Source: Parcubacteria group bacterium
Lineage (GTDB): Bacteria; Patescibacteriota; JABMPQ01
Direction of reading: 5' to 3'
Length of the DNA stretch: 36,039 nt
Assembly: GCA_043826745.1 (NCBI GenBank)
Contig: JBDRPV010000126.1
Coordinates: 1-36,039 of the forward strand
Part shown: piece after piece, positions 1-36,039 of the stretch
How the letters are laid out: the number at the start of each line of letters is the position of its first letter
How positions within the stretch are numbered: the stretch's first letter is position 1
Program-made: the position numbers and the translations under genes
Notes under the pieces: model-generated
Told to the model about the DNA's origin: nothing
What the model saw: the letters and a program-made list of their open reading frames with translations, nothing else
Database searches by the model: none

Positions 1-1587
1 ATAAACCGTGCCACCATTAGCAACGGTAGCAGTCCAACTAGCCACTTGTAACGGAGTAGTCAGAACATCCCCCTGCCCAATAGCCATATGATAAGTATCC
101 CCCAAATACCACTCTTCTCCCTTTTCTTTTTCCTTCCACTCGGGGGTGGGAATTAAACCCAGTTTCTCACCAGGTAAATCTATGCCTGTCTTACTTCCTA
201 GACCAAATTTTTGATAATATTTTTCTAATTTTTCCGCTCCCAGTCCCTCTCGACTTTCATAACCCCCTCCTACCACGTAGAAATAAATATCGGATGATTT
301 AGCAACAGCACTATACACATCCATCGGACCCAAACCGGCTAAGTTCCAGCCCACAAAGTTATAAACGACATCCGGATTATACTTGTTGGGTACACTAATC
401 GATCCAGTATCTTCAATAACAGTATGCTCATTAATTATCCCCTCCTCAAGCGCAGCAGTGGCTACTACTGGCTTGATGGTAGAACCGGGAGGATACGTGC
501 CATTAACCACCCTATTAAAAAGGGGTTTATCCTCATCATTGATTAGGCGATCATAATCCTCCGACAAGATGCCTCCCGTGAAAACATTGTTATCATAAGT
601 AGGCACACTCGTCAAAGAAAGTATTTTACCACTATGCGGTTCCAATATAACCACCGCTGCTTTTTTAGCTCCGATTTCCTCCAAACTATCAGTTACTATT
701 TCATTGATCTTGATTTGTATTTCTTTATCAATTGTTAAAATAAGATCACTACCCGCTACCGGCTCATTGACAGCCACTACTTCTTTGACTTTCCCGCGGG
801 AATCTACTTCCACTTGCTCTTTGCCATGTTGACCACGCAATTCTTGTTCATAGTAATTTTCCAGTCCGCTTTTCCCCAGCCAGTCGGTAGATTGGTAATC
901 ATCTGTCTGCAACTCGTCAAATTCTGCTTCCGTTATTTTTCCCACATACCCTAATATATGGGAAAAGGCTAAGGCGTCTTCATAATAACGCATAGTATTA
1001 ATTCCGATATCGACTCCGGGCCAATCTGGCAACCGGGGCTGGAGATATAAGCTTTTTTCTCTGTCCAGGTTGCGTTTTACCAATACTGGATTGTAAGAAG
1101 TAAAATTAACGTCTTCTAAAACGGCGGCAAACTCGGTAGCCGGGATTTCGGATTGGGACTGAACCTGATCCAAAATTCTATTTCTTTCCTCTTCTTCTTT
1201 GGGTAAATCGGCCGGGATGATAACTAAATCAAAACTGGGTATATTCCGCACTAATATGTTCCTATTGGCATCATATATTATGCCTCGAACCGTTTTTTTA
1301 ATATTTATTCTAAACCTGTTCTCAGCAGCTGCTTGCCTAAATTCGTCACCAGCTAACACTTGTAGTTGAGTTAATCGACCCAGAAGTAGTAAAAACATAA
1401 ATAGAATCAGAGCCGAGAATATTTTGATTTTGCCATAATCAAACAAGGGATTAACAGTTCTAACCTCTTTAGTATCCTGGTGACCAGTCCATAGAGCTTC
1501 GTCCCAATTTTCCATCACTTCACTACTATTCTGTTCCACCGCCTTATCTTCTAGATAATCCACGTGAAAAGGATCCTTTTTTTTCAT
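1..1587 (-). CDS. mrdA: Penicillin-binding protein 2 (peptidoglycan D,D-transpeptidase), first 529 codons; the 3' end runs off the window edge
   Basis: Absent from the ORF track because no stop lies in the window. My translation from the ATG at 1587 is in frame down to nt 1: MKKKDPFHVDYLED..., with a TM segment IFSALILFMFLLLL. It contains the transpeptidase motif PPGSTIKP (SxxK) and KSSDIYFY. The ATG overlaps the mreD stop (ATGA), and the gene sits in the conserved position after mreBCD. Confidence 0.85.
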   Translation of the reverse strand, partial: MKKKDPFHVDYLEDKAVEQNSSEVMENWDEALWTGHQDTKEVRTVNPLFDYGKIKIFSALILFMFLLLLGRLTQLQVLAGDEFRQAAAENRFRINIKKTVRGIIYDANRNILVRNIPSFDLVIIPADLPKEEEERNRILDQVQSQSEIPATEFAAVLEDVNFTSYNPVLVKRNLDREKSLYLQPRLPDWPGVDIGINTMRYYEDALAFSHILGYVGKITEAEFDELQTDDYQSTDWLGKSGLENYYEQELRGQHGKEQVEVDSRGKVKEVVAVNEPVAGSDLILTIDKEIQIKINEIVTDSLEEIGAKKAAVVILEPHSGKILSLTSVPTYDNNVFTGGILSEDYDRLINDEDKPLFNRVVNGTYPPGSTIKPVVATAALEEGIINEHTVIEDTGSISVPNKYNPDVVYNFVGWNLAGLGPMDVYSAVAKSSDIYFYVVGGGYESREGLGAEKLEKYYQKFGLGSKTGIDLPGEKLGLIPTPEWKEKEKGEEWYLGDTYHMAIGQGDVLTTPLQVASWTATVANGGTVY

Positions 1588-2117
1588 AATCTATTTTTAA
1601 CACTAGCCATAAATTCGTTAATAACTTTTTGGTATTTAGCTAAGAGAGGGAAAATAATCAACATTGCCGCTATATTAACTATCACGCTTATTAACATGGT
1701 TAAAAAAACATGAGCCGAGAGATCAATCTTAGCCTGAGGAGAAAAAATAATATAAAGTAACCATGGTAGTAAAATAACCAGTAAACAATAAATTAAAGAA
1801 GTGAGACCACATAACCAGACTCGCATATAGTATTTATCAAAACTAATCACTGTATTTAATATTAAATACAGCATAAGAACAACGAGCAGTAGGGAGATCA
1901 TAAAAACACTAAAATTAGCTGAGGAAAAAATATCTAACAACGCCCCGCCGCCAATTGCCCAAAAAACTGCCTCTTGATAATCACCAAGTAGGCTCCAGCA
2001 AAACACAACTACTAATAAGATGCTGGGCAGAGAACCACGGGCAGAGAGATGAGGGAGGAAAGATGTTTGGATGATTACAACCAGAAAAATACCTATTAGT
2101 GATATAAGCCTTTTCAC
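1584..2117 (-). CDS. mreD: Rod shape-determining protein MreD (polytopic membrane protein)
   Basis: 177 aa, almost entirely hydrophobic with about 5 TM segments. It lies directly after mreC with a GTGA start/stop overlap and before PBP2. The call rests on synteny and composition rather than a diagnostic motif. Confidence 0.65.
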   Translation of the reverse strand: MKRLISLIGIFLVVIIQTSFLPHLSARGSLPSILLVVVFCWSLLGDYQEAVFWAIGGGALLDIFSSANFSVFMISLLLVVLMLYLILNTVISFDKYYMRVWLCGLTSLIYCLLVILLPWLLYIIFSPQAKIDLSAHVFLTMLISVIVNIAAMLIIFPLLAKYQKVINEFMASVKNRL

Positions 2118-2920
2118 CAGTTTGTAATTACATATACTAAACGCAAATCATGAAAATTGAACATCGGTTTGACTTTGGCTTTCTGAAAGAGAGCATTATT
2201 GCTAGTACTAATTTCTTCTACTTCTCCCAATAGTAGTCCACGCGGGAATAACTGGCCAATACCAGAAGTTACCACTAAATCACCTACTTTTACTTCTTTA
2301 TCTTGCGGAATCATATCCATCACTAAAGCTAGGTTATGCTCACCAGTAACTATGCCAGTAGCGCCAGAATTAACCACCTCAGCGTTAATCTTACTGCGCG
2401 AATCAACCACTGGCAGGATGCTAGCTGTGGTTGCTTCCGCCTCAAGGATTTGACCTACCAGCACACCATCAGATAAAACTACTGGCATGCTTTTATCAAC
2501 ACTGTCTTCTTTCCCCCGATCAACTCCGAGAGAGAAAAACAGATTATTTGGATCCCGACTAATCACAAAAGAGGGGACCATCTCTTCTTCTCGTTCGCCG
2601 ACAAATCCTAATTCCTCACGCAGCATTTTATTTTCACTCGTCAAAGCCTTTACTTGACTTTTACTGACATAAAGACTCCTCACTTTTTCCTCTAGAGCCT
2701 TATTTTGCTGCTCTAGCTCGCGAATAGAAACCACCAAACGAGAATAAGTAGAAATTTTCTCTCCCACATCATAAAAATAAGACTGGATCGGGGAAAGACC
2801 AGCCTTTAAGACATTAGTAAGTGGCCGCAGGAGGTTAGTACTATTCAAAATAAAAAATAGAGCGACCAAAACCACACTGACAAGTAGAAATAGAGAACCG
2901 GGGAAACTTTTAAACTTCAT
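2114..2920 (-). CDS. mreC: Rod shape-determining protein MreC
   Basis: 268 aa with an N-terminal TM helix and a coiled-coil region (ELEQQNKALEEKVRSL). The C-terminal beta domain carries the typical GDLVVTSGIGQLFPRGLLLGEV block. It is 13 nt downstream of mreB. Confidence 0.85.
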   Translation of the reverse strand: MKFKSFPGSLFLLVSVVLVALFFILNSTNLLRPLTNVLKAGLSPIQSYFYDVGEKISTYSRLVVSIRELEQQNKALEEKVRSLYVSKSQVKALTSENKMLREELGFVGEREEEMVPSFVISRDPNNLFFSLGVDRGKEDSVDKSMPVVLSDGVLVGQILEAEATTASILPVVDSRSKINAEVVNSGATGIVTGEHNLALVMDMIPQDKEVKVGDLVVTSGIGQLFPRGLLLGEVEEISTSNNALFQKAKVKPMFNFHDLRLVYVITNW

Positions 2921-2933
2921 ACTGTTAACCCCT

Positions 2934-3995
2934 TTATTTCTTTATTATCATACCATCTTCAGGAGAAACTAGGACATCTTTTAAGCTATCAATATCCTCC
3001 AAGATTATGCCCGTGCCACGCACTACACATGTCAGAGGATCATCAGCCAGAAAAACAGGAATTTTCGTTTGTTCGGTGATTAGCTTGTCTAAGCCTCTCA
3101 GTAATACCCCACCCCCAGCTAAAACAATCCCATTGCACATTATATCAGCCACCAACTCCGGCGGAGTTTCTTCAATTACCATTTTGATATTATCAACAAT
3201 GATATGAACTGAGCGAGCGATTGCTTTTCTAACATCCCCATCCAGAACCTTAACTTCTTTGGGTAAGCCAGTAACCAAATCTCGACCACGCATAACAGTC
3301 TGCAACGGTTTTTTTAGGGGAATAGCTGAGCCCACCGCTATTTTAATTTCTTCGGCTGTCCGCTCTCCTAGCAATAAATTAAGCTCATCGCGAGCGAATT
3401 GAATGATATTTTCGTTCATCTCATCCCCAGCTACTCGCAGCGACTTAGCCACCACTACTCCTCCGAGAGATAGTATTGCGATTTCGGTAGTGCCTCCGCC
3501 AATATCAACAATCATACTACCGGCCGCATCCTGGACTGGTAACCGAGCTCCAATAGCAGCCGCCATCGGCTCTTCTACTAGAAATGTCTGACGAGCACCA
3601 GCACTCTTGGCGGCGTCTTCTACCGCTTTTTTCTCCACCTCAGTTACTCCGGAAGGGATACCAATTACTACCCGAGGGCGGGGCAAGAGAGAAAAACTGC
3701 CTTTGTGCACCTTTTCCACAAAATATTTAAGCATTTGTTCGGTGATCTCAAAATCGGATACTACTCCATCTACTAACGGACGACTAGCAACAATGTGAGC
3801 TGGGGTCTTTCCGACCATTTTACGAGCTTCAGTACCAATAGCTAATATCTGACCGGTGCGTTTATTGACTGCTACTACTGACGGTTCGTTAATGACAATC
3901 CCTTCATTTTTTACGTAAACTAAAGTATTAGCGGTACCAAGATCGATACCGATATCTTTGGAGAACTTTCCTAGAATGTCACTTATTATTGGCAT
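2934..3995 (-). CDS. mreB: Actin-like rod-shape protein MreB (copy 1, in the mreBCD-mrdA operon)
   Basis: 353 aa. Actin-fold phosphate and adenosine motifs are present: GIDLGTANTLVYV, MIVDIGGGTTEIA and IVLAGGGVLLRGLD. The start overlaps the proS stop by 10 nt. Confidence 0.95.
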   Translation of the reverse strand: MPIISDILGKFSKDIGIDLGTANTLVYVKNEGIVINEPSVVAVNKRTGQILAIGTEARKMVGKTPAHIVASRPLVDGVVSDFEITEQMLKYFVEKVHKGSFSLLPRPRVVIGIPSGVTEVEKKAVEDAAKSAGARQTFLVEEPMAAAIGARLPVQDAAGSMIVDIGGGTTEIAILSLGGVVVAKSLRVAGDEMNENIIQFARDELNLLLGERTAEEIKIAVGSAIPLKKPLQTVMRGRDLVTGLPKEVKVLDGDVRKAIARSVHIIVDNIKMVIEETPPELVADIMCNGIVLAGGGVLLRGLDKLITEQTKIPVFLADDPLTCVVRGTGIILEDIDSLKDVLVSPEDGMIIKK

Positions 3996-5227
3996 AATGA
4001 ATCAATATCTAACTTCTTCAAAGGCATAATTTCAACTTTATCACTATCTCGCCTTTTCACCTCGCAGCCGCCATTTTCCAATGTTTTTGCGCTTATGATC
4101 AGGCGTACGGGCATTCCTAAGAGATCCGCATCAGCCAATTTCTGACCTACTCCTGTATCCAAACGGTCATCATATAATACTCCAACATTCTCTGCCTGTA
4201 AAGTCTTATACAACTTGTCACTCTCACTTTTTACCTGGTCGTTTTTATCAGCACCGATAGGAATTAAATGTGCTCTAAAGGGAGCAACATTAGTCGGCCA
4301 GATGATCCCCACCTCATCATGATGCACCTCGACAATTGCCCCCATTAATCTAGATATTCCGATACCATAACAACCCATAATCACATCCTGCTCTTGACCT
4401 TTCTCATCGGTGTAGGTGAGACCAAAATCCTTGGCATATTTGCTACCCAACTTAAATATATTACCGACCTCAATCGCTTTATTTTTCTCCAATTCACCCT
4501 GACAATCGGGACATTTATCACCGGTAAAAATTTCTTTGTTTTGGTGCAAATCACACTTAGAGCAAGAGAAAACAATGTCTTCTCCGTGAGGGGTAAAGAC
4601 CTGAAACTCATCGGAAAACTTAGAAAAAGTCCCACCACTAGCCTTTACCAACTTGGCATCTAAGCCACAACGACTAAAAATATTCTGATACGCAGTAATA
4701 AACTTCTTATAATATTTGTCCAGATCAGCTTGATCACGATGAAAGCTGTATAAATCTTTCATGTTGAATTCCCGCCCGCGCAACAAGCCTGATTTAGAAC
4801 GAGGTTCATCACGAAACTTAGTTTGTATCTGGTACAAAGATACCGGTAAGTCCCGATAAGAATTAACGTATTTGCCTACTAACGGGGTGACCACCTCCTC
4901 ATGACTGGCTCCCAAGGCATATTCTTTATCACCCGAACCTTTTAATTTAAATAAAACATCAAATCCTTCCCAACGACCAGTCTTTTGCCAGTTGGATTTG
5001 GGAGAAAGAGCCGGCATCAATATCTCTTGACCACCAAGCTTGTTCATCTCTGCTCGTACAATCTCTTGGATATTATTAAGCACTTTTAAACCCAAAGGTA
5101 AATAGCTATAAACTCCGGCCACTAATTTATCAACATAGCCGGCTCGCAATAATAGCTGGGCGTTTAGACTGACCTCATCAGGAGGAGTTTCTTTTTGGGT
5201 TTTACTGAATAAAGTGGATTGATACAT
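3986..5227 (-). CDS. proS: Prolyl-tRNA synthetase, short bacterial-type form lacking the INS editing domain
   Basis: 413 aa. Class II motifs are present: FRDEPRSKSGLLRGREFNMKD (motif 2 region) and GCYGIGISRLMGAIVE (motif 3). There is a C-terminal anticodon-binding region. A roughly 25-aa CxxC...CxxC segment sits where the editing insertion is normally found. Confidence 0.9.
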   Translation of the reverse strand: MYQSTLFSKTQKETPPDEVSLNAQLLLRAGYVDKLVAGVYSYLPLGLKVLNNIQEIVRAEMNKLGGQEILMPALSPKSNWQKTGRWEGFDVLFKLKGSGDKEYALGASHEEVVTPLVGKYVNSYRDLPVSLYQIQTKFRDEPRSKSGLLRGREFNMKDLYSFHRDQADLDKYYKKFITAYQNIFSRCGLDAKLVKASGGTFSKFSDEFQVFTPHGEDIVFSCSKCDLHQNKEIFTGDKCPDCQGELEKNKAIEVGNIFKLGSKYAKDFGLTYTDEKGQEQDVIMGCYGIGISRLMGAIVEVHHDEVGIIWPTNVAPFRAHLIPIGADKNDQVKSESDKLYKTLQAENVGVLYDDRLDTGVGQKLADADLLGMPVRLIISAKTLENGGCEVKRRDSDKVEIMPLKKLDIDSLCQ

Positions 5228-5231
5228 TTTA

Positions 5232-6398
5232 TTATTGTCCGATTATTTTTTGGCCGAGATTAATAAAGATATCTCTAAATTTAAATACGTCCCGAAAAGT
5301 AATCGCTAACATTAAAAGTAACAACAGAACAAAACCAATCATATGGATGGTATTTTCTAGCCTGCGCCCCACCTTCTTGCCCCGAATTTTTTCTACCGCT
5401 AGAAATATCAAACGCCCTCCATCCAGGGCTGGGATAGGAAACAAATTGATTATTGCTAAATTCACACTCAGAATAGCAATAAATTGCAGAATATAAACGT
5501 AGCCCATCCGGGCCATTTGACCGGTCATGACAGCAATGCCAACTGGTCCACTTATTTCTTCCGTCACGCCAGCGCCAACCAGAAGATTTTTGATAATGTT
5601 AAATAAAGCCAACACAATAGCCACCAATAGAGCAAAAGTGCCAACTATCCCCTTTATTATCGCTTGGTGCCAAGGATATGAAACAATACCCGTCTCCACC
5701 AGGGAAACCCCAACTGGTCCGTCATTTTCGGGAAACGAGCTGCGGGGCGTCAGAGACAATTCCTGCTCCTGCTCTTCTCTCTTAATTCCCACGGTAATCT
5801 CTTGGTCTTGACTGGCTTTGGTCAATTCTTGTACTTGCTCAACATCATCTATTACTTGACCGGCTACCGACAAAACTTGGTCACCAACCTGGATACCAGC
5901 CAGCGCCGCCGGAGAACCATCACTGATGGCCATTACCTGAACCTTTCGCTCCCTCACTTGACTATCAGACACACTTTCATCGATAGCCACTGGCAAACCT
6001 ATTTTAAAACCAGCAATTAATAAAATCATTGCTAGTAAAATATTCATCGTTACACCAGCAATTAGAATTAGACTCCGTTGCCATATTTTCTTGTTGGCAA
6101 AACTATCCTCATCGTTTAAGGCATTATCGTCTTCGCCTTTGATTTTACAAAAACCGCCGATTGGCAACCAATTGAGAGAGTAAACTGTCGGCGCATTAGG
6201 ATCTGTCTCTTTATTACCGATAACTTTCTTCCACTTACCGTGACGGTCACGATAAATTCCCGCAATCCGGGGCGGGAAACCCATACCAAATTCTTCTACC
6301 TTAACACCCATCCTTCGAGCCATAACAAAATGACCTAACTCATGAACGAATATGAGAAGCCCGAGTATTAGAATGAATAGGATTATTGTGGTTAGCAT
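5232..6398 (-). CDS. rseP: Site-2 (M50) intramembrane zinc metalloprotease RseP with one PDZ domain
   Basis: 388 aa. HELGH zinc motif in TM1 (VHELGHFVMAR), a central PDZ-like segment (GSPAALAGIQVGDQVLSVAG) and a C-terminal NLFPIPALDGG motif. Confidence 0.9.
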   Translation of the reverse strand: MLTTIILFILILGLLIFVHELGHFVMARRMGVKVEEFGMGFPPRIAGIYRDRHGKWKKVIGNKETDPNAPTVYSLNWLPIGGFCKIKGEDDNALNDEDSFANKKIWQRSLILIAGVTMNILLAMILLIAGFKIGLPVAIDESVSDSQVRERKVQVMAISDGSPAALAGIQVGDQVLSVAGQVIDDVEQVQELTKASQDQEITVGIKREEQEQELSLTPRSSFPENDGPVGVSLVETGIVSYPWHQAIIKGIVGTFALLVAIVLALFNIIKNLLVGAGVTEEISGPVGIAVMTGQMARMGYVYILQFIAILSVNLAIINLFPIPALDGGRLIFLAVEKIRGKKVGRRLENTIHMIGFVLLLLLMLAITFRDVFKFRDIFINLGQKIIGQ

Positions 6399-6403
6399 AT
6401 AAA

Positions 6404-6467
6404 GGGTTACGGTTTGCGGGTTACAGGTTACTTATCAGCCTTTAGCTGGTAACTCGTAACCGGTAAC
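6404..6467. repeat. Simple-sequence intergenic hairpin: three GTTAC units facing three GTAAC units
   Basis: GTTAC occurs at 6406, 6420 and 6427. GTAAC occurs at 6449, 6456 and 6463. A small inner hairpin CAGC-CTTTA-GCTG sits between them. The element fills the frr stop to rseP start gap. Confidence 0.7.
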
Positions 6468-6477
6468 TAATCAACTC

Positions 6478-7035
6478 CTACACTGTCATCACTTCCTGCT
6501 CCTTTTTCTTTTCCGCGTCTCCAATCTTATCATTAATCTCGCCTACTGTTTTATCAAGTTCTTCTTGGGCTTTGTACTTGTCATCTTCGGTAACTTGACC
6601 GCTACTGGTCAGTTCCTTAATTTCTTTCCAGGTCTTTTCCCGAGCGTTCCGGACAATGATCTTAGCTTCTTCTGCTTTCTGACCAATGACCTTAGCTAGC
6701 TCCTGACGCCTCTCTTCGTTAAGCTCCGGAAATATCACTCGCACAACGTCTTTTTCTGCCATACAACTTAGACCTAAATCAGATTGAGTAATAGCACTCT
6801 CAACTGCTTTAAGTGAACCTTTGTCATAAGGCTGAACGGTCAACATCCTCACGTCAGTTACGTTGATGGTCGCTAATTGTTTTAAGGGCGTTTTGGCACC
6901 ATAGCAATCAACTACTAGATCTTCAATCAGAGCCGGAGAAGCCTTCCCGACCCGTAATTTGCCAAATTCCTTACTTAAATAATCCAGCGCTTTTTCCATC
7001 TCTTGCTTAGACTCAGTAATTTTTTGTTGATACAT
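6478..7035 (-). CDS. frr: Ribosome recycling factor
   Basis: 185 aa with the typical RRF sequence: LRVGKASPALIEDLVVDCYG..., IFPELNEERRQELAK, and a charged C-terminal helix. Confidence 0.95.
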   Translation of the reverse strand: MYQQKITESKQEMEKALDYLSKEFGKLRVGKASPALIEDLVVDCYGAKTPLKQLATINVTDVRMLTVQPYDKGSLKAVESAITQSDLGLSCMAEKDVVRVIFPELNEERRQELAKVIGQKAEEAKIIVRNAREKTWKEIKELTSSGQVTEDDKYKAQEELDKTVGEINDKIGDAEKKKEQEVMTV

Positions 7036-7067
7036 ATATTTTTAGTTAGATTGTAGCGAGTAGGTAA

Positions 7068-8117
7068 TTACTGCTGACTCGACAAAACCGTTGTATACAA
7101 AACTGAGGTGTCGCTCGGATCCACTGCCAATCCACGCAGTTTGCCAGTGGTAAACTGTTTAACTGACCAATTTTCTCCACCATCAGAGGTTTTATACAAA
7201 TTAGAATCGAAAGTGAAATATATTTTTTGAGCGTCTTTAGGATCAACGGCAACATTGGTAACTGTATACATATTTGGGTTAGATAAAATGTTCATTTTCT
7301 GCCAAGTCTGGCCCCAATCATGGGAAGCTAAAAGCCCGACCTGACCAATAAGATAAATATATTTTTCTTCTTGGGGATGAACAACGATATCAAGAATGTA
7401 GCTTTTTTCACCAATTGGTTCTATTTTATCACCGATATCAGTCACTGTCTCACCGCCATCATTGCTTTGATAAAGACTATCACTGGAAACTATTATAAGT
7501 TGTCGACTATCCTGGTAGCTAACGGCAATTTTTTCTACCCACTCATCCTCCTCAAACCATCTGATCGCTACCCAGCTGCGTCCGCTATCTTTACTCTTGA
7601 GTAAGGCTCCGAAGCTTGTACCGGCATACAATGTACGGGGATCATACCAATCAACTGCCACATCATTGACTATAGTATCATCACTAGTCTCGGCATAAAC
7701 TTCTTCCCAATTGCTGCCACCATCTGAACTTTTGTGAATCTGGCCAATATCAGCCACACTACCAGCGGCATAGATAACTGAACTGTCATTTGGATTGAAT
7801 TCTAGCGAATATATTGCTCCTATCTGCAAAGATGTTTCTTGCCAAGTCTCCCCACCATCAGAGCTTCGGTAAATACCGTTTTCCTTAGTGCCGACAATAA
7901 CATTATTTGAATCGTTGCCATCAATTGCCACTTCATTCACACTTAAGCCGGAAATGTTATTCTTATCATCTATCTTTACTTTCTGTTCCCAGGTTTCCCC
8001 ACCGTCAGTTGATTTATAGATACCCGCATCTCTGGGTTCCTTATTGCCACAGCTCAAACCCAACAACGGCAATGAGGCGCATAATAATGAAATTAAGATA
8101 ATTTTATACTTGGTCAT
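7068..8117 (-). CDS. Probable lipoprotein with BNR/Asp-box repeats (Ycf48/sortilin-like beta-propeller)
   Basis: 349 aa. The signal peptide ends LLGLSC. At least seven SxDxGxTW-type Asp-boxes are present: STDGGETW, SSDGGETW, SSDGGSNW, SKDSGRSW, SNDGGETV, SHDWGQTW and TSDGGENW. The start overlaps the holB stop by 14 nt. Confidence 0.65.
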   Translation of the reverse strand: MTKYKIILISLLCASLPLLGLSCGNKEPRDAGIYKSTDGGETWEQKVKIDDKNNISGLSVNEVAIDGNDSNNVIVGTKENGIYRSSDGGETWQETSLQIGAIYSLEFNPNDSSVIYAAGSVADIGQIHKSSDGGSNWEEVYAETSDDTIVNDVAVDWYDPRTLYAGTSFGALLKSKDSGRSWVAIRWFEEDEWVEKIAVSYQDSRQLIIVSSDSLYQSNDGGETVTDIGDKIEPIGEKSYILDIVVHPQEEKYIYLIGQVGLLASHDWGQTWQKMNILSNPNMYTVTNVAVDPKDAQKIYFTFDSNLYKTSDGGENWSVKQFTTGKLRGLAVDPSDTSVLYTTVLSSQQ

Positions 8118-9102
8118 GGTGTAACATTACAATAAAATTTTCGATAATAAGTTTTGGATTTACGTTTTGCGACAATAAACTGTTCGCTTTCACTAGATAA
8201 CTTAGAATATCCTTGATCTGACATCCAGAAAATCGGTTAGTATTTGCCGTATCCTTTTCCATTAAAGCCAGCTCCGAACATTGAACTTTGTTAACAGCCA
8301 AGTCCCGAAAATATTCTGTCATTACACTGATAAACTCGCGCGCCTGTTCATTTTTAACCTTCCAACTACTAATCAACTGGAAGGACTGGTTAAGATCTTT
8401 ATTTAAAATTTGGAGTAGCTCTTGCTGACGCTCCTGCTGCCGAGGTAATTCATCACTGTTATTGAGATACTTTATAGCCAGTCCTGGTCGGCCAAAAGCA
8501 GCTTGGGCTATTTCCGCTAATACTGATGGGTCATTTTCATCCGCTAAGCCCTCGGCTATTTTCGATTTGGCCACCAAATTAAAATTGAAAATGACCGAGC
8601 GAGAAATCACAGTTGGGATAATACTTTCGATATTCTCAGCCAGCAAGATAAAAACTACTTTTTCCGCTGGTTCTTCTAGAATTTTTAAAATGGCATTGGC
8701 GGCCGACAAAGTAAAACAATCAGCTCCATCAATTATACATACTTTATACCCTCCAGTATAGGATTTTAGAGCCAGGCGATGTTGTATCTCCCGTATTTGA
8801 TCAATGCCGATTTTGCCCTTCTCTTTACTCGTTAGAGTGACATCGATCTGCTTGCCTGTTTCAATATCCAAACAATCTTTACATTCACCACAAGGCTTGA
8901 TCTCCCCTTGACAATACAAAGCCTTAGCAAATTCGGTAGCTACTTTCCGTTTACCGACTGACTGCGGACCGACAAATAGGTAAGCGTGATTAACCTTGCC
9001 CATCTCTAAGTGACGCTGCAGAGCCTCGACGACCGGTTGATGACCAATAACGTCCCAGGTTTTTGCTTTTGTTTCTTTCCCCATAACCCCAATATAGCAC
9101 AT
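8104..9102 (-). CDS. holB: DNA polymerase III delta-prime subunit (clamp-loader AAA+)
   Basis: 332 aa. Contains HAYLFVGPQSVGKRK (degenerate P-loop), a Cys cluster CQGEIKPCGECKDC, KVCIIDGAD (Walker B-like) and an SRS sensor motif (ISRS). An alternative ATG lies at 9084. Confidence 0.8.
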   Translation of the reverse strand: MCYIGVMGKETKAKTWDVIGHQPVVEALQRHLEMGKVNHAYLFVGPQSVGKRKVATEFAKALYCQGEIKPCGECKDCLDIETGKQIDVTLTSKEKGKIGIDQIREIQHRLALKSYTGGYKVCIIDGADCFTLSAANAILKILEEPAEKVVFILLAENIESIIPTVISRSVIFNFNLVAKSKIAEGLADENDPSVLAEIAQAAFGRPGLAIKYLNNSDELPRQQERQQELLQILNKDLNQSFQLISSWKVKNEQAREFISVMTEYFRDLAVNKVQCSELALMEKDTANTNRFSGCQIKDILSYLVKANSLLSQNVNPKLIIENFIVMLHHDQV

Positions 9103-9119
9103 CTAGCCAGTAAACTCTA

Positions 9120-9884
9120 TTATTTTTTTGTTATGACCTCTAGAAGCTTTTTGTGCAGATGGGGATTGGCAGCTATCATGCCCCTGCTCTTGAGAGTCCA
9201 AGGCTGACCCGCCAGATCAGTAACCTGACAGCCCGCCTCTTTTAGGACAACTACTCGAGCAGCATCATCCCAGACTGAATCATGAAGTGATAAGAGCCAG
9301 TCACGTTTGCCACTAGCCACCTGTATGCCAGCAAAAGCCGCACAACCAAATGAATTCATCCAAAATGGTTCCTGAAAAACACTGTTTATCAATTTAGAAT
9401 ATATACTGGCCGTCTTTTCGTTGATAGTTGTAAAACCCAAACCATAACTATGTTCCCATTCCTTGGTTTCAGAACATTTTATTTTTTTATCATTCAAATA
9501 GGCACCCTGGCCTATTTCGGCAAAAACTAACTGATTGTGAGTAGGATCACATATTGCTCCCATCACCATCTCACCTTTCCACACCAATCCTACCATCACC
9601 CCAAAAAGTGGTGTCCCAATAGAATAATTCCGCGTACCATCCAAGGGATCGATTATCCAAACATATTCGGCGTCCGTTTTGCTCTCGCCCCTCTCCTCGG
9701 AAATAATTCCGTGATCAGGGTATTTGCTGATTATTTGCTCCACCAAATAATCATTAGCAGCCAAATCAGCTTCCGTCACAACATCAGCTGCGTCAAGCTT
9801 AGTATATTTAACACCCACTTTACCAAATTTTTCTAATATAATCTGACCGGCTTGGTGGGTAATTTGTTTGATGAATTTTTGCAT
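9120..9884 (-). CDS. Inositol monophosphatase family protein (SuhB/CysQ-like)
   Basis: 254 aa with IMPase family motifs: GIISEERGE, WIIDPLDGTRNY and WDDAA near the C-terminus. Confidence 0.85.
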   Translation of the reverse strand: MQKFIKQITHQAGQIILEKFGKVGVKYTKLDAADVVTEADLAANDYLVEQIISKYPDHGIISEERGESKTDAEYVWIIDPLDGTRNYSIGTPLFGVMVGLVWKGEMVMGAICDPTHNQLVFAEIGQGAYLNDKKIKCSETKEWEHSYGLGFTTINEKTASIYSKLINSVFQEPFWMNSFGCAAFAGIQVASGKRDWLLSLHDSVWDDAARVVVLKEAGCQVTDLAGQPWTLKSRGMIAANPHLHKKLLEVITKK

Positions 9885-9890
9885 AGGTAT

Positions 9891-9957
9891 GTTATGTGTT
9901 ACCAGTTACGTGTTACGGATTATAAATTAGATCTACTCGTAACTGGTAATACATAAC
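9891..9957. repeat. Simple-sequence intergenic hairpin with a 20-bp stem made of GTTAC/GTAAC units
   Basis: GTTATGTGTTACCAGTTACG (9891-9910) pairs with CGTAACTGGTAATACATAAC (9938-9957) with a single G/T position and a 27-nt loop. It abuts the stop of the GT4 gene and lies 6 nt from the IMPase start. Confidence 0.8.
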
Positions 9958-11079
9958 TTATAACACATCCTCAATCGCCGCCAAAGTCTCCCGCGCGCAC
10001 TTCTGCCAACTAAAATCGGTAACTCTTTTAACGCCTTTTTGTACTAGATCCTGACGCAACTCATCATCCCCAACTATCTTGGCCATCGCCGCCACTATAT
10101 CAGGCACATCATAGGGATCAAATAGTAAAGCAGCTCCGCCCGCCACCTCCGGAATCGAAGCCGCCCGAGCGGCTAAAATCGGTGTTTGGCAACTCATGGC
10201 CTCGAGCAGTGGTAAACCAAAGCCTTCGTAGAAGCTGGGGAAAACAAAAGCCAGACTAGCACTTAGTAGAATGGGTAAGTCCTCCTCATCTACCCAGCCG
10301 GTTTCAATCACTTCTCGTTCTAGTTTGTGCTTTCCAATCAGCTCCTGCACCTGCTCGTAATTATGCCCGGGGCTGCCGACTAGAACTAATTTGTGCTCAA
10401 ATCTATTGCTCTGCTTAAATTCCGCGAATGCTTTTATTAGTCCGGGGGTATTTTTCTTTTCTTCCAGCCGCCCGATATAGATAAAATACGAGGCATTGGT
10501 AGGTACTTTGTATTTTTTTAGAGTCGCGGAAATTTTTTCTCGATCGCTTACGGGTTGAAAAATACCAGCGTCAAATCCCAGATATATTACCTGAATACGT
10601 TCCGGATCAATCCCACAGCGCTTTACTATTTCTTGCTTGGTGAAATTAGAAATAGTTAATATTTTGGTTGCTTTTTTGATTGCCTGCCGCAAACCGAAAT
10701 TATGATATTTAAGCTCCTTTTGCGGATATAATTCCGGTTTACTAACAAAGCCAATATCCATAATCGTGGTCACGGTCTTGGCGGGACTGACCAGGGGAAT
10801 AATATGGGCGGGGACAAATAAAACGTCCGGAGCCTTCCGCTTCATCTCCCATGAGAGTCGCAACATCGTCCAGAGATACTTCGGCGGCCATTTTAGAACT
10901 TTCTCCTGAAAATTATCAGGCAGGGAAGCCATCCGACCACTTAATTTGTCTGGAGAATATAAAAAATATCGATTGCGAGAATCGATTTTGGCTAACTCAA
11001 GAATGAGATTGTAAGAGTACCACTCCGTGCCTGTTTTTGCCGCTCGGTTAGCCCGAGAAGCGTCAACGCCGATGGTCAT
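9958..11079 (-). CDS. Glycosyltransferase, GT4 family (GT-B fold)
   Basis: 373 aa. The C-terminal half carries the GT4 signature region: FVFPSFYEGFGLPLLEAMSCQTPILAARAASIPEV. Confidence 0.85.
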   Translation of the reverse strand: MTIGVDASRANRAAKTGTEWYSYNLILELAKIDSRNRYFLYSPDKLSGRMASLPDNFQEKVLKWPPKYLWTMLRLSWEMKRKAPDVLFVPAHIIPLVSPAKTVTTIMDIGFVSKPELYPQKELKYHNFGLRQAIKKATKILTISNFTKQEIVKRCGIDPERIQVIYLGFDAGIFQPVSDREKISATLKKYKVPTNASYFIYIGRLEEKKNTPGLIKAFAEFKQSNRFEHKLVLVGSPGHNYEQVQELIGKHKLEREVIETGWVDEEDLPILLSASLAFVFPSFYEGFGLPLLEAMSCQTPILAARAASIPEVAGGAALLFDPYDVPDIVAAMAKIVGDDELRQDLVQKGVKRVTDFSWQKCARETLAAIEDVL

Positions 11080-11083
11080 TGTT

Positions 11084-11187
11084 TAGATATAAGATTGTAG
11101 ATAATGGATAATATATTAATAGATCACGGATATCGGATTGCAGATTATCTGTTATCTATGATCTATTATCTATAATCTGTTATCTAT
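11084..11187. repeat. AT-rich imperfect palindrome built from AGATTGTAGATAAT / ATTATCTATAATCT units
   Basis: The left end TAGATATAAGATTGTAGATAATGGAT is the imperfect reverse complement of the right end ATCTATTATCTATAATCTGTTATCTA. The element fills the mreB2 stop to GT4 start gap. It shares a 21-mer (2 mismatches) with the element at 21981-22050. Confidence 0.65.
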
Positions 11188-11188
11188 T

Positions 11189-12199
11189 TTACTTCTTCGC
11201 CGACAACACACTTCTCTTATACGAATCCAAATTTTCTAAAGCAATCCCATTGCCCTTAGCCACACATAACAGCGGATCTTCAGACACATAACACAACACC
11301 CCGATTGACTTTGTTATTAGGGTGTCCAATCCACGCAGTAGGGCGCCACCACCAGTCAACACCATTCCCTTATCAATAACGTCAGCTGATAATTCCGGTG
11401 GAGTATCTTGGAGCACTGATTTGATAGTCTGTAACACCTCGCGTAATTCGTTCTTGATTGATTCAGCCACTTCATTTGAACATATCTTGATAGTCTGGGG
11501 TAAGCCAGAAACCATGTCACGACCTTTAATCTCCATACATTGTTCTTTCTTAACAGGAATGGCGGAGCCAATCTTTATTTTAATCTCCTCGGCTGTACGA
11601 TCACCAATCGCCAAGCCGTGTTTTTTTCGAATATAATCAGCAATCGCTTGATCTAGTTTATCACCAGCCACCCGCGCTGAACTAGCCGCGACAATTCCCC
11701 CCAAGGAAATAACAGCCACCTCTGTTGTCCCCCCGCCAATATCAATTACCATGTTCCCACTGGATTGAGCAATCGGAATTCCCGCTCCAATCGCCGCCGC
11801 CACTGGTTCTTTTATCACATAGGCAGCTTTGGCACCGGCTTGGATGGTGGCATCAATCACTGCCCGCCGCTCCGTGCTAGTAATACCAGCCGGAATAGAA
11901 ACCATTACCTCCGGACGAAACATACGCACATTACCAATCGCCTTGGTAATAAAATATTTAAGCATTGCTTCGGTTACTCGGTAATCAGCAATCACGCCAT
12001 CTTTTAGTGGCCGAGAAGCAACAATAGTATCCGGCGTCCGACCTAACATCATTTTGGCTTCACTGCCCACCGCTAAAATCGAATTGTCGTCCATCGAAAC
12101 TGCTACCACCGATGGTTCATCAATAACAATTCCCCTACCAGGCACATATACCAATGTATTGGCGGTACCGAGATCGATACCTACTTTTTTGACAAACAT
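11189..12199 (-). CDS. mreB: Actin-like MreB paralog (copy 2, stand-alone)
   Basis: 336 aa with the same actin-fold motifs as copy 1: GIDLGTANTLVYV, MVIDIGGGTTEVA and MVLTGGGALLRGLD. By eye it is about two-thirds identical to copy 1 over the N-terminal half. Confidence 0.9.
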   Translation of the reverse strand: MFVKKVGIDLGTANTLVYVPGRGIVIDEPSVVAVSMDDNSILAVGSEAKMMLGRTPDTIVASRPLKDGVIADYRVTEAMLKYFITKAIGNVRMFRPEVMVSIPAGITSTERRAVIDATIQAGAKAAYVIKEPVAAAIGAGIPIAQSSGNMVIDIGGGTTEVAVISLGGIVAASSARVAGDKLDQAIADYIRKKHGLAIGDRTAEEIKIKIGSAIPVKKEQCMEIKGRDMVSGLPQTIKICSNEVAESIKNELREVLQTIKSVLQDTPPELSADVIDKGMVLTGGGALLRGLDTLITKSIGVLCYVSEDPLLCVAKGNGIALENLDSYKRSVLSAKK

Positions 12200-12299
12200 A
12201 TTTTAGAGTTAAACGCAGATCTTAACGACTATAGCATTAGAAAGGGAAAATACAAGGTTAATAAGCTTTATTTAGCAGTTCTAACATACCGGAAAAACA

Positions 12300-12425
12300 C
12301 CCCTGCTAAGCGGGAACCATGCCTGCCCGCTATGCAGCGAGCTGGCGGGCCCACCTCGCCCCGCGAGTCGAGGCGGGCCCGCTCAGTCGATAAACGGTCT
12401 TTCTCGATACACCAGGACGACAATC
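12300..12425. other. GC-rich structured island of unknown function between murA and mreB2
   Basis: I count about 70 G+C in nt 12301-12400, far above the surrounding sequence. It contains a strong hairpin GCGGGCCCACCTCG-CCCCGCGAGT-CGAGGCGGGCCCGC and a second one, GCGGG-AACCATGCCT-GCCCGC. No convincing ORF is present. Confidence 0.3.
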
Positions 12426-12430
12426 AACCT

Positions 12431-13687
12431 TTATTCTACTCTAGTGATATCCGCCCCCAATGCTTTCAATCGCCCTTCAATATCCTCATATCCGCGATCG
12501 ATCTGATAAGCATTGTTAATTGTGCTTTCTCCTTCGGCGATCAAAGCGGCTAATACTAAAGCAATTCCGGCTCGCAAATCAGGGCTGGCTAATTCGGTAC
12601 CGTATAATTTGGTTGGTCCATTAACAACTACTCGGTGCGGATCACACATAACAATATTGGCTCCCATTTTATTGAGATTGTCAGTATAAAAAAGACGTCC
12701 TTCATAGATAGTTTCATGTACTAAGCTGACACCATCAGCCTGGGTCATTAACACAGTTAGAGGAGCTTGTAGGTCAGTAGCTAAGCCTGGGTATTCATGG
12801 GTTCTAACTTCGCCTGCTTTCAGCTCTTGGGCGGCCTGGACAGTAACTGTGCTATCACCAATCTCATAGTCAACTCCTGCCCGAGTTAGCATCTGCCAAA
12901 ATACTTCTAAATGACCTGGATCACAATTGGTAATTTTAATCTCCCCGCCCGCTAAAGCTCCCAAGATAGCAAAAGTACCAGTTTCAAGCCGATCCGGGAT
13001 TATTTGGTAATCACTGCCTGATAACTCAGCTACTCCCATAATTATAATCTCTCCGGTGCCTGAACAATTAATTTGTGCACCACATTGCTGTAAAAATTCG
13101 ATCAAAGCCATTACTTCTGGCTCACCGGCCGTATTTACCAAAGTAGTCTCGCCCTCAGCCAACACAGCCGCCATGATCATGCTCTCAGTAACAGTATGGG
13201 AAATCCAAGGAAAAACGTATTTGCAGCCCGTCAGTTTGTTTGCTTTTATATGATAGCAATTATCACTCTCCGCTACCTCTGCCCCCAACGCTTGATAGCC
13301 TTCTAAAAACATATCAATCGGCCGTTTCCCTAAGATACAACCGCCGGGATGAGGAAATTTCACTTCCCCAAAACGAGCCAGCAGAGGAGCAACAAACATG
13401 ATTGATGACCTTATCTTAGCTGCTAACTCAGCTGGTAGTTCACTTTTGTTGATGCTAGCACCATCGATAACATACTCGCCTACCCCTTTTTTATCAACGC
13501 CCGCTCCTAAATACTTAAGAATTTTGACCATTAGAAAAACCTCTTCAATCTCGGGCACATTAGTGAACCGACATTCTCCTGGTATTAAAACAGAGGTGGC
13601 CAGAAGCTTCAAAGCACAATTTTTCGCTCCGGCTACCTTAATTTCACCCTTCAATTTATTCTGCCCCTGGATAATAAACTTACTCAT
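12431..13687 (-). CDS. murA: UDP-N-acetylglucosamine 1-carboxyvinyltransferase
   Basis: 418 aa. N-terminus MSKFIIQGQNKLKGEIKVAGAKNCALKLLA. The active-site loop region is PHPGGCILGKRPID, and the sequence is MurA-like across its full length. Confidence 0.95.
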   Translation of the reverse strand: MSKFIIQGQNKLKGEIKVAGAKNCALKLLATSVLIPGECRFTNVPEIEEVFLMVKILKYLGAGVDKKGVGEYVIDGASINKSELPAELAAKIRSSIMFVAPLLARFGEVKFPHPGGCILGKRPIDMFLEGYQALGAEVAESDNCYHIKANKLTGCKYVFPWISHTVTESMIMAAVLAEGETTLVNTAGEPEVMALIEFLQQCGAQINCSGTGEIIIMGVAELSGSDYQIIPDRLETGTFAILGALAGGEIKITNCDPGHLEVFWQMLTRAGVDYEIGDSTVTVQAAQELKAGEVRTHEYPGLATDLQAPLTVLMTQADGVSLVHETIYEGRLFYTDNLNKMGANIVMCDPHRVVVNGPTKLYGTELASPDLRAGIALVLAALIAEGESTINNAYQIDRGYEDIEGRLKALGADITRVE

Positions 13688-13747
13688 ATGTTAAGTTAGT
13701 CACTATACTATTATAGCCAAAAATAGCTACTTGGCAATCAAAAACAA

Positions 13748-13824
13748 GAGACTATCACTAAACGCGCTTTCGTTATACCCCCGCCTCGGCGGGGGTAGTA
13801 AAAATGGCGTTTAGCGACAGTCCC
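13748..13824. repeat. Palindromic element A (77 nt) of the GGGACTG-terminus family
   Basis: GAGACTATCACTAAACGCGCTTTCGTTATACCCCCGCC faces GGCGGGGGTAGTAAAAATGGCGTTTAGCGACAGTCCC. The core is the GC palindrome CCCCCGCC-TC-GGCGGGGG. Confidence 0.75.
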
Positions 13825-13870
13825 TGTACCTTTGACAAATAACAGCTACACTGCTACTTTATAGCTAAGT

Positions 13871-13903
13871 GGGGCTGTCGTCAAATACGCTTTCGTTACG
13901 AAA
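13871..13903. repeat. Half-element B of the same family
   Basis: GGGGCTGTCGTCAAATACGCTTTCGTTACGAAA matches the reverse complement of 15477-15509 at 28 of 33 positions (my alignment). Confidence 0.75.
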
Positions 13904-13932
13904 TTTTCATATAAAACAGTTTAATATATCTC

Positions 13933-15324
13933 ATGAAACGTTGGAAACGAAGAATATTTTTTGTCTTTGCAATAGCCATTTTCTTTTTGGTGTCTCCTTT
14001 GGCAATTCTGTATACTAGCGGCTATCGTTACGACTTCAGCGATAAATCCCTCAAGAAGATTGGGATGGTCATTATTGAATCAACGCCAGAAAACGTTAAC
14101 CTTTATATCAATGATCAGTTAGTGGCTGATAAAACTCCCTATAAACAATCTAGTGTCTTCCCCGATGTATATAATATTAAGATCACTAAAGACGACTATA
14201 CTACTTGGGAGAAAAATTTAGCGGTTGAATCAAAACTAGTTACTTGGGTAAGTAACGCCCGAATATTTCCCCTTAATCCATCAACCAAGGTTATCGCCCA
14301 AAAATCGGCGATCACTGACTTTGTCTTCACGCCAGATTACAAAAAAATAGCCTACATTGCTCAAGAAGAAACGGGATCGGAGCTGTGGTTAGCTGATATT
14401 GATGGTGTGGAGCAAAAAAAATTATTCCCGTCAGAGCCAGCAACAAAGCAAAACTACATTTCCAACCTGGAATTGTCTCCAGATAGCCGTAAAGTCCTTT
14501 TTAATTCAGACGGTCAACATTTTGTTGTCGACACTGAAAAGTCAGCTGAACCAAAAGCTATCCCCGGAACCAACTTAGAGAAACTCAGTTGGGATACTCA
14601 TGACTCCGACTTTGTTTATTATCTCCAACAAGGTAAGTTGATTAGCACCAATATTTCTATATCAACCGAGCCCACTGTCATTGCCCAGAACGTGGTCGAC
14701 TATGAAGTCAGACCACGCAGCCTATTTTACCTAAAACAAAAACCAGCCGAAAATGGCCTTACTATTTGTAATATTACTAAAAACAAAATTGAACAGGAAA
14801 GTCAGCCAACCGAAATTTTTCAATTGCCAGGCGATAGTTATATTCTCAAGGTTTCTCCTAATAGCAAGTTAGCTCTCTTAGCTGATAACAAATCGCTTTT
14901 CTTGATAAATGAGGGAGAATTTAGCAAGCTAAAAGATGGGGTGCTTAACTTTACTTGGACGAAAAAAGACGAGGGATTAGTTTTCCACACTGAAAATGAG
15001 GTCTGGTTCTATAAAGCTACCGAAGATAATGAATCGGCCATCACCCATCCGCAATATAATCTTAATGAAACCAACTTACTAACCCGCTATAGCACTAAAA
15101 TAGACTTAGTTACTTGGCATCCCGACGAAGAACATGTCATTTTCGCCACCAATAATAAGCTATATATTAAAGAATTAGATAGTCGCGATCAGGCCAACGG
15201 AACTGAATTAGTGGCGGATTTTCTCGCTAACCGTTACCAGCAAGTATTTACTGATAAGAAGGGGCAAAAGATTTATTATCGGGAGGGGGAATCGGGCGTA
15301 GTTGTCGAGAAAGAGATACATTAA
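13933..15324 (+). CDS. Membrane-anchored PEGA-domain protein with TolB-like (PD40) beta-propeller repeats
   Basis: 463 aa and the only plus-strand gene. It has an N-terminal TM helix (IFFVFAIAIFFLVSPLAILY) and a PEGA-like domain (IIESTPENVNLYINDQLVADKTP...YNIKITKDDY). Repeated xSPD/TPD blocks follow: FTPDYKKIAYIA, LSPDSRKVLF, VSPNSKLALL and WHPDEEHVIFA. Confidence 0.6.
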   Translation: MKRWKRRIFFVFAIAIFFLVSPLAILYTSGYRYDFSDKSLKKIGMVIIESTPENVNLYINDQLVADKTPYKQSSVFPDVYNIKITKDDYTTWEKNLAVESKLVTWVSNARIFPLNPSTKVIAQKSAITDFVFTPDYKKIAYIAQEETGSELWLADIDGVEQKKLFPSEPATKQNYISNLELSPDSRKVLFNSDGQHFVVDTEKSAEPKAIPGTNLEKLSWDTHDSDFVYYLQQGKLISTNISISTEPTVIAQNVVDYEVRPRSLFYLKQKPAENGLTICNITKNKIEQESQPTEIFQLPGDSYILKVSPNSKLALLADNKSLFLINEGEFSKLKDGVLNFTWTKKDEGLVFHTENEVWFYKATEDNESAITHPQYNLNETNLLTRYSTKIDLVTWHPDEEHVIFATNNKLYIKELDSRDQANGTELVADFLANRYQQVFTDKKGQKIYYREGESGVVVEKEIH

Positions 15325-15509
15325 GGGACTGTTGCCAAATACCATTTCGACCTTGCCTACCGGCAGGCAGGCTGCAATTTCTCAATTTCGGCCAGAATCG
15401 TTGAACAAACCTTTCGGCTTATCTCAGCCGATAGGCCTCAAGGTTTGTTCAACGATTCTGTCTCAAAATTGAGAAATTTCGTTACGAAAGCGTATTCGGC
15501 AACAGTCCC
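15325..15509. repeat. Palindromic element C (185 nt, nested inverted repeats) of the GGGACTG-terminus family
   Basis: Termini are GGGACTGTTGCCAAATAC and GTATTCGGCAACAGTCCC. The inner arms AATTTCTCAATTTCGGCCAGAATCGTTGAACAAACC and GGTTTGTTCAACGATTCTGTCTCAAAATTGAGAAATT also pair. The element starts directly after the TAA stop of the PEGA gene, and TTAA is present on both flanks. Confidence 0.8.
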
Positions 15510-15529
15510 ATTAAAATTTAGTGAAACAT

Positions 15530-15554
15530 AAAAGCCCTTACTAGAAGGGCTTTT
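15530..15554. terminator. Bidirectional intrinsic terminator between the convergent PEGA gene and rpsI
   Basis: AAAAGCCCTT-ACTAG-AAGGGCTTTT forms a perfect 10-bp stem. T-runs follow in both reading directions (TTTTATGTTT on the minus strand). Confidence 0.75.
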
Positions 15555-15573
15555 AAAAATACAATGATTAATT

Positions 15574-16071
15574 CTACCGTTTCTGCCACTGTGGCGCGCG
15601 CCGCGCTTTCTTCAAGCCTGGCTTTTTTCGTTCTTTCATACGAGGATCTCTTTTTAAGAATCCAGCTTGCTTCAAAGGTATTCTCAACTCTGGCTCAACT
15701 GTCTCTAGGGTCCGAGCTAATCCGTGACGGATTGCCTCGGCTTGACCACGCACCCCACCACCGTTCACTTTAACTGTAATATCAAAATCATCAGTCTTGC
15801 CCGTTAATACTAATGGTTGTCGAACTAAGTACTGTAGCTCTGTTGTCGGAAAGTATTTTTTATAATCCTTATCATTAACGGTAATATTTCCTTTGCCCTT
15901 TTGATATAGGCGTACCCGCGCAGTTGCTTCTTTGCGCCGTCCGGTCGCATAGATATAACGACCAGTAGATAAATTTTTCACCTCAGCTTGGCCATCTTTC
16001 TTGGCCTCAACAACCACCTTTTTATCAACTTTAGCTTTAACTACTGTTTTTTTAGTTTCTTTCGTACTCAT
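15574..16071 (-). CDS. rpsI: 30S ribosomal protein S9 with a Lys-rich N-terminal extension
   Basis: 165 aa. The core is [14 protein letters not shown]...[19 protein letters not shown]...[25 protein letters not shown]. About 35 extra K/V/E-rich residues sit at the N-terminus. Confidence 0.95.
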
Positions 16072-16077
16072 AAATTA

Positions 16078-16503
16078 TTACTTTTTTATCTTATCTTGGT
16101 GAGGATGTTCAGCACCACCATAGACTTTCAATCTGGCCAAGCGACCTTTGCGCAATCTATTCTTAGGCAACATCCCTCGTACCGCCTCGCGCACTACCCA
16201 GGCTGACCCGCGTTGTTCTAATTTTTCCGCCAGACTTTTTGACTTCAAACCTCCCGGATAGCCAGAATAATGATGATACATCTTGTTAGTAGATTTCTTC
16301 GCCGAAATATTCAACTTATCAGTATTAATAACCACCACATAACCCCCTTTGTCTTCGTGGGGTGAATAATCCGGTCGATTTTTTCCTGTTAAATAGCCAG
16401 AAATTTTGGTAGCTATTCTACCCAAAGAAGCCTGTTTAGCATCAATTAGATACCAATTACCTTCCTCGGACTGCTGCTTATTTTTTGCTTTAGTATTTTT
16501 CAT
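16078..16503 (-). CDS. rplM: 50S ribosomal protein L13
   Basis: 141 aa: WYLIDAKQASLGRIATKISGYLTGKNRPDYSPH...VVVINTDKL. Confidence 0.95.
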   Translation of the reverse strand: MKNTKAKNKQQSEEGNWYLIDAKQASLGRIATKISGYLTGKNRPDYSPHEDKGGYVVVINTDKLNISAKKSTNKMYHHYSGYPGGLKSKSLAEKLEQRGSAWVVREAVRGMLPKNRLRKGRLARLKVYGGAEHPHQDKIKK

Positions 16504-16526
16504 AGTAAAATATCAATTTGGGACAC

Positions 16527-16883
16527 TTATACTAACTCAATTTGCACCATCGTTGCTCCATCGCCTTGACGACAACCAAGCTTAAGTATCCTGGTATAAC
16601 CGCCTTTTCTGTCCTTATATTTTTTACTCAATTCCGTCTGCACTTTCTTCTCCGCTTCTTTACTCCTGAGCATATCGTGTAAACGCCGCTTGGTACTTAA
16701 ATCGCTCTGACGACTGATAGTAATAATTTTCTCCACTAAAGGTTGGACTAGACGAGCTTTTTTAGTCGTCGTCTTAACTTTTTCGTTAATAAGCAAAGAA
16801 GCGGCTAGATTACGGAATACTAGATTTTCTCGGCCAGTGGTAGCCTTCCCTTTGATTTTTCGCTTATTTTTCCGGTGTCGCAT
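16527..16883 (-). CDS. rplQ: 50S ribosomal protein L17
   Basis: 118 aa: MRHRKNKRKI...GGYTRILKLGCRQGDGATMVQIELV. Confidence 0.95.
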   Translation of the reverse strand: MRHRKNKRKIKGKATTGRENLVFRNLAASLLINEKVKTTTKKARLVQPLVEKIITISRQSDLSTKRRLHDMLRSKEAEKKVQTELSKKYKDRKGGYTRILKLGCRQGDGATMVQIELV

Positions 16884-16886
16884 CTT

Positions 16887-17843
16887 TTATTCTGGTAAAG
16901 TTAAATCAATCTTCTTGAGAGCCCGTTTGATTTCGTCTAAAGCCGTTTGTCCCAAACCATCCAGTGACAATAAATCTTTCTCTGTTTTTTGAGCCAGATC
17001 ATCAATAGTTCTAATTTTGGCTTTACTAAGAGCATTAAAAGTCCGGGTAGAAAAATTAAGTTCCTGAATTGGTGTTCCTATGCCTTCATCTTCCTTTTCT
17101 TTGGCCTGCTTCTCCTCTAATTCCTGCTTTTCAGCTTCTTCGCCCTTCTTAATAGCATCTTCTGGACTGGCCAAAAAAGTGAATTGATCTACCAATACCT
17201 TAGCGGCTTCGTTGAAAGCATCCAGTGGAGCCACCGTTCCGTCAGTTTTTATATCTATAACCAATTGGTCATAGTCGGTTCTTTTTCCTAAACGAATATT
17301 TTCCACTTCATAGCCAACTTTTAAAACGGGAGTAAAAATAGAATCCACTAATATTGTCCCGACATCTAGATCTTTGGCACTTTTTTGTTCAGTGGGCACA
17401 TAGCCTCTTCCTTTCTCGACTGTAATTTCCATTTCTAGTTCGACGTCTTTATGAGTACCAGTAGCAATTACTAGATCAGGATTAGTAATCTTCACATCAG
17501 CGGAAGTTTCAATATCACCTGCTTTCATCTCCTTAGCACCCTTACCTACCAATTTTAATTTTATTGGTTCTTCTGCAAACAATGCTAAGCGTAAAGACTT
17601 CAGATTCATGATAATTTCTACCACGTCTTCCTTGATATTTTCGATGGTAGAAAATTCATGGTCTACCCCTTTAATCTTAACAGCTGATACCGCCGCTCCT
17701 GGTAACGATGACAATAATACTCGGCGCATAGCGTTGCCCAGTGTGGTACCATAGCCCGGATAACAGGGCTCAACAACAACGGCTGCTTCATTATCGCCTT
17801 TCTCTTCTAGCTTTATTTTGCTGGGTAAAGTGATTTCTTGCAT
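16887..17843 (-). CDS. rpoA: DNA-directed RNA polymerase alpha subunit
   Basis: 318 aa. The N-terminal domain carries GYGTTLGNAMRRVLLSSLPGAAV. An E/K-rich linker leads to a C-terminal domain with ELNFSTRTFNALSKAKIRTIDDL. It sits in the conserved position between rpsD and rplQ. Confidence 0.95.
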   Translation of the reverse strand: MQEITLPSKIKLEEKGDNEAAVVVEPCYPGYGTTLGNAMRRVLLSSLPGAAVSAVKIKGVDHEFSTIENIKEDVVEIIMNLKSLRLALFAEEPIKLKLVGKGAKEMKAGDIETSADVKITNPDLVIATGTHKDVELEMEITVEKGRGYVPTEQKSAKDLDVGTILVDSIFTPVLKVGYEVENIRLGKRTDYDQLVIDIKTDGTVAPLDAFNEAAKVLVDQFTFLASPEDAIKKGEEAEKQELEEKQAKEKEDEGIGTPIQELNFSTRTFNALSKAKIRTIDDLAQKTEKDLLSLDGLGQTALDEIKRALKKIDLTLPE

Positions 17844-17913
17844 AGTGTTTTTCTTCTTAATTGAGTTATTGCAGCAACTAGCTGCAGAATTGTAAATATA
17901 ATTTAATAGGATA

Positions 17914-18037
17914 TAGGACTTACGCGTTTGGATGCAGTTCGAGGCGGAAGCGAGGAGTGAAGTGAGATGTATTCAATCATACATCGAACAAGCACCACAG
18001 CTTCCAACGAAGAAATACGCCAAACGCGTAAGTCCTA
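17914..18037. repeat. Palindromic element D (124 nt) inside the rpsD-rpoA spacer
   Basis: It has perfect 18-bp terminal inverted repeats, TAGGACTTACGCGTTTGG and CCAAACGCGTAAGTCCTA. The inner arms pair partially, and there is a central hairpin GATGTAT-TCAATC-ATACATC. Confidence 0.8.
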
Positions 18038-18044
18038 AGAACAA

Positions 18045-18677
18045 TTAGCGAGAATAATACTCCACAATAATACTAGTATTTATCTTATGGCCAATGTCAT
18101 CAGTCACGGGCTCACGTATTACCGTCCCCTTAGCCCCCTTAGAATCAATTTCGAGCCATTTGGGGATCTCTTCTTTACTAATCTCTTCAACTAAATTGGC
18201 AAATCCCTTCTTTTTTCTAGCGCCTTCTCCTACCTCAACCACATCACCGACCTTTACTTGATAGGAAGGAATCGAAACTCTTTTACCATTTACTAAAACA
18301 TGGCCGTGCGATACCATCTGCCTCGCTAACGAACGTGACTTAGCAAAAGATAAACGAAAAACAGCATTGTCAAGTCGCATTTCTAAAAGACGAATCAAGG
18401 TTTCGCCAGTAGCTCCCTTTTGCTTATTTGCCTCGCGAAAATAATTGCGTAATGGCTTCTCTAATATGCCATATAATTTCTTGGCTTTCTGTTTCTCTCG
18501 CAACTGTATGCCAAACTCAGACACTTTATTCCTCATCTGGTTTGGACCAGCTTGTCCGGGGGGATAATTTCGTTTTACTACCGCACATTTTTGCGTAAAA
18601 CAACGCTCCCCTTTCAAGAAAAGTTTCTCGCCCTCTCGCCGACACCGTTTACATTTAGGATCTAAATTTCTGGCCAT
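18045..18677 (-). CDS. rpsD: 30S ribosomal protein S4 (four-Cys zinc-ribbon type)
   Basis: 210 aa: CKRCRREGEKLFLKGERCFTQKC, then the S4 RNA-binding domain RLDNAVFRLSFAKSRSLARQMVSHGHVLVNGKRV. Confidence 0.95.
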   Translation of the reverse strand: MARNLDPKCKRCRREGEKLFLKGERCFTQKCAVVKRNYPPGQAGPNQMRNKVSEFGIQLREKQKAKKLYGILEKPLRNYFREANKQKGATGETLIRLLEMRLDNAVFRLSFAKSRSLARQMVSHGHVLVNGKRVSIPSYQVKVGDVVEVGEGARKKKGFANLVEEISKEEIPKWLEIDSKGAKGTVIREPVTDDIGHKINTSIIVEYYSR

Positions 18678-18698
18678 ATTGTTCTGTCTGGTAAATAA

Positions 18699-19226
18699 TT
18701 AAACGCGACGCACTTTCTTGGGACGACAGCCATTGTGTGGTACGGGAGTGACGTCCTTAATAGAATTAACTACTAATCCATAATTATGTAAAGCTCTCAC
18801 TGCTGATTCTCGTCCGCCACCGATTCCTCTAACGAATACATCAACGTCGCTGAGGCCAGTGTCCTTTACTTTATCAATCACTTGCTTAACTACCTGGGTA
18901 GCTGCGTAGGGAGTAGATTTCTTCGCTCCCTTAAACCCGAGAGAACCTGCACTTTGCCAGGCCACCGCATTTCCTTGCAAATCTGTGACAGTAACAACCG
19001 TATTATTATAAGTTGATTTAATAAAAACCTTACCCCGAGTCAACTTTCTCATCTGACTTTTCCGGGCAGGACTCTTTTTAGCTTTAACTTTGGTCTCCAC
19101 CTTAGCTTTAGCCGCCTTTTCCGGCTTAGCCTTAGTCTTCGACTGGGACTGAGTCTTAGCTTTATTTTTATCATCAGTAGACTTCACTGGTGATTTTTCT
19201 TCTTTTTTATCGGCTTTTTCGGCCAT
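18699..19226 (-). CDS. rpsK: 30S ribosomal protein S11 with a long Lys-rich N-terminal extension
   Basis: 175 aa. The core is GKVFIKSTYNNTVVTVTDLQGNAVAWQSAGSLGFKGAKKSTPYAA...TPVPHNGCRPKKVRRV. It is preceded by a K/A/E/T-rich tail of about 50-60 aa. Confidence 0.95.
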   Translation of the reverse strand: MAEKADKKEEKSPVKSTDDKNKAKTQSQSKTKAKPEKAAKAKVETKVKAKKSPARKSQMRKLTRGKVFIKSTYNNTVVTVTDLQGNAVAWQSAGSLGFKGAKKSTPYAATQVVKQVIDKVKDTGLSDVDVFVRGIGGGRESAVRALHNYGLVVNSIKDVTPVPHNGCRPKKVRRV

Positions 19227-19241
19227 AAATATTATTATTAA

Positions 19242-19631
19242 CTAGGTCTTTTGGGCTGACTGCTTACGACCACTACCAGCTGTTTTTCTAACATTGCCCC
19301 GGACAGTACGAGAATTAGTTTTGGTCCTTTGTCCTCTAGACGGTAAACCTTTGGTATGTCGTCCACCCCGATAACAATTTATCTCTTTCAGGCGTTTAAT
19401 ATTCAGCAAAATAACTCGCCGCAACTCTCCTTCTACCTTGTAATTACTCTCTATCGACTTCCGTAAATCATTTATGTCTGGTTCGGACAGCTCTTTAACT
19501 TTTTTCTCCGGATCAACGTTTGTCTTGGCAATTATTTCTTTACTTAAAGACTGACCAATGCCGTAAATATAGGTCAGAGCCACTTCTATTTTTTTGTCTG
19601 GAGGGATATTAACCCCCGCGATTCTTGCCAT
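19242..19631 (-). CDS. rpsM: 30S ribosomal protein S13
   Basis: 129 aa: [30 protein letters not shown]...[20 protein letters not shown]. Confidence 0.95.
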
Positions 19632-19666
19632 ATTTTATTAGATTCCAGATATTAGATAATAGATAA

Positions 19667-19780
19667 TTAGCCTTGCCTCTGCTTATGCCGAGGATTATCG
19701 CAAACTATAAATACTGTCCCTTTGCGACGAACGACTCGACACTTATCACAAATTTTTTTTACTGAGGTTCGTACTTTCAT
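19667..19780 (-). CDS. rpmJ: 50S ribosomal protein L36 (zinc-binding type)
   Basis: Too short for the ORF track. My translation is [37 protein letters not shown], 37 aa plus TAA. It begins 1 nt after the infA stop, in the conserved infA-rpmJ-rpsM order. Confidence 0.9.
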
Positions 19781-19781
19781 G

Positions 19782-20078
19782 CTAGCATCTTTTAGTTATT
19801 CTCCCCTTGGTCAAATCATAAGGGGTCATTTCCATTATTACCCTATCGCCTGGTAAAACCTTGATTAAATACATACGCATTTTCCCCGAAACGTGTCCTA
19901 ACACCTCTTGGCCATTATCAAGCTTAATCTTAAATTTCGCGTCCGGTAGCGTTTCTAACACTATTCCTTCTACTTCAATAACATTCTTTCGAGCCGGCTT
20001 TTTGACTGGTTCTTCCGTTTCTACTGACTTATTTTTTTTACTGTCTTTCTTTCTTTTTTGGAAGCGACGTTTTGCCAT
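19782..20078 (-). CDS. infA: Translation initiation factor IF-1 with a basic N-terminal extension
   Basis: 98 aa. The S1-like core is [64 protein letters not shown]. About 26-30 extra K/R-rich residues sit at the N-terminus. Confidence 0.95.
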
Positions 20079-20143
20079 AAAAAAAGGTAAAGGTAATTAA
20101 AAAACCCTTTAAACGGTTTCAATTAAAATATTTATCAATTGCT

Positions 20144-21976
20144 TTACATACTATCAACAATCCTGTCCCTGTCAAGTATAATTTCAATTTTTTTCTCTGT
20201 TTTTGGCACTTTATTAACCCAAAACGGCCAGAAGGAAATTTCCACACTTATTATGTTGGAATCATTTAAAATATAATCTTTAGCTTCTTGTTCACTTTTA
20301 CCCTTAATATCTCTTTTTATTTTTTGCTCATTTATCCGCCAGGCCACTTCTTTATTTACCACCACTTTAGTGGTCAGAGCTTCCTCTTTCCCAAAATCCT
20401 GCTCGATCCTCTCAAAGGCGATACCTTTGGCCACGCCCTGATCGATAACATATTTTTCCGATGGTAACAACTGATCAAATTTTCCTGACAGTAATTGAGC
20501 CAGGTCATCTTTCTGGAAAGAAAAACCAGAGACTTTAACAGTCACCTTCATTTCAAAGTCATCCCCTTCGGTCTCAGCTTCAACACTTGATTCTGTTTCG
20601 ACAATTTCCTTCTCTAATAAATCTCGAACTAACATCTTATCACTATCCCATCCTTCTTCCAGCTCTTTACTAGCTTTATCAACTGCTTCAGCAAATAAGG
20701 CATCACGGGCATGATCCAAATCTTCAATCGAAGTTACTTTTACTTTCTGCGATGAACCACCAGCGAGCTGAGCGGTACTTTTACCATAAATATCATCCTG
20801 CTTGTTTTTAGGTAGACTAGTGATAACAAAATGGGCAGCGCCGATATTGTAATTATCACCGGGTGTTTCCGCTTCTACCCGCACTTTAACTTGTCCAGAA
20901 ATGGCTTCTCCTCCTTCTACCCGTGCCCCAGGCACTACCACATCCTGCAAAGTCACAAAAATCAATCCATTGGTCATGATTTGGGTTGAGGCAGGCAAGG
21001 ACTGCGACTCAGAAGAAAAACTGTTATAAAAAGTCACTTGACCACGGGCTTTATCGCCTACTTCTTTCTCGCCAGTGGCGGCAAACTTTTTTTTATCACT
21101 CTTATTTTCGGCTGATACTAACGTTCCGGGAATTATTGCTTTATCGTTATCAATATCGGAAACATTTTGACTGACCACTATGTCGAAAGAAGTAGAGAAG
21201 GGCTCGGTTTTAGAAACCAGTGAGATTTCAGCCTTAGGCAGCACCAGAAAAAAAACGACTCCTAAAACTACCAGACTAGTAATAAAAAAGAGGGAGAATG
21301 ACTTAATACTCAGAGAGGGTAGCAAAAATACTCTTCCCGAATAACTTTTTTTAGACTTTTTGGACGAAATGGAGTGAGATTTTTCTGGTTTATTAGCCTC
21401 CGGTTCTGGCGATTTTTTCTTAGCGACTGAACGCTGAGATTCTTTTTCTTGCTTGGTGACAGCTAATATTTTACTCCAAGCAGAAGGTTCTTTGGTTATT
21501 TCGGGCGGGGGAGACTCCATGATTGGCTGCTTGATTTTCCGACTTAAACCACGAAAACCACCTAGTTCGATTTTTTGGGAAGTGCCATCGTCAGCCGGTT
21601 CAGCAATAATATCTTCGTTGTTTTCGAGGAAGTCTTCTTGCTCAACATCAGTATCATCTTCTTCAATTGCCCCTGGTGATAAAACTGGCTCTCCTTCTTT
21701 CACCTTATCTTTTTTCGTCAAGTTAGAAAGCTTGGTTTGAGTAGCCAAGCCGGCCTTACGAGCTAAACCTCGGCCCGCCGCGTCAGTTGTCACTAAAATT
21801 ACTTTTTTCTTTAAAAGACTAGCTTGTCGTTGTAGTAGTTTTAAATTAACGATACTTTGGACAATCGAAGCTCGCCGCGGTACTAAAACATAAACAGTGC
21901 TACTGGTAGCACTGGCAACTTTATCTATCGCCGAAGTTATTTCTTCGTCTGTCTCTAAATATACTTTATCGTTCAT
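20144..21976 (-). CDS. Bitopic membrane protein of unknown function, downstream partner of ftsA
   Basis: 610 aa. A compact N-terminal domain of about 85 aa (MNDKVYLETDEEITSAIDKV...VILVTTDAAGRGLARKAGL) is followed by an acidic-then-basic low-complexity linker. One TM helix (FSLFFITSLVVLGVVFFLVLP) leads to a beta-rich C-terminal domain of about 360 aa. That domain vaguely resembles non-phage baseplate-J-like proteins (GQVTFYN...VVVPGARVEGG...VRVEAETPGDNYNI), from memory only. Confidence 0.5.
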   Translation of the reverse strand: MNDKVYLETDEEITSAIDKVASATSSTVYVLVPRRASIVQSIVNLKLLQRQASLLKKKVILVTTDAAGRGLARKAGLATQTKLSNLTKKDKVKEGEPVLSPGAIEEDDTDVEQEDFLENNEDIIAEPADDGTSQKIELGGFRGLSRKIKQPIMESPPPEITKEPSAWSKILAVTKQEKESQRSVAKKKSPEPEANKPEKSHSISSKKSKKSYSGRVFLLPSLSIKSFSLFFITSLVVLGVVFFLVLPKAEISLVSKTEPFSTSFDIVVSQNVSDIDNDKAIIPGTLVSAENKSDKKKFAATGEKEVGDKARGQVTFYNSFSSESQSLPASTQIMTNGLIFVTLQDVVVPGARVEGGEAISGQVKVRVEAETPGDNYNIGAAHFVITSLPKNKQDDIYGKSTAQLAGGSSQKVKVTSIEDLDHARDALFAEAVDKASKELEEGWDSDKMLVRDLLEKEIVETESSVEAETEGDDFEMKVTVKVSGFSFQKDDLAQLLSGKFDQLLPSEKYVIDQGVAKGIAFERIEQDFGKEEALTTKVVVNKEVAWRINEQKIKRDIKGKSEQEAKDYILNDSNIISVEISFWPFWVNKVPKTEKKIEIILDRDRIVDSM

Positions 21977-21980
21977 TTGG

Positions 21981-22050
21981 ATAGATTGTAGATGATAGAT
22001 AATAGATTGTAGATGATAGACTTTTAATGATCTGTGATCTAAAATCTATC
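21981..22050. repeat. Tandem 19-mer direct repeat plus complementary arm (AGATTGTAGAT family)
   Basis: ATAGATTGTAGATGATAGA occurs twice (21981-21999 and 22002-22020, identical). GATCTGTGATCTAAAATCTATC (22029-22050) is imperfectly complementary to one copy. The element fills the ftsA stop to next-gene start gap. Confidence 0.75.
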
Positions 22051-23312
22051 TAAGTCTGCATTATCCTTACTACTTTGCGTAGAGCTCGATGCAACATATC
22101 TTCCTCGCCGGCTAAATCGATGGCTAAATTCGCTAAGGCCATGGGAGTAATGTCTTGTTGATTAATCAACTTGCCAGTTTTATCAACAATATTAGCCACA
22201 TCTTTGGGTTGGATAAAAGAAACTCGAGGCGGCTTGGCAAAGGGCAAATTTTTCGTCCAGGTCTCGGATAATAGGGAAGACTTAATCCCCGGCAAAACAC
22301 TACCTCCGCCACAAAGTAAAATACGAGCTGGCAAAAGATCTAAATTAGAAAACTCACTTAGAGCCAGCTCTACTCCCGATAACCAGACTTTACAATCAGC
22401 ATCTAAAATATTTTTTACCTGGCGTATTTTTTGCGTTGTTAAAGATCCTTTAGAATAATCGATTTTTACCTTTTCCGCTTCGGTGAAACTAATACCTAAC
22501 TCATTTGCTACTCGCTTAGTAAAAGCCCGCCCGCCTAGGGCAAACATTTTGGTCCCTTCTAATCCCCCGTTCCGTACTACCGCAATGTCAGTTGTACCGC
22601 CACCAACGTCCATAAAGACAGCATTGAATTCGACTGAGTCTTCAGAACCAACACAACGCGCTACAGCATAGGGCTCAGCCGCAATTGAAAGCAAATCCAT
22701 ATCTAACTCGGTAGCAATGGTTTGCAGTGCCCCCAGATGAACTAGAGGAGCATAGGCATTAAAAATCGAAATTGAAACGTCCTTACCCTGAAACCCAAGC
22801 GGGTTGGTAATTTTGTAACCGTCAATTTTTACATCAACAATCGCCGCGTTGATAAGACGAACATCCATCTCGTTGTGTCCAGTTTCCCAAGAAAGCTGTT
22901 TGCGTACTTTATCAAATGCTTTCCATTGCACCTTGTGGATAATATTTTTTAATTCGGATAGGTCAATCTTCGACTTTGGCTTCAAACGCTCATAATGGAC
23001 AGTGGTGGTGGTACCCTTGACCAGCTCACCCGCAATACCTAAGATTATTTGATCAGGTCGCACTTTGGTTTCCTCAACTGCTTCTTCTAACGCTTTTTCG
23101 CAAGTACGCACTACTCCTTCAATATCAGTTACTCCCCCGGCTTGCATATCGCCCAGCCGCTGCTGTCGACGACCCACCCCGATTACTTTTCCTTTGCCTT
23201 CAGCTGCATCTATTTCAAATATCAAAGCCTTCACTACTTCTGTCCCTATATCTAAAGCTAGAGCAAAATGCCCGACCTTCTCGCGCCGAATTATTTTATC
23301 AAAAATTCCCAT
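22050..23312 (-). CDS. ftsA: Cell division protein FtsA (actin-fold ATPase)
   Basis: 420 aa. Motifs are LALDIGTEVVKALIF, GGVTDIEGVVRTCEKALEEA, VFMDVGGGTTDIAVV and ILLCGGGSVLPG. The C-terminal LHRALRKVVRIMQT could form an amphipathic membrane-targeting helix. Confidence 0.75.
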   Translation of the reverse strand: MGIFDKIIRREKVGHFALALDIGTEVVKALIFEIDAAEGKGKVIGVGRRQQRLGDMQAGGVTDIEGVVRTCEKALEEAVEETKVRPDQIILGIAGELVKGTTTTVHYERLKPKSKIDLSELKNIIHKVQWKAFDKVRKQLSWETGHNEMDVRLINAAIVDVKIDGYKITNPLGFQGKDVSISIFNAYAPLVHLGALQTIATELDMDLLSIAAEPYAVARCVGSEDSVEFNAVFMDVGGGTTDIAVVRNGGLEGTKMFALGGRAFTKRVANELGISFTEAEKVKIDYSKGSLTTQKIRQVKNILDADCKVWLSGVELALSEFSNLDLLPARILLCGGGSVLPGIKSSLLSETWTKNLPFAKPPRVSFIQPKDVANIVDKTGKLINQQDITPMALANLAIDLAGEEDMLHRALRKVVRIMQT

Positions 23313-23360
23313 AATTATATTACAAACTGCCCGTAGTTAATTACTACCAGCTGCCAGGAT

Positions 23361-23369
23361 ATTATACCA
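23361..23369 (-). promoter_or_regulatory. Candidate extended -10 promoter for ftsA
   Basis: The minus strand reads TGGTATAAT (TGnTATAAT). It lies about 50 nt upstream of the ftsA ATG and just downstream of the preceding terminator. The -35 region is weak. Confidence 0.45.
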
Positions 23370-23380
23370 TGAATGCTGGT

Positions 23381-23417
23381 AAATAAAAAACTCTATACTC
23401 GGGGATGGTATAGAGTT
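23381..23417 (-). terminator. Intrinsic terminator ending the long operon that runs from at least 30759 to 23436
   Basis: The minus strand reads AACTCTATAC-CATCCCCGA-GTATAGAGTT followed by TTTTTTATTT. It begins 18 nt after the stop of the acidic-protein gene. Confidence 0.8.
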
Positions 23418-23435
23418 GTTATTCGCTTTATTTTA

Positions 23436-24314
23436 TTATTTCTTCCCTCGCTTTATTATTTTTTCCTTTGCTGCTTTTATTTCCGCAGCTTCTCGATCGC
23501 CTAACGAACCAATTTCAGGAGCAATGACGTCAAACTGGCGCCGCTTCATGTCTTTCCATTCGTCCGAATCTACACTAAGTTCTCTCATCTGTTCTCCTAG
23601 CTGATCCCACTCTAATTCAAGTTCTTCTTTTTTACGTCTGTACTTCAGTCCAATCTCTCCGCTAGCTCGCTTAATCTCTTCTATTGTTTTTTCTCCTGCT
23701 TGGGGGGATTTTTCTGCTTGCTCCAATCTATGTATCTCTCCTGCCAACTCATTGAACTCTTTCGTCAGCCTGGCAGACTCTTTATCCAGCCCGGCGGCTT
23801 CTTCAGGCGCCAAATCGGGATCCTCTAACATTTCCTCGATCTCATCATCCCTTTTGCTTATTTCATCACGACGTTCCCGAAGAGTATTAATTCTCTCCCA
23901 TCCTGCTTCTGGCGCTTCGGCTTGTACCTCCTCAGATGAAGCAACATCTTTTATCCCCACTTCTGCCTCTCCTTTAACACTAATAGCCTCGCTCTCCACT
24001 ACTTCAAGCTCCTGCTCAGCCTCAGCCCTCGATCCCTGAGCAGCCTTGGCATCCACACTTAATTTCCCAGGTAATTCATCAACTTTTCCCAAAGCATCTT
24101 GATGACCCGCGTCAAAAGCCGTGGCGTCTTTTCCGACCTCTTCTTGTGCAGCCTCAGCTTGTTCGCCTAATTGTCTGGGGGTTTCTGCTGATTCTTCCCA
24201 ATCTTCTCCGAGAAGCTCCGCGGCTTCTTTTTCCCTCTTTCGCATTTCCTCATCAGACATTCCCTCTGATCCTTCCCCTGGGAGCTCTTCTGCTAAATTT
24301 TCTCTTGGTGACAT
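23436..24314 (-). CDS. Highly acidic Glu-rich coiled-coil protein, unknown function
   Basis: 292 aa. I count about 61 Glu and 20 Asp, roughly 28 percent acidic. There is no TM segment or signal peptide, and the C-terminus is basic (KEKIIKRGKK). I recognise no family. Confidence 0.5.
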   Translation of the reverse strand: MSPRENLAEELPGEGSEGMSDEEMRKREKEAAELLGEDWEESAETPRQLGEQAEAAQEEVGKDATAFDAGHQDALGKVDELPGKLSVDAKAAQGSRAEAEQELEVVESEAISVKGEAEVGIKDVASSEEVQAEAPEAGWERINTLRERRDEISKRDDEIEEMLEDPDLAPEEAAGLDKESARLTKEFNELAGEIHRLEQAEKSPQAGEKTIEEIKRASGEIGLKYRRKKEELELEWDQLGEQMRELSVDSDEWKDMKRRQFDVIAPEIGSLGDREAAEIKAAKEKIIKRGKK

Positions 24315-24353
24315 AATTTTAGTTAATTAATCCTGCCCAAAAATTAAAAATAA

Positions 24354-24551
24354 TTACCCTAGCTGTCCTTTTATCTCTTCAATCTTCATTTTCTCTAATT
24401 TTTTAGTATAATCTTCAACAATCTTGTCTTGCCTTTTTTTAAGCTTCTGCAACTTAACTTTAAAATCCCGCACAGTTTTCGTGATCTTATTACTCCTTTT
24501 TTGGATTTCTGCTTTTGTGAGTTTTGATTGTGTTTTTTTCAACTGCGCCAT
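24354..24551 (-). CDS. Small basic coiled-coil protein, unknown function
   Basis: 65 aa, K/Q/E-rich heptad-like sequence (KVKLQKLKKRQDKIVEDYTKKLEKMKIEEIK). It lies 50 nt downstream of alaS on the same strand. Confidence 0.45.
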   Translation of the reverse strand: MAQLKKTQSKLTKAEIQKRSNKITKTVRDFKVKLQKLKKRQDKIVEDYTKKLEKMKIEEIKGQLG

Positions 24552-24601
24552 ATTCGTAATAAATTACCATCTTTTATTATAATATAATATTTCAATCATC
24601 A

Positions 24602-26512
24602 TCACAACACTGCTTTAATCCTCCTTACTCCGGCTCCGGAAGACTGTTCTTTTTTTATAGTGAATTTACCTAGCTCTTTGGCGTTCTTAACATGTGGACC
24701 ACCACAAAGTTCGCCCGAAACATTACCAATAGTATACACTTTTACTTTTTCGCCGTATTTGTCTTCGAAAAGTCCGATTACATTGCGTTGCTTGGCCTCA
24801 TCATAGGGCAATTCCTCGCACTTTACTTCTAGCTCAGCTATAATCCACTCGTTGACTAGCTTTTCTACTGCTGCGATTTGCTCCGGCGTCATTTTATCCC
24901 CATGACTAAAATCAAAGCGCAGACGCTCAGCGGTGATATTACTGCCTTTTTGCTGCACGTGATCACCCAGCACCTGTCGCAGAGCGGCCTGAAGCAGATG
25001 AGTGGCCGTGTGGAGCTTTGTCGTCTGCTCATCAGCATCAGCCAGTCCCCCTTTAAATTTGCCGACGGAAGCAGAGCGAGAAAGGGCTTGGTGTTTTTTA
25101 AGCTCTTCATTAAAACCTTTATCATCAAACTTTACATTTTTCTCTTCGCAAAGCTCCTGCATCATCTCTTTGGGAAAACCAAAGGTTTGATAAATATAAA
25201 AAGCGTCATCTCCATATAATATATGCTGATCCCAAGACTTACCCATATTCCCAAATTTTCCTCTAGGTTCTTGGTTGAAAGCGTAGTCATCAAATTTCTT
25301 AAGGCCTTTTATCAATGCTTTTCCAAACTTCTTCTCCTCTTCCCCCAAAGCCCTAATCACAAATTCCCGCTTTTCTTTCACTTCTGGATAAACTTCCCGA
25401 TAACCATCCATTACTATCTCCGCTAATCCAACTGTCCAAGCGTCACCCTCAATCCCGATTTGCTTACCATAACGCACCGCCCGCCTAATCAGCCGTCGCA
25501 CAACATATCCTTGATCAGATTTAGATGGCTCCACGCCATTTACATCAGCCATAATCATGGTTGCGGCTCGGATATGGTCAGCAATAATGCGCATAGCCTT
25601 CTTAACATTCTCATCGCCAGAGTCATAACTTTGCCCACTTATTTCTTCGATCTTAGCAATAATCGGTACGAAAGAATCAATCTTAAACATATCAGTTACA
25701 TCCATACTGGCCATCACCATCCGCTCTAGCCCACCACCAAAATCAATATTGTTTTGCGGCAGCGGGTCAAAGCCATCTTCCGTCTTTTTATATTGCATAA
25801 AAACGCTGTTGCCGATCTCAAGAAATCGACCGCATTCGCAATTGATATGGCATGGTTGGTCTTTGTAAGGCGACTTTTCGTGCATGCCCAGCTGCTCACC
25901 AAAATCCCAAAATACCTCGCTGTCCGGCCCTCCCGGCTCACCCACTGGCATGTTAGCTGTCATGCCACTACGTGACCACCAATTTTCTGATTCATCATAA
26001 TAAAAGATTCGGCCACCGCTCATTCCCTTTTTCTCTGCCCCATCAATTATAGTTGCTTCAACACCTACCTTGGCAAAAACCTCCTGCCACAACTTAGCTA
26101 ATTCTTCGTCACGTGGCACACCCACTTCGTCTTTCCCACTAAAAGCAGAAACGTACAACCGCTTCGGATCCAGCCCAACCACCTGCGTCAAAAACTCAAA
26201 CAGCCAGGGGATTTGCTCTTCTTTAAAATAATCTCCCAACGACCAATTACCCAACATTTCAAAAAATGTTGTGTGTCGATTATCACCCACTTCCTCAATA
26301 TCTTGCGAGCGAAAACACTTTTGCGAATCAGCCAACCGCACACCCCGCGGATGACTTTCTCCTAATAAATAGGGGACCATCGACTGCATACCCGAGCCCG
26401 TAAAAAGCGTGGTCGGATCATTTTCCGGCAACAAAGAAGCCGAGGGCAAGATCGCATGCCCCCTCTGCTTAAAAAAATCGAGGTATTTTTGCCGTAGCTC
26501 GTGTACAATCAT
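24602..26512 (-). CDS. alaS: Alanyl-tRNA synthetase, short form ending after the editing domain (no C-Ala domain)
   Basis: 636 aa. The N-terminus is LRQKYLDFFKQRGHAILPSASLLPENDPTTLFTGSGMQ. The editing-domain zinc motifs HTATHLLQAAL and ELCGGPHV are present. The protein ends at GAGVRRIKAVL, where longer AlaRS continue into a helical linker and the C-Ala domain. Confidence 0.9.
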   Translation of the reverse strand: MIVHELRQKYLDFFKQRGHAILPSASLLPENDPTTLFTGSGMQSMVPYLLGESHPRGVRLADSQKCFRSQDIEEVGDNRHTTFFEMLGNWSLGDYFKEEQIPWLFEFLTQVVGLDPKRLYVSAFSGKDEVGVPRDEELAKLWQEVFAKVGVEATIIDGAEKKGMSGGRIFYYDESENWWSRSGMTANMPVGEPGGPDSEVFWDFGEQLGMHEKSPYKDQPCHINCECGRFLEIGNSVFMQYKKTEDGFDPLPQNNIDFGGGLERMVMASMDVTDMFKIDSFVPIIAKIEEISGQSYDSGDENVKKAMRIIADHIRAATMIMADVNGVEPSKSDQGYVVRRLIRRAVRYGKQIGIEGDAWTVGLAEIVMDGYREVYPEVKEKREFVIRALGEEEKKFGKALIKGLKKFDDYAFNQEPRGKFGNMGKSWDQHILYGDDAFYIYQTFGFPKEMMQELCEEKNVKFDDKGFNEELKKHQALSRSASVGKFKGGLADADEQTTKLHTATHLLQAALRQVLGDHVQQKGSNITAERLRFDFSHGDKMTPEQIAAVEKLVNEWIIAELEVKCEELPYDEAKQRNVIGLFEDKYGEKVKVYTIGNVSGELCGGPHVKNAKELGKFTIKKEQSSGAGVRRIKAVL

Positions 26513-26516
26513 CTTT

Positions 26517-26732
26517 TTATGCTTCTAACTTCATTCTAGTCGCGTCTTTCTTCAATCTTTTTTCGTTCGTATATAGTTCCTCTAGCTCGCCTTCGAGTAA
26601 TTCTTTTTTTCTTTCCAAATCACTAATATCTTTTTTTAACCCTCTAACTTCTTTCTCTCGTTTGCCAATATCCTCCCGGAGGTCATCTAACGCTTCTTGA
26701 ATTCTCACTTTGGGATCGTTGAAATATGCCAT
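26517..26732 (-). CDS. Small charged coiled-coil protein, unknown function
   Basis: 71 aa (KREKEVRGLKKDISDLERKKELLEGELEELYTNEKRLKKD). It is wedged between mnmA (5-nt gap) and alaS (4-nt gap). Confidence 0.5.
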   Translation of the reverse strand: MAYFNDPKVRIQEALDDLREDIGKREKEVRGLKKDISDLERKKELLEGELEELYTNEKRLKKDATRMKLEA

Positions 26733-26737
26733 ATTTT

Positions 26738-27889
26738 TTAATTAACTTTTTTTATTATTCCCCCTCCTATTAATTCATCTCCCTGATAAAATACAATCGA
26801 TTGTCCCGGCATCACGGCTCGCTGAGGAATTTCCAACTGGGCGCGATAGATTTCTCCGTCCTGCTCAACGATCTTTGCCTCCACTGGTTTTGTATTATAC
26901 CGCACTACCGCTTCGGAGACTAGGGGCAGGGACGGTTCCCGGCCACTCACCCAACTGGCTTCAGAAAAACTTACCACAGCTGAATATAATCCCTTATCTT
27001 GTTTATCACTTGTCACAATCAAAGCATTGCTCGCAAAATCACGGTCGAGAACATAATATGGTCCGCTACCGCCAATCTTAATCCCCTTTCGCTGGCCAAT
27101 AGTATAGGCCTGTAAACCATGATGTTTTCCTAACTCCCGACCATCTTTATCAACAATAAGACCTTCCTTACCTGCACCCAAATTTCGAACTAAAAAATTA
27201 TCTACACTATCGTCAACAAAACACAGATCTTGGCTTTCCTTAGAAGCCGCAACTGGTAAATCCAGCTCGCGCGCTATTTTTCTAACCTCATCTTTTGTAT
27301 ATTTGCCAACAGGAAAAAGTAGGTGCTTGAGTTGATCTTGCTGGAGATTATACAAAAAGTATGATTGATCTTTATCTGCGTCTTTGGCTTTGAAGAGCTG
27401 GTGCTTGACTAACTCATTTTTGCCGAGTGAACTTTGTGAACTTTCTTCTGGGAAAGTTTGCAGCGAACGAGGTAATGATGAGTTAGTCAAAATAACATAG
27501 TGCCCCGTAGCTAGGTAATCAAATCCAAGCTCTCTCACTTTATCAAGCAGCAAACCAAATTTTATCTCTCGATTGCAAACCACACAAGGATTAGGTGTTA
27601 TATGATCCTTATATCCGACGATAAATTCATCCACTACTGCCTGTTTGAATTGATCCTTAAAATCCAACGTATAAAAGGGGATAGATAGCTGCTTAGCCAC
27701 TACTCTCACCTTTTGTTCTGATTCACTAGAACAACAACGGTTTTCACGCTGGCAAGCCCGCTCATCATGCCAAAAATACATAAAAAAGCCTGTCACTTCA
27801 TAGCCTGCTTTTTGTAAAAGAGCGGCCGCCACCGCCGAGTCTACTCCTCCCGACATAGCCACCGCTACTTTATTACTATCTTTAGTCAT
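26738..27889 (-). CDS. mnmA: tRNA 2-thiouridine(34) synthase MnmA
   Basis: 383 aa. Contains the PP-loop VAVAMSGGVDSAV and the catalytic-Cys region PNPCVVCNREIKFG, followed by KDQSYFLY and DLCFV. The start overlaps the upstream stop (TAATG). Confidence 0.92.
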   Translation of the reverse strand: MTKDSNKVAVAMSGGVDSAVAAALLQKAGYEVTGFFMYFWHDERACQRENRCCSSESEQKVRVVAKQLSIPFYTLDFKDQFKQAVVDEFIVGYKDHITPNPCVVCNREIKFGLLLDKVRELGFDYLATGHYVILTNSSLPRSLQTFPEESSQSSLGKNELVKHQLFKAKDADKDQSYFLYNLQQDQLKHLLFPVGKYTKDEVRKIARELDLPVAASKESQDLCFVDDSVDNFLVRNLGAGKEGLIVDKDGRELGKHHGLQAYTIGQRKGIKIGGSGPYYVLDRDFASNALIVTSDKQDKGLYSAVVSFSEASWVSGREPSLPLVSEAVVRYNTKPVEAKIVEQDGEIYRAQLEIPQRAVMPGQSIVFYQGDELIGGGIIKKVN

Positions 27890-29472
27890 TATCGACTATG
27901 ATTGTTAACTTTCACTACTTGCCCCGGTCTTACTCCTGAATTTCTACTTTTATTCTGCGGCGGTCTGGTAGTCTGTCTATCGTTTTTTCCCACGCTGGTT
28001 GTGCCTGCACCCTTCAATGCTACTGCAAAAGCTTTTTTGAAAGGTTGATGACTTTTATCCTCTTTCTTCGCTTGCGGTCGCGCCAATCGATCATTCCCCC
28101 GGTCAGAAGAACGACTACCGCCACCAGAAGGGCGACTACCACTTGGACTACCAGAAGACCGCGCCGAAGATTTCTCATCATCATCCATTACTCCACTCCA
28201 CCGCGCAATTTTGTCTTCAACTACGTCTCGCTTTTTAGCATAGCGCTCGCGTGAAATAGCAATAATTTTATCTCGGTTACCCTCAGTATCCCATAGCGGT
28301 GGTAACGTCGTGGCCGAGAAAGCCTGACTAGCCACTCCCTCTATCATCAACTTCAGATAGACATGAAATTTAGTTAGATTAACTAGGTCAGTTTCATCAA
28401 AAACTGGTTCAAACTCTTTGACTAGTACTTCGGCATCAGCTGCTCCAATTCGAAAACAGACGATCGTACCGACATTACCAAAAACAGCATAGCGAACTTC
28501 CTCGGCTAGCTGATCTATATACTGATGAGCCATTATCAAATCTAGATGATATTTACGCGCTTCAGACAAGATATCAGCAAAACTCTCGGTGGCAAAATTT
28601 TGAAACTCATCAACATAGAGATAAAAATCAGCTCGTTCTTCCTCGGGAATATCAACTCGACTCATCGCTGCCAGCTGAACCTTGGTAATTACCATCGCTC
28701 CAAAAAGAGCTGAAGCATCCTCACCTACTCTTCCTTTAGCTAAATTAAGCAATAATATTTTCCGGTTATCCATGATGTCACGCATATCCAGAGTTGACTT
28801 AGACTGCCCGACAATATTTCTAATCAAGGAAATTGATAAGAATTGACCAACTTTATTCTGAATCGGAGCGATCGCTTCTGTCATAAACTTATCTGGGTAC
28901 TTGGAAAATTCATCCACCCAAAAAGACTTTACAACTGGATCCTGCACTTTCTTGATCACTTTGTTGCGAAAAGCCTTGTCCGTCAGCATTTTCATAATAC
29001 CCAGCAAAGTACTGCCCGGATAATCCATCAAAGCAAGAATAGTATTGCGTAAAACGTATTCCAAGCGCGGCCCCCAAGAATCAGCCCATATTTTCTTAAA
29101 TACACCTAGTAGCCCAGAAGCCACCAGATGTTTATGATCAGGATCAACGTTCTCCATCACATTAAAAGCAATCGGATTATCAACATCGCCGGGATTAAAA
29201 TAGACAACGTCGTTGATCCGATCAGCCGGAACATAATCAAGCATTTTGTCAGCAAACTCGCCATGCGGATCAACCACACAGACGCCATTGCCGGCCTTAA
29301 TATCAGAAATCACCATATTCTCCATCATGGTCGTTTTGCCCATGCCAGTTTTTCCAACTACATACATGTGCCGCCGCCGATCGTCTACCTTAATACCAAA
29401 ACGACGTTTCTGACCCCGAAAGTTAGTTTCGCCAAATAGGGTAACGTCTGATTGTGGGTTTTGGTTTTCCAT
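27889..29472 (-). CDS. VirD4/TraD/TraG-like (type IV coupling protein-like) P-loop NTPase lacking an N-terminal membrane anchor
   Basis: 527 aa. Walker A is GKTGMGKT (residues 40-47) and Walker B is FYLYVDEF (residues 283-290). The ARKYHLDLIMAHQYIDQL...FGNVGTIVCF block resembles the C-terminal TraG/VirD4 module. No hydrophobic N-terminus is present. The last roughly 95 aa are Ser/Gly/Arg/Lys-rich and look disordered. Confidence 0.7.
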   Translation of the reverse strand: MENQNPQSDVTLFGETNFRGQKRRFGIKVDDRRRHMYVVGKTGMGKTTMMENMVISDIKAGNGVCVVDPHGEFADKMLDYVPADRINDVVYFNPGDVDNPIAFNVMENVDPDHKHLVASGLLGVFKKIWADSWGPRLEYVLRNTILALMDYPGSTLLGIMKMLTDKAFRNKVIKKVQDPVVKSFWVDEFSKYPDKFMTEAIAPIQNKVGQFLSISLIRNIVGQSKSTLDMRDIMDNRKILLLNLAKGRVGEDASALFGAMVITKVQLAAMSRVDIPEEERADFYLYVDEFQNFATESFADILSEARKYHLDLIMAHQYIDQLAEEVRYAVFGNVGTIVCFRIGAADAEVLVKEFEPVFDETDLVNLTKFHVYLKLMIEGVASQAFSATTLPPLWDTEGNRDKIIAISRERYAKKRDVVEDKIARWSGVMDDDEKSSARSSGSPSGSRPSGGGSRSSDRGNDRLARPQAKKEDKSHQPFKKAFAVALKGAGTTSVGKNDRQTTRPPQNKSRNSGVRPGQVVKVNNHSR

Positions 29473-29484
29473 CGATAATATAGA

Positions 29485-30759
29485 TTACTCCATCGGCAAA
29501 TCACCTGGCGGCATTCCCTTGCCAGACTCGGCCGTAACAACGGCTGGTGACTTAACTGTGATATAGGGAAAGTGAAACACCGTGGCCAGTTCTTCAACAC
29601 TCATGATAAATGGCTGCGCTCCGGCATCAACATCTCGCGATTGATAACGACGAATCAAATTGGTTTGACGAGGAGGAATGCGGGTTTTCTTCCAATAAGA
29701 AATAAAGGTCCAGTACTTTTTATGGGGCTTGAAAGAATTTAGGTTATTTGAATTAAAACCTTTAAAGGTTCCCATCATTGGGAAACCAATCCGTTTTTTG
29801 TTGAATACATCTTTGCGTCCTAAATACAGTGTCCGAACTTTTACTTGAAAACCGCCCTTACTAATGTTCTCCTGTATGGCTTTGACTGCATCTTGTTCTC
29901 CCGGTGATAAAAATAGCATTTCACTGGGTGGAGCGTCCTTAGTATTTGTTTTGCCTTGAGCTGCATCAGCTGGCTCAATCGCGCTAACTGCCGTCTGTAC
30001 TCCCTTCAAAAACAAAGGATTGTATGGCTTCCCCTTACGCTTAATAAGTTTATCAACAAGTTTATCACCATCTTTTTTCCACTTATCGCTGACTGGGCGG
30101 AGAATATACTGATACCAGATTTGTTCCCCATCCCCAATTCTACTCATCACCTCCAGGGCGTTAGAGAGAGGGTCAATAAACTTCTCTTCACTCATATCAT
30201 CCAAAAAATGCTTATAAGTCCGGATAGGATAAGCGTCTTCTCTCTCGAGTTTCCACTCCACCCCTACCATATCATACTGATCATTGGGAAATTTACTGGG
30301 AATAAACTGCGCGTAGTCATCGACTTCAATAATCTCCGCTTCTGGATACTGAGCATAGACGTTAGCTTCAACATGATCACGTAAGATAGTCGGCACGCGG
30401 ATAATAAAACGGATTTGCCCAGCCACACTGGCAATCTCTAGGCTAAATGTATTTTGGGATTCACCTTCAAAATATTTTTCTTTAAAATTAGGGGGCGAAT
30501 AAATAGTCCAAAGACCATTTAAAACCTCTTCCATTGACTTCGGGTTTTTCTCGTTGTCTTCGGGAACACTGATAGCTAACTGGATGTATTCGATGGAACG
30601 AACATACTTTATCCGCATGTAATTAAGCCAGACATAGTACAGTACGGCCAAAAACCCTGGAATAATTAACCACCATATTTTCCGCCCAACAGAAAAAAAC
30701 ATGTACCAAAATTCGTACAAATAACTAAAGAAATCAAGTGGTGGTAACTCCTCAAACAC
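29485..30759 (-). CDS. Membrane protein of unknown function, partner of the coupling-protein-like ATPase
   Basis: 424 aa. The track start is a GTG at 30759; an in-frame ATG lies at codon 20, so the true start is uncertain. A hydrophobic N-terminus (FFSYLYEFWYMFFSV, IWWLIIPGFLAVLYYVWLNY) is followed by MRIKYVR and a soluble domain of about 370 aa. It ends 12 nt before the ATPase gene. Confidence 0.55.
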   Translation of the reverse strand: MFEELPPLDFFSYLYEFWYMFFSVGRKIWWLIIPGFLAVLYYVWLNYMRIKYVRSIEYIQLAISVPEDNEKNPKSMEEVLNGLWTIYSPPNFKEKYFEGESQNTFSLEIASVAGQIRFIIRVPTILRDHVEANVYAQYPEAEIIEVDDYAQFIPSKFPNDQYDMVGVEWKLEREDAYPIRTYKHFLDDMSEEKFIDPLSNALEVMSRIGDGEQIWYQYILRPVSDKWKKDGDKLVDKLIKRKGKPYNPLFLKGVQTAVSAIEPADAAQGKTNTKDAPPSEMLFLSPGEQDAVKAIQENISKGGFQVKVRTLYLGRKDVFNKKRIGFPMMGTFKGFNSNNLNSFKPHKKYWTFISYWKKTRIPPRQTNLIRRYQSRDVDAGAQPFIMSVEELATVFHFPYITVKSPAVVTAESGKGMPPGDLPME

Positions 30760-30825
30760 AAGTCAAGATTAATGCCTTTATTTTTGTATTATATAACACC
30801 TCGTTAGTAGAGAGAAGAGATAAAT

Positions 30826-31908
30826 TTAGGCTAGGGTATAGGATTGTTTATCAACTCGCTGAAAACGTTTTGTGTTTTGCAAAGCCAAGGCAACCGTATT
30901 ACGTTTGACCATTCTTTGTTCTAAAACCTTAGAGATAATTTCATCTTTAGCCATGGGCTTGCCGGCTGCTTGCAAAACATGTTCGACCACATCAGCTACT
31001 GTCCCGGAGCTATATCCCCAGTCAGTCAGTCCATAAATACCCCGCCCAACTAAAACAAAACGCTTATCCTTGATCAACTCATTGTGCACAGTCTGGGAAA
31101 TTGCCTGTCGGCCCCCAAAGCTTATTTCATTGATCTTGTCCGTGATTTCTTTGAAGTGGAGAGGCTTACCGTTCTTTTTGAGTACTAGAAAAGCTTTATC
31201 TTTCACACCCTTAGGTACTATTTCATTCCAACTAGTAAATCCCCATTCAGCAAAAGGATTTTTTAATATTTTCTTGCCTAATTTCAAATAAGACTGGACA
31301 TGTTTAGCTTCAGAAACATCATGATTCTGAACTGTCTCGTGCTGTAAAATATGTTTTACAATTTCTGCTTCCGATAGAGGCTTGTTTTGCTTTTTTAATA
31401 CTTGGTGAGCAGCTTCGATAACTTTTCGCGGTATTTCAATGGAGCTGCCTTTTGTACCCCAGGCTTTATAAGTATGCTCTGTGTTATCATGACAATCAAA
31501 CTTATTACTGAGATTTAAAATAAAATCAACCACATTGCCATGTGTTTTAGCTGGTGATATTCTCTCTATAAAAGTATCTACCAGATGATTATGTTCCATA
31601 ACCTGGCCATGCTCAGCAATAACTGACTCCAATAGTGATTCACAAGGCTCAACTGCCTTTATCTTATTACCTTTTTGCAAATCTTTCAGAGCAGCTGACT
31701 CGATTTGTCGAACCCGCTCTCTAGTAATATCATGATTTTTACCGATTTCTTCCAACGTTTGGCGACGATCGCTATCCAGCCCAAAGCGCTTGACTAAAAT
31801 ATCTTTGGTTCTAGGCTTTAAGCTAGAGATTAGCTTGAACACAAAATCAGTGGGAAGCACTTGCACTCCCGCTTGACGGTTAGAGTTATTATTTATCTGA
31901 TTAGTCAT
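30826..31908 (-). CDS. DNA-binding protein: N-terminal sigma-70 region-4-like HTH followed by tandem HARE-HTH-like modules
   Basis: 360 aa. LKPRTKDILVKRFGLDSDRRQTLEEIGKNHDITRERVRQIESAALKDL closely resembles sigma-70 region 4, but regions 2 and 3 are absent. Later repeats look like HARE-HTH: KKQNKPLSEAEIVKHIL, LKKNGKPLHFKEITDKI...RFVLVGRGIYGLTDWG and QAAGKPMAKDEIISKVL...RFQRVDKQSYTL. Confidence 0.6.
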   Translation of the reverse strand: MTNQINNNSNRQAGVQVLPTDFVFKLISSLKPRTKDILVKRFGLDSDRRQTLEEIGKNHDITRERVRQIESAALKDLQKGNKIKAVEPCESLLESVIAEHGQVMEHNHLVDTFIERISPAKTHGNVVDFILNLSNKFDCHDNTEHTYKAWGTKGSSIEIPRKVIEAAHQVLKKQNKPLSEAEIVKHILQHETVQNHDVSEAKHVQSYLKLGKKILKNPFAEWGFTSWNEIVPKGVKDKAFLVLKKNGKPLHFKEITDKINEISFGGRQAISQTVHNELIKDKRFVLVGRGIYGLTDWGYSSGTVADVVEHVLQAAGKPMAKDEIISKVLEQRMVKRNTVALALQNTKRFQRVDKQSYTLA

Positions 31909-31967
31909 CGGCTTACTTTCTTTATATTAAACAATTTATTAATACGTTTAACTTATCTCCTTATCAG

Positions 31968-31996
31968 AGTGTATCACAAACTCCCAACATTGTCAA
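31968..31996 (-). promoter_or_regulatory. Candidate sigma-70-type promoter (proximal) for the region-4/HARE-HTH gene
   Basis: The minus strand reads TTGACA, a 17-nt spacer, then TACACT. It lies about 60 nt upstream of the ATG at 31908. Confidence 0.5.
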
Positions 31997-32028
31997 CATC
32001 AATTTTGCCTTTTCTGAACGATCATGAC

Positions 32029-32056
32029 ATAATATCAATTTTTCATTTCCCGTCAA
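32029..32056 (-). promoter_or_regulatory. Candidate sigma-70-type promoter (distal) for the region-4/HARE-HTH gene
   Basis: The minus strand reads TTGACG, a 16-nt spacer, then TATTAT. The -10 is preceded by TGA, giving an extended -10 (TGnTATTAT). Confidence 0.5.
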
Positions 32057-32182
32057 GGGATTTTTGCTAAATTTAGCACCTAGTTGACTGTATTGCCTTT
32101 AAATAAAGGACTTTGTCCTTTGTTTACTTGTTCAATCAGAAAGGCAAAAAATAAATTTTTGCTTTTCATTCGTTCACTGCGT

Positions 32183-32223
32183 AAATAAACAAAAACCCCA
32201 TTTACAATTTCTGGAGTTTTTGG
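32183..32223 (-). terminator. Intrinsic terminator after the sugar-transferase gene
   Basis: The minus strand reads CCAAAAACTCC-AGAAATTGTAAAT-GGGGTTTTTG followed by TTTATTT. The stem is about 10 bp with one G-U pair. Confidence 0.65.
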
Positions 32224-32249
32224 TCTAATTCTGCTGGCTGGAAAACAAC

Positions 32250-33632
32250 TTAATGGGCAGCTTCTGCTTGCAAAACAATCTTGACAGTACGCAATAAAAT
32301 CTGCAAATCCATTTTTAGCGCCCAATTTTCAATATAATAAGTGTCTAGCTTTACTTCTTCAGCAAAAGAGAGATCTGAGGCACCACTTACCTGTCCCATT
32401 CCAGTCATTCCCGGCTTGATGGCTAACACTTTTCGCTGATGCTTCTGATATTGCGCTACCTCTTCTGGTTCGTGGGGACGCGGACCAATCAAGCTCATGT
32501 CATCCTTAAGCACATTTAGCAACTGAGGTAGCTCATCGATCCTAGTTTTACGCAAGAATCTACCTACCCGAGTAATGCGCGGATCATTTTTCATTTTAAA
32601 TAACGGCCCCTGGCGTTCGCTAAACTTAAGCAGGTCTTTCTTCATTTTGTGGGCATCTTTAACCATCGAGCGGAATTTGAACATGTCAAATTCACCATCT
32701 CTACCTACTCGCTTTAATCTAACTAATACCGTTCCTGGCGTATTCAATTTAATAACAATGGCGACAGCTACAAATAAAGGCAATAAAAATATCAGCCCCA
32801 ATGTCGCGCCTGCCACATCAACAATTCGTTTAATGATCTTTCCCCAGCCATCGAGCGGGGTGCGTCGAAATTCCACCAGGGGAAAGCCAGCAACAGCCCT
32901 TACTTCAATATTAGTAGCCTCCGTGCCAAAAAGATCAGGAATGTATTTCATATCAATTTTGCGCTCGTCAGCAAAGTCAATTAGCTCCAGGACCTTTGTC
33001 TTGGGAATAGCGGGATCAGTTTGAATAATTTCATCCACTCCTTGATTTTGCGAAAATTGCTCTAATTTCTGTAACGTGTCGCCATTTACCTCATTTAGAG
33101 TGCCTACTACTTTATAGCCGGAAAGTGGATTTTGGAAACTATCTTTGATGTGTCTAGCAGCGGAAGTGTCACCAATCAACACGACTCGATGTACCCCGTA
33201 GTTATATTTATACAATCGGTGCTGTAGCCAACGAATTAGTGATCGACCCAGCACTATTAAAATTATTGCTAGTAACCAAGTCACTAATACTAAAAAACGA
33301 GAGGAAAAAAGTTCCGCTCGTAAGAATATATATAACACAATTCCCATTACTCCAGTGGATACTCCGACAAAAACGCTATATAGGTCATCAACTAATCGAC
33401 GCTTTTTCTTCGGGTTGTAAAGACCCAGCAGGGCGAAAATAAGCAGCCAAACGGGAGTGACTACTATTGCCAGCAAAAGATACTGCCGAAGAGGTAAATT
33501 AAACTGCACCGGCCATATCTCCACTACTCGGTCAGAAAAACGAATAAAGTAGGTGACAACTGCCGCCAAAATTATCATCAAGAAATCTACTGGAACCAAG
33601 GCAGCTGTAAAAGCTAATTCGGATTTTTTCAT
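32250..33632 (-). CDS. Polyprenyl-phosphate glycosyl-1-phosphate transferase (WbaP/bacterial sugar transferase family)
   Basis: 460 aa. Four or five N-terminal TM helices are followed by a central linker domain. The C-terminal catalytic domain carries KRIVDVAGATLGLIFLLPLF, MFKFRSM, GPLFKMKNDPRITRVGRFLRKTRIDELPQLLNVLKDDMSLIGPRP and YIENWALKMDLQILLRT. Confidence 0.9.
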   Translation of the reverse strand: MKKSELAFTAALVPVDFLMIILAAVVTYFIRFSDRVVEIWPVQFNLPLRQYLLLAIVVTPVWLLIFALLGLYNPKKKRRLVDDLYSVFVGVSTGVMGIVLYIFLRAELFSSRFLVLVTWLLAIILIVLGRSLIRWLQHRLYKYNYGVHRVVLIGDTSAARHIKDSFQNPLSGYKVVGTLNEVNGDTLQKLEQFSQNQGVDEIIQTDPAIPKTKVLELIDFADERKIDMKYIPDLFGTEATNIEVRAVAGFPLVEFRRTPLDGWGKIIKRIVDVAGATLGLIFLLPLFVAVAIVIKLNTPGTVLVRLKRVGRDGEFDMFKFRSMVKDAHKMKKDLLKFSERQGPLFKMKNDPRITRVGRFLRKTRIDELPQLLNVLKDDMSLIGPRPHEPEEVAQYQKHQRKVLAIKPGMTGMGQVSGASDLSFAEEVKLDTYYIENWALKMDLQILLRTVKIVLQAEAAH

Positions 33633-33671
33633 CGAGGGATATTATCTTGTGCTTGGATCTAAGTATATACC

Positions 33672-34306
33672 AAAAAGTCCAAGCAAACAATAAGCCGAGT
33701 TTTGTACCGATTTCATCCGAACGAAACGAGGTTTGAAATCGAGTATTCCGCTTCGGCGAGATCTCTCAGCCCCCAAAGGAAGACCAACTTCAAACCAACT
33801 TCGCTCGGATTAATCGTGATGATCATCTATCTAGTCCCGACATCGCTGTCGGGATCAAGCGACTAATAATTTGTCTTGCACCAGGCAGGGTTTACCAGGC
33901 ACTCATGTTACCATGAGGCCAAACGGGTAGCCTTCATGAAAAACATCCCGCTTCTTTTCACCTTTCACCAATGCTCCGCATTGGAAATTCCAACTATCAA
34001 ATCACAATCTCCAAGCAAATGACAAACTACAATTTACAATAATCAAACAGTTTGAAATTTGGTGCTTGTGACTTGGAATTTCCGGTGCGAAGCACCGGTT
34101 AGTATTGTCTCTGCGGCACTCCCGCCAAAGCGGGACCACGACTGCTGTCGAGGTTTCCCTAAAATTCAAGCTAATCACAAGTCCGCGGGACTCCTAATTA
34201 CCTTTCTTTTGGTTGCCGTTAGCAACTGCCATTTTTGATGGTGCTCGGACTTTCCTCCCACTGCGGCCTTGCGGCTACAGAAGGCGATCATCTCGTTTGC
34301 TTGGAC
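33672..34306 (-). ncRNA. rnpB: RNase P RNA (bacterial, type-A-like core) with large helical expansions, about 635 nt
   Basis: Conserved blocks on the minus strand: GGAGGAAAGTCCGAGCAC (34241-34258), AGTGCCGCAGAGACAATAC (34102-34120), GGTAAACCCTGCCTGGTGCAAGACAAAT (about 33871-33898) and ACAAAACTCGGCTTAT (33690-33705). P1 pairs TCCAAGCAAAC (34295-34305) with GTTTGCTTGGA (33678-33688). P2 pairs GAGATGATC with GATCATCAC. A promoter lies immediately upstream. Confidence 0.88.
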
Positions 34307-34312
34307 TGGGAC

Positions 34313-34341
34313 ATAGTAACAGGATTCATGGCAAAAGTCAA
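34313..34341 (-). promoter_or_regulatory. Candidate promoter of rnpB
   Basis: The minus strand reads TTGACT, a 17-nt spacer, then TACTAT. The predicted start is about 7 nt downstream, at the first nucleotides of helix P1. Confidence 0.6.
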
Positions 34342-34342
34342 C

Positions 34343-34376
34343 TCAAACAAAAATCCCAGCTTTCACAACTGGGATT
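34343..34376 (-). terminator. Intrinsic terminator after gatB
   Basis: The minus strand reads AATCCCAG-TTGTGAAAG-CTGGGATT followed by TTTGTTTG. It starts about 20 nt after the gatB stop. Confidence 0.75.
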
Positions 34377-34396
34377 GCGAAAAATCATAAATAATT

Positions 34397-35884
34397 TTAG
34401 CCAATCTTCCCCTTCAACGCCTCCCGCGCCACCTGCGGATCCGCTTTCCCCTTCGTGGCTGCCATCACTTGCCCAACCATAAACTGTAGGGCATTTCCCT
34501 TGCCCGCCTTATAGTCTCCCACTGGTCCCGGATTATCAGCTACCACCTTATCAATAATACCACTAAGCTCATCACTATCCCCTAGCTGCGCCAAATCAAG
34601 ATCCTCCACCACCTGCGAAGGATCTGAGCCTTTAGTAAACATCACTGCCAGCACCTTCTCGGCCGCTGAAGAATTTACCTTACCTTCGTGGATCATCGCC
34701 ATCAACTCCGCAAAGTTCTCAGCTGTAACTTTACAATCAGCCAAGCTAATTCCCTCTTTATTTAGTAATTTGAATAATGGCGAAGTAATCCAATTAAATG
34801 TTTGTTTAATAACTTTCTTAGCTTCCTCACTTAGAACTTCGTCTTTGCCCTCGAATGATTTAATCCACTCCTGAGCCTCCGAAATAACATTCTCAAAAAA
34901 CTCGCCCACCGCCCGGTCATCAACTAACATTTCTGCTTCTTCTGTCTTTAGCCCATATTGTTTTTCTAGTCGCTGGCGACGTTCTTCGGGTAATTCTGGT
35001 AAACTTGTTCGGATTTTATCTAACTGTTCTTTAGTAAAAGTCAACGGCGGCAAATCGGGATCGGGGAAATAGCGATAATCAGCCTCACCTTCCTTAGTCC
35101 GCTGCTCAACCGTTTCGCCCAGGTCATCATTCCAACCGCGGGTTGCCTGGTGTAATTCTTTGCCTGCATCTAGCACCTCCGTCTGCCGGCCAACTTCGTA
35201 AAGCAAGGCTTGCTCGACCGCCTTAAAAGAATTGAGATTTTTAATTTCAGTCTTGGGCAATAACTCCTTGTAGCCCTCCGGACGCAAGGAAATGTTAGCA
35301 TCACAACGTAGCTGCCCTTTTTCCATATCAGCGTTAGACACCCCAATATAAAGTAAAATCTTGCGTAACTTTTGTAAGAAAATACGCGCTTCCTGAGGAG
35401 TACGGATGTCGGGTTTGGTCACGATTTCCATTAGTGGCGTGCTGGCTCGATTATAGTCTACTAGGCTGTAATTGGCTCCATCCGGATGTAGCAACTTGCC
35501 GGCATCTTCTTCCAGGTGAATCCGCTCCAACCTTACCTTTTTAATCTCACCCTCATCTTTTATCTCTAAATATCCTTCACCACACAACGGCTTATCATAC
35601 TGGGAGATCTGGTAACCCTTCGGCAAGTCAGGATAAAAGTAATTTTTGCGGTCAAATTTAGACTCAGTCGGAATATCACAATGCAAAGCCTGACCAGACA
35701 TTATCGTCCACTCGACAGCCTGTTTGTTGATAGTTGGCAACACACCGGGATGACCCAGGCAAACCGAACAAACATTTTTGTTCGGCTCTGTCGGCTCTGC
35801 CTTATTGGGACAGCTACAGAACATCTTTGATTTTGTCTTGAGCTGGACATGTATTTCCAGCCCGATGATAGTTTCGTAAGGCAT
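34397..35884 (-). CDS. gatB: Asp-tRNA(Asn)/Glu-tRNA(Gln) amidotransferase subunit B
   Basis: 495 aa. The N-terminus is MPYETIIGLEIHVQLKTKSKMFCSC...CSVCLGHPGVLP. It also contains RIHLEEDAGK and RKNYFYPDLPKGYQISQ, plus a C-terminal YqeY-like tail. Confidence 0.95.
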   Translation of the reverse strand: MPYETIIGLEIHVQLKTKSKMFCSCPNKAEPTEPNKNVCSVCLGHPGVLPTINKQAVEWTIMSGQALHCDIPTESKFDRKNYFYPDLPKGYQISQYDKPLCGEGYLEIKDEGEIKKVRLERIHLEEDAGKLLHPDGANYSLVDYNRASTPLMEIVTKPDIRTPQEARIFLQKLRKILLYIGVSNADMEKGQLRCDANISLRPEGYKELLPKTEIKNLNSFKAVEQALLYEVGRQTEVLDAGKELHQATRGWNDDLGETVEQRTKEGEADYRYFPDPDLPPLTFTKEQLDKIRTSLPELPEERRQRLEKQYGLKTEEAEMLVDDRAVGEFFENVISEAQEWIKSFEGKDEVLSEEAKKVIKQTFNWITSPLFKLLNKEGISLADCKVTAENFAELMAMIHEGKVNSSAAEKVLAVMFTKGSDPSQVVEDLDLAQLGDSDELSGIIDKVVADNPGPVGDYKAGKGNALQFMVGQVMAATKGKADPQVAREALKGKIG

Positions 35885-35931
35885 GAATTATTTATGAGAT
35901 TGGTTATCCTGTTATGCCTCGAAAATACGTC

Positions 35932-36017
35932 AGATTTCCCCGGCGAGGAAATCTAACTTTGGGAGAGGTTTCGCTCTTCCCGATCAGAATCGGGAAACCA
36001 TGCCCGCTCAACCTCTC
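35932..36017. repeat. Cluster of GC-rich nested hairpins upstream of gatB, at the window edge
   Basis: One hairpin is AGATTTCC-CCGGCGA-GGAAATCT (35932-35954). A second has outer arms GAGAGGTT (35963-35970) and AACCTCTC (36010-36017) enclosing TTCCCGAT-CAGA-ATCGGGAA (35977-35996). No ORF or tRNA-like features are present. Confidence 0.45.
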
Positions 36018-36039
36018 AAAATCCTTCAAAATATATCAG

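Follow-up and report, generated by a model that had tools for sequence, protein, structure and literature searches.

Why should one gene run against all the others in a stretch of DNA, and what are the long palindromes on either side of it? Both questions are raised by the window analysed here, which is the whole of a 36,039-nt contig (C126) from a Parcubacteria group genome. The only long plus-strand ORF of this window lies between murA and rpsI-rplM-rpoA, all of which are on the minus strand; the statement in the initial annotation that every other gene occupies the minus strand holds for ORFs of at least 100 aa that do not shadow longer ORFs. Three related elements ending in GGGACTG, designated A, B and C, had been described around the plus-strand gene, and they were proposed to represent MITE-like insertions, traces of a repeat-mediated inversion or cassette insertion of the gene, or structured RNA insulators and terminators at points of strand switch. 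The analysis presented below makes it very probable that A, B and C go back to three independent insertions of a single non-coding hairpin MITE family.

Results

Three copies of one repeat family surround the plus-strand gene

When up to three mismatches were allowed, the end motif GGGACTGTYGYCRAAYRC matched the window four times, compared with 0.25 matches expected from shuffled sequences, and four matches were reached in none of 100 shuffles. The claim that the three elements belong to one repeat family is confirmed. Element A, described as a 77-nt palindrome, forms a hairpin with an MFE of -39.9 kcal/mol on the plus strand and -48.6 kcal/mol on the minus strand (z -7.4 and -8.4, respectively), and a full-length homologue of it lies, in reverse complement, at positions 4262-4338 of contig C135 in the same genome. 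Element C was confirmed as a 185-nt nested hairpin (-99.9 kcal/mol, z -13.8), scoring 154.8 bits on the plus strand and 60.7 bits on the minus strand in nhmmer searches with the family profile.

Element B has no fold of its own (z +1.2). Its reported match to the 3' arm of C, 28 of 33 positions by manual alignment, held when the two were realigned, the arms 13870-13906 and 15474-15510 being 86% complementary over 37 nt. The description of B as a half-element was likewise correct, but its extent had been set too short at 13871-13903: in nhmmer, 13871-13912 matched the 42 positions at the right end of the family model (122-163, minus strand), and a gapped alignment to the reverse complement of a subfamily II copy on contig C15 continues to about position 13931, giving a length of ~61 nt. 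Element C begins directly after the stop codon, as had been noted; the flanking repeat is a 5-bp ATTAA, and not only the TTAA originally read. The coordinates of all features are collected in Table 1.

Table 1 Features of the plus-strand gene, the three elements and the adjoining signals, in window coordinates
Feature	Position	Strand	Description
murA promoter-like site	13710-13737	minus	TTGCCA, 16 nt, TATAAT; 11/12 consensus positions; kept in G001 and G002
Element A	13748-13824	minus	77-nt short-form copy; degenerate outer ends; central GC hairpin CCCCCGCCTCGGCGGGGG
Promoter-like site of plus-strand gene	13832-13860	plus	TTGACA, 17 nt, TACTTT; read from sequence; between A and B
Element B	13871 to ~13931	minus	Truncated copy; only right-end half kept; closest to subfamily II
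PEGA gene	13933-15324	plus	463-aa membrane-anchored PEGA and beta-propeller-like protein (Pfam PEGA, DPPIV_N); resident, outside mobile elements
Left target-site duplication	15320-15324	no strand	ATTAA, 5 bp; includes TAA stop of PEGA gene
Element C	15325-15509	plus	Complete copy of subfamily I; canonical 162 nt and a nested hairpin; at stop codon
Nested mini-palindrome	15350-15371	no strand	GC-rich, 22 nt, ACCTTGCCTACCGGCAGGCAGG; inside left arm of C
Right target-site duplication	15510-15514	no strand	ATTAA, 5 bp; flanks C
Terminator-like hairpin	15529-15555	no strand	Two-way, intrinsic type, AAAAGCCCTT...AAGGGCTTTT; outside C; common to convergent genes; T-runs both sides
End-motif match	13807-13824	minus	
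End-motif match	13871-13888	plus	
End-motif match	15325-15342	plus	
End-motif match	15492-15509	minus	

The family is widespread, patchy and divided into subfamilies

The genome that holds the window (G000; 1.04 Mb in 136 contigs, 43% GC, 84% complete) was compared with two genomes of the same genus (G001 and G002), one from another genus of the same family (G003) and one from another family (G043). A lack of further copies had been named in the initial annotation as a result that would count against its proposal. Further copies do exist: the end motif matched G000 30 times, against 3 matches for a reversed-motif control. A profile built from genus copies identified four full copies by nhmmer, namely element C and those on contigs C12, C15 and C101, and end-motif scans added two 77-nt forms (A and the copy on C135), a 54-nt form on C34 and solo arms including B. 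Two-ended copies in G000 thus lie on C12, C15, C101, C126 (A and C), C135 and C34. All of the G000 copies are intergenic, and several of them lie 0-3 nt past a stop codon; the contexts of copies elsewhere include co-directional, convergent and divergent gene pairs.

Beyond this genome, end matches numbered 32 in G002 and 10 in G001, and one pair was found in G043. An even sample of 401 Patescibacteria contained a match with at most one mismatch in only 8 genomes. Exact-pattern scans recovered ~160-nt copies from MAGs labelled Kerfeldbacteria, Parcubacteria and Sungiibacteriota, from other Patescibacteria MAGs and from many metagenome contigs. The distribution of the family is therefore wide but patchy. 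Viral contigs yielded only chance matches in GC-rich DNA, and a 628-nt RNase P RNA suspected of holding a copy lacks the end motif.

The canonical element is ~160 nt long and reads 5'-GGGACTGTCGCCRAAYAC...GTRTTYGGCGACAGTCCC-3', the conserved 18-25 nt end GGGACTGTCGCCRAAYAC being present at both termini in inverted orientation. The copies are non-coding and range from 54 to 235 nt; short derivatives measure 54-77 nt, and the longer forms carry nested GC-rich mini-palindromes. Alignment of the genus copies separated subfamily I (C and the copies on C12 and C101) from subfamily II (the C15 copy and others). Elements A, B and C come from three different subfamilies: A is a short form of 77 nt, B a truncated copy of subfamily II, and C a subfamily I copy with a nested 22-nt GC hairpin.

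The 22-nt palindrome nested in C is missing from canonical 162-nt copies. A copy at an unrelated site of G002, on contig C38, carries it at the same position, and this composite of subfamily I and the 22-nt palindrome is 94% identical to C, indicating that the C-type composite transposed as a unit. Free-standing relatives of the nested palindrome were found on contigs C62, C63, C66, C86 and C88 of G000. At the apex of other family copies there is a related 20-nt palindrome, and the C15 copy contains a nested GC palindrome of 73 nt; each of these two is also found free-standing at other places in G000.

An empty site and 5-bp duplications mark insertion

Comparison of the window with G002 at the position of C (85-89% identity) gave BLAST segments that abut with a 5-base overlap. 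In G002 the site reads ...GAGATCTATTAATTTTTAGTG... with ATTAA once, whereas the window reads ...ACATTAA, then the 185 nt of C, then ATTAAAATTTAGTG.... A junction from which C had been left out would join ...ACATTAA to AATTTAGTG. Since ATTAA is single in G002 and doubled around C, G002 retains the empty site, and C entered after the two lineages had split. The duplication includes the stop codon of the plus-strand gene, which was thereby rebuilt. Elements A and B are also missing at the orthologous sites in G001 and G002. At the spot that corresponds to A, G002 has a different insertion of ~950 bp.

The 5-bp duplication is a property of the family. Among 35 non-redundant copies from own-genus and public genomes (set 1), 13 have perfect 5/5 flanks, compared with 0.98 on average and at most 6 in 2000 shuffle trials, and none of the flanking repeats extends to 6 bp. 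In an independent set of 27 metagenome copies (set 2), one of which shares its flanks with a set 1 copy, perfect 5-bp flanks were found in 8 (shuffle mean 0.70, maximum 4), one copy extending to 6 bp. The pentamers found in duplicate are rich in A and T; ATTAA, ATTTA, ATAAA, TTATA and GATCT are examples. Together with the empty site in a genome of the same genus, these duplications support the first of the proposed readings, that of MITE-like insertions.

One strand consistently folds better than the other

Copies were oriented by the profile, which scores full genus copies at ~150 bits on one strand and 58 bits on the other. The strand reading 5'-GGGACTGTCGCCGAATACGCTTTCG... folds better in all 29 orientable copies of set 1 and in all 24 of the metagenome set (53/53 in total), with a mean difference between strands of 14.5 and 13.1 kcal/mol, respectively. 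The effect persists when the variable inner part is taken alone, the strand in question folding better in 44 of 46 copies and in all 8 sequence clusters. This asymmetry arises because the G-U wobbles sit on the better-folding strand. Consensus pairs include 102 G-U against 20 A-C, or 40 against 23 if the other strand is used to define the structure, and G-U occurs in 38 pair columns compared with 18 for A-C.

Relative to the upstream gene the orientation of the copies is mixed, 18 being forward-sense and 8 reverse-sense, a difference that is not significant between copies that are not independent, and the weaker-folding strand is more often the sense strand. The bias is consequently a trait of the element lineage, not of host transcripts, and some of it may have been inherited from a common ancestor. 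The pattern suggests that a single-stranded form of the G-U-tolerant strand matters in the life cycle of the element.

A hairpin that spans the whole element, a single strand that folds better in every orientable copy of both sets and an excess of G-U over A-C pairs would all be expected of a REP/REPIN-like or other hairpin-dependent element, moved by an HUH/Y1-type or other single-strand-specific enzyme that recognises the folded strand. We regard this explanation as very improbable: fixed 5-bp duplications around a clean empty site are not made by single-strand HUH transposition, and Y1_Tnp found no match in G000, G001, G002 or G043.

No candidate enzyme for the family was found

No autonomous element with the family ends was found in ~70 element-bearing loci of up to 14.6 kb. 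No parent element with matching ends was found in G000-G002, ~70 public loci or viral contigs, an absence that weighs little, as MAGs often lose repeats. Six longer intervals with two ends (L065, L095, L132, L136, L153 and L358) were considered as autonomous forms and rejected, each consisting of separate copies that flank housekeeping genes; the enclosed genes encode an aldolase, PfkB, guanylate kinase, S10, a beta-propeller protein and an M24 peptidase.

A Tn3-derived origin, suggested by the 5-bp duplication and the G-run ends, was rejected: the Tn3 transposase (PF01526) had no match in G000-G002 and was present in 3 of 401 Patescibacteria sampled, all three without the family element. In two of these three genomes the Tn3 ends could be read, and they are unrelated to those of the family (GGGGGACCGTAAGG... 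and GGGCATAGCTGC...). An IS4-like element on G000 contig C43, read by comparison with its relatives, has unrelated ends (CACTAGTGTCCGG) and a 9-bp duplication (AGATATACT). The ends of an rve element on G000 contig C54 and of a DDE_Tnp_1 element on G002 contig C49 are likewise unrelated.

Neither DDE_Tnp_4 nor the RAYT/Y1 family PF01797 was matched in G000, G001, G002 and G043. GIY-YIG nucleases were rejected as partners because none of 19 loci examined in these four genomes is framed by the family ends. Two small GIY-YIG genes of G000 lie inside or adjoining tRNA genes.

The elements lie beside resident signals and an ancestral gene

Element A separates two divergent promoter-like sites, at 10 and 7 nt from their -35 boxes. 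The block TTGACA...TATAGCTAAG, which contains the site facing the plus-strand gene, is conserved in G001 and G002, and the consensus scan made no call there. Element B lies between the TTGACA-17-TACTTT block and the ATG, in the leader of the plus-strand gene. Element C lies between the stop codon and the terminator-like hairpin downstream. That hairpin, with an MFE of -14.2 and -13.7 kcal/mol and a z near -4 on either strand, is kept in G002, which lacks C; C is thus not needed as a terminator. Element C itself does not qualify as an intrinsic terminator, being followed by ATTAAAATTTAG, and the terminator scan made no call.

These positions bear on the proposal that the elements are structured RNAs, namely terminators, mRNA stabilisers or insulators at gene boundaries that have been selected by the host. 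Very stable folds (z -13.8 for C and about -8 for A), a strand-specific wobble bias and the many copies just past stop codons are compatible with such a role. However, the orthologous sites of close relatives do without the elements, a separate conserved terminator lies downstream of C, A stands between promoters and is probably not transcribed, and the copies show mixed orientation with the better-folding strand usually antisense. No Rfam family was matched at the gathering threshold; only microRNA-hairpin models were hit, with 23-30 bits against 77-119. With copies elsewhere in mixed gene contexts as well, the idea of RNA insulators or terminators at strand switches found no support, and we consider host-selected RNAs very improbable.

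The order mreB(-) murA(-) orthologue(+) rpsI(-) rplM(-) rpoA(-) is common to G001, G002 and G003, an orthologue of the PEGA gene being present in plus orientation in all three. The G003 orthologue has 34% protein identity (E 4e-82) and is flanked by intergenic regions of 92 and 44 bp, neither of which contains an element. On this synteny the plus-strand gene is ancestral in both place and orientation, and the strand switch likewise. The proposal that repeat copies inverted the gene or mobilised it as a composite cassette is therefore refuted: although B and C flank the gene, with B inverted relative to the 3' arm of C, and although Tn3-derived elements are reported to form composites with a MITE at each end (PMC13367494), gene order and orientation are identical in G001, G002 and G003 without any flanking copies, B and C come from different subfamilies and so are not one repeat pair, and C has a target duplication of its own.

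Discussion

Four of the five features of MITEs that we looked for are present in this family: the elements are short and multi-copy, they have inverted repeats, they are flanked by a duplication of fixed length, and an empty site exists. The fifth, a parent element, is missing. Counting against the MITE model, only about one third of the copies keep a perfect duplication, and the hairpin spans the whole element and not the ends alone. The wobble strand bias is not predicted by an ordinary double-strand DDE mechanism.

The element inserts at AT-rich targets, of which it duplicates exactly 5 bp; often the target is the stop codon itself, which the duplication then restores. In the MITE model that we favour, the staggered 5-bp cut would be made by an enzyme supplied in trans, probably a DDE-type transposase that is not encoded in the assembled genomes of the genus. 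Element A would have landed between the divergent promoters. Element B would have inserted into the leader of the plus-strand gene, its distal half being lost, and C, which stems from a master copy in which the nested hairpin was already present, would have come to rest between the stop codon and the resident terminator. At all three positions an insertion would be expected to do little harm.

A further reading takes the strand asymmetry as its starting point. Instead of an ordinary deletion derivative of a known insertion sequence, the family could be a mobile element that depends on its hairpin and propagates only if one particular strand folds, be it as RNA or as single-stranded DNA at a replication fork, and whose integration proceeds by a fixed 5-bp staggered cut; the enzyme would lie outside the transposase families that we checked and may ride a transient element. 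This reading is based on the same strand folding better in 53 of 53 copies, on the inner part behaving alike (44/46 copies and 8/8 clusters) and on the lack of a partner gene in ~70 loci. We hold it to be unlikely.

Among bacteria, the genomes of Patescibacteria rank with the smallest and most streamlined, and yet a mobile hairpin is present in dozens of copies in this genus. Its copies are found at stop codons, between divergent promoters and in leaders of housekeeping genes; they inflate intergenic regions and break assemblies, several of them lying at contig ends. Such palindromes can pass for regulatory RNAs or for signs of rearrangement, and annotation should mask them as mobile repeats. 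Which enzyme moves an element without a parent, and why one strand keeps a wobble-tolerant fold, are questions that bear on the persistence of mobile DNA in minimal genomes. Our literature search found no paper on MITEs of Patescibacteria.

In the tests that we ran, the family did not qualify as a TIME or a REPIN, as a terminator or as a member of any Rfam family. It resembles REP/REPIN sequences with their RAYT in forming intergenic palindromes and in that the hairpin of one strand appears to matter; it departs from them in making target duplications, in its length of ~160 nt and in the absence of a Y1/RAYT gene from the genomes searched. With TIME, a Tn3-derived MITE, it shares 5-bp duplications of AT-rich targets, G-run ends and pairs of copies that can bracket genes. 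The ends of the Tn3 family are a ~38-bp GGGG...TAAG repeat, from which the ends of the present family differ, and Tn3 ends together with a Tn3 transposase were not found alongside it in the genomes searched.

Correia/NEMIS elements of Neisseria and RUP of Streptococcus pneumoniae, MITEs whose bodies form hairpins, provide the remaining comparison. The ends of the present family are unrelated to theirs in sequence, no parent insertion sequence has been identified for it, and its hairpin extends over the whole length with a strand-specific G-U bias. Correia elements, for which processing by RNase III and promoter effects are known, duplicate TA, whereas the present family duplicates 5 bp of AT-rich sequence. 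The family shares with Correia/NEMIS and RUP its small size, its lack of coding sequence and its multiple copies, as well as inverted repeats at the termini and a duplication of fixed length, and like them it lies between genes at sites where its presence or absence differs among close relatives.

GGGACTG-family copies at other loci

Two copies of the GGGACTG family of hairpin MITEs were found in another Patescibacteria genome (locus L136), at 3721-3883 and about 4376-4536, on both sides of rpsJ, which itself sits between tuf and rplC. Bracketing of a gene by elements of this family therefore recurs without sign of gene movement. A further locus, from Kerfeldbacteria (L050, MHKF01000018), carries a solo end of the family adjoining the stop codon of a tyrosine-recombinase-like gene. 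This gene is split by an element of ~1 kb (2384-3405) that has the ends (TA)GACCTGTTGCGTATTAA and an ORF of 299 aa.

In the same-genus genome G001, the solo arm AGGACTGTTGCCAAACAA lies immediately 3' of the TAG stop of the counterpart of the window's plus-strand PEGA/propeller gene (L028, G001:C6, about 4190-4560), and the next feature after this arm is a small minus-strand ORF with a CxxC...CxxC motif. Either this stop codon was hit independently here and in the window, or the arm stems from an old copy that has since been disrupted. In G002, the second same-genus genome, the place that element A occupies in the window is taken by an insertion of ~950 bp (L027, G002:C36, reverse complement positions about 2560-3540). 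Within this insertion are a GC-rich palindrome and an ORF that has a zinc-finger motif of the form CxxC...CxxC. Insertions seem to land repeatedly in the interval that separates the divergent promoters of murA and the PEGA/propeller gene.

Other palindromes, nuclease and transposase genes, and contig relatedness

Short pieces of the GC-rich palindrome between mreB and murA were detected at unrelated sites in G001 and G002 with 93-97% identity, so this palindrome represents a further small repeat family. The AT-rich palindromes at 9888-9960 and 11117-11168 also fall outside the GGGACTG family. The RNase P RNA is 628 nt long versus 367 positions in the model, and no copy of the GGGACTG element was found inside it.

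Features of the window and of other contigs of its source genome, G000
Feature	Location	Strand	Details
GC-rich palindrome	window 12319-12382		near-perfect, GCGGGCCCACCTCGCCCCG / CGAGTCGAGGCGGGCCCGC; mreB-murA intergenic
AT-rich palindrome	window 9888-9960		intergenic; 26-nt arms
AT-rich palindrome	window 11117-11168		intergenic; 22-nt arms
RNase P RNA	window 33676-34303	-	Rfam RF00010, 146 bits
Small GIY-YIG nuclease genes	G000:C15:78-287 and G000:C5:5559-5768		106- and 92-aa open frames
IS4-like insertion sequence	G000:C43, about 334-1657		399-aa DDE_Tnp_1 transposase
Fragment of IS4-like insertion sequence	G000:C12:20978-21130		

Contig C12 of G000 (L006) shares 92% identity with G001 (C15) and ~80% with G002 (C14), and its 162-nt GGGACTG-family copy is identical to the one in G001; the window shares ~72% with G001 and 85-89% with G002. 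The G000 bin may be a mix of two related strains, or the C12 stretch may have been exchanged between strains.

The IS4-like element of C43 is bounded by the ends CACTAGTGTCCGG and makes a duplication of 9 bp, AGATATACT; its relatives occur in nine other genomes (401 sampled). The GIY-YIG genes adjoin or lie within tRNA genes and are flanked by duplicated tRNA segments, which suggests that they entered the tRNA genes by insertion of the homing type.

Follow-up and report, generated by a model that had tools for sequence, protein, structure and literature searches.

VirD4-type homologues have been reported in 2,918 of 3,035 Patescibacteria genomes (96%), where 5,713 homologues were identified and only 148 of them were located near virB4 (PMC12102498). 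VirB4 was identified in 80% of the genomes, compared with the 96% that have type IV coupling protein (T4CP) homologues. The T4SS of these bacteria is of the monoderm (MPF-FATA) type, relaxases are mostly absent, and the exaptation of the T4CP homologues was raised by the authors (PMC12102498). The widespread occurrence of T4CP homologues that are unlinked to virB4 is an already published finding. The homologue SEML1_0293 of Southlakia (Saccharibacteria) is a protein of 921 aa with a P-loop domain at residues 361-795, and its family was classed as core and Patescibacteria-enriched (PMC10633639 Tables S1/S2). SEML1_0293 is non-essential by Tn-seq, with normalised reads reduced only about 4-fold over two passages, unlike the T4SS genes of Southlakia, which are essential (PMC10633639).

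The gene pair and the ATPase

The gene pair was confirmed in the ORF list of the window, which is the whole stretch of 36,039 nt that was analysed. Both genes are located on the minus strand and are described below together with two associated features.

29485-30759, minus strand: partner gene with GTG start, 424-aa probable membrane-anchor/N-domain subunit of a split coupling protein
27889-29472, minus strand: ATPase gene, encoding a 527-aa coupling ATPase of VirD4/TrwB type that lacks a membrane domain
27887-27891, minus strand: TAATG overlap of ATPase stop and mnmA start, read from the sequence
23381-23417, minus strand: intrinsic-terminator-like hairpin with 10-bp perfect stem, 9-nt loop and T-run, read from the sequence

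The partner stop is separated from the ATPase ATG by 12 nt, and both genes are in the same reading frame. Neither gene is a chance ORF. The homologue search for the ATPase returned at least 8,000 candidates, and the partner family consists of 3,764 clusters at 50% identity (E<=1e-3).

The ATPase belongs to the VirD4/TrwB type of coupling proteins, as proposed in an earlier reading of the sequence alone (the sequence-only reading). It passed the Pfam gathering cut-offs of TrwB_AAD_bind (42.2 bits; cut-off 20.5), T4SS-DNA_transf (22.2 bits; cut-off 20.1) and TraG-D_C (24.1 bits; cut-off 22), and DUF87 was also above its cut-off. Its PDB sequence matches are TrwB and DotL. The best structural match of the ATPase model in Foldseek is TrwB-deltaN70 (E 8e-12, TM 0.62), and the model superposes on TrwB. 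The structural matches also include DotL, Cag-beta, HerA and the DndH C-domain. The motifs and the tail of the ATPase are as follows.

29332-29355, minus strand: Walker A GKTGMGKT, residues 40-47, from the sequence
28603-28623, minus strand: Walker B YLYVDEF, residues 284-290, from the sequence
28507-28560, minus strand: ARKYHLDLIMAHQYIDQL block, residues 305-322, from the sequence and the homologue alignment
27892-28191, minus strand: disordered Ser/Gly/Arg/Lys-rich tail, residues 428-527, from composition and pLDDT <50
28009-28044, minus strand: conserved short tail motif PFKKAFAVALKG
27907-27930, minus strand: conserved short tail motif RPGQVVKV

Residues G40, K41, T42, G43, M44, G45 and K46 of Walker A are invariant among 30 homologues. 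The homologue alignment also exhibits invariant D288 and E289 in Walker B, and invariant E304, A305, R306, K307, Y308, H316 and Q317 in the ARKYHLDLIMAHQYIDQL region. This block aligns with the TrwB block ...GRKAGLRVVAGLQS, and FGNVGT is located at residues 331-336. R306 is a candidate arginine finger and Q317 a candidate sensor glutamine. No transmembrane-like segment was found in the ATPase (maximum 19-residue Kyte-Doolittle mean of 1.37), which agrees with the earlier claim that it has no membrane helix of its own.

The final 97 or so residues of the ATPase contain 16 Ser, 11 Arg, 11 Gly and 10 Lys. The composition that had been described for this tail was hence borne out, and with its conserved short motifs the tail is more than low-complexity sequence. 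A KPGQVIKF-like motif terminates the tails of many relatives, and a CxxC..CxxC treble-clef zinc finger (PF23477) is present in 42 of 64 relatives and absent from the window copy.

The matches to HerA and the DndH C-domain would also be expected if the ATPase served in a HerA/DndH/MADS-type system of anti-phage defence, and a PADLOC mad8 match (7e-17) and weak HerA matches point the same way. However, the defence matches are outscored by the T4CP-specific Pfam models and by TrwB, and no other defence component adjoins the gene. For the partner, PADLOC gave nothing meaningful (best E 0.0075, to a reverse-transcriptase model), and the near-universal presence and conserved synteny of the pair differ from the patchy distribution of defence islands. 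A defence function is very improbable.

The partner protein and its fused relatives

The features of the partner protein are listed below.

30616-30681, minus strand: single TM helix, residues ~27-48, KIWWLIIPGFLAVLYYVWLNYM, hydropathy peak 1.63
29560-30588, minus strand: alpha/beta domain, residues 58-400, from conserved columns and Foldseek
30334-30357, minus strand: motif YAQYPEAE, from conserved columns
29566-29595, minus strand: motif EELATVFHFP, from conserved columns
29494-29511, minus strand: conserved C-terminal PPxxLP motif in the disordered tail, the fusion junction point

The AF2 model of the partner (pLDDT 81.9, pTM 0.77) exhibits one unbroken helix at residues 10-55 that contains the TM segment, and residues 401-424 have pLDDT <50. 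P418, L421 and P422 in this C-terminal tail are invariant in the homologue alignment. The top 13 PDB matches of the partner domain in Foldseek are all R388 TrwK/VirB4 (E 8e-5 to 2.5e-3), and the matches among viral models include phage G gp156 (6e-17), phage JL (1e-15) and phage Slash (7e-15). The partner had been regarded as unplaceable in any family. However, precomputed PF26449.1 is carried by 117 of its 120 best homologues, including one that is 92% identical, and the protein corresponds to the N-domain of a plasmid and phage T4CP lineage.

Both parts are joined in one polypeptide in several relatives. In the T4CP of an Embleya conjugative plasmid, residues 79-396 match the partner profile (about 320 N-terminal residues are collinear) and the ATPase profile aligns to residues 398-788 (probability 100, E 9e-48), with a seamless junction between them. 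In gp27.4 of the Bacillus phage SPO1, residues 79-357 are collinear with the partner (261 columns of the partner profile, E 1e-4), and the whole protein matches CPR ATPases (1e-15 to 1e-25) and three CPR partners by phmmer. The fusion is supported less completely in phage G gp156 than in SPO1 gp27.4, while decayed Bacillaceae copies (Priestia, Pontibacillus) have both parts fused in frame. SEML1_0293, the apparent Southlakia orthologue of the ATPase, apparently also contains both parts in a single polypeptide. The PPxxLP tail of the partner is where the fused homologues run on into the ATPase.

In the fused proteins, the partner domain is preceded by the single TM helix and followed by the ATPase, and therefore it must be cytoplasmic. 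The flanking net charges of CPR partners (mean -0.6 before the TM helix and +1.75 after it) fit the positive-inside rule. The fused layout and these charges remove the prospect, considered in the sequence-only reading, that the partner is wholly extracytoplasmic.

The neighbourhood of the pair was surveyed in 80 Patescibacteria loci from species-level genomes. The ATPase is directly 3' of the partner in 65 of 75 loci, and the gap that separates the two genes has a median of about 9 nt; this adjacency and the fusions agree with the earlier proposal that the upstream protein supplies the missing N-terminal part. In about 10 of the 75 loci, particularly those of the Magasanikbacteria type, no ATPase gene adjoins the partner, which stands against a split protein.

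On this evidence, the pair very probably encodes a single T4CP, divided in two where one domain ends and the next begins. Its N-terminal module would be the 424-aa product, with one N-out/C-in membrane helix and a cytoplasmic alpha/beta domain of about 340 residues. The 527-aa product would be a TrwB/VirD4-type motor in which a helical insert accompanies the P-loop nucleotide-binding domain, and the motifs of its disordered basic tail would serve for docking. The lineage would trace back to conjugative plasmids of actinobacteria and haloarchaea and to Bacillus phages, which are mobile elements of single-membrane prokaryotes. The Embleya T4CP is neighboured by TrbL, PrgI, a VirB4-like ATPase, Replic_Relax and NlpC/P60, and SPO1 gp27.4 by Replic_Relax. 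The Halomontanus relative is found with a VirB6-like protein, a second TraG-D_C ATPase and an NrS-1-type primase-polymerase domain. Outside CPR, the intact form was found only as a single polypeptide adjoining a Replic_Relax protein, whereas in Patescibacteria it is a conserved chromosomal two-gene pair with no relaxase nearby.

The gene neighbourhood of the pair

The rest of what was identified in the window is housekeeping and comprises mreBC, an aaRS, an RseP-like protease, frr, holB, murA, rpsM/K/D, rpoA, an ftsA-like gene, alaS, mnmA, gatB and RNase P RNA. No T4SS, relaxase, integrase or tRNA genes were found in the window. Its G+C is 0.37-0.46 with no local shift at the pair. No T4SS or relaxase genes were found within about 8 kb on each side of the partner in the 80 loci, in agreement with the non-conjugative, chromosomal context proposed earlier.

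The TAATG overlap and the terminator of the sequence-only reading are both present. The hairpin has stem arms AACTCTATAC/GTATAGAGTT with TTTTTTATTT after the 9-nt loop, and it was not called by the automatic scan because the loop limit of the scan is 8 nt. It closes a gene string of the ATPase, mnmA, alaS and three smaller ORFs. However, the pair is not hard-wired into a tRNA-modification/aminoacylation operon as had been claimed: mnmA is downstream in only 20 of 45 loci and alaS in only 18 of 45, at variable distance, and the tight overlap is unconserved among relatives in the locus survey.

The recurrent neighbours of the pair are secDF and a gene that combines sigma-70 region 4 with HARE-HTH repeats (sigma-r4/HARE-HTH), which is directly upstream of the pair in 56 of 76 loci.

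30826-31908, minus strand: sigma-r4/HARE-HTH gene, 360 aa, most consistent upstream neighbour, from Pfam, NCBIfam and PDB
31672-31830, minus strand: its sigma-70 region 4 (Pfam Sigma70_r4, 4.5e-14)
30829-31416, minus strand: its HARE-HTH winged-helix repeats (Pfam HARE-HTH, 2.1e-19, 3 stretches)
31968-32056, minus strand: two sigma-70-like promoter matches upstream of this gene, consensus matches only

The sigma-r4/HARE-HTH protein also matches the NCBIfam RNAP-delta model (53 bits; cut-off 42) and SigA region 4 in PDB. The promoter matches, TTGACG-16-TATTAT and TTGACA-17-TACACT, each agree with the consensus at 10 of 12 positions and both have TG. They may mark the start of the transcription unit, although the number of such matches in the window scan does not exceed the shuffled expectation.

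The ATPase is 58-76% identical across 70 CPR loci, the exception being a copy with 46% identity that is encoded on the opposite strand. The median identity of the ATPase core is 67%, compared with 43% for AlaRS and 39% for MnmA, and these sequences indicate very strong purifying selection on the ATPase. Plasmids and phages carry the closest relatives outside CPR, as would be expected if an integrated conjugative element or a prophage had left the pair behind or brought it in as cargo. The housekeeping flanks, the recurrent synteny (the same block across 80 species-level genomes), the purifying selection, the even G+C and the lack of integrase, relaxase, tRNA and T4SS genes in the window all oppose this origin, and it is highly unlikely.

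Protein recruitment is a property of T4CPs from effector-translocating systems, including DotL and Cag-beta, and both of these are among the structural matches of the ATPase. The pair could accordingly act on proteins and not on DNA, recruiting substrates (effectors or pilins, for example) or energising their secretion together with the T4SS or the Sec machinery. The genes secD-secF are just upstream of the block in 54 of 80 loci, secA is found in this region in 20 loci, and secF directly precedes the partner in 15 loci. However, neither the window nor Southlakia has secDF close to the pair, and the linkage seen in closer relatives is to relaxase-like DNA proteins. In reduced genomes, the synteny of core genes says little about whether they share a function. 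A role in protein export is improbable.

Possible function of the probable split coupling protein

We tentatively propose a mechanism, for and against which the evidence is about evenly balanced, where the tethered motor feeds a T4SS channel. The cytoplasmic domain and the C-terminal PPxxLP tail of the partner would tether the motor to the cytoplasmic membrane. The motor would hexamerise like TrwB, use NTP hydrolysis to bind its substrate, most probably DNA, and pass it to a membrane channel. The best channel candidate would be the phylum-wide chromosomal T4SS (VirB4/VirB3/VirB6) encoded elsewhere. Contacts with the substrate or an adaptor might be made by the motifs of the tail or, in relatives, by the zinc finger, possibly together with the neighbouring sigma-r4/HARE-HTH DNA-binding protein.

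Several findings stand against coupling to a T4SS. T4SS genes are absent within about 8 kb on each side of the partner in the 80 loci, T4CP homologues are found in more genomes than VirB4 (PMC12102498), and SEML1_0293 is dispensable where the T4SS is not. The conservation of the ATPase core is far above that of usual T4SS parts. No T4SS gene was found within about 6 kb of phage relatives such as SPO1 gp27.4, and therefore the lineage may work without a T4SS.

The same findings favour an exapted DNA motor that is independent of a T4SS, for which exaptation has been raised (PMC12102498): a membrane-tethered hexamer of T4CP type, alone or with ComEC or another channel. It may pull in, expel or tether DNA, in DNA uptake (transformation, nucleotide salvage) or in membrane handling of chromosomal DNA, and the sigma-r4/HARE-HTH protein might be its DNA-binding adaptor. 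The DNA-processing proteins that adjoin the relatives, a weak match to the NCBIfam model of CedD, an archaeal ATPase of DNA import (33.8 bits, N-terminal region only), and the recurrent sigma-r4/HARE-HTH gene are also consistent with it. However, no channel partner was found for this motor. ComEC was likewise reported non-essential (PMC12857230), and nucleotide salvage by DNA uptake is therefore not vital. SEML1_0294, which has the same sigma-r4/HARE-HTH architecture, is essential in Southlakia by Tn-seq (PMC10633639) while the ATPase is dispensable, and therefore no single indispensable function is common to both; their adjacency may reflect operon history only. We regard the exapted motor as possible but rather unlikely.

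The non-essential, apparent Southlakia orthologue does not support the core cellular machine that the sequence-only reading had suggested, and the activity of the split T4CP would be dispensable for growth in laboratory co-culture. The gene pair is best described as a chromosomally domesticated two-gene coupling protein, the substrate of which is probably DNA.

The gene pair and its products

The coupling ATPase and its membrane partner are encoded by two adjacent genes on the reverse strand, in the same reading frame and with an intergenic gap of 12 nt. The features of this stretch are as follows.

30826-31908 (-): gene of a sigma-70 region 4 (sigma-r4)/HARE-HTH protein, with winged helices like those of RNA polymerase delta
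29485-30759 (-): partner gene, 424 aa, GTG start (ORF)
27889-29472 (-): ATPase gene, 527 aa (ORF); motifs read from the sequence are GKTGMGKT (residues 40-47), YLYVDEF (284-290), ARKYHLDLIMAHQYIDQL (305-322), and FGNVGT (331-336)
26517-26732 (-): 71-aa coiled-coil ORF
24602-26512 (-): AlaRS gene, 636 aa
24354-24551 (-): 65-aa Lys-rich ORF
23436-24314 (-): 292-aa ORF, highly acidic and Glu/Ala-rich
23417-23381 (-): hairpin with a T-run at the end of the gene string, read from the sequence; the automatic scan did not call it

The ATPase stop codon overlaps the mnmA start codon (TAATG), and mnmA is followed by the 71-aa ORF, a short alaS, the 65-aa ORF, and the 292-aa ORF. Pfam searches with these three family-less ORFs gave either no matches or weak matches of coiled-coil type. 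The AlaRS has only 636 residues, all of which are covered in alignments with its relatives, compared with about 870 in a typical bacterial AlaRS; this suggests that its C-terminal domains have been lost. Good promoter-like matches in the window were found only upstream of the sigma-r4/HARE-HTH gene.

The remaining identifiable genes of the window are all housekeeping genes (mreBC, aminoacyl-tRNA synthetase, RseP-like protease, frr, holB, murA, rpsM/K/D, rpoA, ftsA-like, gatB, and RNase P RNA). The FtsA-like gene (22050-23312) is separated from the ribosomal-protein/rpoA cluster by a 610-aa ORF without a Pfam match (20144-21976, reverse strand). The class-A bacterial RNase P RNA (33676-34303, reverse strand) matches its 367-position model over the full length with 146 bits and has 628 nt, which implies large insertions relative to the consensus. 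No T4SS genes, relaxase, or tRNA genes were found in the window. The G+C content ranges from 0.37 to 0.46 and does not shift locally at the gene pair. A mobile element was rejected for this locus, as the window shows no tRNA gene, integrase, or compositional break, and the reading of the pair as a mobile-element remnant is given a smaller weight. The nearest homologues of both proteins all come from Patescibacteria (CPR) genomes.

The ATPase scored above the Pfam curated cut-offs of TrwB_AAD_bind (42.2 bits against 20.5), T4SS-DNA_transf (22.2 against 20.1), and TraG-D_C (24.1 against 22), and also above that of DUF87. The FtsK_SpoIIIE model was matched at the P-loop only and below its cut-off (13.2 bits against 24). 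The named T4CP (type IV coupling protein) subfamily models of NCBIfam (TraD, VirD4-like CD1115) were not reached either, with best scores of 49 bits against a cut-off of 366 and 42 against 250. The only meaningful sequence matches among solved structures were TrwB of R388 and DotL, and TrwB was the best (2e-7 with a profile). The AlphaFold (AF2) model has a confident core at residues 10-427. TrwB-deltaN70 accounted for the top 32 matches when this core was compared with the PDB using Foldseek (E about 1e-11, best 8e-12; TM 0.61-0.64, with 0.62 over about 415 residues), followed by HerA, DotL, Cag-beta, and the C-domain of DndH. FtsK was absent from the top 50 structural matches. Residues 111-235 are modelled as helical at the place of the TrwB all-alpha domain. 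The ATPase shares with TrwB, VirD4, TraD, and TraG the same P-loop domain of the FtsK/HerA superfamily and a helical, all-alpha-like insert. The profile results agree with the VirD4/TrwB-type assignment that had been made from the sequence alone. Across 30 homologues there is no variation at Walker A, Walker B, R306, or Q317; on this conservation, the ATPase is very probably enzymatically active.

Two other assignments of the ATPase were considered. The replacement of FtsK was dropped since the FtsK model gave no match, ftsK is already annotated in Saccharibacteria (listed in the TM7x papers), and a second FtsK-like P-loop protein, SEML1_0142, is present in Candidatus Southlakia epibionticum. 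A defence system of the HerA/MADS kind is suggested by a score of 59.8 bits against PADLOC mad8, with HerA models at 35 bits or less. It was rejected, with the partner and the neighbouring genes matching no defence component, and a defence role is given a smaller weight; a literature search on MADS gave nothing on mad8.

No membrane-spanning hydrophobic stretch was identified by hydropathy in the ATPase polypeptide. Its last ~100 residues form a Ser/Gly/Arg/Lys-rich tail that is predicted to be disordered. Among relatives the tail differs in length; its conserved short motifs are an [IV]SLxxAxK-like helix and, at the very end, KPGQVIKF, and the window copy has both. A treble-clef zinc finger is present in the tail of 42 of 64 relatives; the window copy lacks it. 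Extra T4CP-like ATPase ORFs lie a few kb from the conserved pair in some CPR loci (L034 67-2088; L062 15923-17179, reverse strand; L052 4-618), in line with the roughly two T4CP homologues per genome that have been published as an average.

The partner has one hydrophobic stretch that is able to span the membrane (residues 27-48). In its AF2 model (pLDDT 82, pTM 0.77), a long helix at the N-terminus precedes an alpha/beta domain (residues 58-400), and the C-terminal tail is disordered. ORF, hydropathy, and model data bear out the anatomy given by the sequence-only reading, namely two ORFs with their coordinates and motifs, an ATPase without TM helices, and its Ser/Gly/Arg/Lys tail. The same reading could not place the partner in any family. 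The partner and 40 members of its family (at E<=10) have no match in NCBIfam or in a Pfam release that predates PF26449. However, precomputed PF26449 (PF26449.1) annotation is found on 117 of the 120 best homologues of the partner, one of which is 92% identical to it, and the domain also occurs as the N-domain of fused T4CPs, so the partner can be placed. The family comprises 3,764 clusters at 50% identity.

A coupling protein probably divided between two genes

The partner profile was used to collect the related loci, which are 80 species-level Patescibacteria loci. Of the 75 that have room for a gene downstream of the partner, 65 have an ATPase homologue as the next gene on the partner's strand, with a median gap of about 9 nt; the adjacency anticipated from the window is thus retained in relatives. 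The Magasanikbacteria-type loci have the partner after secA-secD-secF and before dnaG-rpoD with no adjoining ATPase, and locus L062 has an ATPase of 46% identity 7 kb away on the opposite strand. An apparent 1,016-aa partner-ATPase fusion in locus L035 (5242-8292) is an artefact, as the two genes are joined by a stretch of masked N, in which the stop codon and the ATPase N-terminus are lost.

Fused and paired cases outside CPR were reached through weak homologues of the partner. The linear plasmid of Embleya sp. NBC_00896 encodes a single 812-aa protein of the "conjugative DNA transfer family" (WP_331738717) that matches both halves. Residues 79-396 are collinear with the partner profile (hhalign E 1.6e-3, 300 columns), and residues 398-788 match the ATPase profile (probability 100, E 9e-48). 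This protein has a single TM helix, at the N-terminus, with a basic stretch after it. Decayed copies are present on Priestia and Pontibacillus megaplasmids, where the reading frame of the partner domain continues into the P-loop. The Priestia fused ORF matches the Embleya protein across both parts in tblastn (E 5e-18). It also matches, again across both parts, gp27.4 of Bacillus phage SPO1 (906 aa) and proteins of SPO1-like phages, CP-51, JL, and phage G (gp156).

The partner half of SPO1 gp27.4 was aligned by hhalign with E 1.1e-4 over 261 columns. The whole SPO1 protein retrieved CPR ATPases and, weakly, three CPR partners using phmmer. The partner model matches the proteins of phages G, JL, and Slash in Foldseek (E 6e-17 to 7e-15, with 6e-17 for phage G gp156). 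The evidence for phage G gp156 and for the 'Msb' protein of phage JL consists of this fold match and the tblastn match of the Priestia ORF. Both halves of the Embleya T4CP and of SPO1 gp27.4 are homologous to and collinear with the two genes of the window. Unlike the window pair, the Embleya, SPO1, phage G, and JL proteins are single polypeptides on plasmids or phages, and SPO1 gp27.4 lacks a TM helix. On a Halomontanus plasmid, each part has its own gene and the two genes adjoin, as in CPR.

It is very likely that the pair is a T4CP split into two genes, with the partner as the missing N-terminal half. The homology to fused forms, together with the adjacency in CPR, upholds the proposal that the anchor missing from the ATPase is supplied in trans by the upstream protein. 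The soluble domain of the partner must be cytoplasmic, as judged from the sequences, because the fused proteins have it between the ATPase and a single TM helix at the N-terminus. The CPR partners follow the positive-inside rule in the same sense as the fused proteins. The domain order and this rule together exclude an extracytoplasmic partner domain, a case that the sequence-only reading had raised against its own proposal. Compared with canonical T4CPs, the window ATPase has no N-terminal TM domain and its anchor is a separate 424-aa protein, which also has a large, predicted cytoplasmic domain that canonical T4CPs lack.

A two-part coupling protein has a precedent in plasmid pIP501, where TraI has been proposed as the anchor of the membrane-less T4CP TraJ (reviewed in PMC12857230). 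The logic is the same, with a soluble coupling ATPase taken to the membrane by a separate membrane protein. However, pIP501 TraI is a small 2-TM protein without a large cytoplasmic domain, and it is plasmid-borne within a complete conjugation operon.

The only significant matches of the partner model in the PDB were 13 chains of R388 TrwK/VirB4 (E 8e-5 to 2.5e-3, probability 0.98-1.0; TM ~0.35, rmsd 9-12 A, aligned residues not reported). We infer that the region matched in these models would be VirB4's own N-terminal domain, because no other P-loop ATPase was matched. The hhalign comparisons of the partner with TrwK, with pSK41 TrsD, and with an 18-sequence alignment of VirB4 N-domains gave probabilities below 1% and no profile similarity, and no match to CagE_TrbE_VirB (PF03135) was found in 40 partner-family members at E<=10. 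A link at the sequence level was rejected, with hhalign, Pfam, and NCBIfam all negative and the likeness confined to Foldseek. Because of the TM of ~0.35, the aligned residues that are not shown, and the negative profile comparisons, the modelled VirB4 likeness is a lead on deep ancestry and not family membership. The arrangement of membrane helix, N-domain, and motor in VirB3-VirB4 resembles that of the window pair, although the window motor is of T4CP type and not of VirB4 type. That the N-terminal part of such an ATPase may have a gene of its own is established from the split VirB4 of pSK41/pGO1 (TrsD and TrsE; see also PMC12102498).

Conservation and genomic context in relatives

The recurrent upstream neighbour of the pair in CPR is a 360-aa protein with sigma-70 region 4 and three HARE-HTH winged helices, which is encoded directly upstream in 56 of 76 loci. 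The full trio of this gene, the partner, and the ATPase is present in 48 of 71 loci. Further upstream, secD-secF precedes the block in 54 of the 80 loci (e.g., L003 4482-6750 and L041 1323-7692); secA is found there in 20 loci, and secF lies directly before the partner in 15. A role in protein export, which this secDF linkage suggests, is given a smaller weight. The linkage is absent from the window, where a sugar transferase, the RNase P RNA, and gatB are situated upstream. The SecD proteins of loci L041 (4970-6778) and L043 (2683-4761) carry a PpiC-type peptidyl-prolyl isomerase (rotamase) domain inserted between the P1 subdomains, which is an unusual fusion of a foldase with a translocon accessory protein. 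Several records that carry the CPR-specific block (L004, L009, L014, L024, L026, L028, and others) have titles that name an 'uncultured Gammaproteobacteria bacterium' or a 'Candidatus Binatia bacterium', and the organism labels of these MAGs look unreliable.

Downstream of the pair, mnmA is found in 20 of 45 loci and alaS in 18 of 45, at distances of 0.5-6 kb. The tight overlap with mnmA is therefore a local feature and not a defining one, and the description of the pair as hard-wired into a tRNA-modification/aminoacylation operon was overstated.

No T4SS or relaxase genes were found within ~8 kb of the partner gene in the 80 CPR loci. Replic_Relax (PF13814) gave no phmmer match at E<=0.01 in the ORFs of these loci or in window bases 19001-36039. 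In contrast, the Embleya and SPO1 genes both adjoin a Replic_Relax protein. The Embleya neighbourhood comprises TrbL-like, PrgI (VirB3-like), VirB4-like ATPase, fused T4CP, Replic_Relax, and NlpC/P60 proteins. In SPO1 (L087 3779-9289), three consecutive genes, for a partition protein of the actin-like Alp/ParM type, for gp27.4, and for gp27.3 (Replic_Relax, annotated as a nicking replication initiator), make up a plasmid-like transfer/partition module within a classic lytic phage. The Halomontanus neighbourhood comprises a VirB6-like protein, a second TraG-D_C ATPase, and a protein with an NrS-1-type primase-polymerase domain. The lineage outside CPR is thus situated in DNA-transfer or replication modules. 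Compared with TrwB/VirD4-type proteins, the window pair is chromosomal and unusually conserved, with no relaxase or T4SS genes nearby.

The median identity to the window proteins in the related loci is 67.5% for the ATPase core, 42.9% for AlaRS, 39.0% for MnmA, 37.5% for the sigma-r4/HARE-HTH protein, and 36.8% for the partner. The ATPase is more conserved than AlaRS in all 20 loci that also have alaS and more conserved than MnmA in all 24 loci that also have mnmA. T4SS components are not usually conserved to this extent, and among the quantitative results of this work this one is the most striking.

Possible role of the pair and its meaning for Patescibacteria

It has been reported that 5,713 VirD4-type homologues occur in 2,918 of 3,035 Patescibacteria genomes (96%), only 148 of them near virB4, while VirB4 occurs in 2,417 genomes (80%) and relaxases in 103; the authors remarked that the T4CP was possibly exapted (Quinonero-Coronel et al., 2025, PMC12102498). 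The ATPase family in Patescibacteria is therefore already on record. New here are the two-gene organisation, the identification of the partner as the N-domain of the T4CP itself, and the fused relatives in plasmids and classic Bacillus phages, as well as the conserved trio with an essential sigma-r4/HARE-HTH gene and the extreme conservation of the motor. The literature search found no description of the partner family, of its relation to T4CPs, or of the phage relatives, and no published function of the fused Embleya and phage proteins. It also found nothing on PF26449, on HARE-HTH in CPR, or on TrsD in connection with the VirB4 N-domain.

Apparent counterparts of these genes are found in Ca. 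Southlakia epibionticum ML1 (Saccharimonadia). SEML1_0293 (921 aa) is annotated as a T4SS DNA-binding-domain protein, its P-loop domain spans residues 361-795, and it is flagged as core and as a Patescibacteria-enriched family (Wang et al., 2023, PMC10633639 Tables S1/S2). Its immediate upstream neighbour, with the strand and order seen in the window, is SEML1_0294, which is annotated as 'RpoS', essential, and Patescibacteria-enriched (PMC10633639); its architecture of sigma-r4 and HARE-HTH with three winged helices is that of the window gene. From the domain coordinates, we infer that SEML1_0293 is a fused orthologue of the pair, which is split in the window. SEML1_0293 was non-essential at all three Tn-seq time points, with normalised reads of 5,817, 2,940, and 1,372 (PMC10633639). 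The interpretation of the locus as a core cellular machine is consequently too strong, given a non-essential apparent orthologue.

In the proposed mechanism, the partner would tether a TrwB-like hexamer to the membrane. The substrate would be DNA, judging by T4CP family properties and by the relatives, whose neighbours are Replic_Relax or primase-polymerase proteins. The motor might then hand this substrate to the chromosomal T4SS of the phylum, which is the weakest step. The chances that the pair couples to a T4SS are about evenly balanced or slightly below that. Such hand-over is argued against by the wider distribution of the T4CP than of VirB4, by a T4CP that is non-essential beside an essential T4SS, by the lack of T4SS genes around the SPO1 copy, and by the exceptional conservation of the T4CP. 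On the other hand, T4CP-independent pilus biogenesis is an established property of VirB/D4 systems and could reconcile the Tn-seq result of SEML1_0293 with coupling to a T4SS.

These same arguments speak for the alternative that the pair acts on DNA independently of a T4SS, which we consider somewhat unlikely. A more specific proposal, which we hold to be unlikely and speculative, is a T4SS-free, phylum-wide DNA-handling machine. Its motor would have been captured from a plasmid or phage transfer/replication module, with loss of the relaxase and a split into anchor and motor. In these ultra-small symbionts, it would transport DNA at the membrane or hold it there, possibly together with the sigma-r4/HARE-HTH protein. 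If true, such a machine might serve, for example, in the import of host DNA or in the export of DNA into the host.

A large part of bacterial diversity belongs to Patescibacteria. They live on other cells and have retained a T4SS, which is essential for this way of life. No role has been assigned to the coupling-protein homologue that 96% of their genomes encode. The findings in this work add that it is a two-gene unit, whose membrane/N-domain half previously had only a DUF-type entry, and that it has a common ancestry with T4CPs of plasmids and with phage proteins, SPO1 gp27.4 among them, that are uncharacterised. The motor of this unit is more conserved than two housekeeping enzymes encoded nearby, and the unit travels with an essential sigma-r4/HARE-HTH gene. 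The annotation of the partner is to be corrected so that it is read as part of a T4CP, and T4CP surveys that rely on the membrane domain or on a fixed length will misjudge this lineage. The findings also provide experimental handles for Southlakia, the one genetically tractable member.

Follow-up and report, generated by a model that had tools for sequence, protein, structure and literature searches.

Background

Bacterial class-A RNase P RNAs (RF00010), represented by the E. coli M1 RNA and the T. maritima RPR, are typically about 330-420 nt in length. RNase P RNAs of heterocystous cyanobacteria reportedly carry tandem heptanucleotide repeats (STRR) in P12 with the enzyme still functional, as Vioque is said to have described in 1997. 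Across all domains of life most RNase P RNAs measure 250-550 nt (PMC2996960). The accretion model describes growth of these RNAs by insertion at helix tips, above all at the tip of P12; in bacteria the added segments build up away from the tRNA interface, and P19 differs in length and has undergone repeated loss (PMC12974513). In the CPR, the RNase P RNAs display "large extensions of helices"; P16/P17 are commonly missing, and two-thirds of the RNAs are without the UGG motif (Lui et al. 2021, PMC8172020). The same work records that the P15-P16-P17 arm is often missing in the CPR and that cyanobacterial RNase P RNAs are often without the CCA-binding motif (PMC8172020).

Here we describe an rnpB gene from an uncultured, ultra-small Parcubacteria group bacterium, encoded in a window of 36,039 nt (the whole stretch of DNA that was analysed). 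At ~630 nt its RNA is ~1.6x the usual size. With the class-A RNAs it shares the P1-P5 and P7-P11 core, the P4 strands, P13, P14 and P18, and the J11/12 and J12/13 modules; it differs from them in its length, in P12 and P19 rods of >100 nt, a 50-nt P9 and hairpins between P10 and P11, and in having no P16, P17, P6 or GGU motif. The CPR RNAs of Lui et al. 2021 (PMC8172020) come from the same radiation and resemble it in their helix extensions, in missing P16/P17 and UGG, and in that their covariance-model alignments need manual refolding, as was the case here for P9 in the window RNA and, in one relative (L207), for the 3' end. That study differs in that its illustrated cases are a lengthened P15 and the loss of either P12 or P15, with no lengths given; giant P12 and P19 rods, P10.1-site hairpins and whole-helix turnover among near relatives are absent from it. 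The window rnpB is an extreme case of the CPR pattern already reported by Lui et al. 2021, and not a new kind of RNA.

Comparison with the class-B (RF00011, B. subtilis type) RNAs shows that the same P19 and P10.1 sites are used, along with the P5.1 site, between P5 and P7, in relatives, and that P6, P16 and P17 are likewise lost. However, the window RNA retains P13, P14 and an A-type P18, has neither P15.1 nor P5.1, and closes its extra hairpins with AGCA and UUUG loops rather than type-B tetraloops. The resemblance to class B is positional and convergent, and does not amount to membership. Like the cyanobacterial STRR RNAs it has lineage-specific extra sequence in P12, although in the window this P12 is without a tandem repeat. 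Archaeal and eukaryotic expansion segments are also inserted at helix tips, distal to the substrate interface, but those expansions are fixed in large clades whereas the rods of the window clade vary among congeners; further, the archaeal and eukaryotic P12 extensions bind dedicated proteins, and none is indicated for the window rods.

Identification and extent of the rnpB gene

A cmscan search matched RNaseP_bact_a (RF00010) on the minus strand at 33676-34303 with 146.1 bits (gathering score 100) and E=3e-45. The alignment covers model positions 1-367 with no truncation, and the class-A model comes out best in the clan competition. P1 can be lengthened by 3 bp (GUC/GAC) beyond the cmscan ends, to 34306/33677, and a U5 run follows its 3' strand and reaches 33672. 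A first-pass annotation of this DNA had delimited the RNA at 33672-34306, about 635 nt, which is right, as it corresponds to 630 nt from P1 to P1 plus the U5 tail; the full-length class-A match thus gives ends ~630 nt apart and not the normal length that had been entertained as a counter-explanation. The core blocks quoted in that annotation were all recovered in colinear order in the cmscan alignment, and its assignment to RNase P RNA, with a core of type A, is upheld, given that class A wins the clan and that P13, P14 (GUAA) and P18 (GCGA) are all there. Apart from trivial hairpin look-alikes, 33600-34400 yielded no better or further RNA family at E<=10. P1, P12 and P19 all form in the full-length MFE fold. 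At the level of sequence the locus is confirmed as a bacterial class-A RNase P RNA gene (Table 1), whose product is predicted to be catalytic.

Table 1. Features of the rnpB locus in window coordinates
Feature	Coordinates	Strand	Evidence and remarks
rnpB promoter, TTGACT-17-TACTAT with TG extension	34313..34341	-	consensus scan 9/12 and clade alignment
rnpB, class A RNase P RNA gene	33677..34306	-	630 nt P1-to-P1; cmscan span 34303-33676
P4 5' strand / CR-I, GGAGGAAAGUCCGAGC	34243..34258	-	aligned to invariant consensus GAGGAAAGUCCGG, high posterior probability
Extended P9, 50 nt: 4-bp base (AAAA/UUUU), internal loop, ~15-bp hairpin	34161..34210	-	clade-wide
Two extra hairpins, 34 nt, P10.1 position	34120..34153	-	between P10 5' (GGGAAA) and P11 5' (GUGCC)
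Giant P12, single imperfect 133-nt rod (predicted)	33967..34099	-	usual P12 site, between J11/12 and J12/13
P13, 33 nt, ~16 nt over model consensus	33921..33953	-	21 nt vs 5 in loop region (cmscan)
P14 with GUAA tetraloop, type-A hallmark	33898..33920	-	cmscan alignment; sequence conserved in relatives
Vestigial P15, 3-bp hairpin GAC-AAAUUAUUA-GUC	33861..33875	-	2 nt where model has 39
P18 with GCGA (GNRA) loop	33835..33854	-	cmscan alignment
Giant P19, 109-nt rod	33708..33816	-	between P2 3' strand (GAUCAUC, 33824-33818) and P4 3' strand
P4 3' strand / CR-V, ACAAAACUCGGCUUAU	33690..33705	-	aligned to consensus ACAGAACCCGGCUUA

Relative to the 367-nt model consensus the RNA has a net excess of +261 nt, made up of the 133-nt P12, the 109-nt P19, the 50-nt P9, the 34-nt hairpin pair and the longer P13, minus P16/P17. 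P12 and P19 together give ~205 nt of this, in agreement with the earlier proposal that two insertions constitute much of the excess; the expansions of P9 and of the P10.1 site, the longer P13 and the loss of P16/P17 had been missed. In terms of size, the distance between the two P4 strands is 553 nt in the window vs 238-441 nt in 94 loci from a metagenome scan with a P4/P5 pattern, which recovered mostly unrelated class-A RNAs and no close relatives and serves as a size sample only. Two apparent size outliers in that scan, L114 and L174, were rejected as truncated or chimeric contigs. A literature search returned no specific statement of a "largest bacterial RNase P RNA".

The type-A peripheral set, comprising P13, P14, P18 and GNRA-type docking loops, is complete in the window, and both strands of the P4 pseudoknot, CR-I (GAGGAAAGUCC) and CR-V (ACAxAAxxCGGCUUA), are there with high posterior probability. 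The P13 helix is conserved across the clade. P18 differs from that of the closest relative (L201) at 10/20 positions with the pairing kept, and matches that of a more distant one (L205) at 18/20. The cmscan alignment shows no P16 or P17, and hence no P6, and the loop of the residual P15 (AAAUUAUUA) has no GGU CCA-binding motif. The same reduction of the P15-P17 region, to a 15-nt hairpin in the window, is seen in all clade relatives. As this arm is dispensable in the family and often missing in the CPR, its loss does not exclude class-A membership. In line with the lost GGU loop, CCA is not encoded by the single tRNA gene found in a relative (n=1).

Host, promoter and gene neighborhood

Proteins of "Parcubacteria group bacterium" MAGs match the flanking GatB at 94% identity and the transferase at 97%, and the best 80 GatB loci are all from Patescibacteria-type MAGs, placing the host in the Patescibacteria/Parcubacteria (CPR). 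An exact-sequence look-up with the transferase of the window yielded no identical protein, and its homologues were found by similarity instead. The gene immediately downstream of rnpB is the same sugar transferase in 10 relatives. Among the best 80 Patescibacteria loci from a gatB neighborhood search, rnpB occurs within 10 kb in only one (L009), and so conservation of the gatB-rnpB linkage does not reach beyond the immediate clade; rnpB was likewise missing next to two additional gatB homologues. In a close relative a separate IS-like insertion is situated only ~35 nt upstream of rnpB.

The promoter scan is by itself not significant (2 sites found vs 1.1 expected). The TTGAC and TGTTA parts of the promoter are invariant in an alignment of five clade members (the window and four relatives), and the -10 box stops 7 nt short of the first P1 base. 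Transcription is predicted to start at or near 34306, that is, at the first P1 base. The promoter that the first-pass annotation had noticed at the 5' end of P1 was recovered at 34341-34313 and is conserved in the relatives. Its further contention that the gene is not disrupted is borne out by the intact core, by the retention of promoter and genomic position in the relatives, and by helices that are strand-specific and contain G-U pairs.

Comparative analysis of the expanded helices

The ten relatives with rnpB at the same site have RNAs of 391-524 nt with cores that are 97-100% identical. All clade members examined have a P19, five of them have the P10.1-like hairpins, and seven relatives have a hairpin resembling P5.1; the sequences of the distal rods are unrelated between lineages. 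The distant Patescibacteria rnpB of L009, 522 nt in length, is expanded at the same three sites, namely P9, P12 and P19. The Rfam alignment ended the L207 gene ~125 nt too early and misplaced the P9 3' strand of the window. For the latter, the closure favored by the covariance model (CAAA...UUUG) was ruled out, because relatives without the 34-nt insert show the true P9 3' strand along with the canonical GGGAAAGUGCC.

In an alignment of 10 sequences helices 1-2 of P9 are paired at 91-100% and show double compensatory changes (e.g. GC:5 AU:4 at columns 14/60 and AU:4 GC:4 at columns 25/49). The two hairpins at the P10.1 site (CCUCGAC-AGCA-GUCGUGG and UCCCGC-UUUG-GCGGGA) are shared by the window, L201, L211, L204 and L212 and not found in L202, L205 and L207-L209; in the second of them both sides have changed in 4/6 pairs. 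Pairing in P9 and the P10.1-like hairpins, taken jointly, stands at 93.3%, vs 31-52% when the 3' partners are slid, and eight pairs contain double changes, a count reached in 0/500 shuffles.

The P19 rod has an MFE of -51.4 kcal/mol (z=-5.3 vs shuffled sequence). The first-pass annotation had placed a helix of ~107 nt at 33709-33815, in the position of P19, and this proved accurate, with the rod running from 33816 to 33708. Homologous long rods are present in L211 and L205. Over the 29 base pairs of the lower rod, pairing across the window, L211 and L205 reaches 97.6%, and there are 3 double compensatory changes, none being seen in slid controls. The P19 of L207 is ~143 nt long and different in sequence from the window rod, and in L201, L204 and L212 the site holds only hairpins of 16-19 nt. 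The comparative alignment that had been suggested as a check accordingly yields covariation for P9, the P10.1-like hairpins and the base of P19, with the P12 rod occurring in one sequence only.

P12 is therefore predicted as a helix from its thermodynamics and position in that one sequence. Its MFE is -53.2 kcal/mol (z=-7.1 vs shuffled sequence), and its distal part is A/U-rich, with 6 G-U pairs in the helix; the antisense strand folds at -44.1 kcal/mol. For P12, P19 and P9 the sense strand is favored over the antisense by 9-13 kcal/mol, with 2-6 G-U pairs each. The first-pass annotation had drawn this region as a 101-nt hairpin at 33983-34083 flanked by two short GC hairpins. The helix is real, but the separate hairpins are not favored: the three-hairpin fold reaches -42.7 kcal/mol when forced, 10.5 weaker than one continuous rod, and also overlaps the terminal pairs of the long hairpin. 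All 10 relatives, the closest included, have a P12 of 15-40 nt, the 133-nt form being found only in the window, and the helix differs from theirs from the first base pair onward. The absence of the insert from close relatives, which had been envisaged as a sign of an intron or MITE, thus applies to the giant P12; no feature marks it as either, however, the whole P12 being replaced rather than interrupted. Intron families (group I or II) gave no match, either window-wide at the gathering threshold or within 33600-34400 at E<=10, and Tandem Repeats Finder reported no tandem array in 33600-34400 at score >=30. These results support a giant P12 that is lineage-specific and dispensable, and its reading as an expansion helix. 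Derivation of P12 as a duplicate of P19 was rejected, since local alignments in both orientations fell short of significance (p about 0.1). A scan of IMG/VR with the J11/12 motif of the clade gave one match, inside a phage coding sequence and attributable to chance.

Origin and fate of the rods

The explanation that we favor, at a probability of about 0.8, is that the gene encodes a single-site rnpB ribozyme whose outer helices are expansion segments, with P16/P17/P6 lost clade-wide and the rods kept. The class-A ribozyme would remove 5' leaders from pre-tRNAs by means of the standard P4-centred core, and would owe its 630-nt length to expansion segments on helix tips and junctions pointing away from both the active site and the surface that binds tRNA. 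P9 is long in the whole clade, and the hairpin pair at the P10.1 position would have been gained in a sub-clade; P19 would have grown into a rod in some lineages and P12 on the window's own branch only, with P16/P17/P6 and the CCA-binding GGU loop being lost across the clade. We infer that the gene is expressed and its RNA catalytically active, and that the rods most likely stay in the mature RNA as tolerated, fast-evolving outer helices that are near-neutral or weakly stabilising. Catalysis probably does not depend on the rods, given that relatives whose core is nearly identical lack them. The rnpB gene is known here from 36 kb of the genome, and a second, canonical copy could lie elsewhere. 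The giant P12 is missing in the nearest relative and might be a very recent insertion. The P1 3' strand sequence also recurs as a 10-nt stretch within P12 (UUUGCUUGGA), which could compete with P1.

The patchy distribution of the rods might alternatively reflect intervening sequences like those of bacterial 23S rRNAs, which an RNase III-type activity would excise, so that the RNase P RNA would work in pieces joined by tertiary contacts. CPR rRNAs carry many insertions, both rods contain ~25-30 bp of nearly continuous duplex open to a double-strand-specific RNase, their location at helix tips means that breaks would spare the core, and their presence or absence varies among close relatives, as with such intervening sequences. 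However, our literature search turned up no earlier case of a bacterial RNase P RNA in fragments, and the pairing of the lower P19 is maintained by compensatory changes in three lineages, a pattern that is also expected of an RNase III site and is not decisive; we consider excision quite unlikely. For P12, a recent mobile or foldback element (a MITE-like palindrome) in the P12 loop, neutral or mildly harmful, would account for an A/U-rich imperfect palindrome that is confined to the window and absent from all 10 relatives, and the IS-like insertion upstream of a relative's rnpB indicates that mobile DNA is active at the locus. However, no second copy was found in the 36-kb window, in 219 related loci (~2.5 Mb) or in IMG/VR; there is neither a target-site duplication at P12 nor an ancestral CCCCGC/GCGGGG stem retained on the flanks of the insert, nor any tandem repeat. 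Moreover, the arms are only 76% complementary at the DNA level, unlike a young palindrome, and the 6 G-U pairs put the RNA-strand fold 9 kcal/mol ahead of the opposite strand, making this origin very improbable. An assembly artefact, whether a chimeric join or an amplification foldback, has in its favor that the P12 segment is known from one metagenome-derived contig with no independent assembly containing it; the insert nevertheless sits exactly in the P12 register at both ends, the hairpin has bulges and G-U pairs instead of being a perfect inverted duplication, and the flanks are colinear with the relatives on both sides, leaving hardly any likelihood for an artefact.

Two further alternatives concern the meaning of the expansions. 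They could be functional, either by offsetting the lost P6/P16/P17 bridge or by docking lineage-specific proteins in the manner of the archaeal and eukaryotic P12 extensions. In Bacilli, losses of P6/P16/P17 coincide with gains of the P5.1, P10.1 and P19 type (PMC12974513), and the present clade, which is without P16/P17, uses exactly these three sites, with P9 and the P10.1-like hairpins being conserved and covarying. Against this, the largest rods are the least conserved elements, P12 ranging over 15-133 nt and P19 from 16 to ~143 nt around a near-identical core, and the unrelated distal sequences make it less likely that the long outer parts bind a specific partner. A functional role for the expansions in general appears unlikely, and could still hold for the short conserved elements. 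The observation of a 133-nt P12 on one branch, a patchy long P19 and a P18 closer to that of a distant than of the nearest relative might also be read as helices behaving as exchangeable cassettes among congeneric genomes, with active segment shuffling and perhaps removal of the rods to give a fragmented RNA. We regard this as unlikely; if true, it would imply helix-scale recombination between rnpB alleles, or hairpin-generating insertion, on short timescales.

With the rods read as retained expansion segments, the clade presents a natural series in which near-identical cores carry a P12 of 15-133 nt and a P19 of 16-143 nt. It offers a ready test both of the tolerance of the ribozyme for outer RNA and of the origin of expansion segments, a form of growth that the accretion model assumes for RNase P and the ribosome and rarely sees between closely related lineages. 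The series is also a further instance of the paradox of very small genomes with enlarged structural RNAs. On the practical side, annotation pipelines may mis-bound or misalign such genes, as with P9 of the window and the end of L207, and rnpB detection underlies completeness checks of CPR genomes.

Identity and genomic context of the RNase P RNA gene

An Rfam scan of the whole window gave a single above-threshold match, to the bacterial RNase P class A model RF00010 (33676-34303, minus strand; 146.1 bits against a gathering score of 100, E=3e-45; model positions 1-367, untruncated). As P1 can be lengthened by three pairs (G34306-U-C-C with G-G-A-C33677), the RNA measures 630 nt from P1 to P1, and a U5 run reaching 33672 follows the P1 3' end. 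The match, together with a direct reading of the strand, bears out the coordinates of the first-pass annotation, which had proposed an RNA of about 635 nt at 33672-34306, and all the sequence blocks that it quoted. The sigma-70-type promoter that it had placed at the P1 5' end is also present; its -10 box ends 7 nt ahead of the first P1 base. By itself the promoter consensus scan is not significant (2 sites found versus 1.1 expected); in the four relatives with alignable upstream sequence, TTGAC and TGTTA do not vary.

The GatB protein encoded beside rnpB shares 94% identity with its counterpart in a 'Parcubacteria group bacterium' MAG; its other best matches are all from Patescibacteria MAGs. 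The nearest relative is ~87% identical in gatB DNA, so that a 'close' relative here means a congeneric organism and not the same strain. The gatB-rnpB linkage is not kept outside the immediate clade. The sugar transferase gene directly downstream of rnpB (32250-33632) has a graded series of homologues, and on every homologue contig fetched rnpB lies directly upstream of it. Both the locus and the promoter of this class-A RNase P RNA gene are conserved.

Relatives' contigs, with the identity of their transferase to that of the window and the size of their rnpB
Contig	Transferase identity	rnpB
L201	97%	434 nt
L211	91%	5'-truncated; ~524 nt by P4-to-P4 distance
L204	82%	427 nt
L212	81%	423 nt
L202	80%	429 nt
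L205	74%	515 nt
L207	70%	~513 nt; model match stops ~125 nt early
L208	70%	405 nt
L209 / L210	68%	391 nt

The P4-to-P4 distance is 553 nt in the window versus 238-441 nt in 94 other class-A genes, a sample defined by motif from metagenomes. The rnpB of L009, a distant Patescibacteria locus, is 522 nt long, and its expansions likewise lie in P9, P12 and P19. In two metagenome contigs from the motif scan (L114, 1-400, and L174, 1-370), the P4 5' motif and the leading portion of an RNase P RNA give way to unrelated high-GC sequence; these contigs are probably chimeric assemblies or truncated genes and not giant RNase P RNAs.

Anatomy of the RNA and turnover of its helices

The anatomy was built from the model alignment, a full-length minimum-energy fold and comparison with the relatives. 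The first-pass annotation correctly ascribed much of the excess length to two insertions, which correspond to P12 and P19 and do supply most of the excess; the annotation missed the expansion at P9 and the P10.1 site and the loss of the P16/P17 arm. In the absence of P16 and P17 there is also no P6.

Elements of the RNA, with approximate length differences from the 367-nt consensus
Feature	Coordinates	Strand	Description	Difference
Predicted promoter, sigma-70-type	34341-34313	minus	TTGACT-17-TACTAT with TG extension	
P3				+4 nt
P4 5' strand	34258-34243	minus		
P5 and P7		minus	GCACCA/UGGUGC and GGCAG/CUGCC; plain J5/7	
P8		minus		
P9	34210-34161	minus	50 nt	+37 nt
Two extra hairpins (P10.1 site)	34153-34120	minus	between P10 strand GGGAAA and P11 strand GUGCC	+34 nt
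P12	34099-33967	minus	133 nt	+110 nt
P13	33953-33921	minus	33 nt	+16 nt
P14	33920-33898	minus	GUAA loop	
Vestigial P15	33875-33861	minus	loop AAAUUAUUA, without GGU	
P15-17				-37 nt
P18	33854-33835	minus	GCGA loop	
P2 3' strand	33824-33818	minus		
P19	33816-33708	minus	109 nt	+96 nt
P4 3' strand	33705-33690	minus		
Net				about +260 nt

The long P9 is common to the whole clade. The hairpin pair between P10 and P11 is found in the window, L201, L211, L204 and L212 and is absent elsewhere, where the sequence is the canonical UAGGGAAAGUGCC; this reading in the relatives lacking the hairpins shows that the Rfam alignment misplaced the P9 3' strand of the window. P19 is present in every relative examined, and ranges from GC hairpins of 16-19 nt (L201, L204, L212) through forms of ~30 nt (L202, L208, L209) to rods in the window, L211 (109 nt), L205 (~96 nt) and L207 (6650-6792, ~143 nt), the last being unrelated in sequence to that of the window. 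The Rfam match in L207 (6310-6696) ends inside P19 and the true P4 3' strand lies at 6794-6808, showing that the model mis-bounds genes with a long P19. P12 is a hairpin of 15-20 nt in most relatives, reaching ~40 nt in L202 and L205, and the window alone has the 133-nt form. There, the entire helix differs from the first base pair onward, with no ancestral P12 stem left flanking an insert. Seven relatives (L202, at 9560-9600, L204, L205, L212 and L207-L209) have a short GC hairpin in J5/7, the P5.1 site of type-B RNAs, which reaches 45 nt in L205; J5/7 of the window (34236-34229), L201 and L211 consists only of UCAAAAAU, without a hairpin. Between the window and L201, identity is 48/48 in P4-P8, 56/57 in P9, 83/86 in P13-P14 and 10/20 in P18. 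As P18 of the window is closer to that of the more distant L205 (18/20), individual helices have partly independent histories.

Folding and covariation of the extra helices

The 101-nt hairpin and two flanking GC hairpins of the first-pass annotation exist as sequences, and one rod is favored over separate hairpins. The strands of the 5' hairpin are complementary to those of the 3' hairpin, so that a single continuous helix can form in the P12 region: CCGGUGC pairs with GCAUUGG and UUCGCA with UGCGGA, followed by a CC/AA internal loop and GGAAAUUCCAAG paired with CUUGGAAUUUCC. This rod is both the minimum-energy and the centroid structure (-53.2 kcal/mol), and retains the canonical topology of a single P12 helix between J11/12 and J12/13. 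The three-hairpin fold reaches -42.7 kcal/mol when forced and is incompatible with the long hairpin's terminal pairs. Against dinucleotide shuffles the folds of P12 and P19 have z=-7.1 and z=-5.3, respectively (0/200 shuffles as good). Owing to 5-6 G-U pairs in the rods, the RNA strand exceeds its complement in stability by 9-13 kcal/mol; the extra helices are RNA-strand-specific structures.

In an alignment of 10 sequences, P9 and the two extra hairpins have 93.3% of cells paired, versus 31-52% with the 3' partners slid by 1-3 columns. Eight pairs are changed on both sides, 4/6 pairs of the CCCGC/GCGGG hairpin covary, and 0/500 column shuffles score as high. For P19, 97.6% of cells are paired over the lower 29 pairs (window, L211, L205), which carry three double compensatory changes (C-G to U-A, A-U to C-G, G-C to A-U), with none in the slid controls; with three sequences only, the shuffle control is weak (24/500). 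P9, the P10.1-site hairpins and the base of P19 are maintained by compensatory change. Of the two insertions first noticed, covariation is seen at the base of P19, in three sequences, while the giant P12 is a single sequence without a homologue.

At 34010-34022, within the 3' arm of P12, stands UUUGCUUGGA, which repeats the P1 3' strand exactly and, over 13 nt, shows 92% complementarity to the P1 5' strand (~0.1 such matches expected by chance). Chance, a misfolding trap or a clue to the source of the insert could each account for it.

Origin and role of the long rods

The P4-centred core of RNase P cleaves the 5' leaders of pre-tRNAs, with P12 and P19 directed away from the substrate interface. 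By analogy with these established properties, the core of this RNA would cleave 5' leaders off pre-tRNA. The long rods cannot be required for catalysis, since P12 and P19 are tiny in relatives whose core is 97-100% identical. They are best read as tolerated, fast-evolving expansion segments; a stabilizing or protein-binding role for the rods is unlikely.

The first-pass annotation had allowed for a separate element, absent from close relatives and removed from the RNA. The absence from close relatives holds for P12; a distinct element removed from the RNA finds no support, and post-transcriptional excision of the rods is quite improbable. No intron or other RNA family was detected in the region even at E<=10, the additional matches being weak miRNA-precursor look-alikes that merely reflect hairpins. 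A mobile or foldback origin of P12 is more improbable still, given that the strand-specific stability of the rods is as expected for selected RNA helices and not for young DNA palindromes. BLAST searches with the P12, P19 and P9 sequences, run against the 36-kb window and every fetched locus, recovered only homologous rnpB positions, and nothing for P12; IMG/VR contains no exact match to a 20-mer from P12, no tandem repeat was found in the rnpB region and no target-site duplication at P12. An origin of P12 as a duplicate of P19 was rejected, their mutual similarity not being significant. An assembly foldback is hardly credible, as the P12 arms are bulged and their DNA is no more than 76% complementary.

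Near rnpB, a single tRNA gene was found among the relatives, tRNA-Lys UUU of L202 (4926-5000); it ends in ...CGCCCCA-TGC, where the discriminator A is followed by TGC and the 3' CCA is not encoded. On this one gene, the absence of the GGU loop might weakly fit a lineage whose tRNA genes lack an encoded CCA.

Relation to known RNase P RNAs

RNase P RNAs of the Patescibacteria radiation (CPR) have been described as 'diverged', with helices missing or 'large extensions of helices'; P16/P17 are absent from many and the UGG motif from two-thirds, and their model alignments require manual refolding (Lui et al. 2021, PMC8172020). Most RNase P RNAs from all domains measure 250-550 nt (PMC2996960). The gene in the window belongs to the CPR phenomenon, and is an extreme case among the extended forms. 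Lui et al. 2021 do not describe a size of 630 nt, P12 and P19 rods of >100 nt, type-B insertion sites (P10.1, P19, and P5.1 in relatives) on a type-A scaffold that keeps P13/P14/P18, or whole-helix turnover among congeners. The architecture of the clade is arguably a structural variant.

Flanking sequences and gene neighborhood

The closest relative has an interruption in its gatB-rnpB spacer (L201 1-140 and, on a further contig, L001 8067-8189), at the equivalent of window 34342, in the stretch from the gatB terminator to the rnpB -35 box. The ends (L001 ...TTTGTTTGAG|GGCTCTTCATCAAATCGGGTG...; L201 ...CACCCAAATTGGTGAAGAGCC|TGTTTGAGTTGACT) form imperfect terminal inverted repeats of ~21 bp (18/21) flanked by the 8-bp direct repeat TGTTTGAG. 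Assuming that both contigs come from one genome, this looks like an IS-type insertion directly upstream of the L201 rnpB promoter, which would explain why both contigs end there.

Directly after the P1 3' strand, the block TTTTTGGTATATA (33664-33676) is invariant in all aligned relatives. Within it, TGGTATATA resembles a TG-extended -10 box ~32 nt upstream of the transferase ATG (33632), so the transferase promoter seems to adjoin the 3' end of rnpB or to overlap it. Just downstream, the RNA strand at 33642-33657 reads UCCAAGCACAAGAUAAUAUC, a 75% copy of the rnpB 5' end (P1/P2 5' strand; 34286-34305). It can pair with the P1 3' strand (33678-33693; 16 nt, 81%) as a hairpin alternative to P1 in read-through transcripts, which could be a processing structure, a termination structure or chance.

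After the transferase, the more distant L207-L209 have glycosyltransferase genes in place of the series whose order is conserved in the closest relatives, L201, L202 and L204 (window 27889-31908), namely a Sigma70_r4/HARE-HTH protein, a DUF8128 protein, a DUF87/TrwB-type ATPase, and then MnmA and AlaRS. The DUF8128 protein and the coupling-protein-like ATPase may form a functional module.
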